Assembly (NCBI GenBank): GCA_040905465.1
Contig: JBBDRK010000049.1
Location: 160,001-224,000, forward strand
Direction of reading: 5' to 3'
Length of the DNA: 64,000 nucleotides
Source of the DNA: Trueperaceae bacterium
GTDB lineage: Bacteria; Deinococcota; Deinococci; Deinococcales; Trueperaceae
The position numbers were made by a program, and so were the translations under genes. Positions 1-64,000 of the stretch are shown piece by piece (positions within the stretch are counted from its first letter, which is position 1; every line of letters starts with the position of its first letter). The notes beneath the pieces were generated by a model, which was not told the origin of the DNA, searched no databases, and saw nothing but the letters and a program-made list of their open reading frames with translations.

Positions 1-294
1 GAGCTCACCGCCTCGCAGATGAGGGATGAGTTGCTGGCGCTGTGGCAGGAGCAGTGCCCGACAGTCGTGTTCGTGACCCACAATCCGTTGGAGGCCGTCT
101 ACCTGGCCGACCGCGTGCTGATAATGAGTCCACGACCCGGGCGCATCATCCGAGAGCTGCGGGTGAGCCAGGAGCTTCCGCGTCCGCGGAGTGCCGAGGA
201 TGACCGGCTATGGAAACTCTCTCGGCAGTGTGTGCGGATCCTCCGGGGAGAGACGAGCGGGCACCCCGAAGCTGAGTACGAGGTAGGCGGCTGA
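1..294 (+). CDS. ABC transporter ATP-binding protein, NitT/TauT-type (3' fragment, starts before the window)
   Basis: Translation has the H-switch region VVFVTHNPLEAVYLADRVLIMSPRPGRI and a LPRPR tail typical of NitT/TauT ATPases; stop at 294. Confidence 0.85.
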   Translation, partial: ELTASQMRDELLALWQEQCPTVVFVTHNPLEAVYLADRVLIMSPRPGRIIRELRVSQELPRPRSAEDDRLWKLSRQCVRILRGETSGHPEAEYEVGG

Positions 295-402
295 GCGCGC
301 CGTCCGGTAGCCGGTACAACCCCGGGAGCACGCACGGTGACGGCACAAGAGCCTTCGGCTCGCGAGCCTAAGCGGTCGGCGATACTTTCTATACCTGAGG
401 AC

Positions 403-414
403 CGGTGCTACCAT
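403..414 (+). promoter_or_regulatory. Putative extended -10 element upstream of module 1
   Basis: CGGTGCTACCAT (TG-n-TACCAT) about 35 nt upstream of the ATG; near-identical CGGTGCTACGAT upstream of the paralog at 13440-13451. Confidence 0.5.
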
Positions 415-448
415 CTCCCCAAAATGAATCGACGAGAGGGGGAGACGC

Positions 449-1417
449 ATGCGAAGGTTCTACGTCCTTTTGTTCGTAGCAGTCGGCATGGGTATGTTGC
501 TGGCCGCCGCGCAGGAGACCGACACCCCGAGCATCGAGGCGGCCGAACACGACCAGCTCGGCAAGTATCTTACCGATTCCGAGGGGCGCGCTCTATATCT
601 GTTCCGGAACGACGAAAGAGGCGGGCCGAGCACCTGTTACGACGGTTGTGCCGAGAACTGGCCGCCGGTCGTGTTCGAGGGTTCTTTGAGGGCGGGCGAG
701 GGCGTCGCCGAATCGCTACTGGGCACCGTGGAGCGTGACGACGGTTCGTTGCAGGCTACGTATTACGGCTGGCCGCTCTACTACTTCGCTCGAGACGAAG
801 CTCCTGGCGATACCAACGGCCAGGGAGCAGGCGACGTATGGTTCCTCGTTTCCCCCTACGGTGAGGCGGTAGAGCCGCGCGACGAGGCGACAGCCGCCGG
901 TGACGAGGGTGGCAAGCCAGCCGCGGCGGAAGGCGTCGACACCGAGGACGTCACCCAGGACGAAGGCGCGGAGCGCGACGAGGCTGCAGCCGAGCCGGAC
1001 GACGAGGGCGGCAAGCCCGCCGCGGCCAAGGGCGTCGACACCGAGGACGTCACCCAGGACGAAGCGGGCGAGAAGGCGGAGCCCACGGAAGAGGAGGGCG
1101 ACGGGGCAGATGGGGCCGAGACAGAGGAGATACCGAGCGACGTGATGGCCCAGGGTCAAAGCGTCTATCGCGCTAATTGCGCCACCTGCCATGGAGCGGA
1201 AGGTGGCGGCGGCTCGGGGCCCGCCCTGGCGGGCAATTCGCGCCTGGGGAACGAAAGTCGCGTGCTCAACCAGATTCTGAATGGTGGTTCGTTCATGCCG
1301 CCGTTCGGTGGTCAACTCTCCGATGAGGAGGTTGCGGCCGTCGCCACTCACATCCGAAATTCGTGGGGCAACGACTTCGGCCTCACGACTGCCGAGGAGG
1401 TGAGCGAGGCGCGCTAG
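449..1417 (+). CDS. Secreted COG4315 (Lipoprotein_15 / Y-X4-D repeat) domain fused to a class I cytochrome c
   Basis: Signal peptide; LTDSEGRALYLF..CYDGCAENWPP..QATYYGWPLYYFARD..GQG motif; acidic linker; C-terminal CATCH heme site and distal Met (FMPPF). Confidence 0.85.
   Translation: MRRFYVLLFVAVGMGMLLAAAQETDTPSIEAAEHDQLGKYLTDSEGRALYLFRNDERGGPSTCYDGCAENWPPVVFEGSLRAGEGVAESLLGTVERDDGSLQATYYGWPLYYFARDEAPGDTNGQGAGDVWFLVSPYGEAVEPRDEATAAGDEGGKPAAAEGVDTEDVTQDEGAERDEAAAEPDDEGGKPAAAKGVDTEDVTQDEAGEKAEPTEEEGDGADGAETEEIPSDVMAQGQSVYRANCATCHGAEGGGGSGPALAGNSRLGNESRVLNQILNGGSFMPPFGGQLSDEEVAAVATHIRNSWGNDFGLTTAEEVSEAR
902..1064 (+). repeat. Imperfect in-frame duplication (99-nt period) in the acidic linker
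   Basis: GACGAGGGYGGCAAGCC...GGCGTCGACACCGAGGACGTCACCCAGGACGAA starts at 902 and 1001, encoding DEGGKPAAA(E/K)GVDTEDVTQDE twice. Confidence 0.9.
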
Positions 1418-1497
1418 GCAGACCAGTGCGTGAATACATCCTCGCAGTGTGACGAATAACCGTACCGATTTCCCTCTCGACGAAAGGAGCAACGAAC

Positions 1498-3192
1498 ATG
1501 GTTCGAACTACTTCGAAAATCAGCCTACGAGGCCTTTTGGCGGCGCTCGTGTGTCTGGCGCTGGCGGCACCGCTGGCCCTGGCGCAGACGGCGGATGAGC
1601 TGCTTGACCCGGATCCGGCCGACTGGCCCACCTACGGCCGCACACTCGACATGGCTCGCTTCAGTCCGCTCGACGAGATCAATCGCGACAACGTAGACAA
1701 CCTGAGGTTGGCCTGGAGCCGTGGGCTTCAGTTCGTAATCGACGCGCAGTTCTCTCCCGTCGTCTACGACGGCGTCATGTATATAAACGCTCCGGATCAG
1801 GTTCAGGCGCTCGACGCGGCCACCGGAGAACTGCTGTGGGATTACGAAGCCGAGCTTCACGAGAACACCCACTTCCTCACCAGCAGCCGCAGCCGCGGCA
1901 GCGTCGTCGTCTTCGACGGAATGGTCTTTCATGCCTTGGGTGACGGTCGGCTCGTCGCGCTCGACGCGCAGAGCGGCGAGGAGTTGTGGAGCACGCCGGT
2001 CGGCCAGATCGAGGTCGGCGAGGGCTTCTCCTCCGGCCCGATATTCGCGGACGGCAAGATCATAGTCGGGCCCTCCGGCGCCGACGCGGGAGGTGCTCCC
2101 GGGCGCGTGCTGGCGCTGGACTCGGAGAACGGCGAGATTCTCTGGACGTTCAACACCGTGCCGCGTCCGGGCGAGCCAGGCTTCGAAACGTGGGACCCGC
2201 CGTCCGCGGCGGAATGGGGCGGCGGCTCCTCCTGGGTCCCCGGCGTCTACGATCCGGAAACTCGGACGGTCATCTACGGAGTCGGGCAGCCGATCCCGTG
2301 GTGGGCCGGCGAGCAGCGCCAAGGCGACAACCTCTACACCTCCAGCTACGTCGCCATGGACGTCGACACCGGTGAGCTCAAGTGGTACCACCAGGTCATA
2401 CCTCAGGACGAGTGGGACTACGACCTCATCAATACGCCGATCATCGCCGACCTGGAGATAGACGGCGAGACCAGGCGTTCAGCCATCATCGCTACCGTCA
2501 CCGGTTTCGTCATCGTTCTCGACGCCGACACCGGCGAGTTCCTGGCCCATCACCAGATGCATCCGGACAACACGGTGCACCTCGGGTACGAGGACGACGG
2601 CACGCCGATCATCGATGACGACATGCGCTGGGCCGCGGACGAGGCGGGCGAATCCCGGACGGTCTGCCCGCTGCGCTGGGTGGACTTCGAGCCGGCGGCG
2701 TTCAACGCCGACACCGGGGTCTACTTCCGCCCGAATACCCACGAGTGCTATGAGATGACCAACGCTCCTCAGCCGGACGACTGGGTCCCCGGCGAGGATC
2801 CGAACAACGCCCAACTCGAGGTCCTGCCCGACTCGTTCGACCGCCTGGGCGGCCTCACGGCGATGGACCCCGTCTCCGGCGACGTGCTGTGGGAGTGGAC
2901 CTTCGGTTACTCTCAGCGTAGCGGCGTCGTCGCTACTGCCGGCGACCTGGTCTTCATGGGCTCGCCCGATCGCGGTTTCCGTGCGTTCGATGCCGAAACG
3001 GGCGACGTACTCTGGCAACAGCGGTTGACCGCCTACATCCAGGCAAACCCGATCACCTACTCGGTAGATGGCAAGCAGTACGTGGCCATTCCGGTAGGCG
3101 GGGAGGGCCCGCTGGTCATTGCGCGCCAGAGCGACCAGCCGCCGATCGTTACCTCCGACGTGTCGATCTTCGTGTTCGCGCTGCCCGACTAG
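1498..3192 (+). CDS. PQQ-dependent dehydrogenase (alcohol/polyol family, divergent, no vicinal Cys pair)
   Basis: Signal peptide; DWPTYGR..RFSPLDEINRDNV; repeated ALDA.TGE.LW propeller motifs; PQDEWDYD; C-terminal PITYSVDGKQYVAI; AAGGAG RBS. Confidence 0.9.
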   Translation: MVRTTSKISLRGLLAALVCLALAAPLALAQTADELLDPDPADWPTYGRTLDMARFSPLDEINRDNVDNLRLAWSRGLQFVIDAQFSPVVYDGVMYINAPDQVQALDAATGELLWDYEAELHENTHFLTSSRSRGSVVVFDGMVFHALGDGRLVALDAQSGEELWSTPVGQIEVGEGFSSGPIFADGKIIVGPSGADAGGAPGRVLALDSENGEILWTFNTVPRPGEPGFETWDPPSAAEWGGGSSWVPGVYDPETRTVIYGVGQPIPWWAGEQRQGDNLYTSSYVAMDVDTGELKWYHQVIPQDEWDYDLINTPIIADLEIDGETRRSAIIATVTGFVIVLDADTGEFLAHHQMHPDNTVHLGYEDDGTPIIDDDMRWAADEAGESRTVCPLRWVDFEPAAFNADTGVYFRPNTHECYEMTNAPQPDDWVPGEDPNNAQLEVLPDSFDRLGGLTAMDPVSGDVLWEWTFGYSQRSGVVATAGDLVFMGSPDRGFRAFDAETGDVLWQQRLTAYIQANPITYSVDGKQYVAIPVGGEGPLVIARQSDQPPIVTSDVSIFVFALPD

Positions 3193-3239
3193 GAGGTCGC
3201 TCGGAGGGACATCCGGGCAATCTTCCTGACAGAAACTGG

Positions 3240-3273
3240 AGAGGTGGGATGTCGGTGGCATCCCACCTCTTCT
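3240..3273 (+). terminator. Stem-loop after PQQ dehydrogenase 1
   Basis: AGAGGTGGGATG (3240-3251) pairs with CATCCCACCTCT (3259-3270); weak pyrimidine tail. Confidence 0.7.
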
Positions 3274-3323
3274 CGCATACTTGGGCCCCCTGCGCTCGAT
3301 CGTAGGAATGGCGGTGCCAGCAA

Positions 3324-5387
3324 ATGAACTCCCTGCGCCGAAGAGGCGGACCTATCGAGATCCCGACACTGCTCGTGGCTCTTCTGTCGGTACTGCTCAT
3401 GAATCCTCACGCTCATGGGCAGAACGGCTGGGAGATGCGTGTCTGCGCCGATCCCGCCGCCTACCCCTTCTCCAGTCGCGAAAGTGCCGGGATCGACAAC
3501 CGGATTGCCCAGATCCTGGCGGACGAACTGTCGGCGGAGCTGAGCTACGTGTGGACGCCGATCAACCTTGGCGCGGTGAGGCAACACCTGCATCCTGGCG
3601 ACTGCGATCTGCTCATGGGAGTGGCCGAAGGCGCCGAGGGCGTGCTGAACACGATTCCCTACTACCAGGCTCCCTTCGTGTTCGTTTACCGGCAAGATTC
3701 CGGCCTCGAGCTGCGGTCGCTGGAAGACGAAAACCTGCGGGAGCTGCGGATAGCTGTGAACCCCAACGGCCTGGCTCAGTTCGCGCTTAGCGAGTTGGGC
3801 CTGGGGGGAAGCGCGGTTACCGTGCGCCCAAACCGCGCCGTACGTGGCGCCGAGCGGATAACGCCTCTCATCGATCGTGTACTGGAGGGGGAGGTAGACG
3901 CGGCGATCGTCTACGGTCCGGAAGCCGCCCCCTTCGTCCGGGAGCACCCGGCCGAGCTGCAGATCGAGCCGGTGACGCCACAGATCGTGCCACCCCTGAT
4001 CCAGATGTTCCGGATCGTGACCATGGGAGTGCGCCCCGGTGACGAGGCGTTCCGGGACCGTCTCAACATCGCACTCGGAAAGCGCTGGGAGGAGATCCAG
4101 GCGGTCTTCGAGGAGTTCGGCGTGCCCCTGACCCAGTTGCCGGCGCCGTTCGTGGCGGAACAGGTTCAGGAAAACCTGATCCGGATCGGGGCCGTCCTGC
4201 CTGTCACGGCGGGCCAGCCGGGGATCAGCGACCCGCTCGGAAACGCTGCCCGATTGGGTGCTCTGATTGCGGAAGACACGATAGCGAGAGGAGCGGCGGC
4301 GAGCGAAGCCGGCGCAGCCAACAGCGCTCCCAAGGTACTGATCGCCAGCAGCCCCAGTGCCGCGGCGGCCGAGAGAGCGGCCGAGCGGATGATAGCAACC
4401 GAGGACGTCGTCGCTATTATCGGTGGATTGGGAAGCGAGCAGGCCTTCGCTTTGAACGGGGTGGCTGCCGAGCGCGACGTGCTGTTCTTCAACCTAGGCG
4501 CCATCGACGCCGAGTTGCGCGGGGCGGAGTGCAGCCGCAACACCTTCCACATCGAGGCGAGCGCGGCCATGTATCTCGACGCGCTGGCCGAGTGGTTCAG
4601 CCAGGCCGGTCATGCTCGCTGGTTGGTCGTATACGAAGGATCGGAGGAGGGCCGCGAGCTCCTGGAGCAAGCTCTACTGGCGGTGGACGGAGTCGACTCC
4701 GAGGTGGTGGGCGAGATCGAGCTGCCGCCGGGACCCGCCGCCTACCAGGAAGGTTTCAGCGCTATCGAGGAGGAGCAAGCCGACCTCGTGTTGCTGTTGC
4801 TGGCTCCGCGCGATCAGGAACTCTTCCTCTCCCAGTACGGTGTCCAGGGGCCGGACGTCACCGTGACCGGCATGCCGTTCCCGGTGATGCAGACCCGCGA
4901 TTACCTCGGGCGACTCCAGCAGTCCGCACCGCCTGGCGCACGTTTCCGGGCAGCACTATGGGATACCACGCTGGCGGACCACGGAGCGGAGGAGCTGAAC
5001 GAGCGCTTCGTCTCTCGCTCGGGAGAGCCGATGGATCCCTCCGGTTGGGCAGCTTACGCCGCGATCCGGATCATCCACCATGCCGCGAACGAGGCGTCGG
5101 GAACGGAGACCGGGCAACTGGTCGACTACCTGGAGAGCCCCGCTGCCGAGTTCAACCTGCACAAGGGACCTGGGACTACCTTTCGTCCACACAACCACCA
5201 ACTGCGGCAACCGCTGTATATGATCGAGTTGGACCCGGATGCGCCGTGGGGACGCGAAGTGTCGAGCCGAATTGCGTTGGCGGATCTCGCCGGGCAGCTT
5301 CCGCGAGAGCCCGACGGCGATGCTTACCTCGAGCGGCTCGACCGGCTGGGCGAAAGCGGGGAGCAGGATTCCTGCGACTTCCAATAG
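3324..5387 (+). CDS. MoxJ/XoxJ-type quinoprotein-associated binding domain fused to a LivK-fold ABC substrate-binding domain
   Basis: N-half MRVCADPAAYPFS..GIDNRIAQILA..CDLLMGV..PYY..MGVRPGD (MoxJ family); C-half IRIGAVLP, CSRNTFHI, FRPHNHQLRQP (type I binding protein). Confidence 0.85.
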   Translation: MNSLRRRGGPIEIPTLLVALLSVLLMNPHAHGQNGWEMRVCADPAAYPFSSRESAGIDNRIAQILADELSAELSYVWTPINLGAVRQHLHPGDCDLLMGVAEGAEGVLNTIPYYQAPFVFVYRQDSGLELRSLEDENLRELRIAVNPNGLAQFALSELGLGGSAVTVRPNRAVRGAERITPLIDRVLEGEVDAAIVYGPEAAPFVREHPAELQIEPVTPQIVPPLIQMFRIVTMGVRPGDEAFRDRLNIALGKRWEEIQAVFEEFGVPLTQLPAPFVAEQVQENLIRIGAVLPVTAGQPGISDPLGNAARLGALIAEDTIARGAAASEAGAANSAPKVLIASSPSAAAAERAAERMIATEDVVAIIGGLGSEQAFALNGVAAERDVLFFNLGAIDAELRGAECSRNTFHIEASAAMYLDALAEWFSQAGHARWLVVYEGSEEGRELLEQALLAVDGVDSEVVGEIELPPGPAAYQEGFSAIEEEQADLVLLLLAPRDQELFLSQYGVQGPDVTVTGMPFPVMQTRDYLGRLQQSAPPGARFRAALWDTTLADHGAEELNERFVSRSGEPMDPSGWAAYAAIRIIHHAANEASGTETGQLVDYLESPAAEFNLHKGPGTTFRPHNHQLRQPLYMIELDPDAPWGREVSSRIALADLAGQLPREPDGDAYLERLDRLGESGEQDSCDFQ

Positions 5388-5436
5388 GGTCCGGCCCCCG
5401 CAGCACCCGGTTCAGGAACAGGATGATTGACCCAGG

Positions 5437-6972
5437 ATGATCGAAATGGTCGACAGGCTGCGCCGGAGCCGCACCCGTTTTCGTCGTCGGTTACTGCTGG
5501 CCGGCGCGATCAGGAGCGTGACGGCTGCCTTGGCGCTGTTCGTCGTCCTCGAGGGTTCCCGGCGGCTCGCCCGCGCCTTGGGCACCGCGCCGGAGGTAGA
5601 AACCGGCCACCTCCTGTGGCTGGCGCTCGCCGCCCTGCTGGCCTTCCTCACCGTCGCTGCCGTCCAGGCGTGGCGGAATGTACCCACGCTGCTCGGCATT
5701 GCCCAACTCGCCGACGCGCGCTACGACCTGCTCGAACGCGTGACCACGGCGTTTGAAACGCTCCAACGCGGGGCCGAAACCCCGGTTCAGAAGGCGTTGC
5801 TCGACGACGCCGCTGCGCGCTCGCGGCAGATCGACCCGGCAGAGCTCGTACCGAACTCACTTCCCTGGCCAATCTGGCCTTCGGTGGCGCTGACGGGCGT
5901 CGCCATGGTCCTGATCCTCCTCCCACAGCCCGCCGCACTCGCCCCCGACAGCCGCACGGCATCGACAGCGAATATGGAGGGCTCGACGCCGGAGGGAAGG
6001 ATCGAAGAAACCGGCGCCAAGGTGAGGCGCGTGGCGGAACTGGTTGGCCGAGACGCCGAGGCAAGCCGCGACCCCTACCTGCAGGCCGTTGCCAGGTCGT
6101 TCGATGACCTCGGCAGGCGAATAGAGGCAGGCGAGTTGGGACAAGCCGAAATCGACAATGAGGTCGGCCGCCTGTTACAGCACCTCGAGCGGGCACTGGG
6201 CGGAGACGACGCCGCTGCCTCGGCCGGACTGCTCGGCTACGGAGCTGAAAACCGCGGCGATGCGGGCCCCGGCGGCTCCCGAACCGACGCGGACGTTGCG
6301 CCGGAAGGGGCCGCCACAACGGACACCGAGCCGGCAGTCGATGAGGCCACCGGCCGGCAGGATCGGTCGAATGGTGAGGTCTCCAGCAGCACGGCCGGCG
6401 AGCAGGACACTGCTACCGGCCTCGACGAGCTACTGAACCGCCTCCAGGCGCGTCTGGAGGCCCGCGAGCCGGAGGACCGGCCGCCGCAGCCCCGGACTCA
6501 GTCGGCGGAAAACGATTCGGCCGGCGGCTTCTATACCGACATCGATCCAGACCTGGTTGCCGAGATCGAGGAGCGGCAGAACCGACTTACGCGGCAACGG
6601 GCCGAGAATCGAGCCGGTGGAGAACCGGTAGGGGCGGCAGAAGAGTCGAACGAAGGGCCGGGGGATCTGGCCGGGGAGGGAGCCCAACCTCTCGGTATTG
6701 GGGCGAACGGCGTGCCCGAGTCCGATAGTGAGCGGTTCGACCCTCTGCAACTGCCCGGGGGCCGGCAGGCCGATGGCCGCCGCATCCGGATAGAGATTCC
6801 ACCGGACGCCGAGTTCACGGAGGTGGACGCCCTAGCCGAACCGATGAGTGGTGGCTGGCGACGTAGCCGCGGGGGAACTTCCGCCGGAACGCTTCTCGGT
6901 ATGATGGACCGTGACGTCGTAAGCCGTTACTTCATGCCACAGGAAGAGAATCGAGACGGCGCTCGCCGCTAG
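5437..6972 (+). CDS. Membrane-anchored hypothetical protein of the MoxR cluster
   Basis: Three hydrophobic segments and a LLERVTTAFE motif, then a long acidic/coiled region ending VVSRYF, as in proteins that precede MoxR-DUF58-vWA sets. Confidence 0.65.
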   Translation: MIEMVDRLRRSRTRFRRRLLLAGAIRSVTAALALFVVLEGSRRLARALGTAPEVETGHLLWLALAALLAFLTVAAVQAWRNVPTLLGIAQLADARYDLLERVTTAFETLQRGAETPVQKALLDDAAARSRQIDPAELVPNSLPWPIWPSVALTGVAMVLILLPQPAALAPDSRTASTANMEGSTPEGRIEETGAKVRRVAELVGRDAEASRDPYLQAVARSFDDLGRRIEAGELGQAEIDNEVGRLLQHLERALGGDDAAASAGLLGYGAENRGDAGPGGSRTDADVAPEGAATTDTEPAVDEATGRQDRSNGEVSSSTAGEQDTATGLDELLNRLQARLEAREPEDRPPQPRTQSAENDSAGGFYTDIDPDLVAEIEERQNRLTRQRAENRAGGEPVGAAEESNEGPGDLAGEGAQPLGIGANGVPESDSERFDPLQLPGGRQADGRRIRIEIPPDAEFTEVDALAEPMSGGWRRSRGGTSAGTLLGMMDRDVVSRYFMPQEENRDGARR

Positions 6973-6992
6973 GCCGGGCGCTCGTTTACGGG

Positions 6993-8044
<1,052 letters not shown>

Positions 8045-8048
<4 letters not shown>

Positions 8049-8923
8049 GCCTCCTTCCGCCGAGAGTGCTGCAGAAGCTCGCTCGCTCGCGCCTCCAGCC
8101 GATATGGGCGACCCCGCGGGCCGGCGTGGGCGAAAGACGCTCGAGGGCCAAGGGTTCCGGAATCGAGTTTGCGGACCACCGTGAATACCAGCCGGGGGAC
8201 GACATCAGGCACCTCGATCGCCACGCCTACTCGCGACTGGGACGGCACGTCATCAAGCAGTATTCGCTCTATCAGCAGCTTCAGGTAACCGTTTTGATCG
8301 ACAGCAGCGCCTCGATGGGGTTCGGGACACCGGCGAAACTCCGGCGGGCAGCCGAGCTCGCGGGCATCGTCGCGTACGCGGGACTGAGCGGCGGCGACCG
8401 AGTGCTGGTGGGGGCTTTCTCCGGCGGCAGCGTCAAGTGGCATCGACACCTGGAAGGTACCCGCCGAGCAGCTGCGCTCTTCCGTTGGCTGGAGCAGCTG
8501 CGACCGGAGGGCTCGTCGCGCGTCGCCGAGTCGGCTCGGGCCAGCGCCCGTCGCCTCGGCAGCTCCGGCCTGCTGGTGGTGATCAGCGACTGGCTGGACG
8601 ACGGATTGGCGGCGGCTCTCTCGGCGTGGCGGCGAGCCGGCCAGGAGCTGGTAGGGGTGAGGCTGCTGGCGCCTGAGGAGCTCGAACCCGAGCGCATGGG
8701 CGACGGCCCGGTCCGGCTGTTCGACGTCGAGTCCGGCCAGGAGGTAGAGGCGTCGCTGGACGCCGGCGGCTACGCGAGCTACCGGAAGGCGCTGGCCGAC
8801 TGGGAGCGACGGCTGCGCGACGCGCTCTTCGTGCAGGAGGGGCGGCTGTTCTCGGTTCGCAGCGACGATGATCTGGAACGCACCGTCCTGACCGAGTGGC
8901 GGGTGAAGCAGCTGATTTCATGA
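8045..8923 (+). CDS. DUF58 family (vWA-like) protein
   Basis: GSGIEFADHREYQPGDDIRHLD, DSSASM MIDAS motif, VISD; GTGA overlap with moxR. Confidence 0.9.
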
Positions 8924-11900
8924 GCATCGGCAACCCATGGTGGCTGCTCTTGCTGGGACTCGCCTTGCTGGTGGTCGTGCTTCACGCCCGGCGGCGCCGC
9001 GAGCTTCCGGTGTCGAGCATTCTCCTGTGGCGCCACCTCGCGAGCCATGGCTCGAGCCGGCCCCAGCGTCGGTTTCCGCCTATAACGCCGCCGCTGCTGC
9101 TCCAACTGCTGGCACTGATCCTCCTGATCTCGGCACTGGCGCAACCCTACTTGCGCACGACCGATAGTTCACCGGACCACCTGGTCGTCGTGATCGACGC
9201 CTCGGCCAGCATGCACGCAAGCGACGTATCGCCGTCCCGCCTAGGTGCCGCTCGCGCAGCTGGCCACGACCGACTTGCGGCGCTTCCGACGAGCGCACGC
9301 GGCACGGTGATCGAGGCCGGAGCGAACCCGGTTGCAACGTCAGCCAGGCTTGGTGCCGGAAACGCGGCGGCGCAACTGGAACGCTCCGCCGTGAGCTCTG
9401 GACCTATCGCCGGCGAGCGGGCGGGCGGGGCGGGCGAGGGGGGCGCGGGCCCGGCCGATTGGCACGCCGCGGCGAGGTTGGCGGCCGGCACGATACGACC
9501 TGGGGAGAGGACTCTGGTTCTGCTCCTCAGCGACCCTTCAGGCGTCGACGCAGCCGGTCAGGCGCTGCAGGCGGAAATTCCCGACGTCGAGATCGTGACG
9601 CGCGAGTTCGCCGGCAGCAGGGTCCGGAACGTCGGCTTTGCCGACGTCCGGCCTGAGCCGCTTGACCTCGACGGCGGGCACTGGAGTGTGACCGGAGAGG
9701 TGGTCAGCGCCGGCGCCGCTGGCGAGACGACCGAAATGCGAGTGCTGTTCGAGCCGGAAGGGAGCGAGGGGGCACTCGCCTGGGACACGTTGGAGCTCGA
9801 GCCGGTGGACGGTGAGGCGCTGGAGTTCGAGTTGGAGCTAGAGCTTCCCGGGCCGGGATCACTGGAGCTTCGACTGCCCGACGACGATCTGAACGTCGAC
9901 AATCGGGCTCGGTTCATTCTGCGGGAAGGGCGCGTGAGCGCCCGGGTGCTACACGTGGGCCCCGAGAATCCCGAACTTCAGCGAGCGCTACAGGCGATCG
10001 ACGCCGTAGAGCTGTTCCGCGCCGAGTCGCTGCCGGCCGACAACGCCGAGTACGACCTCGTCATCGTCGACCGGACCGAGGTGGATCGCCGGCCGGATAC
10101 CAACGTCTTGTGGATCGCCGCCTCGCGCCACCGCGCCAGACCCAACGCGATGTTGTCGGAGCCGGACCCGAGCGGCTGGCGAAGCGATCATCCGCTTGCC
10201 GCCTCGATGGACTGGAGCTCGCTCACCGTGTCGGCCGCTCGCGATGTAGGTCTTCTACAGGGAGCAACCGTGCTGCTCGAGGCACGGGGGGCGCCGCTGA
10301 TCCAGGTCCGCACCGTCGACGAGCACACCGAGGTCGTCCTGTCTTTCGCATTGCGGGACAGCAACTGGCCTTCTCAGCTCGGCTTCCCGTTGTTCGTATC
10401 CAACCTGGTTCGAACGGCGCAACCGGCGCTGGGCCGGGCGGTCCTCTCCCTCGACGCCTTCCACCCCAGGGAAAGCATTCTTGCCGGCGGGACCGGCACA
10501 CGCGAGGCGGCCGCGGCTTCCGGTCCGCTTGACTGGCCACTGTGGCGTTGGCCCGTTTGGCGTTGGCTCGTGCTGGCCACGTTCGTCGTCGTTGTCCTCG
10601 AAGCGCTGATCGCGGGCCTGGCAAGCGAACGATACCTCCGGCGACAAGCGCTCGGCGCCGGCAATCCACTGGCCGGCCGCCACCGCACCACAGTTGCCTT
10701 ACAGGCCGGAGCTGCTGCGCTCCTGCTCCTGGCGCTCCTGTCCGTCTCCGTGCCGTTTCCCGGCCGACAGGCGCAAACCGTCCTGATCGTCGAGGATGAG
10801 CGGTTCCTGACCGGCGAGGCAACTGAAGGCCGCGAGGAGACGGGCCGCTCTTCGCTGGACTTCCTGGATGACGACGCGGCGACCGGTGCCGGGATCGTAC
10901 GCCTGGGAGCGCCGAGCACCATAGTCAGGGACGCCGGAAAGAGGGGTAGGCCTACCTCAGCGCCAGCCGGAGTTGCGGGAGCCGATCTCGAATCGGCGAT
11001 CGACCTGGCAGCTGGAATGCTTGCCTCGGGAATGCTTGCTGCTGGAACGACTGCTTCGGAAACGCAGGCCACTGGAACGCAAGCCGCCGGTGCGCGGGGA
11101 GGCGCCGAGCAGGGCAGGATCGTAATAGTCGGCGGAGCTCTGTCGACTGTCGGCGAAGCGTCGAGGAGTGTTCCAGGGCTCGTCGCCAGCGGCATCACCG
11201 TCGACGTCTTACCACCGGGAGGGATTCCAGCGGGCGAGTCGCTGGTCGAGGAGGTCGTTGCCCCCGAGCGACTTCACCCTTCACAGACCTTCCGGCTCGA
11301 GGGAATCGTCTTCAGCGAGAGTGCCCAACAGGCTTCGGTGACCCTGTACCGCGACGGCGAGGTGCTGGTGGAACGGGAAGTACACCTGGAGGCCGGCCGC
11401 AACCGGGTCGAGACGGAGGCCGACGAGGAGGAAGCAGGCACCTACCTGTACGAAGTAGAAGTCGACTCGCAAGGCGACGTCTTCAGCGAAAACAATCGGG
11501 CCGGGCAGATGGTGCGCGTCCTGGCACCGCCGTCGGTCTTGTTGGTGTCGCCCCAGGCCGAGTGGGCGGAACTGTTTGCCGACGCCCTCCTGATTCAGGG
11601 CGTCGAGGCCGAGATCAACGAACCGCTTGCCGCGCCGTGGAATATCGAGGGCTGGCTCGAGCACGACGTGGTGGTCCTGATGAACGTCCCGGCGCTGGAC
11701 CTGCATTCGACCCAGCAGGAGTTGCTGGCGACTTGGGTAACCGAGCACGGCGGCGGCCTGCTGATCCTGGGTGGCGAGAACAGCTTCGGACCCGGCGGTT
11801 ACTATCAGACGCCTCTGGAGGACCTCTCTCCCCTTTCAAGCCAGGTGCCGCGCGAGGCGCCGGCGGTCGCGATGCTCTTCGTGCTCGACCGTTCCGGCAG

Positions 11901-13275
11901 CATGCAGCAACAGGTGGGTGAATCGACACGGCTCCAGATCGCCAAGGAGGCCACGATCGAAGCAATCGACCTCCTCGGTGAGGAGAGCCTCACCGGCGTA
12001 GTGGTGTTCGATTCCGAGTCGACGGTCCTGGCCCCGATCCAGCCGGTCGAAAACAGGGACGCGATTGCGGCGGAGCTCGAGCTGCTCGGTCCTAGCGGCG
12101 GCACGGCGATCCAACCGGCTCTGGAGCAGGCCCTGGAGCAGATGCGCGGCGTCGATGCCTCGACGCGCCACGTGGTGCTGATGACCGACGGCCTGTCCCA
12201 ACAAGGGCAGTTCACGGCGGTCATGGAGGGCTTCGAAGCGGCGGAGACGACGGTCAGCAGCGTGGCGATCGGCAGCGGCGCGGACACCGCCCTGCTGCAG
12301 CAGATTGCCCGGGCCGGCGGCGGAACGTTCCACAGCACCACCGATTTCAGGGCTCTTCCCAGCATCCTCGCCCAGGAAGCGCTGCTGCTCTCGGGGACTC
12401 CGATCGAGGAGACCAGCTTCCAGCCGCAGTGGGCCGACCGGGGGGTAGAGTTCCTGGCGGCACTGCCGGAAGACTTGCCGCCGCTCCACGGTTACGTCCT
12501 GACGACCCCCAAGGGCGGGGCCGACGTTCACCTGTTGGCGCCCGACGACGACCCGGTCCTCGCTTCGTGGCGGCACGGCCTTGGCCGGGTGGTCGCGTTC
12601 ACATCTCACGGTGCAGGCTCCTGGAGTCGCGACTGGTTGTCGATGACGGAGTTCCCGCTCCTGTGGGCCCAGGCGGTACGCTGGACCCTTCCCCAGGTTG
12701 CCGGACCCGGCCTCACGCCGCGAGTGAGTTGGCGAGGCGACGAGGCGCAACTGCTCGTCGATGCAATCGACGCTCAGGGTCGACCGCTCTCCGAGCTGGC
12801 TGTCGAGGCGGAGATCGAGGCGCTGGAGGACTCGCAGGGCGATCGGCGGCTCGTGCTGCAAGAAACCGACCGGGGAAGGTATGAGGGCACTGTTGAACTG
12901 ACGAGCGAGGCGACCTACCGGCTGACGGCCCGGACGGTAAGCGACCCGTTCCAAACAGCCGAAGAGCTCGAGCCCGCCGTTTTGCTGTTTCGCGCCTCCT
13001 ACCCTGCCCGCTATGCATTCAGCCGCCAAGACGCGAGCGAACTCCTGGCCATCAGCGAGTCGACTGGTGGCCAGGTCCTCTTCTCGACCGAGGACCTGCC
13101 GGCAACCTCGTGGCGCTGGCGCTGGCAACCCCTGGAGGCGTGGCCGTTTTGGCTGCTCCTCGCGCTGACGCTGTTCATGCTCTCGCTGTTCTCCCGCTAC
13201 GCTCCCCGCTTCCGTCGCAAACCGCTTGGGAAGCGTTCCGCGGGCTCGCGGAGGTCTGCGGCCGAGGCGGGTTGA
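8920..13275 (+). CDS. Large membrane protein: BatA-like N-terminus, vWA domains and a glutamine amidotransferase-like domain
   Basis: ATGA overlap at 8920; NPWWLLL..LPVSSILLW..LLLQLLAL..LAQP (BatA); MIDAS DASASM and DRSGSM; TDG; GGGLLILGGENSFGPGGY; internal and C-terminal TM helices. Confidence 0.85.
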   Translation: MSIGNPWWLLLLGLALLVVVLHARRRRELPVSSILLWRHLASHGSSRPQRRFPPITPPLLLQLLALILLISALAQPYLRTTDSSPDHLVVVIDASASMHASDVSPSRLGAARAAGHDRLAALPTSARGTVIEAGANPVATSARLGAGNAAAQLERSAVSSGPIAGERAGGAGEGGAGPADWHAAARLAAGTIRPGERTLVLLLSDPSGVDAAGQALQAEIPDVEIVTREFAGSRVRNVGFADVRPEPLDLDGGHWSVTGEVVSAGAAGETTEMRVLFEPEGSEGALAWDTLELEPVDGEALEFELELELPGPGSLELRLPDDDLNVDNRARFILREGRVSARVLHVGPENPELQRALQAIDAVELFRAESLPADNAEYDLVIVDRTEVDRRPDTNVLWIAASRHRARPNAMLSEPDPSGWRSDHPLAASMDWSSLTVSAARDVGLLQGATVLLEARGAPLIQVRTVDEHTEVVLSFALRDSNWPSQLGFPLFVSNLVRTAQPALGRAVLSLDAFHPRESILAGGTGTREAAAASGPLDWPLWRWPVWRWLVLATFVVVVLEALIAGLASERYLRRQALGAGNPLAGRHRTTVALQAGAAALLLLALLSVSVPFPGRQAQTVLIVEDERFLTGEATEGREETGRSSLDFLDDDAATGAGIVRLGAPSTIVRDAGKRGRPTSAPAGVAGADLESAIDLAAGMLASGMLAAGTTASETQATGTQAAGARGGAEQGRIVIVGGALSTVGEASRSVPGLVASGITVDVLPPGGIPAGESLVEEVVAPERLHPSQTFRLEGIVFSESAQQASVTLYRDGEVLVEREVHLEAGRNRVETEADEEEAGTYLYEVEVDSQGDVFSENNRAGQMVRVLAPPSVLLVSPQAEWAELFADALLIQGVEAEINEPLAAPWNIEGWLEHDVVVLMNVPALDLHSTQQELLATWVTEHGGGLLILGGENSFGPGGYYQTPLEDLSPLSSQVPREAPAVAMLFVLDRSGSMQQQVGESTRLQIAKEATIEAIDLLGEESLTGVVVFDSESTVLAPIQPVENRDAIAAELELLGPSGGTAIQPALEQALEQMRGVDASTRHVVLMTDGLSQQGQFTAVMEGFEAAETTVSSVAIGSGADTALLQQIARAGGGTFHSTTDFRALPSILAQEALLLSGTPIEETSFQPQWADRGVEFLAALPEDLPPLHGYVLTTPKGGADVHLLAPDDDPVLASWRHGLGRVVAFTSHGAGSWSRDWLSMTEFPLLWAQAVRWTLPQVAGPGLTPRVSWRGDEAQLLVDAIDAQGRPLSELAVEAEIEALEDSQGDRRLVLQETDRGRYEGTVELTSEATYRLTARTVSDPFQTAEELEPAVLLFRASYPARYAFSRQDASELLAISESTGGQVLFSTEDLPATSWRWRWQPLEAWPFWLLLALTLFMLSLFSRYAPRFRRKPLGKRSAGSRRSAAEAG
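11011..11085 (+). repeat. Five degenerate 15-bp tandem repeats inside the vWA gene
   Basis: GCTGGAATGCTTGCC / TCGGGAATGCTTGCT / GCTGGAACGACTGCT / TCGGAAACGCAGGCC / ACTGGAACGCAAGCC. Confidence 0.75.
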
Positions 13276-13439
13276 CGGCAGTTTCGCCCCCGGCAGCCGG
13301 CTCACCTGAGAGGCACCAAGTGTGGAGGGTGCGGCACCGCTGTGCCCTGACCTCTCCGCTGCGCCGCCGCCCGAGCCACCGCCCGAGCGGAATTGTGTAC
13401 CGAAATGGAGGCTCGGGCCCGTTCCTTCGCCGCAGCAGG

Positions 13440-13451
13440 CGGTGCTACGAT
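13440..13451 (+). promoter_or_regulatory. Putative extended -10 element upstream of module 2
   Basis: CGGTGCTACGAT, 11/12 identical to 403-414, about 50 nt upstream of the ATG at 13501. Confidence 0.5.
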
Positions 13452-13500
13452 AAATCCACGGGGGCAACCATGCCCACATTTTGATCAATAGGAGTTTCGC

Positions 13501-14256
13501 ATGCGATTCGTTTTGTCGTCATCTGCCTTCCTGGTCCTGTCCCTGGCGCTCGTCGGCGCCCAGGAGGCCGGCGAAGCAACGGTGCAGGTTGCCGAAAGCG
13601 AGAGTTGGGGCAGCCACCTGACCAACGCCGAGGGTGCCAGCCTCTACCTCTACCTGGAAGACGAAGGCCTCGAGGGCGAGAGTGCCTGCGCCGAGAGTTG
13701 CACCAGGAACTGGCCGCCGCTGACGGTGGACGGCGAGCCCGTCGCCGGTGAAGGCGTGGACGCTGAACTGCTCGGCACCCTCACCCGTGACGACGGCTCG
13801 AGCCAGGTGACCTACGGCGGCTGGCCCCTCTACACTTACGCCCGTGATACCGAGCCGGGCCACACCAAGGGCCAGGGCCTGGGCCGGGTGTTCTTCCTGG
13901 TGTCGCCGGCGGGCGAGCAGGTAACCGAGGAGCTGGTCCAGGAAGCTCCCGAGCTGGATGAGGAAGTGATGGCCCAGTTGATGACCGAGGGCGAGCGCGC
14001 GTTCCGCAACAACTGCGTCGTATGCCATGGAGCTCAGGGCCAGGGCGCCATAGGGCCTCGCCTGGCAGGCAACTCGAACGTGGGCGGTACCGCGTTCCTG
14101 GTCCAGAGGATCATCATCGGCTTCGAGGCACACGGGATGCCACCGTTCGGACACCTCTCGGACGAGCAGATCGCAGCCATATCCACTTTCGTCCGCAACT
14201 CGTGGGGAAATGAGTTCGGTGCCGTCACTTCTGAGGAGGTGAGTAACCTGCGATAA
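13501..14256 (+). CDS. Second COG4315-cytochrome c fusion
   Basis: Signal peptide; CAESCTRNWPP, QVTYGGWPLYTYARD; CVVCH heme site; GMPPF; VRNSWGN; AGGAG RBS. Confidence 0.88.
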   Translation: MRFVLSSSAFLVLSLALVGAQEAGEATVQVAESESWGSHLTNAEGASLYLYLEDEGLEGESACAESCTRNWPPLTVDGEPVAGEGVDAELLGTLTRDDGSSQVTYGGWPLYTYARDTEPGHTKGQGLGRVFFLVSPAGEQVTEELVQEAPELDEEVMAQLMTEGERAFRNNCVVCHGAQGQGAIGPRLAGNSNVGGTAFLVQRIIIGFEAHGMPPFGHLSDEQIAAISTFVRNSWGNEFGAVTSEEVSNLR

Positions 14257-14346
14257 GCAACGGACGAACCGGTGTATCCCAAGTCCTCTCCCCCTACGAA
14301 CTTATTCCGCAACGTCTCCTACTCGAAAGGTTTGGTGGCTGTTCAC

Positions 14347-16155
14347 ATGACACACCCAACAACATTCGGAGCCGGCTGGCTCAACAGGCTCGCCCTCGCG
14401 TTCACGGCGGCGGTACTACTGACCGTCGGCGCCGGAGCGGCACTGGCGAACGAAGAGGTGCTCAACCTCCAGGACGATCACTCGATGTGGGTGATGCCCA
14501 ACCAGAACTACGCCGGCTGGAACTACAGCGAACTGGACCGCATCAACCGCCACAACGTTGACAACCTGCGCGTCGCCTGGGCGTTCCAGACGGGCGTGCT
14601 GGACTCGCACGAAGCGCAGCCGTTGGTCATAGGCTCTACGATGTACGTCCTGACTCCCAAGCCGAACACGCTATATGCCCTCGATCTCACACGGCAAGGC
14701 TTCATCAAGTGGTCGTTCGCTCCCGAGATGGATACGGAGCGAGCCGGCTCACTGGCCTGCTGTGGCGCCCAGACCCGCGGCATGATGTACGCCGAAGGCA
14801 AGATTCTCTTCAACACACTCGACGGACAGCTTTTCGCCGTAAACGCCAACGACGGCTCGGTGGCATGGGACACGCAGGTTGCCGATCTCGATCTCGGTGA
14901 GACGACCACGACCAACCCGTTGGTCGTCGGCGACAACGTCATCATCGGCAACGAAGGCGGCGAGCGCGGGGTTCGCGGCTGGGTGGCGGCATACGACCTC
15001 AACAGTGGCGAGCAGCAGTGGAAGTTCTACAGCACCGGACCCAACGAAGATATGGGGATCGGTGAGCGCTTCAACCCGTTCTACGCCGACGACCAGGTCG
15101 AGGAGCCGGGCGTACAGAGCTGGTACGAGGATTCCTGGGAGCACGGTGGCGGCACCAACTGGGGCTACTGGACCTACGACCAGGACACCAACCTCTTCTT
15201 CTATGGCACCAGCAACTGCGCCCCCTGGAACCCGGACTACCGCCGCGACCCGGCCACCGCGCCCGGATTCGACGAGTACGGCAACAAGTACTGCGCCTCG
15301 CTTCTCGCCCGCGACGCAACCAGCGGCGAGCTGGTGTGGGCGTACTCGGTCACGCCGCAGGATCAGTGGGACTTCGACGAGCCCGGCCAGAACTTCCTGG
15401 TGGATCTCGAGATGGACGGTGAGATGCGCAAGACGCTCGTCAAGCCCGCCCGCAACGGTTTCTTCTACGTGTTCGACCGCGAGACCGGCGAGATCCTCAA
15501 CGAGCCGTTCACCTACACCAGCGTCAACTGGGCCTCTAGCATCGACCTCGACACCGGCCGGCCCGTCTTCAATGAGGAAACGATCGCCTACACGGACGTC
15601 GAGATCCCGATCTGCCCCTTCATCGCCGGCAACAACTGGTTCAACGACGCCTACTCGCCGCGCACCGGCTTGGTTTACTTCGCTGCTGAGAACCGCTGCT
15701 CTTCACTCACGCCGATCGAGGGCGAATTCACCGCCGGCGAGAACTACATCCTCATGAAATTCGGCCAGAGTCACGCGGGACCAGGCGGATACCTCGGCGA
15801 ACTTCAGGCATGGGATCCGGTAACCGGCGAGAAGGCCTGGGGTATCAAGACCCAGACCTCGCGCAACGCCTTCCCGGTGCTCGCCACCGCCGGCGACCTG
15901 ATCTTCCAGGGGACCGACAAGGGTGAACTGAGGGCCGTTGACGCCCGCAACGGACAGGTTCTGTGGTCGTTCCGTACCGGCAGCAACTTCCGCAACTCGC
16001 CGATCAGCTATGTCGGGCCCGACGGCAAGCAGTACCTCGCGGTCATCTCCAGCCAGGCGCCACGAGATCCGGAGATCGGTGAAGACACCGAGCCGGAGGC
16101 GGAGGGTCGCTACCGACGCGCAGGCTCGACGCTCTACGTGTTCAGTCTGCCTTGA
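14347..16155 (+). CDS. XoxF-like PQQ-dependent alcohol/methanol dehydrogenase, predicted lanthanide-binding (start uncertain, 14272-14347)
   Basis: VAWAFQTGVLDSHEAQPLVIGSTMYV; vicinal CC at 14758-14763; GGERGVRG (Glu ligand); GGGTNWG; YGTSN (Asn ligand); WDFD at 15367-15378; RNGF; GKQYLAV. Confidence 0.9.
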   Translation: MTHPTTFGAGWLNRLALAFTAAVLLTVGAGAALANEEVLNLQDDHSMWVMPNQNYAGWNYSELDRINRHNVDNLRVAWAFQTGVLDSHEAQPLVIGSTMYVLTPKPNTLYALDLTRQGFIKWSFAPEMDTERAGSLACCGAQTRGMMYAEGKILFNTLDGQLFAVNANDGSVAWDTQVADLDLGETTTTNPLVVGDNVIIGNEGGERGVRGWVAAYDLNSGEQQWKFYSTGPNEDMGIGERFNPFYADDQVEEPGVQSWYEDSWEHGGGTNWGYWTYDQDTNLFFYGTSNCAPWNPDYRRDPATAPGFDEYGNKYCASLLARDATSGELVWAYSVTPQDQWDFDEPGQNFLVDLEMDGEMRKTLVKPARNGFFYVFDRETGEILNEPFTYTSVNWASSIDLDTGRPVFNEETIAYTDVEIPICPFIAGNNWFNDAYSPRTGLVYFAAENRCSSLTPIEGEFTAGENYILMKFGQSHAGPGGYLGELQAWDPVTGEKAWGIKTQTSRNAFPVLATAGDLIFQGTDKGELRAVDARNGQVLWSFRTGSNFRNSPISYVGPDGKQYLAVISSQAPRDPEIGEDTEPEAEGRYRRAGSTLYVFSLP

Positions 16156-16200
16156 TCGAACTTTTGCCGTTTCCCGCTGAATAGGAAAGCCAGCCAAAGG

Positions 16201-16239
16201 CGGGGGGAGAGCGGTCATTCGCTCTCCCCCCGTTTTCTT
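16201..16239 (+). terminator. Rho-independent terminator/attenuating hairpin after PQQ dehydrogenase 2
   Basis: CGGGGGGAGAGCG / CGCTCTCCCCCCG 13-bp stem followed by TTTTCTT. Confidence 0.85.
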
Positions 16240-16340
16240 CTCACCGCCACTATGGACAGGACCGAACGGAACCGGTCCGGCGGCCGCCCAGCTGATGACG
16301 TCGCCGCCAGTGCGGGCTACGACGGAAAGGAACGTCAATC

Positions 16341-18398
16341 ATGACCAGGGGGATGAGGCGAGGCCTCGCTCGAGCCCTACCCACAATCGCCTGCGCGCTG
16401 GCGCTGAGCTTGTCTTTCGCGGGCCTTGCAGCCGACGGCGACTGGGAGATGCGCGTCTGCGCTGACCCCGACGGCATGCCGTTCTCGAATCGAGACCTTG
16501 AAGGTTACGAGAACCGTATCGCCGCCGTCCTGGCCGAGGAGCTCGGCGCCACGCTCACATATGACTGGTTCACCCAGGGGCCCGACATGGTCAACTTTCA
16601 CCTGCGGGAGGGCCAGTGCGACCTGATCATCGGTGTTCCCGACGGATACGAGGACCTGCTCACAACCGTCGCCTATTACCGCAGCCCCTACGTCTTCCTC
16701 TACCCCACCGACTCGGAGCACAAGGTGACGTCGCTGGACGACCCGGCTTTGGCGGAGATGCGCATCGGCGTGCAGGCGGTAGGAATACCGCCTCATCAGG
16801 GCCTGATCAACCGCGGACTGGGCCACACCGTGGTCCGCCGCTTCGCCGGGCCCGGCCTCACCAACGCGGCCGCCTCCTTCGAACAGGTAGTCGACGCCCT
16901 TGCCAACGAAGAGATCGACGTGGGTATCGCCTGGGGACCGGTGGCGGGCTACGTGGCCGAGCGCTCCGACGTCGACCTGGAAATCACGCCGGTTACGCCC
17001 GAGTTCGAGCCCCCCTTCCTGACAATGGTGTTCGCCATGGCGATCGGAATGCGACCCGGCGATGAGTCTTTTCGCGATCGCCTGGACGTGGCCCTGGTGA
17101 ATCGCTGGCAGGAGATTCAGGCGATCCTCGGTGACTACGGCGTTCCGACCGCTCCCCTTCCGACGCCTACTCTCCCCGCCGATGAACCAAGCGGAACCGT
17201 CGTTCGAGTAGGGGTCGTTATCCCCGGAACAACGGGGCACAGCAGGATTCGCGCCTCGATCAACGACCTGGTGGGCGACGCTGCCCGCATGGGCGCCCTG
17301 ATGGCTGAGAGCGACATAGCCAACCTCGAAGCCGTCGAAAACACTTTGAAGGTGCTGCCCGCCAGTTCACCGAGCGCCGAGGCCGCCTTCCGGGCTGCCG
17401 AGAGACTGGTGGCAACCGAGGAGGTGACTGCGATTGTCGGGGGCCTGGGCGATGGTCAGGCCGAGAGGCTCTCCGAAGCGTTGGCGGCTGGGGAGGTCCT
17501 GTTCTTTAATATCGGCTCCCCGTCGATGGCGTTGCGCGAGCTCTGCAATCCCGCCACCTTTCACATCGAGCCTAGCGCGGCAATGTACCTCGATGCCCTG
17601 GCCGAGTGGTATTCGGAACGAGGGATGGAAAGCTGGTTCGTAGTCCACGAGGACAACCCCGCGGGAGAGGCGCTGCGTGAGCGTGCCGTTCGGGCGATAG
17701 AGAGTCACGGCGGCGGAGAGCTGGCCGGAACCGCCGCAACGACCATCGAACAACCGGTCTACTCGGCCGAGATCAGCGAACTCGAAGTCTCCGGTGCGGA
17801 CGTGGTGCTGTTGCTTCTGGGTCCGGCCGATCAGATAGCCTTCGTATCGCAACAACAGTCGTTCGCCAGCGGCGCTATCGTCGCGATGTACCCGCATCCG
17901 ATCACCCAGACGCGCGATTTTATCGCGGCAACCAGCGACGCGGCCAGGGACGGAGGGGCCGACCAGCGAATGATGTCTTGGGAGACCACTCTCGAGGAAG
18001 GCGCGATGGGTGTGCTCAACGAGCGCTATACCTCGCGCTGGGGTCAGCCGATGGACACGCCTGCCTGGAGCAGCTACCAGGCTATCCGCATCGTCGATCA
18101 GGCCGTTCGCGACTCCGATAGCGACGATTCGGCAGCACTCGTCGCGTACCTCGAATCTCCGGATACGTCGTTCGAGGCGAAAGGGCTCGAGCTGTCGTTC
18201 CGGCCATGGGACCACCAGCTGGGTCAACCGCTGTACGTGGTCGACGTGAATCCCGACGCTCAGTGGGGAACTAACCTCTCGCAGATGGTGGCGTTCGCCG
18301 AATTGGCGGGAACGGTGCCGAGCGAGCTGGGGGATGGGGCACGGGAACGTCTGCTGGCGTTGGGCGACGACGAGGAAGCGTTGGCTTGCCGACGATGA
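16341..18398 (+). CDS. Second MoxJ/XoxJ-LivK double binding-protein fusion
   Basis: WEMRVCADPDGMPFSNRDLEGYENRIA, CDLIIGV, AIGMRPGD, CNPATFHIEPSAAMYLDAL, FRPWDHQL; colinear with 3324..5387. Confidence 0.88.
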   Translation: MTRGMRRGLARALPTIACALALSLSFAGLAADGDWEMRVCADPDGMPFSNRDLEGYENRIAAVLAEELGATLTYDWFTQGPDMVNFHLREGQCDLIIGVPDGYEDLLTTVAYYRSPYVFLYPTDSEHKVTSLDDPALAEMRIGVQAVGIPPHQGLINRGLGHTVVRRFAGPGLTNAAASFEQVVDALANEEIDVGIAWGPVAGYVAERSDVDLEITPVTPEFEPPFLTMVFAMAIGMRPGDESFRDRLDVALVNRWQEIQAILGDYGVPTAPLPTPTLPADEPSGTVVRVGVVIPGTTGHSRIRASINDLVGDAARMGALMAESDIANLEAVENTLKVLPASSPSAEAAFRAAERLVATEEVTAIVGGLGDGQAERLSEALAAGEVLFFNIGSPSMALRELCNPATFHIEPSAAMYLDALAEWYSERGMESWFVVHEDNPAGEALRERAVRAIESHGGGELAGTAATTIEQPVYSAEISELEVSGADVVLLLLGPADQIAFVSQQQSFASGAIVAMYPHPITQTRDFIAATSDAARDGGADQRMMSWETTLEEGAMGVLNERYTSRWGQPMDTPAWSSYQAIRIVDQAVRDSDSDDSAALVAYLESPDTSFEAKGLELSFRPWDHQLGQPLYVVDVNPDAQWGTNLSQMVAFAELAGTVPSELGDGARERLLALGDDEEALACRR

Positions 18399-18537
18399 TG
18401 GCCCGCGTCGCGCGGATCGCTGAGGGCCACCGCACTTTTCCCGGGGTCACGGTTACATGAGGTGATCGGGCTTACCGTGAATCGATGACCGGTCCGCCGG
18501 GCCGGTGATTCGATCGACGCGAACAGGGGGAGCAGAA

Positions 18538-19599
18538 ATGGCGTATTGGAGAATTTTACTGGCCGTAATCACGCTTCTGTGGGCGGCGCCGGCATTGGCG
18601 CAAGGTAGCGCAGACGGCGGCGACGACAACGGAAGCGCAGCGGGCGAAAGCGCCGCTGGGCAAAGCGAGGACGGTGCGGCCGCCGGTGACGATGCGGTTG
18701 GCGACGATGCGGTTGGCGACGACGCTGCTGGCGATGACGCGGCCGGCGACGAAGGTGCTGTCGGTGACGACGGGGCCGAGGGCGACGATGGCGCAGCCGG
18801 CGATGACGCCGCAGTCGGTGACGATGGGGCCGAGGGTGAGGACGCCGAGGCCGCCGCCGAGGAGCCGCAGGTGCAGCGCTGGACGTTCGAAGCGTTCGAC
18901 GCCGATGGCGACAGCAGCTTGACGGTAGGGGAGTTCGGGACCGGTCTGTTCGAACTGGTGGTAGGCGACGGTGAGGGTCTCGGCCCGGACCAGTACGAGC
19001 ACGCGGCACAGGCGTTCGGGGTCGAAGCTCAGGAGGTCGACTTCGAAACCGCCGACGTGAACCAAGACGGCATAGTGACCGATGACCAGGAGTTCATTCC
19101 TGCCGTGGCGACCCGCGTGTTCGAGAACTGGGACGCGGACGGCGACAATGCTCTGAGCGCCGAAGAGTATCGCACCAACATGTTCTCTACCTTCGATGCC
19201 GACGCTGACGGCACCGTGAGCGCCGACGAGTTCGAGCCGTTTGCCGCCTGGTTCGACACCGGCTTCGAAGAGGTCGCCGGCGGGGGCGCTGGCGGCTTTA
19301 CCGAGGACTTCTTCATGGAGGACGGCTTCGGCGCGGGCGACGGCGCGGGCGACGGCGCCGATGAAGGCGCTGCCGACGACGTAGAGACGCCTGCGACTGA
19401 AGACGACGATGCGGATACAGAAGACGCAGACATGGAAGACACCGACACAGAAGACGCGGAAACAGACGACGCGGACACCGAGGGCGCCGGTGAAGATGGT
19501 GCCGGCACGGACGACACGGATGACGACACGAATGACGGCACAGAGGACGGCGACGTAGGAGGCGGCGGCGAAGCCGACGATGCCGGCAGCGACTACTGA
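18538..19599 (+). CDS. Secreted, highly acidic multi-EF-hand protein
   Basis: Signal peptide ending PALA; EF loops DADGDSSLTVGE, DVNQDGIVTDDQE, DADGDNALSAEE, DADADGTVSADE; Asp/Gly/Ala repeat tracts on both sides. Confidence 0.85.
   Translation: MAYWRILLAVITLLWAAPALAQGSADGGDDNGSAAGESAAGQSEDGAAAGDDAVGDDAVGDDAAGDDAAGDEGAVGDDGAEGDDGAAGDDAAVGDDGAEGEDAEAAAEEPQVQRWTFEAFDADGDSSLTVGEFGTGLFELVVGDGEGLGPDQYEHAAQAFGVEAQEVDFETADVNQDGIVTDDQEFIPAVATRVFENWDADGDNALSAEEYRTNMFSTFDADADGTVSADEFEPFAAWFDTGFEEVAGGGAGGFTEDFFMEDGFGAGDGAGDGADEGAADDVETPATEDDDADTEDADMEDTDTEDAETDDADTEGAGEDGAGTDDTDDDTNDGTEDGDVGGGGEADDAGSDY
18685..18849 (+). repeat. 15/18-bp coding tandem repeats (GDDAV, GDDAA, GDDGAE)
   Basis: GGTGACGATGCGGTT GGCGACGATGCGGTT GGCGACGACGCTGCT GGCGATGACGCGGCC, then 18-bp variants. 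Confidence 0.85.
19408..19482 (+). repeat. Five 15-bp coding repeats (DADTE-like)
   Basis: DADTE DADME DTDTE DAETD DADTE in frame. Confidence 0.8.
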
Positions 19600-19677
19600 G
19601 ACGACTACCGCTCGATCGGTGAGCTCGCCGAGCTCATAACGGGTGCAACCGGCAGAAACCAATGGAAGCTCGATCGT

Positions 19678-19720
19678 AACGGGGGTCAGGCGCCGCAGAA
19701 CGGGGGCGCCTGACCCCGTT
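19678..19720. terminator. Hairpin between convergent genes
   Basis: AACGGGGGTCAGGCGCC ... GGCGCCTGACCCCGTT inverted repeat. Confidence 0.75.
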
Positions 19721-19800
19721 CACTCACTGAGGCCGCCCGTTCTCAGTGCCGTGCCCCGACCATTGCCAGTCCGCGCGCGGAAACCGCGCTAGCGGACGGC

Positions 19801-20463
19801 TCAGTTCACCCTGAACACCGAAAACGTGCGCGAGACCTCATCGAAGATCCCGTAACTGCTCCCGGGCGTTCGGTCGCGGGGGAGGCTCACCGAACCCGGA
19901 TTGAGAAACGCCTGGACGCCCGGTTCGAGGCGCAACGTTCCTTGCCCTTCGCGAAACGGCCGCACGCCCCACGCACCATCCGGCTCCCGCAGGAACGCTC
20001 CCGGCACATGTGTATGACCAACGAAGTAGACGTCCCGCTTCATGTGACTGGCGTTCGACCTCGCCACCGGCACGCTAATGAGGTACTCGAAACGGGTGCG
20101 CAGCGCACCGTGGACAGCAGCCCAGTCATCGTCCAGATACTCGGGCTGCAGCCGGTCGAGGAACTCCAAATCGTCGGGCCCGAGCTCGCGCAGATGGGAG
20201 GCCAGGATGTCGTTGATCCGGTCGGCGGCGTTCGGCGCACGACCCTGGCGCAGGATGTCGAGCATCGCTTCGTGATTGCCGCTGAGCGCGGCCCGAAAGT
20301 CCAGCGTTCGCAACCTGGCTACGGCAGCCGCCGGCTCGCTGCCGTAGCCGATGGCGTCTCCCAGGAAAACGACCTGGTCCCAGCCACGCTCGGCGGCATC
20401 GGCCAAGACCGTGTCGAGACTCCGTGCATCGGCGTGGACGTCGGAGATGACCAGAAGGCGCAC
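19801..20463 (-). CDS. Calcineurin-like metallophosphoesterase
   Basis: SDVHAD, LGDAIGYG, GNHE, VHG, GHTH, NPGSV motifs; GTG start inferred at 20463. Confidence 0.9.
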   Translation of the reverse strand: MRLLVISDVHADARSLDTVLADAAERGWDQVVFLGDAIGYGSEPAAAVARLRTLDFRAALSGNHEAMLDILRQGRAPNAADRINDILASHLRELGPDDLEFLDRLQPEYLDDDWAAVHGALRTRFEYLISVPVARSNASHMKRDVYFVGHTHVPGAFLREPDGAWGVRPFREGQGTLRLEPGVQAFLNPGSVSLPRDRTPGSSYGIFDEVSRTFSVFRVN

Positions 20464-20516
20464 GCCTTCATCTTGGCACGAGTGGGCGAATCGGGGACCG
20501 AGCCGGCCACCTGGGC

Positions 20517-21740
20517 TCAGCGGTCGCCATCGCCGTCGCCACCGTCGCCGCCACCGTTGCCATCGCCGTCGCCGGCAACAGACGATGGCCATTCATCCCT
20601 GAGTTGGGACGACGAGATGTCCTCGTGAAACCTATCCTCGGGAAGCGCCTGGAACAGCTCGCGGGCAGCCGCCGGCACGTCCAGGTGCTCCAGCGTGAGA
20701 AAACGCCCGTCGCGGCGCCGGCCCGCCACGAGGAACCTGGCACCCAGAGTGCGCAACTCCTCCAGAGCGCCTATGCGGCTCTCTTCCGAGCCGTAGAACC
20801 GGCGCTCGAGCAGTCGGACCGCCGTATCGACCCCGACGACGAACGTATGGCCCGGAAACAATCGGGCCTTCTCGTTGAACAGAGGCGAGCGGGTGAGCAG
20901 CAGCGAGCGATTGCCGAGAAACTGGGCGGCGCGTCGTCGCGCCTCCGCCAGCCCGATCTCCTCCTTGTCGGCATTCGCCAGCGGCAGTTCGAACACCACC
21001 TCCGAGCCCAGGTAGGCGCCGGCCGCCTCGGCCAGGCGAATGTGGCCGTGGTGCACGGGATTGAAGGCGCCGCTCAGGATTGCCGCGCCCTCGGGAACCC
21101 GTTCCGCCACCTCACCTGCCGGCGTGACCTGAAACCAGCTCCTTCGTCCTGCTTCGAACTCGGCGGCTATCCCGGTCGCCACCAATCTCTGAAGCAACTG
21201 CTCGCCGGCGACCAGTTCCGGTAACGGTGCGCCCAGTACACCCTTGGCGTCGGCGACCGCTCTCATCACCAGCGAGCTCACCACCCGTTCCTCGCCGGCC
21301 CGGTCGCGTTCGCCCTTGGCGAGCCGCAGGCTGTAGTGGTGGATCCCGAACGTATCGTGGACGGCCGCTTCACAGCGATGCTCGCCGCGCTTGGTTCGGT
21401 CGGTGGCGATGGCGGCGCTCAGTCCCAGTCCGAACGTCGGCAGGTTGGCGCGGGCCAACGCGCTCGCGCGCCGTTGTGCCTGCTCGGCCAGCGCGGCAGC
21501 AACCTCCGAAGATGCGAAGCGCTTCGGCGTGAAGCCGACGGCTTCGATCAATGAAGCCGTCGTGTAGTGATCTACCGCTTCCAGCACGGTACGAGACGAA
21601 CCGGCAACGCTATGCAGCCAGTACAACGCCTCGGCTCCGGCCCCGGTGAACTTCATGACCATGAGGGGGGCGCCCGCGTGGATGTGCTCGAGCAGGGCGA
21701 GCGGCGGACCGTGGTCTGGCGAGCGGCCAGGTTCGTTCAT
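20517..21740 (-). CDS. CinA-like domain fused to a HIGH-family (NadD-like) nucleotidyltransferase
   Basis: TGAG..GSSRTVLEA..ATDRTKRGEHR N-domain; SGAFNPVHHGH, VGVDT and ISSSQLR C-domain; TACGCT 6 nt before the ATG at 21740. Confidence 0.75.
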   Translation of the reverse strand: MNEPGRSPDHGPPLALLEHIHAGAPLMVMKFTGAGAEALYWLHSVAGSSRTVLEAVDHYTTASLIEAVGFTPKRFASSEVAAALAEQAQRRASALARANLPTFGLGLSAAIATDRTKRGEHRCEAAVHDTFGIHHYSLRLAKGERDRAGEERVVSSLVMRAVADAKGVLGAPLPELVAGEQLLQRLVATGIAAEFEAGRRSWFQVTPAGEVAERVPEGAAILSGAFNPVHHGHIRLAEAAGAYLGSEVVFELPLANADKEEIGLAEARRRAAQFLGNRSLLLTRSPLFNEKARLFPGHTFVVGVDTAVRLLERRFYGSEESRIGALEELRTLGARFLVAGRRRDGRFLTLEHLDVPAAARELFQALPEDRFHEDISSSQLRDEWPSSVAGDGDGNGGGDGGDGDGDR

Positions 21741-21908
21741 TCCGGTAGCGTAGCCCTTCCGAGCCGGGCAGTGCCATGCGGTGACGGACTCGGGCTGCGC
21801 CACCGAGAACAAAGCTGTAAACTCCTGTCACTCAAGCGCCAGACACGCCTCTACTCTGTGCCGCGTCCGACTACTCTTGCAAAGGACGCAGCTGGCGGGT
21901 GAGTCGGT

Positions 21909-24662
21909 CTACTCGCCTTCGTCTCGTTCCGGTTCCTCTCCGTCCCCAACGACTCCGCCCTCGAAGAACCGGATAGGCCGCTCCTGTGGCCGAAGCTCGA
22001 TCACCACCGTATTCTCGCCCGACGTGAGGTCGATCGTCTGCTCGGCCGGCTCGAGCTGGTAGAGGTCGGACAGGTGTGGAGCCGTGGCCACGAGGCGCCA
22101 CTCGCCGGGGGGCAGGCGTCCGAACTCGAACCGGCCGCGCCCATCGCTGGTGGCGCGCCGTACCGACTGGCCTCCCCTCAACTCGAGAAGGATCCCGCTC
22201 ACCAGCTCGGCCTCTCGCTCCGGTCTACCTATGCCATAGACGGCGGTATTCTCACCTCCCGCGGGGACCACGAAGCTGACCTGTCCTCGCAAGCGAGCCG
22301 CATCCACTATCCTGAAGTCGACCTGGACGTTCGAGCCCGCCTGAACCTCCAGCGGAAGCGGGCTGGCCGGTACCGTCAGCTCGCGACGAGCGAGGCTGTC
22401 GGGATGCACGATGAGCTGGTGGGTCCCCTCCGGTACCGCGGGGAAGAGATAGCTCCCGTCCTCCTGGGTTACCGCCGAGCGCCCGGCGACCCGGAGAACC
22501 CGGAGGTCGAGGGGTTCTCCGTTTGCGTCGACGACCGTGCCCGAGACACTGCCCACCGTCGACAAGGGGCCGAGCGGCACGTCGATATCGTGTGAATAGG
22601 CCAGGCGAAGCGTGAGCCCGGCACTTCTGCTCCGGTAGAGATTCCCTCCCATAGTGATCGTCAACTTTCGCGCGGCATCGGGCACGTATCGGCCCTCGAG
22701 GTCGAGCCTCAGGACACGATCTCCCACCAGCCCCCAATCCCCGCCGGCGATTACCTCCAGGTCGGGCGTCACCGCTCCCGACCAGGCCGTTCGCAAGTTC
22801 AGGCTGGTGAACGAGCGCTCGTCTCTGGAGTAGCCCAGCTCTACTTCGGACGTCAGCTTGCCGCCGGCGGCAGGAGACCTCGCTCCCGCGCTGTAAGAGT
22901 AGGAGTACCGGGCACCGTCGACGGCCGTTCCCGACCGTCTCCGCAGGTCGATTCGCTGCTGGAGTTGAGTGTCATCCAGGAAGGTTCCGACCGAGACGCT
23001 GACCTCGTCGTCCTGACTTTCCCGGCTCGTCTCGCCAATGGTGGCTCGGTACTCGTGGGTATACTCCAGGCCCAGGTCGGCGCCCGCGATGGTGCCGTCG
23101 AATCCTATCTCCACTCTCGAATCCTGCTGCTCGATCACTCTCGGAGGGAACCACATCGTGCCAGTCCGGTACTCGGAATCGAGCCGGTAGCTTATCTCGA
23201 GATTGCTGGGGAAGTTCACCCCGAAGGAGATGGAAGCCGCGGCCGAGAACGTGGAGCGGTCCGACTGCTCGTCGTCGTAGCCACTCTCCCGGGCCCTGAA
23301 ACCGACGTCCAGATCGAGAGGCCCTTCCGCTATGCCGCCTCCGAGCCAGAGCGCCCGGCCTGCCTGACCAGAAGCGTCCTGTCGGCCGGCATACTCCACT
23401 TCGAGATCCAGGGCCCGTGCTGCCGGCGACGCGCTATTTGGCTTTGGGAGCAGTTGCCAGCGTGTTCCGAAATGCGACTCTCCGTCAACCGTCATGATCT
23501 GAGCGGAAGCTCGGAGAGACTCCTCCAAGGTAAAGCGAGCGCTTCCCCCGAACCCGGCTCCACTCTCACCAGCTAGCATGAACGCCTCCGCGGAGAACCG
23601 CAGGACGTTTATCGGCCACAACTCCGCCTTTGCGCTCACGCCCACGCCTGGGAGTTCCGGAAACAATGGCGCGGGGCTGATGCTCTGCCGACCGAGCGAG
23701 ATACGAAACTCGTCGTGCCGGTACTCGAGGAGGGCGCGATGCTGAGCGCTACCCAGGCCGGTCCCCAGCCGGATCCTGAAGGCGCCCGGCTGACGGTCCC
23801 ACAGCTTCCCCTGGCCGTCGACTTCGATAGTCGCGCGTTGCACAGCCGCTGCTGGATCGCCTCCCAGTTGGCCGAGGTTGATACTCGAAGTCGAAGTCAG
23901 TTTCAGCGGGAAGCTGTGTCTGGCGCTGGAGACGTCCGATTCGTGCGGGATGAGATCGACGGTTGCTTCGGCTACTCCGCCCAGCGACTGAGGTTGCATG
24001 TCCATGCCTTCGGCCCGCAGAGTCAACAGGTGAACCTCCGACCTGCTCAGGTCGGACGGGACGCCCACGCGGACGGCGATCTCGCGCGTCTCACCCGCCT
24101 CGAGATGTATTTCCTCGACCTCGAGTTCGAGTCGAAGCCCGAGGTTATCTTCTGCGGTCAGCCTCAGAGCAGCGGTGGCGTTGCCGCCATTTCGCACGGC
24201 GAATACTGCCGTGTAGTCACCAGCCACCACCACTCCTGGCGCGTCTAGCAGTAGCACCTCGACATCGGCTACCGCGACCACTCTCACCTCGAAATCGACG
24301 GAGTTCGCGGCTTCTCCCCCCAAGGCGAGAACCGTGATCGTATAGGAACCGGCCTCGGCGTGCTGGGGCACCAGCAGACTGAACACCTCGGTGGTCGTCT
24401 CGCCCGGCGCCAGCGTCATCCGCACCGGTGGAACGAGTAAGCGCCAGCCGGCCGGCAACTGTGGCTCGAGTGTTCCGTTCCACGCGTCGTCACCTATGTT
24501 CCCCGCCATCAGGACGAGGTTCGCCGTCTGCCGTGGGGCCAGTTCAGTGGGCGGCGCCAGCGCCGTCAGGTTGAGGTTCGCCTGGGAATCTACTATCCCG
24601 ACAACCAGGAACACGCTCATGAGCCACGAGTGCCGGAGGACTTTTCTGGCCGGCACCTTCAT
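21909..24662 (-). CDS. Putative usher-like outer-membrane protein (two NEW3/Ig-like domains, predicted beta-barrel, two carboxypeptidase-regulatory-like domains)
   Basis: Signal peptide; LPAGW..LAPGET..VPQHAEAGSY; VRNGGNA; long amphipathic beta-strand region; SGTVVDANG..DGSYLFPAVPEGTH and GRFEFGRLPPGEW. Confidence 0.6.
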   Translation of the reverse strand: MKVPARKVLRHSWLMSVFLVVGIVDSQANLNLTALAPPTELAPRQTANLVLMAGNIGDDAWNGTLEPQLPAGWRLLVPPVRMTLAPGETTTEVFSLLVPQHAEAGSYTITVLALGGEAANSVDFEVRVVAVADVEVLLLDAPGVVVAGDYTAVFAVRNGGNATAALRLTAEDNLGLRLELEVEEIHLEAGETREIAVRVGVPSDLSRSEVHLLTLRAEGMDMQPQSLGGVAEATVDLIPHESDVSSARHSFPLKLTSTSSINLGQLGGDPAAAVQRATIEVDGQGKLWDRQPGAFRIRLGTGLGSAQHRALLEYRHDEFRISLGRQSISPAPLFPELPGVGVSAKAELWPINVLRFSAEAFMLAGESGAGFGGSARFTLEESLRASAQIMTVDGESHFGTRWQLLPKPNSASPAARALDLEVEYAGRQDASGQAGRALWLGGGIAEGPLDLDVGFRARESGYDDEQSDRSTFSAAASISFGVNFPSNLEISYRLDSEYRTGTMWFPPRVIEQQDSRVEIGFDGTIAGADLGLEYTHEYRATIGETSRESQDDEVSVSVGTFLDDTQLQQRIDLRRRSGTAVDGARYSYSYSAGARSPAAGGKLTSEVELGYSRDERSFTSLNLRTAWSGAVTPDLEVIAGGDWGLVGDRVLRLDLEGRYVPDAARKLTITMGGNLYRSRSAGLTLRLAYSHDIDVPLGPLSTVGSVSGTVVDANGEPLDLRVLRVAGRSAVTQEDGSYLFPAVPEGTHQLIVHPDSLARRELTVPASPLPLEVQAGSNVQVDFRIVDAARLRGQVSFVVPAGGENTAVYGIGRPEREAELVSGILLELRGGQSVRRATSDGRGRFEFGRLPPGEWRLVATAPHLSDLYQLEPAEQTIDLTSGENTVVIELRPQERPIRFFEGGVVGDGEEPERDEGE

Positions 24663-24737
24663 TGGATCAGGCCGAGACTGCCTGAACGCCGGCTCGACTC
24701 GAGCAACCGAGACAGTCGCGCAACCGTGGTACCGGGT

Positions 24738-25577
24738 TCAGGGAGTACCGACACGCAGTGTGTAGCGAGCTCCAAACACGTCCTCGCCACCGGCGTCGAC
24801 CACCACGATGCCGGTGTACTCGCCGGGCGCGAGATTCGCGAGCCGAAAGGTCTGCCCCACTCGTTCTTCCGGAAAGACCAGCGGCGGCTCGCCTTCGAAC
24901 CGCCGCACGTGCTCGCCGCCGCCGTCGTACAGATCGAGGTAGCTGTCGGGCCACACGAGCCGTTGACCCGAGTTGACGAGTGATACCGAGAAGGCCCACC
25001 CGTCCTGCTCATGAACTTTCAGGCTTGGATTCGTGAAAGCGAGCTGCACCGGCGTGCGCGCCCGAGCATTGGTAACCAGGTAAATACCGTATCGAGTCAC
25101 CGACCTGATCCGCACCCCTTGGGCGGCTGCAGCCTCGCCGACTGGGGCATTCTCCACCATCACCATGCTCCAGTAGGAATCGTGGAGGCCCGGGTCGTCG
25201 GGTACGCTGACCGTGTAGCCGACGGTTGCACTTTCACCGGCCTCGATCTGCACCGACCCCAACTCGAGCTCGATCCAATCGGCGTTGGAGCGGGGATGAC
25301 TACCCGGCTCCAGGAAAGCCTGTACATCCCCCTCGAAAACGACGTCGTTGATATAGATCGTTGCCGTTGCCGCGGCAGTGCTCTGGTTCCGCAACGTCAA
25401 CGTTCCCCGGTAACTATCGCCTGGCCGCGCATCCTCCTGGATGTAGATCAGGTCGCCGGCTACCGCGATCTGGGCACGTGCCGGGCTAGCGAACTGGCTT
25501 GCGAGAGCCAGCGCGAGGGTAACGAACAGCGACGAACGACCGAGCCGTTCGAGTGCCCCAAGCGGCAGTTGGCTCAC
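24738..25577 (-). CDS. Putative periplasmic pilus chaperone (PapD-like two-Ig-domain protein)
   Basis: Signal peptide; PGDSYRGTLTLRN, RSNADWI, YTVSVP, SYWSMVMVE, VNSG, LAPGEYTGIVVVD. Confidence 0.65.
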   Translation of the reverse strand: MSQLPLGALERLGRSSLFVTLALALASQFASPARAQIAVAGDLIYIQEDARPGDSYRGTLTLRNQSTAAATATIYINDVVFEGDVQAFLEPGSHPRSNADWIELELGSVQIEAGESATVGYTVSVPDDPGLHDSYWSMVMVENAPVGEAAAAQGVRIRSVTRYGIYLVTNARARTPVQLAFTNPSLKVHEQDGWAFSVSLVNSGQRLVWPDSYLDLYDGGGEHVRRFEGEPPLVFPEERVGQTFRLANLAPGEYTGIVVVDAGGEDVFGARYTLRVGTP

Positions 25578-25687
25578 CCTGCCCTTATCGCGTCCGCCAG
25601 GTAGGTTGCAACTATCGGCATGCTCCGCCGTAGCTTATCATTACCGGCTCTAAGCGAGCCGGCACGGAGATCTAACGGGTCTTACGA

Positions 25688-26182
25688 CTAACTGCCGCCG
25701 CCGGCCGTAATAGTGTATCTGATAACGATATCGGTATCGTCGATGGGACCGGTTGCCACGGCACCGAAGGTGACGGTGGCCGTGCCGCCGGTCGTGCCGC
25801 TCGAGATCCCTGTTATCAGGTTACTAGTGCTGTTGGTCACCACCACCGACGTGCCGGAACCGGCACCGGTGTCGGCAGCGGCGGTTGCCGTCAGCGTGAG
25901 ACCGTCGGGCAGGGTGCCGTTTGCCTGAACAGTTATCCTTCGGATTATCGTCTGATTGTTCGAGTACTCGAGTGCGTGAACGCCGGCGATCGTGGCTTCG
26001 TAGTCGCCGGTTGCGGTCTCCGTATCGAACGTTATCGCGACGTCCCCGGTGGTAGTGATGCTGTCTGCGACTCTCCAGAGGACTGCGATGGTCGAATCGA
26101 CGGTATTGGGTTGCCCGAACGACGCCGTCAACAGCAGCAGCGCGACCAATGGCAACGGTATCTTACGGATTAGCTCTCTCAC
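25688..26182 (-). CDS. Putative pilin/fibre subunit
   Basis: 164 aa; signal peptide; Thr/Gly/Ala-rich and predicted beta-rich; RRITVQ..LPDGLTL, LITGI, C-terminal strand IVIRYTIT; GAGGGG RBS. Confidence 0.6.
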   Translation of the reverse strand: MRELIRKIPLPLVALLLLTASFGQPNTVDSTIAVLWRVADSITTTGDVAITFDTETATGDYEATIAGVHALEYSNNQTIIRRITVQANGTLPDGLTLTATAAADTGAGSGTSVVVTNSTSNLITGISSGTTGGTATVTFGAVATGPIDDTDIVIRYTITAGGGS

Positions 26183-26200
26183 GGCGTCCCCTCAATTGAA

Positions 26201-26228
26201 AAGCTACGTAGTATTTGCGATTTGTCAA
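26201..26228 (-). promoter_or_regulatory. Sigma70-type promoter of the pilus-like operon
   Basis: Minus strand TTGACA-16 nt-TAGCTT in an AT-rich patch just upstream of the RBS. Confidence 0.6.
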
Positions 26229-26313
26229 GCGTAATAGTTATCTATAGCACACTTGGCGGCACAAGGTGTCATCATCGCCGTAATTCACCCCCGCGGATCG
26301 TCGATAGCCGCGG

Positions 26314-27540
26314 TCACACCGCTGGGCTTCCTGCCACATAGACTTGCGTGACCCTGAAGTCGTCATCCAACGCGACCATATCGGAGCGTAGGCCCACTGC
26401 GATCTCACCGCGATCGGCCAGTCCCAGGTAACGAGCCGGAACCGCCGACAGCATCGCCGAAGCCTCGGCCAGGGGTACCCCGACGGCCAGTACATTGCGC
26501 AGGGCCCGGTCGAGCGTCAGGACGCTGCCCGCGAGGGTGCCGTCGGCCAGCCGGGCGGCTCCCCGGTCTATCGTGACCGGCAGGCCACCGAGTTCCGTCT
26601 CGCCATCCCCCTGTCCACCCGCCCTGATGCAGTCGGTCACCAGCATGAGACGGCCATCCTTGGCCGCGCGCGCCGCGTGCAGCGCGCCTTCGGCCACATG
26701 ATGCCCGTCGAATATCAGCTCGGCGTAGCCGTCCACCAGCGCCAGGGCCGCCCCGGCAGTTCCGGGCGCCCGACCCTCCACTCCACCCATTGCGTTGTAG
26801 AGATGGGTGAAGCCAAAGGTGCCGCTCGCCTCACGCACGGCTCGCGCCAGCTCACGCACCGTTTCGTAATCGGCGCGAGTGTGCCCAACGCTCACCCGAA
26901 CTCCCGCTTCAGCGAACACCCGCGCCGCAGCCAGCGCACCTGGGAGCTCCGGTGCCAGCGTCACTACCCGCACGACGTCGCGACCGAGCACCTCGGCGAC
27001 CAGTTCGGGTAACGGATGCAGGGCGAACGGGGGCTGGGCGCCCAGGCGATCCGGACTTATGAACGGCCCTTCGAGATGAGCGCCCGGGATATTCGGGAGC
27101 GGGACCGCGGGTTGCGAGTCATCCCCTGCCTCGCTATCGATCTCGCCGGCAGATGCGGAGACTCCCGTGACCACGGCTTTTGCAGCGCCGGCTTCCGCGA
27201 CACCGGAAGACTCGCTCGCTCGGGCCCCAGCCAGTTGGGAGCGCACCCGGGCCACCCCGTCGAGCGCCGCCAGCACCCTCTCCCAGGGGTTGGTCATCGT
27301 GGTGGGTAACAGGGTTGTGGTGCCGTGGCGCAGGTGGAAACGAGCCAGTGCACGGATACCTTCGGGACCGTCCATGGTGTCTCCGCCGCCACCTCCGTGC
27401 AGGTGGCAGTCGATGAAACCGGGCACGATCAGAGGTCCGTCGACGTCCGCCGCGACGACCTCCTCTATCCGCTCACCGAAGCGCACTGTGCCGCGAATGA
27501 GCCCGGAAGGGGTGAGGATCCGACCGTGGAGCTCAGTCAT
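26314..27540 (-). CDS. nagA: N-acetylglucosamine-6-phosphate deacetylase
   Basis: PGFIDCHLHG, HLEGPF, TLAPE, VGHT, THLYNAM, DGHH, TD, LAGS. Confidence 0.95.
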   Translation of the reverse strand: MTELHGRILTPSGLIRGTVRFGERIEEVVAADVDGPLIVPGFIDCHLHGGGGGDTMDGPEGIRALARFHLRHGTTTLLPTTMTNPWERVLAALDGVARVRSQLAGARASESSGVAEAGAAKAVVTGVSASAGEIDSEAGDDSQPAVPLPNIPGAHLEGPFISPDRLGAQPPFALHPLPELVAEVLGRDVVRVVTLAPELPGALAAARVFAEAGVRVSVGHTRADYETVRELARAVREASGTFGFTHLYNAMGGVEGRAPGTAGAALALVDGYAELIFDGHHVAEGALHAARAAKDGRLMLVTDCIRAGGQGDGETELGGLPVTIDRGAARLADGTLAGSVLTLDRALRNVLAVGVPLAEASAMLSAVPARYLGLADRGEIAVGLRSDMVALDDDFRVTQVYVAGSPAV

Positions 27541-27541
27541 G

Positions 27542-28579
27542 CTAGATGGTCCGAGTGACCTTGGAGATATTGCGTGGGCTATCGGGGTCGTAGCCGCGAG
27601 ACACACTCAGATGCAAAGCAAGCAGCTGACCCGCCAGCACCAGCAGGAACGCTTCGGTTGCCGAGTGCAGCCCGGCCGGCAGCGGCACGGCAGCGTTGGC
27701 ACCTGCAAGCAGTTCGGTGGCGCTGCTCATCACCGTCAAGTCCGCCTGGAGCTCGTGCAGCCGGGCGACAGCAAGGGCGTTCGGTTCGCGCGTCGCATCA
27801 CCCGTCGCCAGCAGGAGGACCGGAGCGCGAGAGGAGAGCGCCGCTATCGGGCCGTGCTGGAACTCAGCGGCAGAGTAGGCCTGGGTGCCCATGTAGCTGG
27901 TTTCCTTGAGTTTGAGTGCCACCTCCTGGGCGACCGCGAAGGAGAAGCCGCGGCCGAGCACGTAGGCCTCGTCGGCGTGGGTGAGCCGCAGAGCGGCGTG
28001 AGCGACTTCCTGGCGTTCCGTAAGCAATTCGCGCATCGCTCCCGGCACCGCCTGCAGGGCAGCCAACAACTCCTCGTTACCCGACCAGTACGCCACCAGC
28101 AGGGCCAACAGCATCATCTGGCTGGTGAACGTCTTGGTCGCGGCAACCGCCTGCTCCTCACCCGCCAGCTGCTGAAGTTCCAAGTCGGCCGCGTTGGCAA
28201 GCGGACTCTCAGGATCGTTGGTTATCGCCACCGTCAGCGCGCCCGAGGCCTCCAGCGATTCGAGCGAGCGGCGGACATCCTCGGAGCGGCCCGACTGGCT
28301 CACGGCAATCGCAATCGCCTTCTCCACCCGCATCTGCGAGCCGTACACGGTGAGCAGGCTGGGCGGCATGCTGGCGACCGGCAGTCCCAAGTAGCGTCCG
28401 GCGAGGTACCCGAAGAAGGTGACGGCGTTGTCCGAAGATCCCCGCGCCAGCGTGACGATCAGCGGGCAGTCGGCGGCCCGCAACGCCGCCGCGACCCGCT
28501 TCGGCTCGTCGCCGTCCAGGAGGCGCTGCAGCACGTCGGGCTGCTCGAGGACCTCTCGCTCGAAATGACTCACTGGCAC
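27542..28579 (-). CDS. SIS-domain glucosamine-6-phosphate deaminase (NagB-II/GlmD type)
   Basis: ARGSSDNA, SQSGRSED, GEEQAVAATKTF, EVALKLKE, EFQHGP, DSPRNISKVT; no GATase domain. Confidence 0.88.
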   Translation of the reverse strand: MPVSHFEREVLEQPDVLQRLLDGDEPKRVAAALRAADCPLIVTLARGSSDNAVTFFGYLAGRYLGLPVASMPPSLLTVYGSQMRVEKAIAIAVSQSGRSEDVRRSLESLEASGALTVAITNDPESPLANAADLELQQLAGEEQAVAATKTFTSQMMLLALLVAYWSGNEELLAALQAVPGAMRELLTERQEVAHAALRLTHADEAYVLGRGFSFAVAQEVALKLKETSYMGTQAYSAAEFQHGPIAALSSRAPVLLLATGDATREPNALAVARLHELQADLTVMSSATELLAGANAAVPLPAGLHSATEAFLLVLAGQLLALHLSVSRGYDPDSPRNISKVTRTI

Positions 28580-28681
28580 TCCTTTCGGTACATACGGCAG
28601 GCCGCTGAAGGCTCGTGTACCGATTGTCGCCCATCCAGCACCGGTCGGCGCGCAGATGCCGGGCGGAGGTAGACTCTGGGC

Positions 28682-29350
28682 ATGCTCACACGCGGTCTAA
28701 TCGTGTCCTGTCAGGCGCGTCCCGACAACCCGCTCCACGGCCCGGAAATCATGGCGGCCATGGCAAGGGCGGCCGAGCAGGGCGGAGCGGCCGGCATCCG
28801 CGCCAACGAGCCGGACGACATAGCCTCGATCAGGCAGTCGACGGCGCTACCGATAATCGGGATCTACAAGCGCGAGATAGCCGGATTCGCTACCTGCATC
28901 ACACCGGATCTGGCCAGCGCCCGAGCGGTCGCCGAGGCGGGAGCGGACATAGTGGCGGTGGACGCCACCGCGCGCCCCCATCCTGAAGGCAGTGCCAGCG
29001 ACCTGATCCGGGCGGTCAAGCGAGAGCTGCGGGTCCCGGTGTTCGCCGACGTGTCGAAGTTCGACGAGGGGATAGAAGCGGCGCGGGCGGGGGCCGACTA
29101 TGTCGCCACCACTCTCGCCGGGTATACCGCCGATTCGGCCCAGGGAGACGGTCCCGACCTGGAACTGCTGGCCGCGCTCGCCCGGGCCATCGATGTTCCG
29201 GTCGTCGCCGAGGGTCGCTTCTGGACTCCACTCGAGGTGGAGCAGGCGTTCGAGTTTGGGGCGTTCGCCGTGGTGGTCGGAACCGCCATAACCAACCCCC
29301 GCGAGATAACCAGGCGCTTCGCGGCCGCCGTGCCTGAAGAGGACTCGTGA
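28682..29350 (+). CDS. nanE: N-acetylmannosamine-6-phosphate 2-epimerase
   Basis: GLIVSCQA, GIRAN, PIIGIYK, ITP, TTLAGYT, VAEGR, VVGTAITNP. Confidence 0.95.
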   Translation: MLTRGLIVSCQARPDNPLHGPEIMAAMARAAEQGGAAGIRANEPDDIASIRQSTALPIIGIYKREIAGFATCITPDLASARAVAEAGADIVAVDATARPHPEGSASDLIRAVKRELRVPVFADVSKFDEGIEAARAGADYVATTLAGYTADSAQGDGPDLELLAALARAIDVPVVAEGRFWTPLEVEQAFEFGAFAVVVGTAITNPREITRRFAAAVPEEDS

Positions 29351-30270
29351 TAGGTCTCGGCATAGACGCCGGCGGCTCGAGCACCCGCTGGCTGTTGCGT
29401 GACGAGGCCGGCGTCGAGATCGGCCGGGGAACCGCGGGCCCGATCACCGGGCACGTGTTCACTCCCGCTGATCTCGAGGCCACCAGGGAACGGCTTCTGG
29501 CGCTCATCGCCGAGGTGCTGACCGTCGCCCGGCCGGACGCCGTGGTTGCGGGCATCACCGGCTATCATCCCAGGTCCGAGGCGTCCGAAGCCCTTGCCCG
29601 AGCTATCTGCGATCGGCTGGGTATCGGCCACAGCCGCGCGTCGCTGGTCGACGACATGCTCATCGCCTACGCCAGCGTGTTCGAGCCCGGCCAAGGAGTC
29701 CTGCTCTACGCTGGCACCGGCAGCGTGGGGTATCACGTCGGCGTCGATGGAACTCCGCTGCGGGTAGGTGGTTACGGCTACCTGATCGACGACGCCGGAG
29801 CCGGCTACTGGATAGGCCACCAGGGGATCAGGCAGACCATGCGCTGGACGGACGAGGCGCAAGGCGCCCGGCAGCACCCGCTGGCACGGACCATCCATGG
29901 CGCGCTGGGCTGCCATGACTGGGACGACATTGCGATCGAGGTGTACCGTGGCGGTCGGCAGCGGGTTGCCGCGCTGGCGCCGGCGGTGGCCGAGGCTGCC
30001 GAAGCCGGCGACGAGGCCGCGGTGGCCATTTTGCGCACCGCCGGTACCGAGCTCGCCCGTCTCGCCAATCTGCTGTCGGCGCGGATCGGACGGCCCCTGC
30101 CGGTCGCGTTCACAGGCGGCATAGCCAGACTCAGCCCCCTGCTGAACGACAGCCTCCGCGCCGAACTGGGTCCGGGTACGTCGTTCGAAGTGGTGAATGT
30201 CGAGCCGATCACTGCCGCCGCGCGCATGGCGATCGAACTGGCCGGTGGTGCGCAGGTGACTACTGGTTGA
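29347..30270 (+). CDS. BadF-type N-acetylhexosamine kinase
   Basis: GIDAGGSST, AGTGS, VGGYGYLIDDAGAGYWIG, TGG; GTGA overlap with nanE. Confidence 0.88.
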   Translation: MIGLGIDAGGSSTRWLLRDEAGVEIGRGTAGPITGHVFTPADLEATRERLLALIAEVLTVARPDAVVAGITGYHPRSEASEALARAICDRLGIGHSRASLVDDMLIAYASVFEPGQGVLLYAGTGSVGYHVGVDGTPLRVGGYGYLIDDAGAGYWIGHQGIRQTMRWTDEAQGARQHPLARTIHGALGCHDWDDIAIEVYRGGRQRVAALAPAVAEAAEAGDEAAVAILRTAGTELARLANLLSARIGRPLPVAFTGGIARLSPLLNDSLRAELGPGTSFEVVNVEPITAAARMAIELAGGAQVTTG

Positions 30271-31201
30271 TGCCGCTCGCCTCGTCGAGGCCACCCGTCG
30301 CTGCCAGCACGTCGCGCACCCGGTTGTGATGCTCCGCCAGCAGCGACAGCGCCTCTTCCCGCGAAACGCCGGCCCGCAGGCAGACTATCGCCACCCTGAT
30401 CGAGCCTCCGGCGCTCACCAGGGCCTCACGCGAGCGCTCCTCGCCGGCCTCGGTAGCCCTGTCGACTATCGCCACCGCCCGCCGGCGCAACTTATCGTTC
30501 GACTGCACCATTCCCACCATCAGGTTCCGATATGCACCACCGAGCCTCACCAGTGCCGCCGTCGACAGTGTGTTGAGCGCAACCTTCTGAGCCGTACCCG
30601 CCGACAGTCGGGTCGAGCCCGCCAGCACCTCCGGACCCGTCTCCAGGCAGATCGGGAACTGCGCCGCCGCCAGCAGCGGAGTATTGCGATTGTTGGCTAT
30701 CCCCACGGTCAGCGCGCCGAGTTCGCCGGCGATCTCGAGCACGGCCACAGTGTAGGGCGTGCGGCCGCTGGCAGCGATGGCAATGACAGCATCCTGCGGG
30801 CCGACTGCCGCATCCTCGACGGCTCGCCGGGCCGCGTCGGTGTCGTCCTCGGCGCCTTCACGCGCCCTAGCTCCGGCCCCCTCGCCCCCCGCGAGGAGCA
30901 CTACCGTCCGGTCGAACCCGAACGTGGGCGGCAGTTCGGCTGCGTCCTGCAAGGCCAGCCGGCCGGAAGTGCCGGCACCGGCGTACACCAGCCTGCCGCC
31001 TCCGGCGATCCGCTCGACGATAGCCTCGGCGGCCGAGGTAAGTTGCGGCAGGGCGGCGGCGACCGCCTCGATGGACCGCCGGTTGGCGTCCACCAGCTCA
31101 CGGACGGTCCTGTCCGCCGGCCAGCGATCGAGATCCCGGTAGCGCTCGGCACTGGACTCGGTCACCTCCCCGGACGTATCACTACCCGCGTCCTCATCCA
31201 C
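30260..31201 (-). CDS. murQ: N-acetylmuramic acid 6-phosphate etherase
   Basis: GAGTSGRL, ELPPTF, EGAED, ASGRTPY, GPEVLAGSTRLSAGTAQK, NLMV, NDKL. Confidence 0.95.
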   Translation of the reverse strand: MDEDAGSDTSGEVTESSAERYRDLDRWPADRTVRELVDANRRSIEAVAAALPQLTSAAEAIVERIAGGGRLVYAGAGTSGRLALQDAAELPPTFGFDRTVVLLAGGEGAGARAREGAEDDTDAARRAVEDAAVGPQDAVIAIAASGRTPYTVAVLEIAGELGALTVGIANNRNTPLLAAAQFPICLETGPEVLAGSTRLSAGTAQKVALNTLSTAALVRLGGAYRNLMVGMVQSNDKLRRRAVAIVDRATEAGEERSREALVSAGGSIRVAIVCLRAGVSREEALSLLAEHHNRVRDVLAATGGLDEASGINQ

Positions 31202-31231
31202 GCGATGCCCCTCCCCACATCCGAATCCCCG

Positions 31232-32002
31232 TCACGCGCCTCTCCCCGGCGTCCCCGCCTGCGCCCGCAGGTCCAACGCCATCCGGTAGCGGTCGCCGCG
31301 GTAGGCGCTGCGAACGAACTCGAACGGCCGGCCGTCGGCGTCGTAGGTGGTGCGCTCCATCGCCAGTACCGGAACGCCCGAATCGAGATCGAGCAGGCCT
31401 CGCTCGCGCGCCGTCGGCATTCGGGCGCCTATCGTCTGCCGCGCGCGCGAGGCCTCGATTCCGTACTGGGCGGCGATCGCACGGTAGAGCGAGCCCAACT
31501 CCTCGAGGCGTTCCAAAGCCAGATCGGCGAGGTGGGGCGCCAGGTGCGCTACCTGAAGCGCCAGCGGGGCGTCGTCCGCTGTGCGCAGGCGCGTGAGCCG
31601 CAACAGCGGTTCGCCCGGCGACACCTCCAGCCATCGCGCGGTCGCGCCGTCCGCGGGATGGCGATCCACCTCCAACATTCGCCCGCCCGGCCGCAACCCG
31701 AGCCGGCTGGCCTCCTCGCCAAAGCCCTGAAGCCGGTCTATGGTCTGCTCGACCGGACCCTCGCGCACGAACGTGCCGGAGCCCTGGCGCTGTTCGACCA
31801 AGCCCTCCGAAACGAGCTCCTCGAAGGCGCGCCTGACCGTCATCCTCGACAGCGCCAGCGTTTCCGACAGCTCACGCTCCGAGGGCAGGGCGCTGCCGGG
31901 CAAGAGCTCTCCCGTCCTTATAGCGCGGCTGAGTTGCTCGCGAAGCTGGAGATAGGCCGGAGTCGGCAGCTTCTTGTCGATATTCAACCGGGCGGAAGTC
32001 AC
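31232..32002 (-). CDS. GntR/HutC family regulator (NagR/DasR-like)
   Basis: LPSERELSETLALSRMTVRRA, QGSGTFV, C-terminal UTRA domain ending YRGDRY; GTG start inferred at 32002. Confidence 0.92.
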   Translation of the reverse strand: MTSARLNIDKKLPTPAYLQLREQLSRAIRTGELLPGSALPSERELSETLALSRMTVRRAFEELVSEGLVEQRQGSGTFVREGPVEQTIDRLQGFGEEASRLGLRPGGRMLEVDRHPADGATARWLEVSPGEPLLRLTRLRTADDAPLALQVAHLAPHLADLALERLEELGSLYRAIAAQYGIEASRARQTIGARMPTARERGLLDLDSGVPVLAMERTTYDADGRPFEFVRSAYRGDRYRMALDLRAQAGTPGRGA

Positions 32003-32079
32003 TCGCGACCCTTTGAGCCGGAGCCTGGTGCGACCAGGAAACCGACGATTGCACGGACAGCGAACAGGGCGTTCATCCC

Positions 32080-32940
32080 TCAGCCACCTCCAGTAGCCAG
32101 CCAGTAAACTCCGGCCAACATCACCACGCCCGCCAGCAGCTTGCGGGCCAACCTGTCCCGCTCCCGTAGCAGGACCACGCCAACGACCACCAGGACGAAC
32201 ATGCGTATCTGGGCCGCGAGGATCACCTGGCCGGCGCCGCCACCGGCCGCGAACGCGAGAATCAGCAGCAACTGGGTGAAGGCGAACGTCGCCGCCACCA
32301 GCCAGGAGGCAACGCCCCACAGCGCCGGCATGCGCAATTCGGCCGGGCGGGGACGCACCAGCGCCAGCACGCCGATTCCGGTGAGGAGCAGGTTCAGCGC
32401 GGTGTACCCCATCGGCGGAAAATGAAGGCTGAGCGACTTGTCGATCACGTTGCCGGCGCCGAAGGCCAAGGCGGCGGCGAGAGCCAGCCATTGGGCGCGA
32501 TTGAAGCCGAACCGGTCGTGTCCTCCCTGCCCGGCGCGCGACAGCAGCGCCACCGAGGCCAGGATCAGGCCGGCGCCCAGAACGGTGCCGTAGGCGGCAC
32601 GTTCTCCCAGGAGCACCAGGCCGCCTACGAAGGTCCACAGCGCAGAACTGCGCAACAGCAGATCGATCTCCGACAGTTGCGCCTGCGCCAGGGCGGCGAA
32701 GTAGAGCAGGTTGCCGGCAACGTACACCGCCATCATCAGCAACAGTCCGAGGGCGTTGCCCGATACCGGTCCGAGGCCGCCGCCGACCACTGGGACGAGA
32801 ACGAGGCACAGCAACCCGCCGGTGAGATGGACGGTGCCGGCGGCAACCTCGGGGCGCACGCGTGCAACCAGGCCCTTCGAGGCCCAGACGTTCACGGCGC
32901 TTGCCAAGCCGGCGCTGAGCGCGAAAGCTAGCCAGGTCAT
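32080..32940 (-). CDS. EamA/DMT family transporter
   Basis: About ten hydrophobic helices in two repeats, each ending LLGER/LLRER. Confidence 0.85.
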   Translation of the reverse strand: MTWLAFALSAGLASAVNVWASKGLVARVRPEVAAGTVHLTGGLLCLVLVPVVGGGLGPVSGNALGLLLMMAVYVAGNLLYFAALAQAQLSEIDLLLRSSALWTFVGGLVLLGERAAYGTVLGAGLILASVALLSRAGQGGHDRFGFNRAQWLALAAALAFGAGNVIDKSLSLHFPPMGYTALNLLLTGIGVLALVRPRPAELRMPALWGVASWLVAATFAFTQLLLILAFAAGGGAGQVILAAQIRMFVLVVVGVVLLRERDRLARKLLAGVVMLAGVYWLATGGG

Positions 32941-32992
32941 AGTCGGCGCACCGTCGGATTCTGCTCCGGGCGCTCGTCGAGAGCAGTAACTG

Positions 32993-33868
32993 TCACGAAA
33001 TCACGTCTTTCAGGGTCGGGTCGAGAAGGTCTCTAAGGCCGTCGCCAAGCAGATTGAAACCGAGTGCCGCCAGGAGGATCGCAAACCCCGAGAAAACCGA
33101 GGTCCACGGTGAGATCAGCATGTAATCGCGACTCTCGGACAGCATCAGGCCCAAGGACGGAGTCGGCGGCTGCGTTCCCAGGCCCAGGAAGGACAGCGCT
33201 GCTTCCACGAGGATTGCTGTCGAGAGGGAGAGAGACACCTGCACCATGATCGGGGCGAAGATGTTCGGCGCCACGTGACGAAACATGATGCGTCTGCCTC
33301 GAGCCCCAAGCGCCCGCGCCGCCATTACGTAATCCCAGGAGAGAACGCTCAGTGCCGGCCCCCGAGCCAGGCGAGCGAATACCGGTATGTAAACCATGCC
33401 TATGGCGAGCGCAGTGTTCCAGGATCCAGGTCCCAGGAGAGCAAGTATCCCGATCGCCAGAAGGATTACCGGAAAGGCCAGCAACACGTCCATCAAGCGC
33501 ATCAGGAGTCGGTCGACCCAACCGCCGCTGTAGGCGCCCACGAGACCGATGACGCCGCCGATCACGAGGGCAAGCGACACAGCCAGGGCTGCTATCCCGA
33601 CACTGATTCTGTAACCGTGCAGGACTCGCGAAAATACGTCGCGTCCGAAGTTGTCCGTACCCATGGGGTGTTCGAGGCTGGGAGCGCTGAAGCGTTCGCG
33701 GATGTTCTGTTCCCGCACTCCGTACGAGCTCAGAAGTGGGGCGAACAGGGCACTCATTATCACGAGCAGCGACAGGAGCAGGCCACTGAAGCCGACGCGA
33801 TTTCGGTAGAGGCGGGACACGAACCGAAAGGAGGTACCTAGCCCGATTACCAGCGGGACTCCACTCAT
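32993..33868 (-). CDS. Peptide/nickel-family ABC permease (DppC-like)
   Basis: HPMGTDNFGRD, AARALGA, EAALSFLGLG; ATGA overlap. Confidence 0.92.
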   Translation of the reverse strand: MSGVPLVIGLGTSFRFVSRLYRNRVGFSGLLLSLLVIMSALFAPLLSSYGVREQNIRERFSAPSLEHPMGTDNFGRDVFSRVLHGYRISVGIAALAVSLALVIGGVIGLVGAYSGGWVDRLLMRLMDVLLAFPVILLAIGILALLGPGSWNTALAIGMVYIPVFARLARGPALSVLSWDYVMAARALGARGRRIMFRHVAPNIFAPIMVQVSLSLSTAILVEAALSFLGLGTQPPTPSLGLMLSESRDYMLISPWTSVFSGFAILLAALGFNLLGDGLRDLLDPTLKDVIS

Positions 33869-34815
33869 GAATACTCCACTCGCGGATCTATCCACGCGTA
33901 CGCCAGGTCGACCAGCAGGTTCACCAGCACGAAAATGGTGGTAACCACCAGGATGACACCTTGTACCAGCGGATAGTTCCGCTCGTTGACGGCCCCGATG
34001 ATCAGGCGTCCGAGTCCCGGGATGGCGAATACCTGCTCGATTACTACGACTCCGCTCAACAGATAACCAACCTGAACACCCAACACCGTTATCACGGGGA
34101 TCATGGCGTTACGGAGGGCATGGCGGTAGACGATTGCACGCTGCTGCACCCCTTTGGCGCGAGCGGTACGAATATAGTCCAGGTTGAGCACCTCCAGCAG
34201 GCTCGACCGAATGATCCTGGTAAGCGCCGCCACGACCGGAAGCGACACCGCCACCGACGGAAGCAGCAGTCGCTGCAAATTTCCCACCGGATCGCTGCCG
34301 AACGAAACATAGCCGATGCTGGGCCAGGCGGGAATGTAGAGCGAGAACGCATATATGAACAGCACTCCTACCCAGAACGAGGGCAGCGTGAGGCCGACTA
34401 TGGAGCCAACGCGCACGAACAGATCGCTCCAACCGCCGCGGGCGCGCGCTGCCACGATGCCCAGCGGAAAACTGAGGAGCAGTGCGATTGCCAGGGCCAA
34501 CAGGGTGACTTCGAGGGTCACGGGCAGGCGGCTCGTTATCTCGGTGCTCACCGGCCGTCCGGTCCAGACGCTGTTGCCGAAGTCGCCTCGAACCACGCCG
34601 TAAAGCCATTGAAGGTACTGCTCGTGTATTGGCAGGTGCAGCCCGAGTTGGCGGCGCAGTGCCTCCACTCGCTCAGGGGTGATGTCGATGTTGGCACCGA
34701 GCATGATCGCCACAGCGTCGCCAGGTATGAAGCGCAGCATGAGGAACACAAGGATCGACACGCTGAGCAGCACGAAGACCAGGTCGAACAAGCGGCGGAT
34801 GATATAGACGGTCAC
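33865..34815 (-). CDS. Peptide/nickel-family ABC permease (DppB-like)
   Basis: PGDA, GDFG, DYIRTARAKG, EQVFAIPGLG, DPRV. Confidence 0.92.
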   Translation of the reverse strand: MTVYIIRRLFDLVFVLLSVSILVFLMLRFIPGDAVAIMLGANIDITPERVEALRRQLGLHLPIHEQYLQWLYGVVRGDFGNSVWTGRPVSTEITSRLPVTLEVTLLALAIALLLSFPLGIVAARARGGWSDLFVRVGSIVGLTLPSFWVGVLFIYAFSLYIPAWPSIGYVSFGSDPVGNLQRLLLPSVAVSLPVVAALTRIIRSSLLEVLNLDYIRTARAKGVQQRAIVYRHALRNAMIPVITVLGVQVGYLLSGVVVIEQVFAIPGLGRLIIGAVNERNYPLVQGVILVVTTIFVLVNLLVDLAYAWIDPRVEYS

Positions 34816-34870
34816 TTCAGATCATCCACGCGCGGCGACACGGGAGTTGCCGGCACCTGCAGTCACCGGT

Positions 34871-36136
34871 TCACCTCCGCCGATTCACAGCGAACGGAGT
34901 TTCCGCCTGCGGCTTCAGCCAGGGGTCCACCGCCAGCTCGTCGGCAACCTGTAGCGCCCGGTAGACGCTGCTCATTATCGGCACTGTGAACCGATGCGGC
35001 TCGGCGTAGGGAAGGGCGGAGTGCACGCGGTTGGTCAGGAGCACTGTGACCAGATCGCTATCGGGATCGATGAAGAGCTGCGTGCCGGTAAAGCCTTGGT
35101 GGCCGAACGTTCGCGGTGACTCGGACAGTCGATTGGTCCACCATCCCAGGCCCTGGCCGGGAGTCACCTTGGGCGTCGTGAACCAAGTGGCGATGTCACG
35201 CCGCAGCCAGGCTTCGTCCCGACCGAGCACTGCGTCCAACATCGCCTCCCCCACCTTCACCAGGTCCTCGGCGTTGGCGAACAGCCCGGCATGGCCGGCT
35301 ACCCCGTTGAATACGAGATGACAGTTGGCATCGTTGACCTCCGCCTTCAGTACGTGACCACGCCAATTCGGCAAGTCTTTCACCCCCCGCCGCAGGTCTA
35401 CCGGAAAGGTGCGTTCGGAACACATCCGCTCCTCCATGCGGTTACCCAGCGAGGTGGCGGCAGTGCGCTCACGCCAGGCCTCAGGCGGCCGGTAGCGGCT
35501 ATGTCGGAGATTCAGCGGCCCCGCTATCCGCTCCTCGAACAGCGAATCGAGAGCAACTCCAGCCGCCGCCTCTATGAGTTTGCCCAGAACGACGAAATTT
35601 GCGTCGCTGTAGCATCTCTGTCGGCCAGGGGTATAGGTTTGGGGAAGTCGAGCGATCTGCCCCAGAGAGTCGTCGCCGTTGTCGACGAGGAGGTAGAAGG
35701 GCAGCCAGTTGGTAAGCCCGGAAGAGTGGGTGAGCAGGTGCGCGACGCTGATCTCTCGCTTCCCGGGGCGGTCGAAGGCCGACAAGTATCGGCATATGGG
35801 GTCGGTGAGGCGAAGCGCGCCATCCTGGAAAAGCAGCGCTGTCAGGTTAGCGGTCGACACGGCCTTGCTTATCGAGGCCAGGTCGAAAACGGTGTCGTTT
35901 TCCATCGCCCTCGGCACGGGCAGGGGAACAGCGTGACGGTCGAAGAGTTCAGCATATCCGTAGGCCGCACTCTTGACGACGTTGCCCTCGTGGACCACCA
36001 GCAAGACCGCTCCCGCGAAAGCTCCGTCGTCCGCCGCCTCCTGCTTCAGCAGCCCGGACACCGTCTCGTCCACGGTAACCCACGCTTTGCCGGCCCCCGT
36101 TGCGCTCGACCGACCAGGCTCGCTAGACACCGTCAC
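34871..36136 (-). CDS. Beta-lactamase-family serine hydrolase (AmiE-like candidate)
   Basis: FDLASISK (SxxK), LLTHSSG, YSD, VNDAN, AGHAGLF, GHQGFTG, LTNR. Confidence 0.88.
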   Translation of the reverse strand: MTVSSEPGRSSATGAGKAWVTVDETVSGLLKQEAADDGAFAGAVLLVVHEGNVVKSAAYGYAELFDRHAVPLPVPRAMENDTVFDLASISKAVSTANLTALLFQDGALRLTDPICRYLSAFDRPGKREISVAHLLTHSSGLTNWLPFYLLVDNGDDSLGQIARLPQTYTPGRQRCYSDANFVVLGKLIEAAAGVALDSLFEERIAGPLNLRHSRYRPPEAWRERTAATSLGNRMEERMCSERTFPVDLRRGVKDLPNWRGHVLKAEVNDANCHLVFNGVAGHAGLFANAEDLVKVGEAMLDAVLGRDEAWLRRDIATWFTTPKVTPGQGLGWWTNRLSESPRTFGHQGFTGTQLFIDPDSDLVTVLLTNRVHSALPYAEPHRFTVPIMSSVYRALQVADELAVDPWLKPQAETPFAVNRRR

Positions 36137-37145
36137 CCGCCCCCGGCCCCTTGGACCATCGCTCGCTCGTCAGCACCGCTCGCGGATTGTCGACAACCAT
36201 CGTCTCTACGGTTTGTTGCGACACGCCAGCAGCGAGCAGCCGCGGGACGAATCGTTCCCAAAGGTATGAATACCCCCACTCTCCAATGGTGGCGGCGTTT
36301 GACAGGCCTTCGCTCCACAGGATGTCCGAGGACATTACGATCTGCGAGGCGAAGCCCTGTCGCAGCAGCTCGACCAATACCTTCAGGCGCTCTTCGTCTT
36401 CGATGTGATACTCCTCGAGCAAATAGGCATAGCGTTCATAACCCGCCTGCTGATGTCGGCGGTAGTGAAAGACTTCCTTGCCGATCGTGTCGAACGCGAT
36501 CGTCACCCCGGTCTTGAGAATCTGCAGGTGATAGGACGGCTGGCGATTGAGATCGCAATGACCAATCACGATTCGAGCTGGATCGACTCCGCTCTCGAGA
36601 AGTAGATCGGCCTGTTCCCTGCCCATCGTTCCCAGGGTCGTGTGAGTGGTTATCGGCAGACCCGTAAGGCGATGAGCCTCTGCCGCGGCCAAAAATATTT
36701 TCCGCTCGGTCGCTGTGATAGTCCCCTTGCTGCTGCCTACCTTGATGATTCCCGGTTTCACGCCGGTATCCTCGATACCCCGTTCAATCTCCTCGACCAT
36801 GAAGCGGGTTAGCTCGTGGACGTCGGCCTGGTGCGCGAAGGCCGGGCAAGCAGGCTCCTTGTAGAAGCCGGTCGCGGCGACAATGGTCATGCCGGTCGAC
36901 GCAGACAGACGTTGCAAAACCCTCGGTTCGCGCCCCTTGCCGTACGGCGTGACGTCTACGACTGTCGAGACGCCGTGGTCGCGGAGCTGACGAACCTCGC
37001 GTTCCATCACGTCGATGGTCTGAGAAGGTACGAACGCGTGGCGACCCGATGACCGGTCCGAGGCACCGCGCGGCGCCAGGTGCTCGTGCATCATCGTCTT
37101 GCCCAGCTCGGAAGCCGAAACCGGGCCCGTTACACTCTGAACCAT
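36123..37145 (-). CDS. Phosphotriesterase-family amidohydrolase
   Basis: MHEH, VDVTP..GR, ATGFY, GIIK, TTHT, IGH, FD, SSD, DNP. Confidence 0.9.
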   Translation of the reverse strand: MVQSVTGPVSASELGKTMMHEHLAPRGASDRSSGRHAFVPSQTIDVMEREVRQLRDHGVSTVVDVTPYGKGREPRVLQRLSASTGMTIVAATGFYKEPACPAFAHQADVHELTRFMVEEIERGIEDTGVKPGIIKVGSSKGTITATERKIFLAAAEAHRLTGLPITTHTTLGTMGREQADLLLESGVDPARIVIGHCDLNRQPSYHLQILKTGVTIAFDTIGKEVFHYRRHQQAGYERYAYLLEEYHIEDEERLKVLVELLRQGFASQIVMSSDILWSEGLSNAATIGEWGYSYLWERFVPRLLAAGVSQQTVETMVVDNPRAVLTSERWSKGPGAGDGV

Positions 37146-37182
37146 GTCCCTCCGGGAAGCTGCCGTACTCGATCGTACTGGC

Positions 37183-37216
37183 CGCCGGAGGAAGAAAGGC
37201 GGCTCCTCCTCCGGCG
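37183..37216 (-). terminator. Stem-loop downstream of the substrate-binding gene
   Basis: CGCCGGAGGA / TCCTCCGGCG 10-bp inverted repeat. Confidence 0.55.
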
Positions 37217-37227
37217 ATTTGCTGCGG

Positions 37228-38718
37228 CTACTCTACGGTTACATTCCTGAGGTAGCGAAGGCTCCGCGTCGGTATCTGCTGGAAGCCCTCGACATTGTCC
37301 CTCATGGCGCTGAACAGGGTTGCGTATGCCACGTGCACGATTGGGCCCTCGCAGGCGAGAATCTGCTGGACTTCACGGTAGATTTCCTGCCGTTCCGCCT
37401 GATCCACCGTGACCTGGCCACGTTCGAGCAGCTCATCGACCTCGGGGTTGTCGTAGTTGAAGACGTTCGTTGACCCACCGCTATGGAAGGTCCGGAAGAG
37501 ATAGCCGTCAGGGTCGACGGTGCCACCGTTACGGCTGGCGAAGGAGTCGAAGTTCGAGTTGCTCCAGTCCTGCACGAAGGTACCGAACTCCTCGATGTTG
37601 ATGCTTGCGTCGATTCCGACGTCGGCGTATTGGGCCTGGAGGACCTGCGCCATGTCGGTGATCGCCTTGATGCGCGAGAACGTGAGGATTTCCATCTGGA
37701 AGCCATCGCCGTAGCCGGCCTCCGCCAGCAGATCGCGAGCGGCATCCGGGTCGGTATCGTAGCAGGCGAACTCCTCCACGGGAACCGCCCAGTCCTTCAG
37801 TGCGGGGCTCAGCGGTCCTGCGGCGACAGCGTCACCGAAGTACACGGCATCTACCACCTCACCGCGATCAGTCGCCATGTTTATCGCCCGTCGGACGCGA
37901 GGATCGCCTAGCGGCCCACGCTCCAGGTTGAGGCCCAACAGGGCGTACGCCAAATCGTCGGTCTGCAGCATCTCCACCGTAGGACTGCGCGCAAGCGTCT
38001 GAGCGGTAATGGCGTCAACGTCAGGAAGGAAGTCGTATGTGCCGCTGCGGAGGCCGGCAGCGCGTGCGGTGGCCTCGGGAACGATGTGAAACAGCAATGC
38101 CTGCACGCCGGGCTCTCCGTCCCGGTAGTAGTCGGGGTTGGCGGTCAACAGGACCGAGGTGTCCGGAACCCACTCATCGAACACGAATGGGCCGGTGCCG
38201 ACGGCGACTTGCTGCAGGTTGCCGTGCTCCTCGACCACCTCGCGCGGGACGATGGCGAGGTCGGTCAGATTGCTGAGAAACGGTGCGAAGGGGGCGTTCA
38301 TATGGAACACCACGGTGAGGTCGCCCGTTGCTTCAGCGGATTCGACCTGGGAGAAGCGACTGGCAAACGGCGAGCCGGTATCCTCCGCCATCACCCGGTC
38401 GAACGAATACACCACGTCGTCCGCAGTGAGCTCGCGGCCATTGTGGAACTTGACGCCGGAGCGGAGTTGGAAGGTGTAAGCGAGGCCGTCGTCCGAAACT
38501 TCCCACGACTCGGCCAGTGCCGGCTCGAGCTGGAGATCGGCGTTGAGTTCGACCAGGTCCTCATAGACTTGATCGATAATTGCAAAGGTTGCGAAGGCGG
38601 TTGCTACGTGCGGATCCAGGCCGACCGGCGACTGATCGACCGCGATGTCGAGCGTGCCGCTCTGTGCGGCCACGATTCCACCGGTCGTCAAGAGTAACGC
38701 GATTACCCATCTGCGCAT
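37228..38718 (-). CDS. Family 5 (Opp/Dpp-type) ABC substrate-binding protein
   Basis: Signal peptide; LDPH, LAESWEVSDDG, KFHNG, ADDVVYS, GTGPF, VRRAI. Confidence 0.92.
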   Translation of the reverse strand: MRRWVIALLLTTGGIVAAQSGTLDIAVDQSPVGLDPHVATAFATFAIIDQVYEDLVELNADLQLEPALAESWEVSDDGLAYTFQLRSGVKFHNGRELTADDVVYSFDRVMAEDTGSPFASRFSQVESAEATGDLTVVFHMNAPFAPFLSNLTDLAIVPREVVEEHGNLQQVAVGTGPFVFDEWVPDTSVLLTANPDYYRDGEPGVQALLFHIVPEATARAAGLRSGTYDFLPDVDAITAQTLARSPTVEMLQTDDLAYALLGLNLERGPLGDPRVRRAINMATDRGEVVDAVYFGDAVAAGPLSPALKDWAVPVEEFACYDTDPDAARDLLAEAGYGDGFQMEILTFSRIKAITDMAQVLQAQYADVGIDASINIEEFGTFVQDWSNSNFDSFASRNGGTVDPDGYLFRTFHSGGSTNVFNYDNPEVDELLERGQVTVDQAERQEIYREVQQILACEGPIVHVAYATLFSAMRDNVEGFQQIPTRSLRYLRNVTVE

Positions 38719-38850
38719 GACTTTCCTCCCAATCTATCTGCTTGCATCTCTTCGGTTGTCTGGCTCGAAAGTTCCGGCGGCGATCTCTGCAAGTTCGGTC
38801 TCACGCTCCTTCGGGAAGGCTGGCTCGATGCGGCACCAGAAACCCGGTCA

Positions 38851-39354
38851 TCAGCCCGAGATGGGCCGACCTGGCTTCCGGTATATGCACTCGGTCTGCC
38901 CAGTCACGACATAGTCTTCCAGGGCGCCGACCTGATGGTAACCACGTCGCTCATAGAAGCGCCGCGCTCTGAGGTTGGTGGCGGTGACCAACAGCAGCAC
39001 GTCATCATCGTCGCCCAGCAACTCCTCCTCGGCGGCGTCCATGAGAAGGTCACCGACGCCTTTTGCCTGGTACTCGCGTGCTATTACCAAAAGGCGGATG
39101 TAACCGCTCCGTGCGAAGGCTCCGTGCCTCATCAACCACACGAAGCCCGCCGGCCCGACGTCGCCGTCTGCGACGAGCAGCAGACTGGCACTCTCGGGCA
39201 TTCGGTCGATCTCGCTGCGCAGACGCGTCGGCGTCGCCCCGTACTCTGCCAACATCGGATATTCGGTCGCCAGCAGCAGATAACGCTCACTCTCACCGGG
39301 AGGACACGCCCTTATGACTATCGGCTGACCCTGCCGCGGCTCCCTACACTCCAT
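38851..39354 (-). CDS. GNAT family N-acetyltransferase
   Basis: YQAKGVG acetyl-CoA motif, NLRARRFYERRGY; purine-rich RBS before the ATG at 39354. Confidence 0.85.
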   Translation of the reverse strand: MECREPRQGQPIVIRACPPGESERYLLLATEYPMLAEYGATPTRLRSEIDRMPESASLLLVADGDVGPAGFVWLMRHGAFARSGYIRLLVIAREYQAKGVGDLLMDAAEEELLGDDDDVLLLVTATNLRARRFYERRGYHQVGALEDYVVTGQTECIYRKPGRPISG

Positions 39355-39469
39355 GGCTCTCCCTTCCGACGTCGCTGCGCGAGTTTGGACTGGCGTCGCC
39401 GTTGGTCCGATTCCAGCCACACGCGGGCACGCCGAGTACCGTTCGCGCTGTCGCAATCGACGCGAAAAC

Positions 39470-39489
39470 TATACCATTCCTAGACCACT
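39470..39489. promoter_or_regulatory. Candidate GntR operator (two direct repeats, 11-bp period)
   Basis: TATACCA at 39470 and TAGACCA at 39481 in the divergent promoter region. Confidence 0.6.
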
Positions 39490-39515
39490 CGGGTCAATCG
39501 TGCTAGTCTCGCGCC

Positions 39516-40676
39516 ATGAGCCTGCCGAAGGCGGAAAGCGTGTTGAGATCGGCCATCCGAGACGGCGTGACGGTCGCAGCGGTAGCAGCCGCCGGTCGGC
39601 AGGCGGGCAGCGGCGGCGGCCCGCCGGAAAGCACTCTGGCGCTCGGCCTGTGCCGCGAGAACGGTCCCGTGACGAGCACCGACACGCGCTTCGATCTCGC
39701 CTCGTTGACCAAGGTGGTGGCCACATTGCCGTCGGTGTTGAGGCTCGCTTCGAACGGCGAGCTGTCGCTGGACGACCGGATCGGGCGCTTCTTCAGCAAC
39801 GCCGGCTGGTTCCAGTCACCTTCGCTGGCCGACGCCACCATTCGAGAGCTTCTCACTCACACCTCCGGGCTGCCGGCCTGGCGCCCGCTGTTCGCGGAGA
39901 TGGACGAACGCCACACCGCAGTTGCGGCAGTTCTGCAGTCGAGGCTCGAGCATCCCGGCAGGTTCGTGTACAGCGACCTCGGCTTCATGCTTCTGGGAAC
40001 GTTGGTCGAGCGCGTAGCCGGAGTCCGACTCGACCGGTTCGCCAGGCACGAAATCTTCGCTCCGCTGAGCATGGACCGGACCCGCTTCGGTCCCATCAGC
40101 GGAGTACCTGTGGCGGCGACCGAGGACTGCGGATGGCGCGGCCGGCTGCTGGAGGGCGAAGTGCACGACGAAAACGCTACCGTCTGGGATGGCGTGGCCG
40201 GACATGCCGGGCTGTTCGGAACCGCCGCCGACCTCGCGACATATTGCCGTGCCTGGCTCGAGCTCGACTCGAGGTTGGGCAGCGAGGCACTGCTGGTCGA
40301 GGCAACCAGCGAACAGGCCCGGGGCGACGACGGCAGTCGCCGCGGCCTCGGCTGGATGCTGGCGTCGGAGGGTTGCTTCGCCGGGCATGGTGCACGCGGC
40401 TACGGCCATACCGGTTTCACCGGTACCTCGCTATGGCTCGAGTCGGACGCGAAGGCGGGGGCTGGCGGCAGTTTTGCCGTCCTGCTCACCAACCGGGTTC
40501 ACCCTCACCGCGACCGGCGCACGGGCATCGCCGAACTGCGGATCGCGTTCCACGAGGCGCTCCGGACCGGCAGCGACGGACCAGGAGGCGAAAATGGGAG
40601 GGACAAGCACCAGAGGGACGACGATACGACAAGCGACGCTCCGCGGCGCGCCGAACCGGAAGGGGGCAAGAGGTGA
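39516..40676 (+). CDS. Second beta-lactamase-family serine hydrolase (AmiE-like candidate)
   Basis: FDLASLTK, LLTHTSG, YSD, GEVHDEN, AGHAGLF, GHTGFTG, LTNRVHP. Confidence 0.9.
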   Translation: MSLPKAESVLRSAIRDGVTVAAVAAAGRQAGSGGGPPESTLALGLCRENGPVTSTDTRFDLASLTKVVATLPSVLRLASNGELSLDDRIGRFFSNAGWFQSPSLADATIRELLTHTSGLPAWRPLFAEMDERHTAVAAVLQSRLEHPGRFVYSDLGFMLLGTLVERVAGVRLDRFARHEIFAPLSMDRTRFGPISGVPVAATEDCGWRGRLLEGEVHDENATVWDGVAGHAGLFGTAADLATYCRAWLELDSRLGSEALLVEATSEQARGDDGSRRGLGWMLASEGCFAGHGARGYGHTGFTGTSLWLESDAKAGAGGSFAVLLTNRVHPHRDRRTGIAELRIAFHEALRTGSDGPGGENGRDKHQRDDDTTSDAPRRAEPEGGKR

Positions 40677-41845
40677 ACGTGGGCGAGCTGCCGGAGATAA
40701 CGGTAATGGGGCTGATGTCGGGCACGTCGGCCGACGGGGTGGATGCAGTAGTTGCAAGGCTGCGGCTGACAGGCGGCCGGCTCGACTGGGAGGTTCTCGA
40801 GCGGCGTTCGGCGCCGTACCAGGCCGAGTTGCGCCAACGCCTGCTGCTTGCACTCAAACCGGAGACGTCCAACGTTTCGCTGATCAGCCAGCTCCACGCC
40901 GAGGTCGGCCACGCCTACGCCGAGTTGGCCGCATCTCTTGCCGAGCAGATGGCGGGAACACATTCGGTCGATCTCATCGCCCTCTCCGGCCAGACGGTGT
41001 ATCACATCCCCCGACCCGATCCGGACAGGGGATGGCGAACAATCTCCACCCTGCAACTGGGCGAGGCGGCGCTCACGGCGGAGCGTTGCGGTGTTCCGGT
41101 GATGTGCGACTTCCGCCAGGGCGACCTGGCCGCCGGCGGCCAGGGAGCGCCGATGGTGTCGTTCGGAGATCTCCTGCTATACGGCGAGCCGGGCGTGAAC
41201 CGCGCGATACACAACCTGGGAGGCATCTCCAACCTCACCTATCTGAGCGCGACCGGTACCGGCGACGACGTCTTCGCCTTCGACACCGGTCCGGCAAACT
41301 GCCTGATGGACGACGCGATGGAACGCTTCACCGGCCGCGGCTTCGACGAGGGCGGCAAGCTTGCGGCGGACGGACACGTGGACCGCCGGCTGCTCGAGCG
41401 CTGGCTCGAGCACCCTTACCTGCGGCTCTCTCCGCCCAAGACCACCGGTCGCGAGGTGTTCGAACTCTCCGGCTTCCTCCCCGAAGACGCCTCCGCGCCC
41501 GAGCCCGCCGACTTGCTGGCCACGCTCTGCGCCTACAGCGCCGAGTCGATCGCGCATGCCTACCGCGACTTCGTGCGGCCGCACGGCCTCGACGAGGTGC
41601 TGCTTGCCGGTGGCGGCGCCCTCAACCCGGCATTGGTCGGAATGCTGCGCGAGCTGCTGCCGGTACCGGTGCGGACCTTCGCGGAGCTCGGTTGGGACGC
41701 ACGCGACCGCGAAGCTCTGGCGTTCGCGGTGATGGCCTACTTTGGCTTCCACGGGCGGGCGAACACCCTGCCGACCGCGACCGGTGCCAGACGCGCCGTG
41801 GTCGCCGGAAAGCTGGTGGATCACCGGCCGCGAGGCCTAGGCTGA
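40673..41845 (+). CDS. anmK: Anhydro-N-acetylmuramic acid kinase
   Basis: GLMSGTSADGVD, GQT, DFRQGDLAAGGQGAP, NLGGISN, FDTGPAN, PKTTGRE, REALAFA; GTGA overlap. Confidence 0.95.
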   Translation: MNVGELPEITVMGLMSGTSADGVDAVVARLRLTGGRLDWEVLERRSAPYQAELRQRLLLALKPETSNVSLISQLHAEVGHAYAELAASLAEQMAGTHSVDLIALSGQTVYHIPRPDPDRGWRTISTLQLGEAALTAERCGVPVMCDFRQGDLAAGGQGAPMVSFGDLLLYGEPGVNRAIHNLGGISNLTYLSATGTGDDVFAFDTGPANCLMDDAMERFTGRGFDEGGKLAADGHVDRRLLERWLEHPYLRLSPPKTTGREVFELSGFLPEDASAPEPADLLATLCAYSAESIAHAYRDFVRPHGLDEVLLAGGGALNPALVGMLRELLPVPVRTFAELGWDARDREALAFAVMAYFGFHGRANTLPTATGARRAVVAGKLVDHRPRGLG

Positions 41846-41856
41846 CAGCTCTGCAT

Positions 41857-41918
41857 TAGACCACTTGTAGACCCCTTGTAAACCGCCCTATCGTCCATTA
41901 TGGTTGAGGCCTATACAA
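41857..41918 (+). promoter_or_regulatory. Candidate GntR operator array (11-bp phased repeats)
   Basis: TAGACCA 41857, TAGACCC 41868, TAAACCG 41879 and in-phase TATACAA 41912. Confidence 0.7.
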
Positions 41919-41944
41919 TCTGCCCCCGCATCACGGAGGTCGTA

Positions 41945-43720
<1,776 letters not shown>

Positions 43721-43735
43721 CAAGCAAGCAACCTC

Positions 43736-43792
43736 CTTCTCGTTTCCCCGGGCGTGTTGTCAACGTTGCAACGCGCCCGGGGAAACGAGAAG
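43736..43792 (+). terminator. Long intra-operon stem-loop (24-bp stem)
   Basis: CTTCTCGTTTCCCCGGGCGTGTTG / CAACGCGCCCGGGGAAACGAGAAG with one G-U pair. Confidence 0.85.
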
Positions 43793-43897
43793 CCCAACTG
43801 CCTGCCGGGTTCGCTGGACCCCGTGGCGGAACCGGAGGCGGGACTCCGGCGCCTCGATTTCATTCGGGGCAGCATGGTGGCCCGGTAATCTGATTCA

Positions 43898-44869
43898 GTG
43901 CTCATCTTCCTGATCCGCAGAATCCTGGTGATGTTGCCGACGCTGCTGCTGGTGTCGGCGGTATCGTTCGCGATCATCCAGATGCAGCCCGGGAGCTTCC
44001 TCGACCGCTTCCTCGAGGATCCACGGATGAGTCCGGCGACGGTGCAGCGCATAAACGTCCAACTGGGGCTGGACAAGCCCGCCTGGGAGCAGTACCTGCG
44101 CTGGGTCGGAGGAATCGTCACCCGCGGCGACTTCGGCTACTCCTTCTTCGCCAACCGGCCGGTAGTGCGCGTGATCGGGGAAGCGCTCGGCTGGACGGTG
44201 GTGGTGGGCCTCATCACCCTGGTGTTCTCGTGGCTGGTTGCCATCCCCCTGGGCATTCTCACCGCGCTGCGGCGAAACGGCTTCACCGACTTCGTCGCCT
44301 CGCTCGTAGGCTACATAGGGCTGGCCGTGCCCGACTTCCTGGTGGCGCTGCTGCTGGTGGCGCTGGTACTCAACACCGGCGGCACCCAGGTCGGCGGACT
44401 CTTCAGCCCTCGCTTCATCGCCGCGCCCTGGAGCCTGGCCAAGCTGCTCGACTTCCTCAACCACATGTGGATTCCGGTACTCGCTATCGGCACCTCGGGC
44501 GTGGCGGTGATCATGCGCCAGATGCGGGCAAACCTGCTCGACGTTCTCACCGCCGACTATGTGCGAACGGCCCGCAGCAAGGGGCTGGCAGAGCGACAGG
44601 TAGTGAACCGGCACGCCGTTCGCACCGCCATCAACCCGCTGGTGTCGATGGCCGGACTGTCGCTCCCCGAGGTGATCAACGGCACCATCATCGTCTCCAT
44701 CGTCCTGAGCCTGCCCACTTTGGGGCCGGTGCTCTACGACTCCCTTCTCGCCAAGGATCAGTACGTGGCGATGACCGTGCTGCTGCTGGCGTCGCTTCTG
44801 CTGATGATCGGCAACCTGCTCGCCGACCTGGCGCTCGCCTGGATCGACCCCCGTATCCGCTATGGCTGA
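43898..44869 (+). CDS. Peptide/nickel-family ABC permease (DppB-like)
   Basis: GDFGYSF, DYVRTARSKGL, DPRIR. Confidence 0.92.
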   Translation: MLIFLIRRILVMLPTLLLVSAVSFAIIQMQPGSFLDRFLEDPRMSPATVQRINVQLGLDKPAWEQYLRWVGGIVTRGDFGYSFFANRPVVRVIGEALGWTVVVGLITLVFSWLVAIPLGILTALRRNGFTDFVASLVGYIGLAVPDFLVALLLVALVLNTGGTQVGGLFSPRFIAAPWSLAKLLDFLNHMWIPVLAIGTSGVAVIMRQMRANLLDVLTADYVRTARSKGLAERQVVNRHAVRTAINPLVSMAGLSLPEVINGTIIVSIVLSLPTLGPVLYDSLLAKDQYVAMTVLLLASLLLMIGNLLADLALAWIDPRIRYG

Positions 44870-45995
44870 ACGAGCTCCCGATCCCCGGCACCGTACCGAA
44901 GCCGGAGGCCTCAAGGGCCCATCGCAGGAACGCTCGTCCGGTTCCCTGGCGATGGCATGGCGACGCTTCCGCCGTTCACCCATGGGCTCGATAGGCTTGC
45001 TCGTCCTGGCCCTCCTCTATCTCATCGCCCTGCTGGCGCCGTTCCTTGCGCCCTACGGCATCACCGTTCAGCACAGCCGCAGCGTCTACCAGCCGCCTCA
45101 GGGAGTGCACTTGTTCCGCGAAGGCAGGCTGGTGCGACCGTTTGCCTACGCGCTCACCCGCGAGCGCGACCCGGTGACGTTCCAACGGGTCTACGTCGCG
45201 GACGAATCGCAGCCCATGCCGATCCGCTTCTTCGTTCGGGGCGAGAGCTACCGCTACTTCGGTATCCGCACCGACCTGCACCTGTTCGGCGTGAACGAAG
45301 GCGATTTCTTTCCGCTCGGGACCGACCGCTTCGGCCGCGACCTGCTTTCACGGATCCTGGTGGGCGCTCAGGTGTCGCTGACAGTCGGACTGCTGGGTAT
45401 CCTCATCTCGTTCACCATCGGAATCCTGGTGGGCGGAGCGAGCGGCTACTACGGGGGACGGATCGACTCGCTGCTGCAGCGCCTGGTGGAAGTCCTGCTG
45501 TCGTTTCCCCGCCTGCCCATCCTGCTGGCGCTGGCCACGGTGATCCCGGCCAGTTGGCCGTCCACCTGGGTATACGTGGGGATAGTCGCGGTGTTGTCGC
45601 TGATCGGCTGGGCCGGACTGGCGCGGGTGGTACGCGGCCAGGTGCTGGCCGTTCGCCAGATCGAATACGTCCACGCCGCCAGGTCGCTGGGTGCAGGCGA
45701 CCTCAGGATAATCACCCGGCACGTGCTCCCCAACCTCACCTCGTACCTGGTGGTTGCCGCCACCCTGGCGCTGCCCGGTTACATCCTGGGCGAGAGCGCC
45801 CTGTCGTTCCTCGGGCTCGGCATCAAGGAGCCCATGACCTCGTGGGGGCTGCTGCTCAAGGACGCCCAGAACTTCGAAGCGCTGCGTCTGTACCCATGGT
45901 TGCTCACCCCAGGTGCGATGATCGTGCTGTCGGTGCTGGCGTTCAACTTCGTCGGCGATGCACTTCGCGACGCCGCCGACGTTCGCACTCGCTGA
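44862..45995 (+). CDS. Peptide/nickel-family ABC permease (DppC-like)
   Basis: LGTDRFGRD, AARSLGA, ESALSFLGLG, SWG, GDALRD. Confidence 0.92.
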   Translation: MAERAPDPRHRTEAGGLKGPSQERSSGSLAMAWRRFRRSPMGSIGLLVLALLYLIALLAPFLAPYGITVQHSRSVYQPPQGVHLFREGRLVRPFAYALTRERDPVTFQRVYVADESQPMPIRFFVRGESYRYFGIRTDLHLFGVNEGDFFPLGTDRFGRDLLSRILVGAQVSLTVGLLGILISFTIGILVGGASGYYGGRIDSLLQRLVEVLLSFPRLPILLALATVIPASWPSTWVYVGIVAVLSLIGWAGLARVVRGQVLAVRQIEYVHAARSLGAGDLRIITRHVLPNLTSYLVVAATLALPGYILGESALSFLGLGIKEPMTSWGLLLKDAQNFEALRLYPWLLTPGAMIVLSVLAFNFVGDALRDAADVRTR

Positions 45996-46002
45996 ACCGT
46001 CC

Positions 46003-46476
46003 TCACTCGCGAGCAGGGGCCTCGAATCTTCGTTCGGGCGCCTTCCGCTCGCTCACCGTCGCTCCCTTGCCGACGCGGTCGGGGTATACGAAGCCGATGA
46101 GCCACAAGAGCCACAGGGCGAGCACCCGCATCGGTCGCAAGAGCAGCACGGCAGCGACTACCCCGACCCCCACGAGGACCCAGGTCACTCCGGGGAAGAA
46201 GCCGAAGCGGAGGATGAGGGCCAGTGCCACGAGAAAAGTGGCCAGGCTGGCGACGAAGAAGCTCAGCGAGATCGAGATGAGTTCGTTCCCTTCGAGCCGC
46301 TTGAAGCGCGAGCCGCATTTCGAGCACTGGTCGCGCACGCCGACCCAGCCTCTGGTCACCTTCGAGCCGCCGCAAGCCGGGCAGCGGAGCCCGAAGTTGG
46401 TCGTGAAGAAACGGCGGAAGGCCAAGCCGGCGTCGTCGACCGGCACCTCTCGGTAGAAGACCTGCATTTCCGTCAC
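46003..46476 (-). CDS. DUF983-like membrane protein with two CxxC motifs
   Basis: LRCPACG..CSKCG followed by two or three hydrophobic segments. Confidence 0.7.
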   Translation of the reverse strand: MTEMQVFYREVPVDDAGLAFRRFFTTNFGLRCPACGGSKVTRGWVGVRDQCSKCGSRFKRLEGNELISISLSFFVASLATFLVALALILRFGFFPGVTWVLVGVGVVAAVLLLRPMRVLALWLLWLIGFVYPDRVGKGATVSERKAPERRFEAPARE

Positions 46477-46550
46477 CCGGCGTCTGCCACGCGATCACTA
46501 TAATGCCGGGTCGATACAATGCCCTGCGGCTGGAGGACGATGATGACAAG

Positions 46551-48143
46551 ATGATCGGCGATTCGGGCAACCTCGCGCGCCTGCAGATGATCGACCTCTC
46601 GGGCCAGCAGCTCACGCCCGACGAACGCGCGTTCCTGAGCGAACGCCGCCCCGGCGGCGTGTGCCTGTTCGGCCGCAATGTGGCCGACCGGTTCCAGGTG
46701 GCCGAACTGGTGGCCGAATTGCGCTCGCTGGCCGGCCCGGACCTGCTGGTTGCGGCCGACCAGGAGGGCGGCGGTGTGATCCGTCTTTCCGACCTGCCCT
46801 ATCCTCCGGGCGCCATGGCCTTGGGCGCCGCCGACGACCCGCTTCTCACCAGGCAGGTTGCCGCCGCCACCGGCCGCGGACTGCGCGCGCTGGGGATAAA
46901 CGTCGACTTCGCGCCGGTCGCCGACGTCAACTCCAATCCGGCCAACCCGGTTATCGCCGATCGCTCGTTCGGTGCCGATCCCGAACATGTCGCCAGGCAC
47001 GTGGTGGCGTTCGTGCACGGGCTGCAGGAAACGGGGGTAGCCGCCACGGTAAAGCACTTTCCCGGGCACGGGGACGTTGCGCGCGACTCTCATCTGGAAC
47101 TGCAGACGCTCGCCCGCTCGGCCCAGATGCTGGAGCGGCTCGAGCTCCCGCCGTTCCTGGCAGCGATCGCAACCGGCGTCGCCGCGGTTATGAGCGCCCA
47201 CATCGTCCTCTCGGCCATCGACCCGGAAGCGCCCGCCACGCTCTCGGCGCCGGTTCTCACCGGCCTGCTCCGTGACCGGCTCGGATTCTCAGGGGTCGTC
47301 TTTACCGACGCGCTCGACATGCGCGCCGTCGCCGCCAACTGGGGAGCGGCGGAAGCGTCCGTGCGAGCACTGGCCGCCGGGGCCGACATGCCCGTTCACG
47401 TGGGGCCGGTGCGAGAACACGAGGAGGTGGCGAGCGGGCTCGAGCGCGCGCTGGCGGAGGGGCGGCTCGACGGCGCCGCACTGGCCGCGTCCAGCGAGCG
47501 CCTGGCCCGACTCTCGAACGCATATCCCGCTCGCCCCGACGTCGGAAGCGCATGGCGTGACGGCGACGATCGTTTGCTGGACGAGGCTGCGCGCCGCTCG
47601 TTGCTCCTTCTGGGAAGGCTGCCCCGGATGGTGCCGGGCTCACGGGTGCTGCTGGTTGCGGCGGAGGCGGTACGTCAGAGCGCGGCCACTCAGGCCACGG
47701 TCCGACCCGCCGGCTACCTGGCGGAAGCGCTTCGGGAGCAAGGCGTGACCGTCGAGGAGCTCGAGTATTCACCCGCGGACGCGCTGGCCGTTGCCCAGCA
47801 GGCGCGAGCTGCCGCGCGGGGGTGCGACGTGGTGATCTTCGCTTCCAGCAGCCGGACGGCGCTGACCGCTGACGAGCGCGAACTCGGCAGGCGGGTAGCG
47901 GCCTCGGCCGGAACCGTGGGGAACGAGACAGAAGGGGTCAAGCCGCCCAATGCGGCCACGGCCGGCTTCGTGCATGTTGCCCTGTGGAACCCGTACAGTG
48001 TGGCGGAACTGCCCGGGCCGGCGCTGGTTTCGTTCGGCTGGCGCGAACGCTCGGCACGTGCCGTGGCGTCCGCCCTGACCGGCGGCCCGGTCACCGGCCG
48101 AGCCCCTGTGCCCCTTCGCACTTTCGACGACATCGAGCGCTGA
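46551..48143 (+). CDS. nagZ: Beta-N-acetylhexosaminidase (GH3)
   Basis: LFGRN, ADQEGG, DFAPVAD, DRSFG, KHFPGHG..DSH, MSAH, TDALDM; second domain with NPY. Confidence 0.93.
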   Translation: MIGDSGNLARLQMIDLSGQQLTPDERAFLSERRPGGVCLFGRNVADRFQVAELVAELRSLAGPDLLVAADQEGGGVIRLSDLPYPPGAMALGAADDPLLTRQVAAATGRGLRALGINVDFAPVADVNSNPANPVIADRSFGADPEHVARHVVAFVHGLQETGVAATVKHFPGHGDVARDSHLELQTLARSAQMLERLELPPFLAAIATGVAAVMSAHIVLSAIDPEAPATLSAPVLTGLLRDRLGFSGVVFTDALDMRAVAANWGAAEASVRALAAGADMPVHVGPVREHEEVASGLERALAEGRLDGAALAASSERLARLSNAYPARPDVGSAWRDGDDRLLDEAARRSLLLLGRLPRMVPGSRVLLVAAEAVRQSAATQATVRPAGYLAEALREQGVTVEELEYSPADALAVAQQARAAARGCDVVIFASSSRTALTADERELGRRVAASAGTVGNETEGVKPPNAATAGFVHVALWNPYSVAELPGPALVSFGWRERSARAVASALTGGPVTGRAPVPLRTFDDIER

Positions 48144-48294
48144 TCGCCACGGACAGCAGCGCAGACAGTAAGGCACGCAAGGGTGGCGTCCTGGCGGGCA
48201 AGGTAGCATTGCCGGCGGGCCGGTGGCGGGGTTTTTCCGAACGGCCGGCGGCGGCAGGCACGGCAGGCGATGGACCGCCGCGAGATTGGAACCG

Positions 48295-49887
48295 ATGTTC
48301 GAGCAATACGAGCTTGACGAGCGCGTGATAAACGCGCTCAGGGACAGAAATATCACCGACCCTACGCCGGTGCAGGCGGCAGCCTTGCCGCACGCGCTGG
48401 ATGGGGGCGACGTACTGGGCCAGGCGCGAACCGGCACCGGCAAGACGCTGGCGTTCGCCTTGCCGATCTCCCAGCGGCTGCAGCCCGACAATAGCCGCGG
48501 CCGCGCACCGCGTGCATTCGTGCTTGCCCCGACCCGTGAGCTGGCCCTGCAGGTAGCTGGCGAGCTCGGCTGGGTGGCACCGCACCTGAACGTGACGACG
48601 GTGTACGGCGGCACCGGCTACGGCACCCAGGCCAGCAGCCTCAAACGCGGCACCGACGTGGTGGTGGCAACGCCGGGGCGGGCGATCGATTACCTCGATC
48701 GCGGCGTGCTCGACCTGTCCGCCGTGGAGATCGCCGTTCTGGACGAAGCCGACGAGATGCTGTCGATGGGCTTCGAGGAGGACGTCGAGAAACTGCTGGG
48801 AGCAACTCCGTCCGAGCGGCAGACGCTGCTCTTCTCGGCTACCCTGCCGACCTGGGCCAAGCGGCTCTCCGAGAGGCACCTGCATGAGCCGCTGACGGTG
48901 AACGTGGTTCGCGAAGAAGCGGTCGGCTACCACGAGCTCGCCATCGAGACGTCTTTGGGGAGCCGCACCACGGTGCTGGCCGACGTGCTCCACGCCCACG
49001 GTGGCGCACGCTCGATAGTCTTCTCACACACCAAGGCCGAGACCGACAAGCTCGCCCAGGCCCTGACGCAAGCAGGAATTCCGGCCGAGGCCATACACGG
49101 CGACCTCAACCAGGCGCAACGGGAGCGCGCGGTGGAGCGACTCCGTTCCGGAAACGTCAAGGTCCTGGTGGGGACCGACGTCGCAGCCCGTGGGCTCGAC
49201 ATCCCCGCCGTCGACCTGGTAGTGCACTTTCGGCTGCCGACCGACCCGTCGAGTTATCAGCACCGTTCCGGAAGAACCGGCAGGGCCGGCCGGAGCGGCA
49301 AGGTGGTCGTCTTCCATGGACCCCGCGAGCGCAGCGCGCTCGGCAGGCTCGAGCGAGCCATAAAGCGTCGCTTCGACCACGTTCAGCCGCCCCGCCCGGA
49401 GGAGGTCCAGGACGCCAAGCTCGAGGGGTTGCTCGCCCAAATCGACGAGCAACCCGAGGCGGACCGAGACGCCTGGCGCGGTGTCGCCCAGCGCTGGCTC
49501 GAGCAGAGGAACGAGAAGGCGTTGGCCGGCCTGCTGGCGCTCGCCCTGGGCGGCAAGCCTGCCGGCCGGAGCCTGCTCACCGGCGAGGAAGGGTGGGTCA
49601 CGCTGCAGATCAAGGGGGCGCCGTTGCGCGTTCCGCAGGTGATGAGGCTCCTCAAGGAGACCGGCGCCAAGGAGGTCGGACGGATCGTCGAAGCGGGTCC
49701 GGCCGGCGCGCTCGCCGACGTGCGCCCGGAGGATGAGGCCAGGCTGGTAGGTGCCGCGACCGCCGGATTCGACATCGTGAAGGCCACCCACGTGCCGCGC
49801 CAGGCGGAAGGCGATCGCGGCGGCGGGCGCTCCCGGGACCGCAAGGACGGGCGCGGAGCCCGGGCGTCCGGCGGTTCGCGCCGCTGA
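48295..49887 (+). CDS. DEAD-box RNA helicase (Thermus Hera-like)
   Basis: PTPVQ, GTGKT, PTRELA, TPGR, DEAD, SAT, HGD, ARGLD, HRSGRTGR; C-terminal RSLLTGEEGW as in Hera. Confidence 0.95.
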   Translation: MFEQYELDERVINALRDRNITDPTPVQAAALPHALDGGDVLGQARTGTGKTLAFALPISQRLQPDNSRGRAPRAFVLAPTRELALQVAGELGWVAPHLNVTTVYGGTGYGTQASSLKRGTDVVVATPGRAIDYLDRGVLDLSAVEIAVLDEADEMLSMGFEEDVEKLLGATPSERQTLLFSATLPTWAKRLSERHLHEPLTVNVVREEAVGYHELAIETSLGSRTTVLADVLHAHGGARSIVFSHTKAETDKLAQALTQAGIPAEAIHGDLNQAQRERAVERLRSGNVKVLVGTDVAARGLDIPAVDLVVHFRLPTDPSSYQHRSGRTGRAGRSGKVVVFHGPRERSALGRLERAIKRRFDHVQPPRPEEVQDAKLEGLLAQIDEQPEADRDAWRGVAQRWLEQRNEKALAGLLALALGGKPAGRSLLTGEEGWVTLQIKGAPLRVPQVMRLLKETGAKEVGRIVEAGPAGALADVRPEDEARLVGAATAGFDIVKATHVPRQAEGDRGGGRSRDRKDGRGARASGGSRR

Positions 49888-49909
49888 GAGAGTGCCTTAA
49901 CGCGACAAC

Positions 49910-49946
49910 GACGTGAAGCGAAGCCATAGCAGCCTCGCTTCACGTC
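49910..49946. terminator. Hairpin between the convergent helicase and regulator genes
   Basis: GACGTGAAGCGA / TCGCTTCACGTC 12-bp stem. Confidence 0.7.
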
Positions 49947-50055
49947 CGCCCCCCGGCGTCCGGCCCGTGATCGGGCCGCCCCGATTAAACCCCGATGCAC
50001 CCGACGCCCGTAGTGGCGCCCGTACCGCACCCGCTGGTATTGAAGTACTGGTCGA

Positions 50056-51225
50056 CTAGAGTCCAAGCCCCCGCTCGCGTGCCCAGACCACCGCCTCGAC
50101 CCGCGACCTGACATCGATCTTCTCGTACACCGAGGTGATGTAGTTGCGGACCGTCTGTGCTGCTATTCCAAGCTCGGACGCGATCTCGGCGTTGCTGCGC
50201 CCCCTCGCCACACGCTCCAGCACCTGACGCTCGCGCCGGGTGAGCTCGGCGACCCGGGTGGTGTCCACCGTACCGGCACGAATCTCCGCGAGCCGCTCCA
50301 CCACCGAGCGCGAGAACCAGCTCGCGTCCTGCATCACGTCCTGGATCGCCTGCATCAGCTCGTCCTCGCTCCGCTTGCGCTCGGTTATGTCGAAGAACAT
50401 CACCAGGCTGCCGTGTTTGCCGTTGAGAGGAACCGGCACCTCGGACGCGAGGACGGTACGGGTCTCGCCGGCCTTGGTGCGAAGTTCCAGTTCCTCATTG
50501 CGAAAGCCGTCTCTACCCGCGCCCATCTGCTCGATCCGGGCGGTGGTCTCCGCCGAGTACCGGTTCGCAACGTTCTCGATCGTCCCGCCGGCCACCTCGT
50601 CGGGAAGATATCCCGTCAGGCTGCAGAAGGCGTCGTTCACCTCGAGCACCCTCCCGTCTCCGGAGCCGATCACCACCGCAGCAAAGGGGCCGGCTCGGAA
50701 GATCGACGCGAACAGCGCCTCGCCCCGGCGCAACTCCTCCACCGTCTCGCGCAGCTCGGTAGTTCGCTCCTCCACCCGCCGCTCGAGCTCGGCATGGGCA
50801 CGCTGGAGCGCATCTTCCGCCTCCTTCTGGGCCGTGTTGTCACGTAGCACCTTCACATAGCCGATCACCTTGCCATGTGGATCGCCGAGCGCCGTCAGCA
50901 CGCCGTTCGCCCAAAAACGGCTGCCGTCCTTGCGCAGGTGCCAGCGGTTATCGGCCGCCATGCCCTCGCGCGCCGCCGCCTCCATCTCCCTTTCGGGAAC
51001 GCCCTCCTCGACGTCTTCGGGAACGAACACGGTGTTTCCCGACAGCCCCACGAACTCCGACCGGCTGAACCCGAACACCTGCTCGACGCCGCGATTCCAC
51101 GAGGCGACTATGTTGTTGGGCATGAGCAGGAAGATGGCGTACTCGCGTACGCTTTCCAACACCTCTCTATAGCTCGGATATGGTGCGAACGGGATCTCAT
51201 CGGCGTTCCTGTGGTCGCGACCCAT
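50056..51225 (-). CDS. PAS-PAS-LuxR HTH one-component regulator
   Basis: SWNRG..RKDGSRFWA..RDNT; second PAS EVNDAF..DITERK; LTRRERQVL..GRSNAEIA..TVRNY. Confidence 0.9.
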   Translation of the reverse strand: MGRDHRNADEIPFAPYPSYREVLESVREYAIFLLMPNNIVASWNRGVEQVFGFSRSEFVGLSGNTVFVPEDVEEGVPEREMEAAAREGMAADNRWHLRKDGSRFWANGVLTALGDPHGKVIGYVKVLRDNTAQKEAEDALQRAHAELERRVEERTTELRETVEELRRGEALFASIFRAGPFAAVVIGSGDGRVLEVNDAFCSLTGYLPDEVAGGTIENVANRYSAETTARIEQMGAGRDGFRNEELELRTKAGETRTVLASEVPVPLNGKHGSLVMFFDITERKRSEDELMQAIQDVMQDASWFSRSVVERLAEIRAGTVDTTRVAELTRRERQVLERVARGRSNAEIASELGIAAQTVRNYITSVYEKIDVRSRVEAVVWARERGLGL

Positions 51226-51282
51226 GGCAGCGAGAGTAGCCGTCCTGCGCGGCGGTGAAAGTGGTTCCGGGTTAAGAGTCGA

Positions 51283-52302
51283 TCAGAACCCGCCACCCTC
51301 CTCCACGAAGCTCAGCGCCTCGTCCTCGAACGCCATGAAGTTGGCGCAACCGTGACGGGTGACCACGATCGCCCCGCAGGCGTTGCCCATGCGCGCGCTG
51401 CGATACCAGTCCCAGCCGTTCAGCCTGCCGTAGATCAGCCCGCCGGCGAAGGCGTCACCGGCACCCAGGACGTTCTGCACCTCGACCGGAAACCCCGGCA
51501 CGCGCAACACGTCCTCGCCGCGCCGGTGAACGGTAGCGCCGGCCGAACCGCGTTTCGCAACCACGACCTCGGGTCCGGCGGTGAGCGCCAGAAGCGCCTC
51601 GATGTTGGCCTCCACGTCTCCGCCGATCTCCGGCGCCGACACCTGTTGATCGACCACCCGGAGTTGTGCCGGGTCCGTGAGCATGGCCGCGTTGATCTCC
51701 TCCTCGGTGCCGATGGCCACATCCACGTTGCGCAGCAGCGCCCGGACGTTCACTCCGTAGGCGCGCGCGTCGTGCCACTGGTCGGCACGAAAATCGAGGT
51801 CCATGAACACCGTGGCGCCCGACTCACGGGCTCGCTCGGCGGCGAGGAAGGTAGCGCTGCGGCTGGGCTCGCGACTGAGGCCGGTTCCCGAGATCTCGAT
51901 GGCGCGCGCTCCCGCCAGCGGCAGGGCCAGCACATCGTCGATGTCGATCTGCATGTCGGCGGCGTTCTCCCGGTAGAACACCAGCGGGAACCGGTCGGGA
52001 GGCTCGATTCCCAGCAATACCGCGCTGCTCCGGGCTTCTGGTTTGCGCGCGACAAAGGAAGTATCGACGCCCTCGTCGGCCAGGAACCGGAGGATGAACG
52101 AACCCACCTTGTCGTCACCCACCGCCGTCAACAGCGCGACGTTCAAGCCAAGGCGCCGGGCGGCCACCGCGATGTTGGTGGGGCTCCCTCCCACATAGGC
52201 GGCGAAGCTCTCGATCTCCTCGAACGGTCGGCCGATTTCATTCGCGTAGAGATCTATCGACGAGCGGCCGATGGTTATCAGGTCGAACGAGGGCTCGCTC
52301 AC
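51283..52302 (-). CDS. iolC: 5-dehydro-2-deoxygluconokinase
   Basis: IGRSSIDLY, GGSPTN, FYRENAAD, DLDFR, GTEEE, GAGDAF; iol context. Confidence 0.92.
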   Translation of the reverse strand: MSEPSFDLITIGRSSIDLYANEIGRPFEEIESFAAYVGGSPTNIAVAARRLGLNVALLTAVGDDKVGSFILRFLADEGVDTSFVARKPEARSSAVLLGIEPPDRFPLVFYRENAADMQIDIDDVLALPLAGARAIEISGTGLSREPSRSATFLAAERARESGATVFMDLDFRADQWHDARAYGVNVRALLRNVDVAIGTEEEINAAMLTDPAQLRVVDQQVSAPEIGGDVEANIEALLALTAGPEVVVAKRGSAGATVHRRGEDVLRVPGFPVEVQNVLGAGDAFAGGLIYGRLNGWDWYRSARMGNACGAIVVTRHGCANFMAFEDEALSFVEEGGGF

Positions 52303-52333
52303 TCGCTCATCCGTTCGCCGGCGGGCAGCCGCA

Positions 52334-53821
52334 TCAGAACCGCCGGCTCCACTCACTGGGCCAGCGCTCCACGACCACCTTCGTTTCGGTGTAGAACTCC
52401 ACGCCATGCCGGCCCTGGGCGTGCAGGTCGCCGAAGAAACTGTCGCCCCAGCCGCTGAACGGGAAGAACGCCATCGGCGCGGCCACGCCCAGGTTGATGC
52501 CGATGTTGCCGGCGCGAACCCGGTGGCGGAATGCGCGGGCGGCCGCGCCCGAGGCGGTGAACAGGCACGCCTGGTTACCGAACCTGCGTGCATTGACGAT
52601 CTCGATCGCCTTCTCGACGGAATCCGCATGCGTCATCGACAGCACCGGACCGAAGATCTCGGTGCCGGCGATCTCGCTGGCTGGGTCGACCTCCTCCAGA
52701 ATGGTGGGGTGCATGAAGTAACCGTTCTCGAACCCCTCCACCCGGCGCCGGCGTCCGTCGACCCGCAATTTGGCCCCCTCGCTCACGCCCTTGTCCACCA
52801 GTTGCGAAATCCGGTCGCGACTTTCGGCGCTGATCACCGGACCCATCTCCACGTCCTCCTCCAGCCCGTAGCCGACCCGGCGATCGGAGGCGATCTGGGC
52901 AATTCGCTCGCCCAGCTCCTCTCTGGCAGCGCCTACCGTGACAGCTACCGAAGTCGCCAGGCAGCGCTGGCCGGCGCATCCGAAGGCGCTGTCGGCCAAG
53001 ATCTTCGAGGTCATCTCCATGTCGGCGTCCGGCAGGATCACCGCCGGATTCTTCGCACCACCCTGGCACTGGGCACGCTTGCCGTTGGCCGTCGCCCGCG
53101 AGTAGATGTACTTCGCCACCGGAGTCGAGCCCACGAACGAGACGGCCCGCACGCCCTCGTGGTCGAGCAGCGCGTCCACCGTGGGCTTGCCGCCGTTCAC
53201 CAGCTGAACCACGCCGGCCGGGAAGCCCGCCTGCTCGATGAGCCGGAACATCAACTGGGTGGTCATCGGGACCTTTTCGCTCGGCTTCAGGATGAAGCAG
53301 TTGCCGGTGGCGACAGCGTAGGGAAGGAACCAGAGCGGGATCATCCCCGGGAAGTTGAACGGCGTGATCGCGGCGACCACGCCCAGCGGCTGGCGGAACA
53401 TATGCTCATCTATCCCGGAGGCGATGTCCTCGTTGTTGTACCCCTGCATGAGGATCGGCGCGCCACAGGCGACCTCGACGTTCTCGATGCCGCGCCTGAG
53501 CTCGCCGACGCTCTCCTTGTAGGTCTTGCCGCACTCGTCGGTGACGGTTCGCCCGAACTCGTCGAGATGATCGTCGAGCAGGGACTTGAGCCGAAACAGG
53601 TGCTGGATGCGGTCGACCACGGGAGTGTCGCGCCACCCCGGGAACGCCTCGACCGCCCTCTGCACGGCCTCGTCCACCTCGTTCGCGGCGCTCAGCGGCA
53701 CCCTGGCGATCACCTCACCCCTCGCGGGATTGTGAACCGGACCGTATTCGCCGGTCGCCGTGCGCTTCCAGGTTCCACCGATGTAGTTCAGCAGCTCGAC
53801 GCCGGTTGCAGTGCTATCCAT
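52334..53821 (-). CDS. iolA: CoA-acylating (methyl)malonate-semialdehyde dehydrogenase
   Basis: ITPFNFP, KPSE, FVGST, GGAKN, GCAGQRC, EIFGPV, FFGDLH. Confidence 0.93.
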   Translation of the reverse strand: MDSTATGVELLNYIGGTWKRTATGEYGPVHNPARGEVIARVPLSAANEVDEAVQRAVEAFPGWRDTPVVDRIQHLFRLKSLLDDHLDEFGRTVTDECGKTYKESVGELRRGIENVEVACGAPILMQGYNNEDIASGIDEHMFRQPLGVVAAITPFNFPGMIPLWFLPYAVATGNCFILKPSEKVPMTTQLMFRLIEQAGFPAGVVQLVNGGKPTVDALLDHEGVRAVSFVGSTPVAKYIYSRATANGKRAQCQGGAKNPAVILPDADMEMTSKILADSAFGCAGQRCLATSVAVTVGAAREELGERIAQIASDRRVGYGLEEDVEMGPVISAESRDRISQLVDKGVSEGAKLRVDGRRRRVEGFENGYFMHPTILEEVDPASEIAGTEIFGPVLSMTHADSVEKAIEIVNARRFGNQACLFTASGAAARAFRHRVRAGNIGINLGVAAPMAFFPFSGWGDSFFGDLHAQGRHGVEFYTETKVVVERWPSEWSRRF

Positions 53822-53890
53822 GAATTCTCCCTCTGGGCGCCGTCAGGCGCGCCCTCTTGCCTACAAGCTATTGCATGCCAGCGAGGTGAG

Positions 53891-54835
53891 CTACAGGCCG
53901 ATCGAGCTCAGGTACTCCCGGTTGCGCCGTGCGCTCTCCCTGGGACTGCCCATCCCCGGCAGAACGTCCTGCTCCACGGTGATCCAGCCGTCGTAGCCGA
54001 GACCACGGAGTTTCGCCAGCACCGCCTCGAAGTCCACGCTGCCGCGGCCCAACTCGCAGAAGACGCCCGCTCCGACCGCGCGCCGGTAATCCCAGCCCTC
54101 GACGCGCGCTCGCCCGGCCACCCGCGGATCGCAGTCCTTGAAGTGAACGTAGCTTATCCGCTCGCCGAAGGCGTCGATCGCTTCCAATACGGACCCGGCC
54201 TCGTCGGCGCCGGTGCCGTAGAGGAAGTGCCCGGTGTCGAACACGATGTCGAGCTCGCCGGGATCGGTGAGGTCGAGCAGCCGTTCGATCTCCGCCGGGG
54301 TCTCCACGAAACCGGCGCAGTGGGGGTGGAACACTGTGCGCAGGCCCGTCTCGCCCTGCACCGCCGCCGCGATCTCACCTGCCCCTCGCGCGAATGTGCG
54401 CCACTGGTCGTCGTCCAGCGACATCTCGGGGGTCACTCGGCCGGCGTTGTCGAATCGTTGCCGGTTGCGACCGTTGTCGTCGGCGAGAACCAGCAGCGGC
54501 TGCCAGTTCGTATCGCCCAGATCGGCGACCGCGGCAAGCAGGCGTGCGTTGCGAAGAAGCCGCGCCTTGCCGCCGGCATGTTCCTCCGGATCGACAAGCC
54601 TGACTCCCTCGAATCCGCCCAGCATGGTGAGTTGCCGCCGCCCCAGCTCTTCGCGCAACAGCTCCGCGTCGGTGGGCATGAAGCCGTAGTCGCCCAGCTC
54701 CGTGCCGTGATAACCGCACGCCACCAGCTCGTCGAGCATCCGCGAGTAGGAAACGCGCTCCCCCGCGCCTCCCTCGATGTTGTCCTCGATCGTGCCCCAC
54801 GAACAGGGCGCGTTGCCTACCCTGCGCGTCGTCAC
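53891..54835 (-). CDS. iolE: Myo-inosose-2 dehydratase-like (AP endonuclease 2 fold)
   Basis: GNAPCSWG, GTELG, FHPH, FDTGH, VHFKD, FCELG, VEQD; GTG start at 54835. Confidence 0.8.
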   Translation of the reverse strand: MTTRRVGNAPCSWGTIEDNIEGGAGERVSYSRMLDELVACGYHGTELGDYGFMPTDAELLREELGRRQLTMLGGFEGVRLVDPEEHAGGKARLLRNARLLAAVADLGDTNWQPLLVLADDNGRNRQRFDNAGRVTPEMSLDDDQWRTFARGAGEIAAAVQGETGLRTVFHPHCAGFVETPAEIERLLDLTDPGELDIVFDTGHFLYGTGADEAGSVLEAIDAFGERISYVHFKDCDPRVAGRARVEGWDYRRAVGAGVFCELGRGSVDFEAVLAKLRGLGYDGWITVEQDVLPGMGSPRESARRNREYLSSIGL

Positions 54836-55683
54836 CTTCCGGTTCCCTCCAGCGGAATACGCAGCCGTTCGGCGGCGCCCTCCCAGCTCCCGCGCACCCA
54901 GGCGAGCTGCGGCTCGTCGCGAGCGATCCACGACGGCGTCTCGCCGGCCAGGAAGTTCAGGTAGTAGCAGTCGTAGCCGGGAGCTGTCACTACCGGGTGG
55001 TATCCCTGGCGCACCAGGACGGTGTCCCCGTGCTGCGCCAACACCACCTCGTCGAGCGAGCGGTCGTCGTTGTAGAGCCGCTGCAGCGCCCAGCCGTCGT
55101 GCGGCTGCACCCGGTAGTGGTAGATCTCCTCGAGGTCGACCTCGTCGGGAGGCGCCTGGACGTCGTGCTTGTGCGGCGGGTAGGAGCTCCAGTTTCCCGA
55201 CGGCGTGTAGACCTCCACGCACAACAGGTGCTCGGCGGCACCCGGATCGAGGATGTGGCTGATCTGCCGAGTGGCGTTGTGGCCACCGCGGATCTCCACC
55301 TTCACGTCCTCGGGGCGGATGAGCCGCGGAGGGAGCAGGCCGTCGGCCGGGGCGCCGGCGAACGCTACCTCCATGTCGGAGTCCGCTCGGATCCGGTAGC
55401 TCTCGCCGGGCGGCAAATAGACGGCGAAGGGCAAACCGGCGAACACGTCGCGGCGGCCCTGGACGCTCCACGAGTTGCCGGCCGCCTCTACCGTGGCGTC
55501 GCCGGACATGAACACGAGGCACAACTCGCTCCCGCCGGTTTCGCCCTCGATCGTGGCGCCGGCGCGGTGGCGTTCTACCCGGAAATCGAGGCTGTGCCAG
55601 CCCGCCCTCTCGGGGGTAACGTGCACCAGCGACTTGCCTTCGGCCGCGGCCGCGATCTTGTGCTCGGTTCTGGTATCTGTCAT
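54832..55683 (-). CDS. iolB: 5-deoxy-glucuronate isomerase
   Basis: GRRDVF, EVYTPSGNWSSYPPHKHD, LEEIY, GYHPV, YYLN. Confidence 0.93.
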   Translation of the reverse strand: MTDTRTEHKIAAAAEGKSLVHVTPERAGWHSLDFRVERHRAGATIEGETGGSELCLVFMSGDATVEAAGNSWSVQGRRDVFAGLPFAVYLPPGESYRIRADSDMEVAFAGAPADGLLPPRLIRPEDVKVEIRGGHNATRQISHILDPGAAEHLLCVEVYTPSGNWSSYPPHKHDVQAPPDEVDLEEIYHYRVQPHDGWALQRLYNDDRSLDEVVLAQHGDTVLVRQGYHPVVTAPGYDCYYLNFLAGETPSWIARDEPQLAWVRGSWEGAAERLRIPLEGTGR

Positions 55684-55708
55684 CTGGGCTCCCCTCTTCG
55701 TTTCAACT

Positions 55709-56752
55709 CTAGTTGCCGGCGACGTCAACGTCCGCCACCCGGACGGGCTGGCCGCTCCGCAAGCTGCGGGTGGCGGCGACCGCTACCCGCAACGACTCGA
55801 CCGCGTCGCGGCTGCCCGGTTCGGGTCGGCGACCTTGGCGCACGGCGTCGACGAACGACTGCACTTCCAGGCGATAAGCGTCGCGGAAGCGCTCGATGAA
55901 GTAGTAGACGTAGTCACCGCGAATGCCGCCCTGGTCGTAACGCCACACGTTGGTGGCGCGCTCGGCCTCTGTTACCAGCTTTCCGCCCTGACAGTGCACC
56001 TCTACGCGCAGATCGTAGCCGAAGACGGTGCGACGGGTGTTCTGCAGCACTCCGATCGGGCCTGCCGCGGATTCCCCGGCGGAGCCCTCGGCAGCGAACT
56101 CCAGGGTCAGGACGCTGGTATCGATGTCGCCCAGCTCGCCCAGGTACGGCTCCACCAGCACCCGGCCCAGGGCGGTCACCCTCTCCACCTCGCCCACCAC
56201 GAAGCGTGCGGTGTCGATGTCGTGGATCACCGAATCGAGGAAGATACCGCCGGAGACGGCTGCGTACTCTCGCGGTGGCGGGCTGGGGTCGGAGGATTGG
56301 CTGCGAAACATCTCCACCCGGCCCAACTCGCCGGCGTGAACCGCTCGCGCCAGCTCTGCGTACCCGGGATCGAAGCGGCGGTTGAAGCCGATCTGAAAGG
56401 GCACTCCGGCACGCTCGACCGCGTCCATCGCCTCGACCGTCTCCGCCAGGTCCAGGGCTATCGGTTTCTCGCAGAAGATCGCCTTGCCGGCGGCCGCTGC
56501 CGCTTTCACCTGCTCGGCATGAAGCGATGTCGGCGAGGCGATCAGCACGGCGTCGATGGTGCCGTCGGCGAGTATGCGGTCGACGTCGCCGGTAGCGTAG
56601 GCGTTGCCGAAGCCGGCCCTCTCGGCGGCCTGGCGGTCGGCATCCATGACCGCGACCAGGTGGGCGCCGTCTATTGAACCGGCTATGTGCCGAGCGTGCA
56701 GGCCGCCTATGCGTCCCGCGCCGATCACCCCGAATCCCAGCGACGCCTTCAA
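55709..56752 (-). CDS. iolG: Inositol 2-dehydrogenase
   Basis: GAGRIG, CEKP, GFNRRFD, SGGIFLDSVIHDID, RFRDAY; TTGA overlap with iolD. Confidence 0.9.
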   Translation of the reverse strand: MKASLGFGVIGAGRIGGLHARHIAGSIDGAHLVAVMDADRQAAERAGFGNAYATGDVDRILADGTIDAVLIASPTSLHAEQVKAAAAAGKAIFCEKPIALDLAETVEAMDAVERAGVPFQIGFNRRFDPGYAELARAVHAGELGRVEMFRSQSSDPSPPPREYAAVSGGIFLDSVIHDIDTARFVVGEVERVTALGRVLVEPYLGELGDIDTSVLTLEFAAEGSAGESAAGPIGVLQNTRRTVFGYDLRVEVHCQGGKLVTEAERATNVWRYDQGGIRGDYVYYFIERFRDAYRLEVQSFVDAVRQGRRPEPGSRDAVESLRVAVAATRSLRSGQPVRVADVDVAGN

Positions 56753-58626
56753 GGCACCCTCTGCTTCCGGCGCTGCCGGTCGTAATCGCGCTTGGCCCGC
56801 TGCACGCTCTCCTGCGACGTAATCTCGGCGATCGGCACGTCCCACCAGCCTTCGAACGAGGGTATCCGCCTGTCGGGATCGACCGGCACCACGATCACCG
56901 TGACCGTGTCGGCGTCGCCGGCCTCGGCGAGCGCACGCCGCAAATCATGCTCGTTGTCCGCCGCCAGCGCCGTGGCACCCAGCGAGCGCGCATGGGCAAC
57001 GAAGTCGACGGGTACGTACTCGCCGTCGAGGCGGCCGCTCCCTGGATCGCGATAGCGCAGTTCATTGATGAACGAAGGCGTGCCGGAGGCCAACTGCAGC
57101 CGGTGGATCGATTGGAAGCCGCGGTTGTCCACGAGCACCACCGTGAATCGCAGACCCTCGGCCACTGCCGTTACAATCTCGCTGTTGAGCATCAGGTAGG
57201 TGCCGTCGCCGATGAACACCACGACCTCGCGCTCCGGCTCGGCCAGTTTGATCCCCAGGCCGGCCGGTATCTCGTAGCCCATGCAGGAGAAGCCGTACTC
57301 CAGGTGGTACGCCTTGGGGTCCTCCGGCCGCCACAGCTTCAGCAGGTCGCCCGGCATGCTGCCGGCGGCGCAGACAACCGAGGCGTGCCCACCGACGGCA
57401 TCGTTGACGATCCCCATCACCTCGCTTTGCGCCAGGCGCTGCGGGTCTCGGACGACCCGCAGGTCGTCCACCGCACGCCGCCACTCGCCGTTCAGCTCGG
57501 AGACCCGCTCGCGATACTCGGCCGCCGTGCCCTGATAGTCCGCCGCGGCCAGGAACTCGTGCAGCGCCTCCAGACCACGTCGGGCGTCGGCCACCAGCGC
57601 AACCGAACGCAGCTTGTGGGCGTCGGCAGGCGCGACGTTCAAAGAGACGAAGTGAACGGCGGGATCCTGGAAGGCGGTCTTGGATGCTGTCGCGAAATCA
57701 CCCAGCCGGGTTCCGACCGCAAGCACCAGATCTGCGCTGCTGGCCAACCTGTTGGCGGCCAGACCGCCGTTGGCGCCGACAGGGCCCGCGTTCATCGGGT
57801 GATCCCAGGCCAGCGCACCCTTTCCCGCTTGCGTCTCGCATACCGGTATGTCGTAGTCGGCGGCCAACGCGGCGAGCTCGGCGCCGGCCCCCGAGTAGAT
57901 GACGCCGCCACCAGCCACGATCAGCGGCCTACGCGACTGCTGCAACAGACGTGCGGCCCGGGCGAGAGGTTCGGGCTCGGGTACCGGCCGCCGCACTCGC
58001 CAGACGCGCCGTTCGAAGAACTCCGCCGGCCAGTCGTACGCCTCGGTCTGCACGTCCTCGGGCAGTGCCACCGTCACCGCTCCCGTTTCTACCGGATCCG
58101 TCAGTACGCGCATGGCCTCGGGGAGGGCGGAGAGAAGCTGATCGGGACGGCTGATTCGGGTGAAGAACCGCGACACCGGTCGGAAGGCGTCGTTGACGCT
58201 CACGTCGTGCTCGCTCGGGTGCTCGAGCTGCTGCAGAACCGGGTCCGGTATGCGGTTGGCGAAGTAGTCGGAGGGGAATAGCAAAACTGGCAACCGGTTG
58301 ATGGTTGCGCCCGCGGCGGCGGTGAGCATATTCGTCGAGCCGGGGCCGATCGAGGCGGTGCAGGCGAAGGTCGCCAGCCGGTCCTTGTGCTTGGCGAAGG
58401 CCGCGGCGGCATGGACCATACCCTGCTCGTTCTGCGGACGGTAGGTGGGCAAGCCGGCCTCGTGCCCCAGCTCCTGCAGGGCCTGGCCCAGGCCGGTCAC
58501 GTTGCCGTGGCCGAGGATCGCCCAGCAGCCGGGGATGAGCCGCTGCTCCACCCCGTCGCGTTCGCTGTACTGTGCCGCCAGGAAGCGAACAATCGCCTGC
58601 CCGACGGTAAGGCGTTCGGTAGTCAA
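56749..58626 (-). CDS. iolD: 3D-(3,5/4)-trihydroxycyclohexane-1,2-dione acylhydrolase
   Basis: GHGNV, NEQGM, SIGPG, DPVLQQLE, YHLEYGFSCMGYE, GDG, WWDVP; TTG start at 58626. Confidence 0.95.
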   Translation of the reverse strand: MTTERLTVGQAIVRFLAAQYSERDGVEQRLIPGCWAILGHGNVTGLGQALQELGHEAGLPTYRPQNEQGMVHAAAAFAKHKDRLATFACTASIGPGSTNMLTAAAGATINRLPVLLFPSDYFANRIPDPVLQQLEHPSEHDVSVNDAFRPVSRFFTRISRPDQLLSALPEAMRVLTDPVETGAVTVALPEDVQTEAYDWPAEFFERRVWRVRRPVPEPEPLARAARLLQQSRRPLIVAGGGVIYSGAGAELAALAADYDIPVCETQAGKGALAWDHPMNAGPVGANGGLAANRLASSADLVLAVGTRLGDFATASKTAFQDPAVHFVSLNVAPADAHKLRSVALVADARRGLEALHEFLAAADYQGTAAEYRERVSELNGEWRRAVDDLRVVRDPQRLAQSEVMGIVNDAVGGHASVVCAAGSMPGDLLKLWRPEDPKAYHLEYGFSCMGYEIPAGLGIKLAEPEREVVVFIGDGTYLMLNSEIVTAVAEGLRFTVVLVDNRGFQSIHRLQLASGTPSFINELRYRDPGSGRLDGEYVPVDFVAHARSLGATALAADNEHDLRRALAEAGDADTVTVIVVPVDPDRRIPSFEGWWDVPIAEITSQESVQRAKRDYDRQRRKQRVP

Positions 58627-59408
58627 GGTATCTCCTCCATCAGAGCGTGATTCGCTTCCGTCACCGCGGCGTAAAGTTCGAGCACCGCCGCGATGTCTTC
58701 GTGCGCCGACACGGCTTCGACCCGTGCCTGCAGGCGCTCGTCGCCGTTCGCCGGAGCCACCGCCACGCCGCACAACTCGAGCCAGGGCAGGTCGCCGACG
58801 CTGTCGCCAATGCCGGCAACCTCGCCGGTCGATACGCCGACCTCTTCCGCAAGCCACCGCAACCCCAGGCCCTTGTCGACCCCCGGCACCAGTATGTTCA
58901 CGCACTCGTGCGCCGGATCGATCAGCAGCTCCAGTCCGTGGCGCTCCAGGAGCTCCGCCACGGTCCGCTCGACGTCGGCGATACGCGCTGTTGGCTCAGC
59001 GGGAAACACCGTGAGCGAGGCGCTCTTTCCCGGCTGGACGGTCAACCCGGGCAGCCGCGCCAGTTCGGTCGCCAGCTTGGCGAGCGCCCCGCGGCCGCGC
59101 TCGACTTCCTGACGATAGCGCGCGTGGTAAGGCGAGCGCACCGCCAGGCCGGCACCATTTTCGAATATCGCCGGCACGGTGATGTCGAGCAGCTGCATTA
59201 GAGCGTCGACATAAGGGTGCGGCCGTCCGCTGAGGATGGTCAGGGGCGGCACCGCGCGCTCTATGCGGCTCCGCCGGTTGAGTTCCGCCAGTCGGGCAAG
59301 CGCCGCCAGGTCGTAACTGGCGTGCTCGACGGGCACGAGGCAACCATCGATATCGACGACAAGGAGCCGAATCGGTGCGCTCAGGCGCCCGGTATCGATG
59401 AGTGGCAT
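58623..59408 (-). CDS. HAD-superfamily phosphatase (Cof/IIB type)
   Basis: DIDGCL, SGR, ENG, DKG, GDSVGD; overlaps the iolD start. Confidence 0.88.
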   Translation of the reverse strand: MPLIDTGRLSAPIRLLVVDIDGCLVPVEHASYDLAALARLAELNRRSRIERAVPPLTILSGRPHPYVDALMQLLDITVPAIFENGAGLAVRSPYHARYRQEVERGRGALAKLATELARLPGLTVQPGKSASLTVFPAEPTARIADVERTVAELLERHGLELLIDPAHECVNILVPGVDKGLGLRWLAEEVGVSTGEVAGIGDSVGDLPWLELCGVAVAPANGDERLQARVEAVSAHEDIAAVLELYAAVTEANHALMEEIP

Positions 59409-59433
59409 GCGGCCGGATCGTTCCACCGGCAGG

Positions 59434-60630
59434 CTACTCGCCCTGCGCGGCCGGCAGCAGGTAGATGCCGGCGGGCCGGAAAACGACCCTGACCTCCTGG
59501 CCCCGGGCAAGCTCGGACCTCCCCTCACCAGTGACGCTGGCGTTCAGTTCACCCACCGCGGTCTCGAGCACCACGTCGGTAGCGAGTCCCAGGTAGCCGA
59601 CACTCTTCACCGTTGCTTCCAGTCCGTTCACCTTTGGAGCCGACTCGTGGGAACGCTCCGCCTGAGATCGCACCGCTTCGTGATCCGCCACGCCGCCGCC
59701 CGCGGCACCGTCAACGTCGGGGTCGGAAGTTGCGTCGGAAGTTGCGTCGGGCTCGTCCCCGTCCAGCACCACTCGCACCGCTTCGGGCCGCACCATCACG
59801 CTCACCTCGCCGGCGCTTACCGCCTGCGGATGTCTGAAGCTGTAATCGGCCACCCGCACGCTCTCGCCGTCGTAACTGCCGGGCAGGAAGCTGGCCGATC
59901 CGATGAAGTCGGCCACGAACCTGTTCACCGGCCGGGTGTAGAGCTCGAACGGCGAGCCCGTCTGCTGCACCTGCCCCTGATGCATGACCACGATCACGTC
60001 GCTTATGGCCAGCGCCTCCTCCTGGTCGTGAGTCACGTAGACGCTGGTGATTCCCAGCCGCTGCTGCAGGTCGCGGATGTCCTGGCGCACACGCCGCCGC
60101 AGCTTGGCGTCGAGGTTGGAGAGGGGCTCGTCGAACAGCAGCACGCGCGGCTGCATCACCAGCGCCCGGGCCAGCGCCACCCGTTGTTGCTGGCCGCCCG
60201 ACAACTCGGCTGAGCTGCGCCTCTCCAACCCCTGCATGCCCACCATCTCCAGCGCTTCGTCCACCCGCCGCGCCAGGTCGGCGCCGGACACGCGGGCCAC
60301 GCGCAGGCCGTAGGCCACGTTGTCGAACACGTTCATGTGCGGGAACAGCGCGTAACTCTGGAAGACCATGGTCACGTCGCGCAGGTTGGCGGGCAGGCGA
60401 GTGACGTCCTGGTCGTCGATCAGGATCCGGCCGGAGCTGGCTCGCTCGAGCCCCGCGATCATCCGCAGCGTGGTGGTCTTGCCGCAACCGGACGGCCCGA
60501 GCAGGGTCACGAGCGACCCCGGCTCGATCGCCAGGTCCAGCGCGTCGACCGCCACGACGTCGCCGCCGAAGCGCTTGGTCACCCCTTCGAGCCTGACCGG
60601 TGCCGGTTCGTTTGCCTGCGTCAGCGTCAC
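59434..60630 (-). CDS. ABC ATPase (AfuC/FbpC/PotA family)
   Basis: GPSGCGKT, FQSYALFPH, LSGGQ, DEPLSNLD, VTHDQEEA, TOBE domain with an acidic insert. Confidence 0.93.
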   Translation of the reverse strand: MTLTQANEPAPVRLEGVTKRFGGDVVAVDALDLAIEPGSLVTLLGPSGCGKTTTLRMIAGLERASSGRILIDDQDVTRLPANLRDVTMVFQSYALFPHMNVFDNVAYGLRVARVSGADLARRVDEALEMVGMQGLERRSSAELSGGQQQRVALARALVMQPRVLLFDEPLSNLDAKLRRRVRQDIRDLQQRLGITSVYVTHDQEEALAISDVIVVMHQGQVQQTGSPFELYTRPVNRFVADFIGSASFLPGSYDGESVRVADYSFRHPQAVSAGEVSVMVRPEAVRVVLDGDEPDATSDATSDPDVDGAAGGGVADHEAVRSQAERSHESAPKVNGLEATVKSVGYLGLATDVVLETAVGELNASVTGEGRSELARGQEVRVVFRPAGIYLLPAAQGE

Positions 60631-62843
60631 GGGACCACCTCTCCTGACCCCAACCCGCGCTTTCGCGTCAACAACATCAGTAGCAGAATGACGGTGAGCA
60701 TCGTCATGATCAATAGAGTACCCATTGCCGCGGCCCTGCCTATCTGACCCTGTTCGACCCAGCCGAGCAGGAGCACGGTGGTCAGCATGTTGCCCGGGCT
60801 CACCACGAATATCACCTGGCTGATGGCGGTCATCGCCCGCACGAAGGCGAAGATGAGGCCGGCGACCAGCGGAATTATCAGCAGCGGGATGAGCACCAGG
60901 CGCAGCGTCCGGCCGGTGCTCGCCCCCAAGGTGGTGGAGGCCTCTTCGAGGCTCGGGTCGATCTGGGCCAGTCCGGCAACGCCTCCGCGGATGGCAACCG
61001 GCATGTTCCGAAAAATGAACGCCAGGACGATGATTACCGCGCTCGACGTCAACAGCCAGGGCCCGGTGTTGAAGGCGAGGATGTAAGCCACCCCCATCAC
61101 CGTGCCGGGAGTCGCGAACGACAGCATGGAGCCGAACTCGAGGAAGCGCCGGCCCCAGAAGTTCTGACGCACTACCAGGTAGGCGATCAGGAATCCGAGC
61201 AGCGCTGCCGGCACCGCGCTGATAGCGGCGATGCGAGCGGTGTAGAGGAACACCGGTATGCCGGTGTTGGACAGGTCGCGCCAGTGCCTGAGGGTAAGGG
61301 TGCTATTGACGCCCCAGAGCTGCACGAACGAGCCGTAGACGATGGACGCGTAGAGGCCGATCACGGCGACAGCCCACAGGACGAAGCCGACCAGGAGCGT
61401 TACCTCGAGCGCCCGTGGCAATGGCGAGAAGCCTCCCAGCGACGGCTTGCCGGTAACCGTCACGAACGAGCTCTGGCCCAGCCAGCGGCTCTGGGCGTAG
61501 AACACCAGAAGGACGATGATCAGGAGGACCACGCCGTAGACCGCGGCCTCGCTCGGGTCGAAGCGCGCAGCGAAGGCGGAGAAGACCTCGGTGGCCAGGT
61601 AGTTGCGGTCCCCGCCGAGGATGAGCGGGTTGCCGAAGTCGGCGAACGATTCGATGGTGCTCAGCAGGAATGCGTTCGCCAGTCCGGGCCGCAGCAGCGG
61701 CCAGGTAATGGTCCGGAAGGTGTGCCAGCGGCTCGCCCCGAGCGTGACCGACGCCTCCTCCAGCGCGGCGTTGAGACCGGCAACCGACCCCTGGATGACC
61801 AGGTAGGCGATGGGGGTGAAAGCCAGTATCTGGGCCAGCGCGACGCCTGGGAGACCGAAAATCCAGCTGTTCGACATCCCGAGCATGTCGTGGGTCAACA
61901 GCCCGCGGCGGCCGAGGAGGAAGATCATCGCGAAGGCCAGGATGAACGGTGGCGTGATTATAGGGAGCAGGCTGATGGCGCTCATCGACCTGCGTACGAA
62001 GGCGATCCTGGTGCGCTGACCGAGCAGGGCGAAGGCGAGGCCCAGCACGGTGGAGACGGTGGCCGCGATTACGGCCAACAGCAAGCTGGTCGCGATTGCT
62101 CCGCGCCCGAAGAGCATCACGCCCACTACCAGGCCGGCGACTCCGCCACCTGACACCATCAGTAACGCTCGAGACAGGGCGGCCCGCCTGAACAGCGCCC
62201 AGGCCAGGAAGGCGGCGGCCCCGACCGGGATGCCCGACATCGCCAACGCGAACTCGCTCCGCTCGGTAAAGGGGTTCTCCAGGAACAGGAAGCGTGGGCC
62301 GCTGATCGTGGCCAGGATCTTCTCGAAGGTGAAGCGGCCGTCTATCACCACCGCCGTCTGCAGCACCGTGAACAGCGGATAGATGATCAGCAGCACGATC
62401 AGCAGGGCCACGAACAGGATGCTCGAGGCGATGAAAGGGTCGCCCTGGACGCGGCCGGACAGGCTCAACCCGTAGCCGCCGACGACCACCAGCGCGGCGA
62501 GAGTGAAGACCGCACCCAGACCGAAGGGCACGCCTGTCGCGATCAGCCAGCCGCTACCGGCTACGAACCCCGTGGTACCGGTCAGGATGAGGATGTTGCC
62601 GCGCCGGGTCGAATCCAGCGGCAGCAGGGCCGCGGCCAGCGCCACGACAGACATGAGCGGCACCAGCCATAACCAGGGGCCGTCGAGGTTCCACGGCCTG
62701 AAGGCCGGGTCGATGGTCAGGAATGCCCGTCCGGGACGGCCGAAAGGTAGAGCGAGGAAGAATACCAGCGATGAGAGCGCAAATATCCAGGCGGAACTGG
62801 TGGTCGCCAAGGAGCGTGACTGGATGATCGAGCGGACGGCCAA
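60627..62843 (-). CDS. ABC permease (AfuB/FbpB family) with extra N-terminal TM helices
   Basis: Two EAA loops (LEEASVTLGA, LEEASTTLGA), ITPPF, ADFGNP, PGTV. Confidence 0.9.
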   Translation of the reverse strand: MAVRSIIQSRSLATTSSAWIFALSSLVFFLALPFGRPGRAFLTIDPAFRPWNLDGPWLWLVPLMSVVALAAALLPLDSTRRGNILILTGTTGFVAGSGWLIATGVPFGLGAVFTLAALVVVGGYGLSLSGRVQGDPFIASSILFVALLIVLLIIYPLFTVLQTAVVIDGRFTFEKILATISGPRFLFLENPFTERSEFALAMSGIPVGAAAFLAWALFRRAALSRALLMVSGGGVAGLVVGVMLFGRGAIATSLLLAVIAATVSTVLGLAFALLGQRTRIAFVRRSMSAISLLPIITPPFILAFAMIFLLGRRGLLTHDMLGMSNSWIFGLPGVALAQILAFTPIAYLVIQGSVAGLNAALEEASVTLGASRWHTFRTITWPLLRPGLANAFLLSTIESFADFGNPLILGGDRNYLATEVFSAFAARFDPSEAAVYGVVLLIIVLLVFYAQSRWLGQSSFVTVTGKPSLGGFSPLPRALEVTLLVGFVLWAVAVIGLYASIVYGSFVQLWGVNSTLTLRHWRDLSNTGIPVFLYTARIAAISAVPAALLGFLIAYLVVRQNFWGRRFLEFGSMLSFATPGTVMGVAYILAFNTGPWLLTSSAVIIVLAFIFRNMPVAIRGGVAGLAQIDPSLEEASTTLGASTGRTLRLVLIPLLIIPLVAGLIFAFVRAMTAISQVIFVVSPGNMLTTVLLLGWVEQGQIGRAAAMGTLLIMTMLTVILLLMLLTRKRGLGSGEVVP

Positions 62844-62869
62844 AACAGACTCCTGGAGCGTGAAATAGG

Positions 62870-62916
62870 GCGTCCCGCCGCCGACCCCGGTTCAGCCCGG
62901 GTCGACGGCGGGACGC
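62870..62916 (-). terminator. Stem-loop between the binding-protein and permease genes
   Basis: GCGTCCCGCCG..CGACCC / GGGTCG..CGGCGGGACGC inverted repeat. Confidence 0.7.
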
Positions 62917-62923
62917 AGCAGGG

Positions 62924-63931
62924 CTAACGGGGAACCGGGAAGATTTCGTTCGTCCAACGTGAGACTATGCGATCACGCACCTCGGGGTCGCCGAACTGCT
63001 CGAAGTCGTAGTCGATCAGGTTGAGGCTGTCGAGGTCGGGTGAAGCCGGATGAACCGGAGTGTTCCGGTTCGACTGCACCTGATACGACTCGCCACTCTC
63101 GGCGGCGATGAGTTGCGCTTCCGGGGTGAGCGCCCACTCGATGAAACGGGTCGCGGCGTCGCGGTTCGGCGCGCCCTCTATCAGGCTGAGGCCGCCGATT
63201 TCGAAACCGGTCCCCTCACAGGGCGCGATGTTGGTGAGCGGAAAGCCCTGCTCGGCGAACTTCACCCCGTCGTGCAGGAACTGGATGGCGATGGCAACGT
63301 CGCCGCGTCCGGCCAACTGTCCCGGCGCGCTGCCAGAACGGGTGTACTGCTGGATGTTCTGGTGCAGTTCACCCAGGTACTCGAACGCCTCGTCCTCGCC
63401 CATTATCTGCACCAGGGTGGCGATGGTGGTGTACGAGGTGCCGGAGGAGTTCGGGTCGGACATCGCGATCAGGTCCTTGTAGGCGGGATTGGTGAGATCC
63501 TCCCAGCAGCGGGGCACGGGTGCACCCTCTTCCTCGAGCACGCCCTCGTTCACGACGAAGCCGATGGCGCCGGTATAGAGCGGGATGTAGGTCTCGCCCA
63601 CGGCGTTGGTCAGGCTCGGCAGCAGCTCGTCCCAGGCCGACGGTTTGTAGAACTCGGTGACACTTTCGTGGAACGCCACGAGGTGGGGGTCGCCGGTCCC
63701 GCCGAACCATACGTCGAAGACGGGGTTGGCGGCCTCGGCGCGCAACCGGGCGAGCGCCTCGCTGGAACTGAGTCGCACGAATTCCAGATCGATGCCGGTG
63801 GCCTGCTCGAAGGCTGGGCCGAGGGCCTCACACCAGGCGAGGTCGGGGCTGCACAGCACGTTCACGCGTTGGGCGAACGCGCTGCCTGCCAACACCAGGA
63901 ATAGCGCCAGAACGAGGGACAAGCGTTTCAT
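62924..63931 (-). CDS. ABC substrate-binding protein, AfuA-like (sugar phosphate)
   Basis: Signal peptide; DVWFGGTGDP, DPNSSGT, QYTRSG, FLHD, PCEGTGFEIGG. Confidence 0.88.
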   Translation of the reverse strand: MKRLSLVLALFLVLAGSAFAQRVNVLCSPDLAWCEALGPAFEQATGIDLEFVRLSSSEALARLRAEAANPVFDVWFGGTGDPHLVAFHESVTEFYKPSAWDELLPSLTNAVGETYIPLYTGAIGFVVNEGVLEEEGAPVPRCWEDLTNPAYKDLIAMSDPNSSGTSYTTIATLVQIMGEDEAFEYLGELHQNIQQYTRSGSAPGQLAGRGDVAIAIQFLHDGVKFAEQGFPLTNIAPCEGTGFEIGGLSLIEGAPNRDAATRFIEWALTPEAQLIAAESGESYQVQSNRNTPVHPASPDLDSLNLIDYDFEQFGDPEVRDRIVSRWTNEIFPVPR

Positions 63932-64000
63932 CGGTAACCTCCCAGGAGAGAAATGATGCCTGATGTCGAAGGATTGCTTGGTGGAGTCGAGTTGTAGTTA

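Follow-up and report, generated by a model that had tools for sequence, protein, structure and literature searches.

A secreted EF-hand protein with poly-acidic tails beside a PQQ dehydrogenase module in Trueperaceae: a candidate periplasmic Ca/Ln buffer

To our knowledge, natural lanthanide-binding proteins are few, namely, lanmodulin (LanM), landiscernin (LanD) and lanpepsy, and all known ones come from Proteobacteria. Such proteins are sought for rare-earth separation. EF hands generally bind Ln3+ as well as Ca2+, but LanM does so with picomolar affinity for Ln3+ and about 10^8-fold selectivity over Ca2+, and its apo form is disordered. The uniform short spacing of its EF loops gives a three-helix bundle, and its gene lies in a lut-type cluster that also encodes a TonB-dependent receptor. 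The loop motif of Mex-LanM is given in the text available from PMC11576760 as D1-P2-D3-x-D5-x3-D9-x2-E12, and the corresponding text of PMC11845868 describes LanM as carrying a position-2 Pro in one loop or more and 12–13 residues between adjacent EF loops. According to the available text of PMC13128445, this Pro is missing from some bona fide LanM clades as well. Secreted bacterial EF-hand proteins of the Ca-binding type are known as well, EfhP of P. aeruginosa and CaBP of Caulobacter vibrioides being those described in the available portions of PMC9132961 and PMC13171946.

The protein analysed here (P0001) is encoded in a 64-kb stretch of a Trueperaceae contig (the window), at 18538..19599 of the plus strand including the stop codon. 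It has 353 residues, its homologues are 64–73% identical to it, and Pfam EF-hand families match it. The open reading frame is bounded by 18505/18538..19599 and is a real gene starting at the ATG at 18538. A Shine-Dalgarno sequence, GGGGGAG, can be read from the sequence at 18526..18532 (plus strand), 5 nt before the ATG, and the orthologues likewise have a strong Shine-Dalgarno sequence 5–8 nt 5' of the start (starts located in four of the five examined). The first residues form a Sec-type signal peptide, MAYWRILLAVITLLWAAPALA (18538..18600, plus strand), with a probable cleavage site after ALA; MAYWRILLAVITLLWAAPALA is followed by Q, and the h-region together with APALAQ is kept in the homologues of the EF family. 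From this conserved signal peptide we infer that the protein is exported via Sec and is soluble and periplasmic. Both the signal peptide and the position of the gene directly after the second PQQ module had been proposed by a sequence-only reading of this DNA, and both hold: the binding-protein gene of the module ends at 18398 and the EF gene starts at 18538. Between 18200 and 19950, no sigma-70-like promoter was found, and the single terminator-like match, on the minus strand and inside the coding sequence, is no more than shuffled sequences yield. An Rfam screen around the gene gave no family near the gathering score. One shared upstream motif, CCNGGGTCACGGT, was considered and dropped: it precedes the EF gene of the window and one copy in genome G002, but it has a single exact site in the window and does not precede any of the other module genes.

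The protein belongs to the EF-hand superfamily (Pfam CL0220: PF00036, PF13202, PF13405, PF13499). EF-hand_1 scores 42.2 bits (cut-off 25.4), EF-hand_5 42.2 (25.9), EF-hand_6 36.7 (25) and EF-hand_7 35.9 (30), with E-values from 4e-11 to 9e-9, all above the curated cut-offs. The conserved core of ~150 residues (aa 111-260; 18868..19317, plus strand), matched throughout the family, is modelled by AF2 with pLDDT 90.4 and pTM 0.84 (87.7 pLDDT for an extended construct), and each of its four EF loops is a helix-loop-helix with pLDDT above 90. Ligand positions of the loops are invariant or nearly so in 19–23 family sequences. Taken together, the Pfam scores, the family-wide loop conservation and the modelled helix-loop-helix units mean that the EF hands are more than a chance resemblance. 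All four loops lie on the plus strand and start exactly where the sequence-only reading had placed them, at 18898, 19054, 19132 and 19195 (aa 121, 173, 199 and 220). EF loop 1, DADGDSSLTVGE (18898..18933), is a canonical 12-residue loop. EF loop 2, DVNQDGIVTDDQE (19054..19092), has 13 residues here and in 17 of 19 family members overall, and its D1, D5 and final E-F are invariant in alignments of 19 and 23 sequences. EF loop 3, DADGDNALSAEE (19132..19167), is again canonical with 12 residues and is degenerate in 4 of 19 members, and the canonical 12-residue EF loop 4, DADADGTVSADE (19195..19230), contributes to the best Pfam stretch, aa 214-233. Adjacent loops are separated by spacers of 40, 13 and 9 residues.

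The long first spacer holds a degenerate loop, GDGEGLGPDQYE (18964..18999, plus strand; aa 143-154), which lacks the EF ligand pattern in the family alignment and whose residue 148 takes part in a beta bridge in the AF2 model. It probably pairs with EF1, while EF2 would pair with EF3 and EF4 with the C-terminal cap, all as read from DSSP bridge residues only. Of the two additional loop-like segments suggested initially, the model backs this one; other pattern matches, at aa 289, 326, 328 and 337, lie in the low-complexity C-terminal tail and are not conserved. The core closes with a conserved C-terminal cap, AGGGAGGFTEDFF (19276..19314, plus strand), near-invariant in close homologues; in the extended AF2 model it contributes a beta bridge (aa 254-255) and a short helix (aa 256-260), with pLDDT ~80. 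The core would thus be a compact EF-hand domain of three 12-residue loops, one 13-residue loop, a degenerate fifth loop and a cap, GGF-x-EDFF, that would pack against EF loop 4. Pro at loop position 2 is absent, as the sequence-only reading had noted, from all four loops of the window protein and from all 76 loops of 19 family members. Position 9 is mostly Ser/Thr, with Asp/Glu in 0 of the 4 window loops and in 11 of the 76 family loops. With DxDxDG, no Pro2 and Ser/Thr at position 9, the loops resemble those of common Ca-type EF hands.

The EF-core family is new and very narrowly distributed. In a set of 1.84 billion representatives, full-length, single-stretch matches amount to ~17 clusters, and fused forms of the family (P0005, P0046 and P0066) are known too. 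No NCBIfam entry covers the protein, and a protein atlas places it with generic EF-hand clusters only (scores <=0.88). A scan of public genome contigs with the single core sequence gave no match, one with an alignment of closer homologues recovered only the contig of genome G014, and a metagenome scan recovered one locus, L002. Within Deinococcota, 4 of 364 genomes and 2 of 60 genera carry the family. All EF loci found come from one bacterial family and are kin rather than independent instances. By a loop-pattern scan of its 3339 open reading frames, the window genome encodes no other multi-EF-hand protein.

The EF gene adjoins module 2 (13501..18398, plus strand; Pfam and NCBIfam matches), which comprises, all on the plus strand, a cytochrome c fusion (13501-14256), a D-x-D PQQ dehydrogenase with a WDFD motif at aa 366 (14272-16155) and a fused MoxJ-like/PQQ-system binding protein (16341-18398). 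The binding proteins combine matches to TIGR03871/TIGR03870 (MoxJ-type) and to TIGR03863 (PQQ-system binding protein). Each of the genome's three PQQ dehydrogenases contains the WD[YFW]D (D-x-D) motif, which the available text of PMC11996626 treats as diagnostic for Ln binding. Six of the seven EF loci adjoin a module of cytochrome c, PQQ dehydrogenase and binding protein. The type of module varies, and so does the arrangement: in the window, G014 and L002 the EF gene follows the binding-protein gene in tandem, and in G001 and G002 it diverges from the cytochrome gene. The seventh locus, on contig C23 of G002, is flanked by alpha/beta hydrolase and citrate synthase genes, and adenylosuccinate synthetase is encoded just upstream.

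We propose, with a probability of roughly 45%, that the protein is a periplasmic Ca/Ln-binding buffer, a lineage-specific supplement to the quinoprotein island of two Trueperaceae genera. It would bind hard cations, Ca2+ certainly and Ln3+ in the manner usual for EF hands, and would act as a periplasmic metal holder or buffer. The analysis shows the gene, its export signal, the EF hands, the confidence of the fold, the range of the family and the genes around it; we infer which metal is bound in vivo, whether it is passed on to the dehydrogenase or the fused MoxJ/PedA1-like binding protein, and what the tails do. A complex prediction for the EF core with the adjacent PQQ dehydrogenase scored 0.00 against a mark of 0.32, a value that counts neither for nor against binding. 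The sequence-only reading had seen in the protein a Ln/Ca scavenger or buffer for the dehydrogenases. That idea is upheld in part: the secreted four-EF-hand protein and its place beside a PQQ module at six loci agree with it, and the Ca-type loops and the absence of the family from most PQQ-bearing relatives weaken it.

Homologues of the EF protein do occur together with D-x-D PQQ dehydrogenases, a point that the sequence-only reading had put up for checking. The EF loci, apart from the paralogue on C23, adjoin PQQ modules, and the enzymes of the window genome have the motif, but the family is present in 4 of 128 Trueperaceae genomes versus 49 of 128 for PQQ alcohol dehydrogenase, so that the gene is not found wherever the module is. 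Since it is missing from 45 of the 49 genomes with PQQ alcohol dehydrogenases, and no relative of it was found near any of 20 other Trueperaceae PQQ loci examined, the EF family is no general companion of the dehydrogenases. Acid-rich open reading frames near other Trueperaceae PQQ modules were considered as functional analogues and rejected as antisense artefacts or unrelated proteins, e.g. RpoD.

Another explanation takes the protein for a periplasmic Ca2+ buffer or sensor of a generic kind, comparable to EfhP or CaBP, with no functional tie to quinoproteins and with a place at the edge of the PQQ island that reflects inherited synteny. The Ca-type loops agree with it, as do the matches of the family profile to calmodulin-like proteins (E ~1e-8 to 1e-9, loop by loop), the lack of the gene in most PQQ-bearing Trueperaceae, the paralogue in an unrelated context, the origin of all PQQ-adjacent loci in one bacterial family and, as far as the available text of PMC9132961 and PMC13171946 goes, the precedent of secreted bacterial EF-hand Ca-binding proteins. 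However, adjacency to PQQ modules outlasts rearrangement of orientation and module type across two genera, and only in EF-bearing genomes do the EF gene, a phosphoesterase paralogue and the PQQ island keep together. Moreover, a hard-cation binder beside PQQ enzymes is suggestive, because all three of those in this genome are of the Ln type. We regard a generic Ca2+ buffer as a possible but somewhat unlikely explanation.

On its other side, the EF gene faces a convergent metallophosphoesterase paralogue (Pfam Metallophos_2; 19801..20592, minus strand; true start probably near 20460) and, beyond it, a 431-aa protein with a C-terminal nucleotidyltransferase-like domain (20517..21812, minus strand). 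The nucleotidyltransferase-like protein adjoins the EF/phosphoesterase pair in the window, G001 and G002. The gene is as constantly tied to this paralogue as to the PQQ module. A partnership with these two neighbours, for instance in supplying or buffering the metals of the phosphoesterase, rather than with quinoproteins, has several points in its favour: the paralogue adjoins the EF gene in all four genomes and in L002, and in G002 two EF copies flank it; it is distinct (56–67% identity, compared with at most 47% elsewhere) and confined to EF-bearing genomes, whereas the general phosphoesterase family occurs in 119 of 128 Trueperaceae genomes (a count that includes the unpublished G111); and no EF gene lies near any of the 26 other phosphoesterase loci. 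Nevertheless, the phosphoesterase and the nucleotidyltransferase-like protein are probably cytoplasmic, since inspection by eye found no signal peptide in their open reading frames, while the EF protein is exported, and the genes are convergent or divergent rather than co-oriented. Such a partnership is very improbable, and the periplasmic buffer of the quinoprotein island remains our preferred reading.

The tails give the protein its extreme composition. The N-terminal one (18601..18867, plus strand) is rich in Gly/Asp/Ala with GDDA-type repeats and predicted to be disordered; its residues 23-110 include 31 acidic and 0 basic ones, and it is made of imperfect 15/30/54-nt tandem repeats. The C-terminal one (19318..19596, plus strand) is rich in Asp/Thr/Glu with DTEDA-type repeats, also predicted to be disordered (pLDDT <50 where modelled) and made of imperfect 15/30-nt tandem repeats; residues 251-353 include 44 acidic and 0 basic ones. 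Thus the acidic repeat tails described from the sequence are both present, built of tandem repeats and devoid of basic residues. Acidic residues number 109 and basic ones 3 of the 331 residues of the mature protein. The gene product is the most net-negative among the genome's 3339 open reading frames and contains its longest acidic low-complexity stretch (144 aa). A halophile-style acidic proteome was considered as the cause of this acidity and rejected, the genome having a median D+E fraction of 0.122 and a median net charge fraction of 0.012. The tails would add many low-affinity cation sites. Their suggested role as cation antennae is weakened: the N-terminal tail varies in length among homologues, down to zero, and several members of the EF family lack tails. 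Furthermore, the genome encodes other secreted proteins with acidic tails (8 of 516 signal-peptide-like open reading frames), and the antenna reading is therefore not specific to the EF protein.

The comparison with LanM covered structure and sequence. Among 48,161 chains in VIA-align, Mex-LanM (8FNS) ranks first, with Z 7.2 and 94 of 105 residues aligned at an rmsd of 3.8 A, and Hans-LanM (8DQ2) fourth (Z 6.0); the first score is below the caution line of Z 8, and because rows within 1 Z unit count as ties, it is tied with AtCBL2 (Z 6.7), calmodulin complexes (6.4–6.6) and others. Foldseek gives TM 0.38/0.50 to 8FNS. In sequence, LanM chains, which the PDB set contains, are not among the best 60 of 66 phmmer matches (single sequence, E up to 1) nor among the best 60 of 560 PDB profile matches (E up to 10). 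Membership in the lanmodulin family itself would fit four EF hands, a periplasmic location and the top VIA-align match, but LanM is missing from those best sequence matches, none of the four loops has the LanM motif, the spacing departs from 12–13 between all adjacent loops (two of three spacers are short), and the size and architecture are different: 353 aa with tails, a 40-residue insert and a C-terminal cap. The chance of such membership is extremely small, and the separation from lanmodulin drawn in the sequence-only reading is upheld by the loop hallmarks (no Pro2, Ser/Thr at position 9).

An independently evolved Ln-selective periplasmic carrier, a functional lanmodulin analogue of Deinococcota, is a separate matter. 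Its tails would collect Ln3+ weakly, and its core would bind the ion tightly, for delivery either to the fused MoxJ/PedA1-like binding protein or directly to the apo-dehydrogenase. The setting beside D-x-D dehydrogenases and lanthanide-system-like binding proteins suits such a carrier, as do the EF2-EF3-EF4 spacers of 13 and 9, which recall the 12–13 residues described for LanM in the available text of PMC11845868, the first place of LanM in VIA-align, the lack of any other multi-EF-hand gene in the genome by loop pattern, and the LanM clades without Pro2 described in the corresponding part of PMC13128445. Against it stand the LanM loop motif as given in PMC11576760, found in 0 of 4 loops, a structural match to LanM that is a tie, and the absence of the family from most Ln-type PQQ-bearing relatives. 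We judge a Ln-selective carrier quite improbable. In its most specific form, the two Trueperaceae genera would have made their own periplasmic Ln carrier from an ordinary EF-hand scaffold, with a five-loop core, the GGF-x-EDFF cap and polyanionic collector tails, serving D-x-D quinoproteins with fused MoxJ/PedA1-like proteins; this proposal is doubtful.

The locus provides a small, confidently folding, secreted EF-hand domain beside Ln-type dehydrogenases in a phylum distant from Proteobacteria. If it were a Ln carrier, lanthanide trafficking would have been solved with EF hands a second time, independently and without the Pro2/Asp9 hallmarks, and its ~150-residue core, which should be easy to produce, bears on whether loop features beyond these two can give Ln preference. 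Should it be a plain Ca buffer, its EF-hand architecture would remain new and its domain layout unusual, and it would mark a lineage-specific quinoprotein island.

Among known systems, lanmodulin (Mex-LanM 8FNS/6MI5; Hans-LanM 8DQ2) resembles the EF protein in being small, periplasmic and carboxylate-rich with four EF hands, in partly short inter-loop spacers (13 and 9 here) and in a host that relies on Ln-type PQQ dehydrogenases. The EF protein differs in having no specific sequence relationship to it among the best PDB matches, no Pro2 and almost no Asp/Glu at position 9, a 40-residue EF1-EF2 insert with the degenerate fifth loop, a C-terminal cap and long poly-acidic tails, and in belonging to Deinococcota rather than Alphaproteobacteria. 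Its neighbours in the window are PQQ modules, a MoxR-DUF58-VWA set and the phosphoesterase, with no TonB receptor or lut-type ABC transporter gene among the Pfam-annotated open reading frames of the 64 kb. Calmodulin-type Ca2+-binding EF-hand proteins (PF00036, PF13202, PF13499) share the canonical DxDxDG...E loops and Pfam matches above cut-off, and calmodulin itself is matched by profile (E ~1e-8) and by Foldseek (E ~2e-4), but the global arrangement differs (TM ~0.3, rmsd 7-8 A), the EF protein being one compact domain with short spacers that is exported and bears poly-acidic tails. EfhP and CaBP, compared by published description only, are likewise of the extracytoplasmic bacterial EF-hand Ca-binding type, and are described with two or three EF hands, lacking both acidic tails and a PQQ context. 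Calsequestrin is a high-capacity acidic Ca2+ buffer with low-complexity Asp/Glu tails and thioredoxin-like domains. No homology with it is claimed, and EF hands stand here in place of the thioredoxin-like domains there; the two are alike in being very acidic, with Asp/Glu tails able to hold many cations at low affinity.

The EF-hand gene is a 353-codon open frame (18538–19599, forward strand) with a strong Shine-Dalgarno sequence, GGGGGAG, located 5 nt upstream of its ATG. The encoded protein carries a Sec-type signal peptide (MAYWRILLAVITLLWAAPALA, followed by Q), an N-terminal tail of GDDA-type repeats (aa 23–110; 31 Asp/Glu, no Lys/Arg), a conserved core (approximately aa 111–260), the conserved motif AGGGAGGFTEDFF and a C-terminal tail of DTEDA-type repeats (aa 251–353; 44 Asp/Glu, no Lys/Arg). 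The signal peptide and repeat tails had already been recognized in the sequence-only reading, as had four EF loops, whose proposed first nucleotides (18898, 19054, 19132 and 19195) agree exactly with the translated sequence. Tail-coding DNA consists of imperfect 15/30-nt tandem repeats. The Pfam models EF-hand_1, EF-hand_5, EF-hand_6 and EF-hand_7 score above their cut-offs, and no NCBIfam model matches the protein. Overall, the gene encodes a strongly anionic protein for export, whose compact and conserved domain retains three or four EF sites intact. A 368-codon ORF antisense to the gene is unsupported, all homologues being in the forward frame. The EF gene is separated from the preceding binding-protein gene by 139 nt and probably has its own promoter, since it is divergently placed in two related Trueperaceae genomes, G001 and G002. 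Searches around the gene detected neither a sigma-70-like promoter nor an Rfam element, the single terminator-like match is at chance level and lies on the opposite strand within the coding sequence, and a candidate upstream motif shared by EF genes was not borne out.

The acidity of the protein does not reflect an extreme acidic proteome, which is ruled out by the median Asp+Glu fraction of 0.122 in the host assembly (3.53 Mb, 81 contigs, 95% complete; the window is from contig C49). The EF protein is the most net-negative product of its 3339 likely ORFs, and no other contains multiple EF loops. Of these ORFs, 19 have an acidic low-complexity stretch: 8 among the 516 whose N terminus resembles a signal peptide, and 11 among the other 2823. 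The longest stretch (144 residues) belongs to the EF protein. Since the next-longest also sit on exported proteins (CarboxypepD_reg-like, cupredoxin, fasciclin, DUF4397 and SurA-like isomerase), acidic tails recur on the envelope proteins of this host, the EF protein being the extreme case. Several of these other exported proteins, encoded at C60:5128–11675, C74:59640–60929 and C46:72946–74049, end in long Asp/Glu/Thr-rich tails, and three of them cluster on contig C60.

A word-indexed search of 5.8 billion proteins returned four relatives, three of which (64–73% identity) share its full layout of signal peptide, core and tails. An exhaustive HMMER search with the core against 1.84 billion representatives gave 1707 matches at E ≤ 0.001; most cover single EF loops only, and matches spanning the core in a single stretch come from about 17 clusters (E 1e-18 to 1e-61). 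Several members are tail-less (P0007, P0013, P0014, P0015, P0018 and the protein of metagenome contig L002), so that conservation resides in the core. Loop 3 is decayed in 4 of 19 family members, every one of them tail-less. In three more distant homologues (P0005, P0046 and P0066; ~30% identity), the core forms the C terminus of larger proteins. These metagenomic proteins of 300–450 aa display the order EF1, degenerate loop, EF2, EF3, EF4 and then PYEGWFG, and by eye their N-terminal parts contain Tyr-, Gly- and Glu-rich repeats. The family is found in 4 out of 41 relatives' genomes, 4 out of 128 Trueperaceae genomes (2 of 36 genera) and 4 out of 364 genomes of the phylum (2 of 60 genera); a pattern scan of 185,579 species genomes matched solely the contig of the Trueperaceae genome G014.

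AF2 modeling of the core from a 19-sequence alignment predicted a compact domain with confidence (mean pLDDT 90.4, pTM 0.84), in which every EF loop lies between helices and contributes a single β-bridge residue at loop position 8 (aa 128, 180, 206 and 227 in EF1–EF4). A further β-bridge residue, aa 148, falls within the degenerate segment GDGEGLGPDQYE, so that the model lends substance to this one of the two additional degenerate loop-like segments previously proposed. In an extended construct (aa 100–275; pLDDT 87.7), a bridge at aa 254–255 lies opposite EF4 positions 7–8 and a short helix covers EDFFM (pLDDT ~80). From these models we infer three two-stranded lobes, in which EF1 pairs with the degenerate loop, EF2 and EF3 pair with each other, and EF4 pairs with a C-terminal cap. 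The inter-loop spacers are 40, 13 and 9 residues, the exit helices of EF2 and EF3 serving as the entry helices of EF3 and EF4, respectively.

Upstream of the EF gene lies an 18-kb quinoprotein island of two modules, each comprising a cytochrome c fusion, a PQQ alcohol dehydrogenase and a 685-aa binding protein in which a MoxJ-type domain is joined to a TIGR03863-type domain; the NCBIfam matches are consistent with MoxJ fused to a PedA1/LutA-like protein. The modules are separated by a gene for a 511-aa protein and a MoxR–DUF58–BatA/VWA set. The 511-aa ORF (5437–6972, forward strand), located between the module-1 binding protein and MoxR, has no Pfam or NCBIfam match; a counterpart occupies the same place in G001 (26% identity; L011 5332–6837, reverse strand). 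Downstream of MoxR and DUF58, positions 8896–13275 (forward strand) form a single 1459-aa ORF combining a BatA N-terminal domain, DUF7408, VWA and a GATase1-like domain, an arrangement which we take to recall the mxaRSACKL metal-insertion genes. The host encodes three PQQ alcohol dehydrogenases (1498–3192 and 14272–16155 in the window; C74:23781–25295). That at 1498–3192 has no vicinal Cys-Cys pair, scores 416 bits against TIGR03075, under the cut-off of 480, and has a strong second match to 'acido-empty-quinoprotein group A'. As no match to PqqC (TIGR02111) or PqqE (TIGR02109) was found in the 95%-complete genome, the PqqC search being unvalidated because it matched no control genome either, the host may scavenge PQQ. 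All three enzymes contain the extra Asp (DEWDYD, DQWDFD and SWDWD; WD[YFW]D) of the D-x-D motif, which PMC11996626 treats as diagnostic of lanthanide binding. Downstream of the EF gene and convergent with it are genes for a metallophosphoesterase (19801–20592) and a 431-aa nucleotidyltransferase-like protein (together 19801–21812, reverse strand). The latter, whose N-terminal half is uncharacterized and whose C-terminal domain is nucleotidyltransferase-like, accompanies the EF–phosphoesterase pair in the window, G001 and G002. From 25 to 64 kb, the window contains unrelated sugar and peptide genes and no TonB receptor.

Seven EF loci were compared. In the window, G014 (contig L013) and L002, the order is dehydrogenase, binding protein, EF gene and convergent phosphoesterase. 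The G001 copy faces away from a module-1-type cluster (cytochrome, dehydrogenase, binding protein, unknown, MoxR, DUF58), from which it is divergent, and is followed by the phosphoesterase, and on contig C41 of G002 two EF copies flank the phosphoesterase, the outer one divergent from a module. A third G002 copy, on contig C23, lies amid adenylosuccinate synthetase, hydrolase, citrate synthase and MgtC genes, with no PQQ gene; the same contig carries a radical-SAM ORF split by an intein that contains a LAGLIDADG domain (L009 4409–6424, reverse strand). The suggested co-occurrence of EF homologues with D-x-D enzymes is supported: a PQQ module adjoins the EF gene at six of the seven loci, and the host enzymes are all of the D-x-D type. 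The C23 copy counts against a constant linkage, as do 20 further PQQ loci, the other ones of the four EF genomes included, where neither an EF relative nor the phosphoesterase lies nearby. Most of these 20 retain the dehydrogenase and binding protein, and many also the cytochrome. PQQ alcohol dehydrogenases are present in 49 of the 128 Trueperaceae genomes (17 of 36 genera), versus four for the EF family. The phosphoesterase family is near-universal (119 of 128 Trueperaceae, a count that takes in one unpublished genome, G111), and the EF-linked protein is a separate paralogue, 56–67% identical among the four EF genomes versus at most 47% to all others, and found in these four alone (L010 and L011 among the loci); within 1.5 kb of the 26 other phosphoesterase loci, EF, nucleotidyltransferase-like and PQQ genes are all absent. 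Given this restricted distribution, the bare PQQ loci and the EF-confined paralogue, the EF gene belongs to a lineage-specific gene set bordering the PQQ island and not to the core module. The paralogue might also point to a role of the EF protein with the phosphoesterase pair, to which we give small odds.

EF hands are Ca2+ sites whose affinity for trivalent lanthanides is no lower, and poly-Asp/Glu stretches provide weak but numerous hard-cation binding. In the periplasm, the EF protein would hold Ca2+ and/or Ln3+ near lanthanide-requiring enzymes and could act as a cation buffer or reservoir. Our leading reading, at slightly under even odds (roughly 45%), is that it holds hard cations in the periplasm and is functionally connected with the quinoprotein island. 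Direct hand-over of metal to the dehydrogenase or the fused binding protein is no more than a possibility. Because all seven loci come from one bacterial family, they are not independent, and the protein could instead be a Ca buffer or sensor of a general kind whose location reflects inherited synteny, an account toward which the loop chemistry leans but which we consider less likely; orientations and module types vary among the loci. Real lanthanide selectivity, within the hard-cation-holder reading or beside it, is improbable. In the titles, abstracts and text passages covered, no EF-hand protein of this kind was found beside PQQ dehydrogenases in Deinococcota, and the available text of PMC11996626 mentions neither 'Deinococc', 'Truepera' nor 'EF-hand'. 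The protein represents a new EF-hand family with a new domain layout in a suggestive lanthanide context, and its small soluble EF domain makes the preference for Ca versus lanthanides directly testable.

By sequence, the EF protein appears not to be a lanmodulin: lanmodulin chains of the PDB set are outside the best 60 of 66 phmmer and the best 60 of 560 profile matches, which include calmodulin-type proteins. Lanmodulin hallmarks, according to PMC11845868 and PMC11576760, are four loops 12–13 residues apart, each with Pro as second and Asp as ninth residue. These are mostly absent from the EF family: none of the 76 loops of 19 members has Pro2, position 9 is a carboxylate in 11 of the 76 (none of four in the window protein), and only two of the three inter-loop gaps of the latter are short. 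Some lanmodulin clades also lack Pro2, with features tied to flat rare-earth selectivity and more consistent with traditional Ca-binding EF proteins (PMC13128445), so the missing Pro2 alone is not decisive, but it points in the same direction, away from lanmodulin. Membership in the lanmodulin family is given small odds. In Foldseek searches of the PDB, calmodulin complexes reach E ~2e-4, yet with TM ~0.3 and rmsd 7–8 Å, and Mex-LanM (8FNS), at rank 37, has the highest TM among the matches listed (0.38/0.50). In VIA-align against 48,161 chains, where Z < 8 may reflect merely a common arrangement, 8FNS ranks first (Z 7.2, rmsd 3.8 Å, 94/105 residues) and Hans-LanM fourth (Z 6.0), with AtCBL2 (6.7), CIB2, NCS-1, S100 proteins and calmodulin complexes within ~1 Z unit. 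Owing to the low TM values and these near-tied scores, the predicted fold is that of an EF-hand domain without a close solved counterpart, of which lanmodulin is, by this model, the nominal nearest structural neighbour, not significantly nearer than ordinary Ca-binding proteins.
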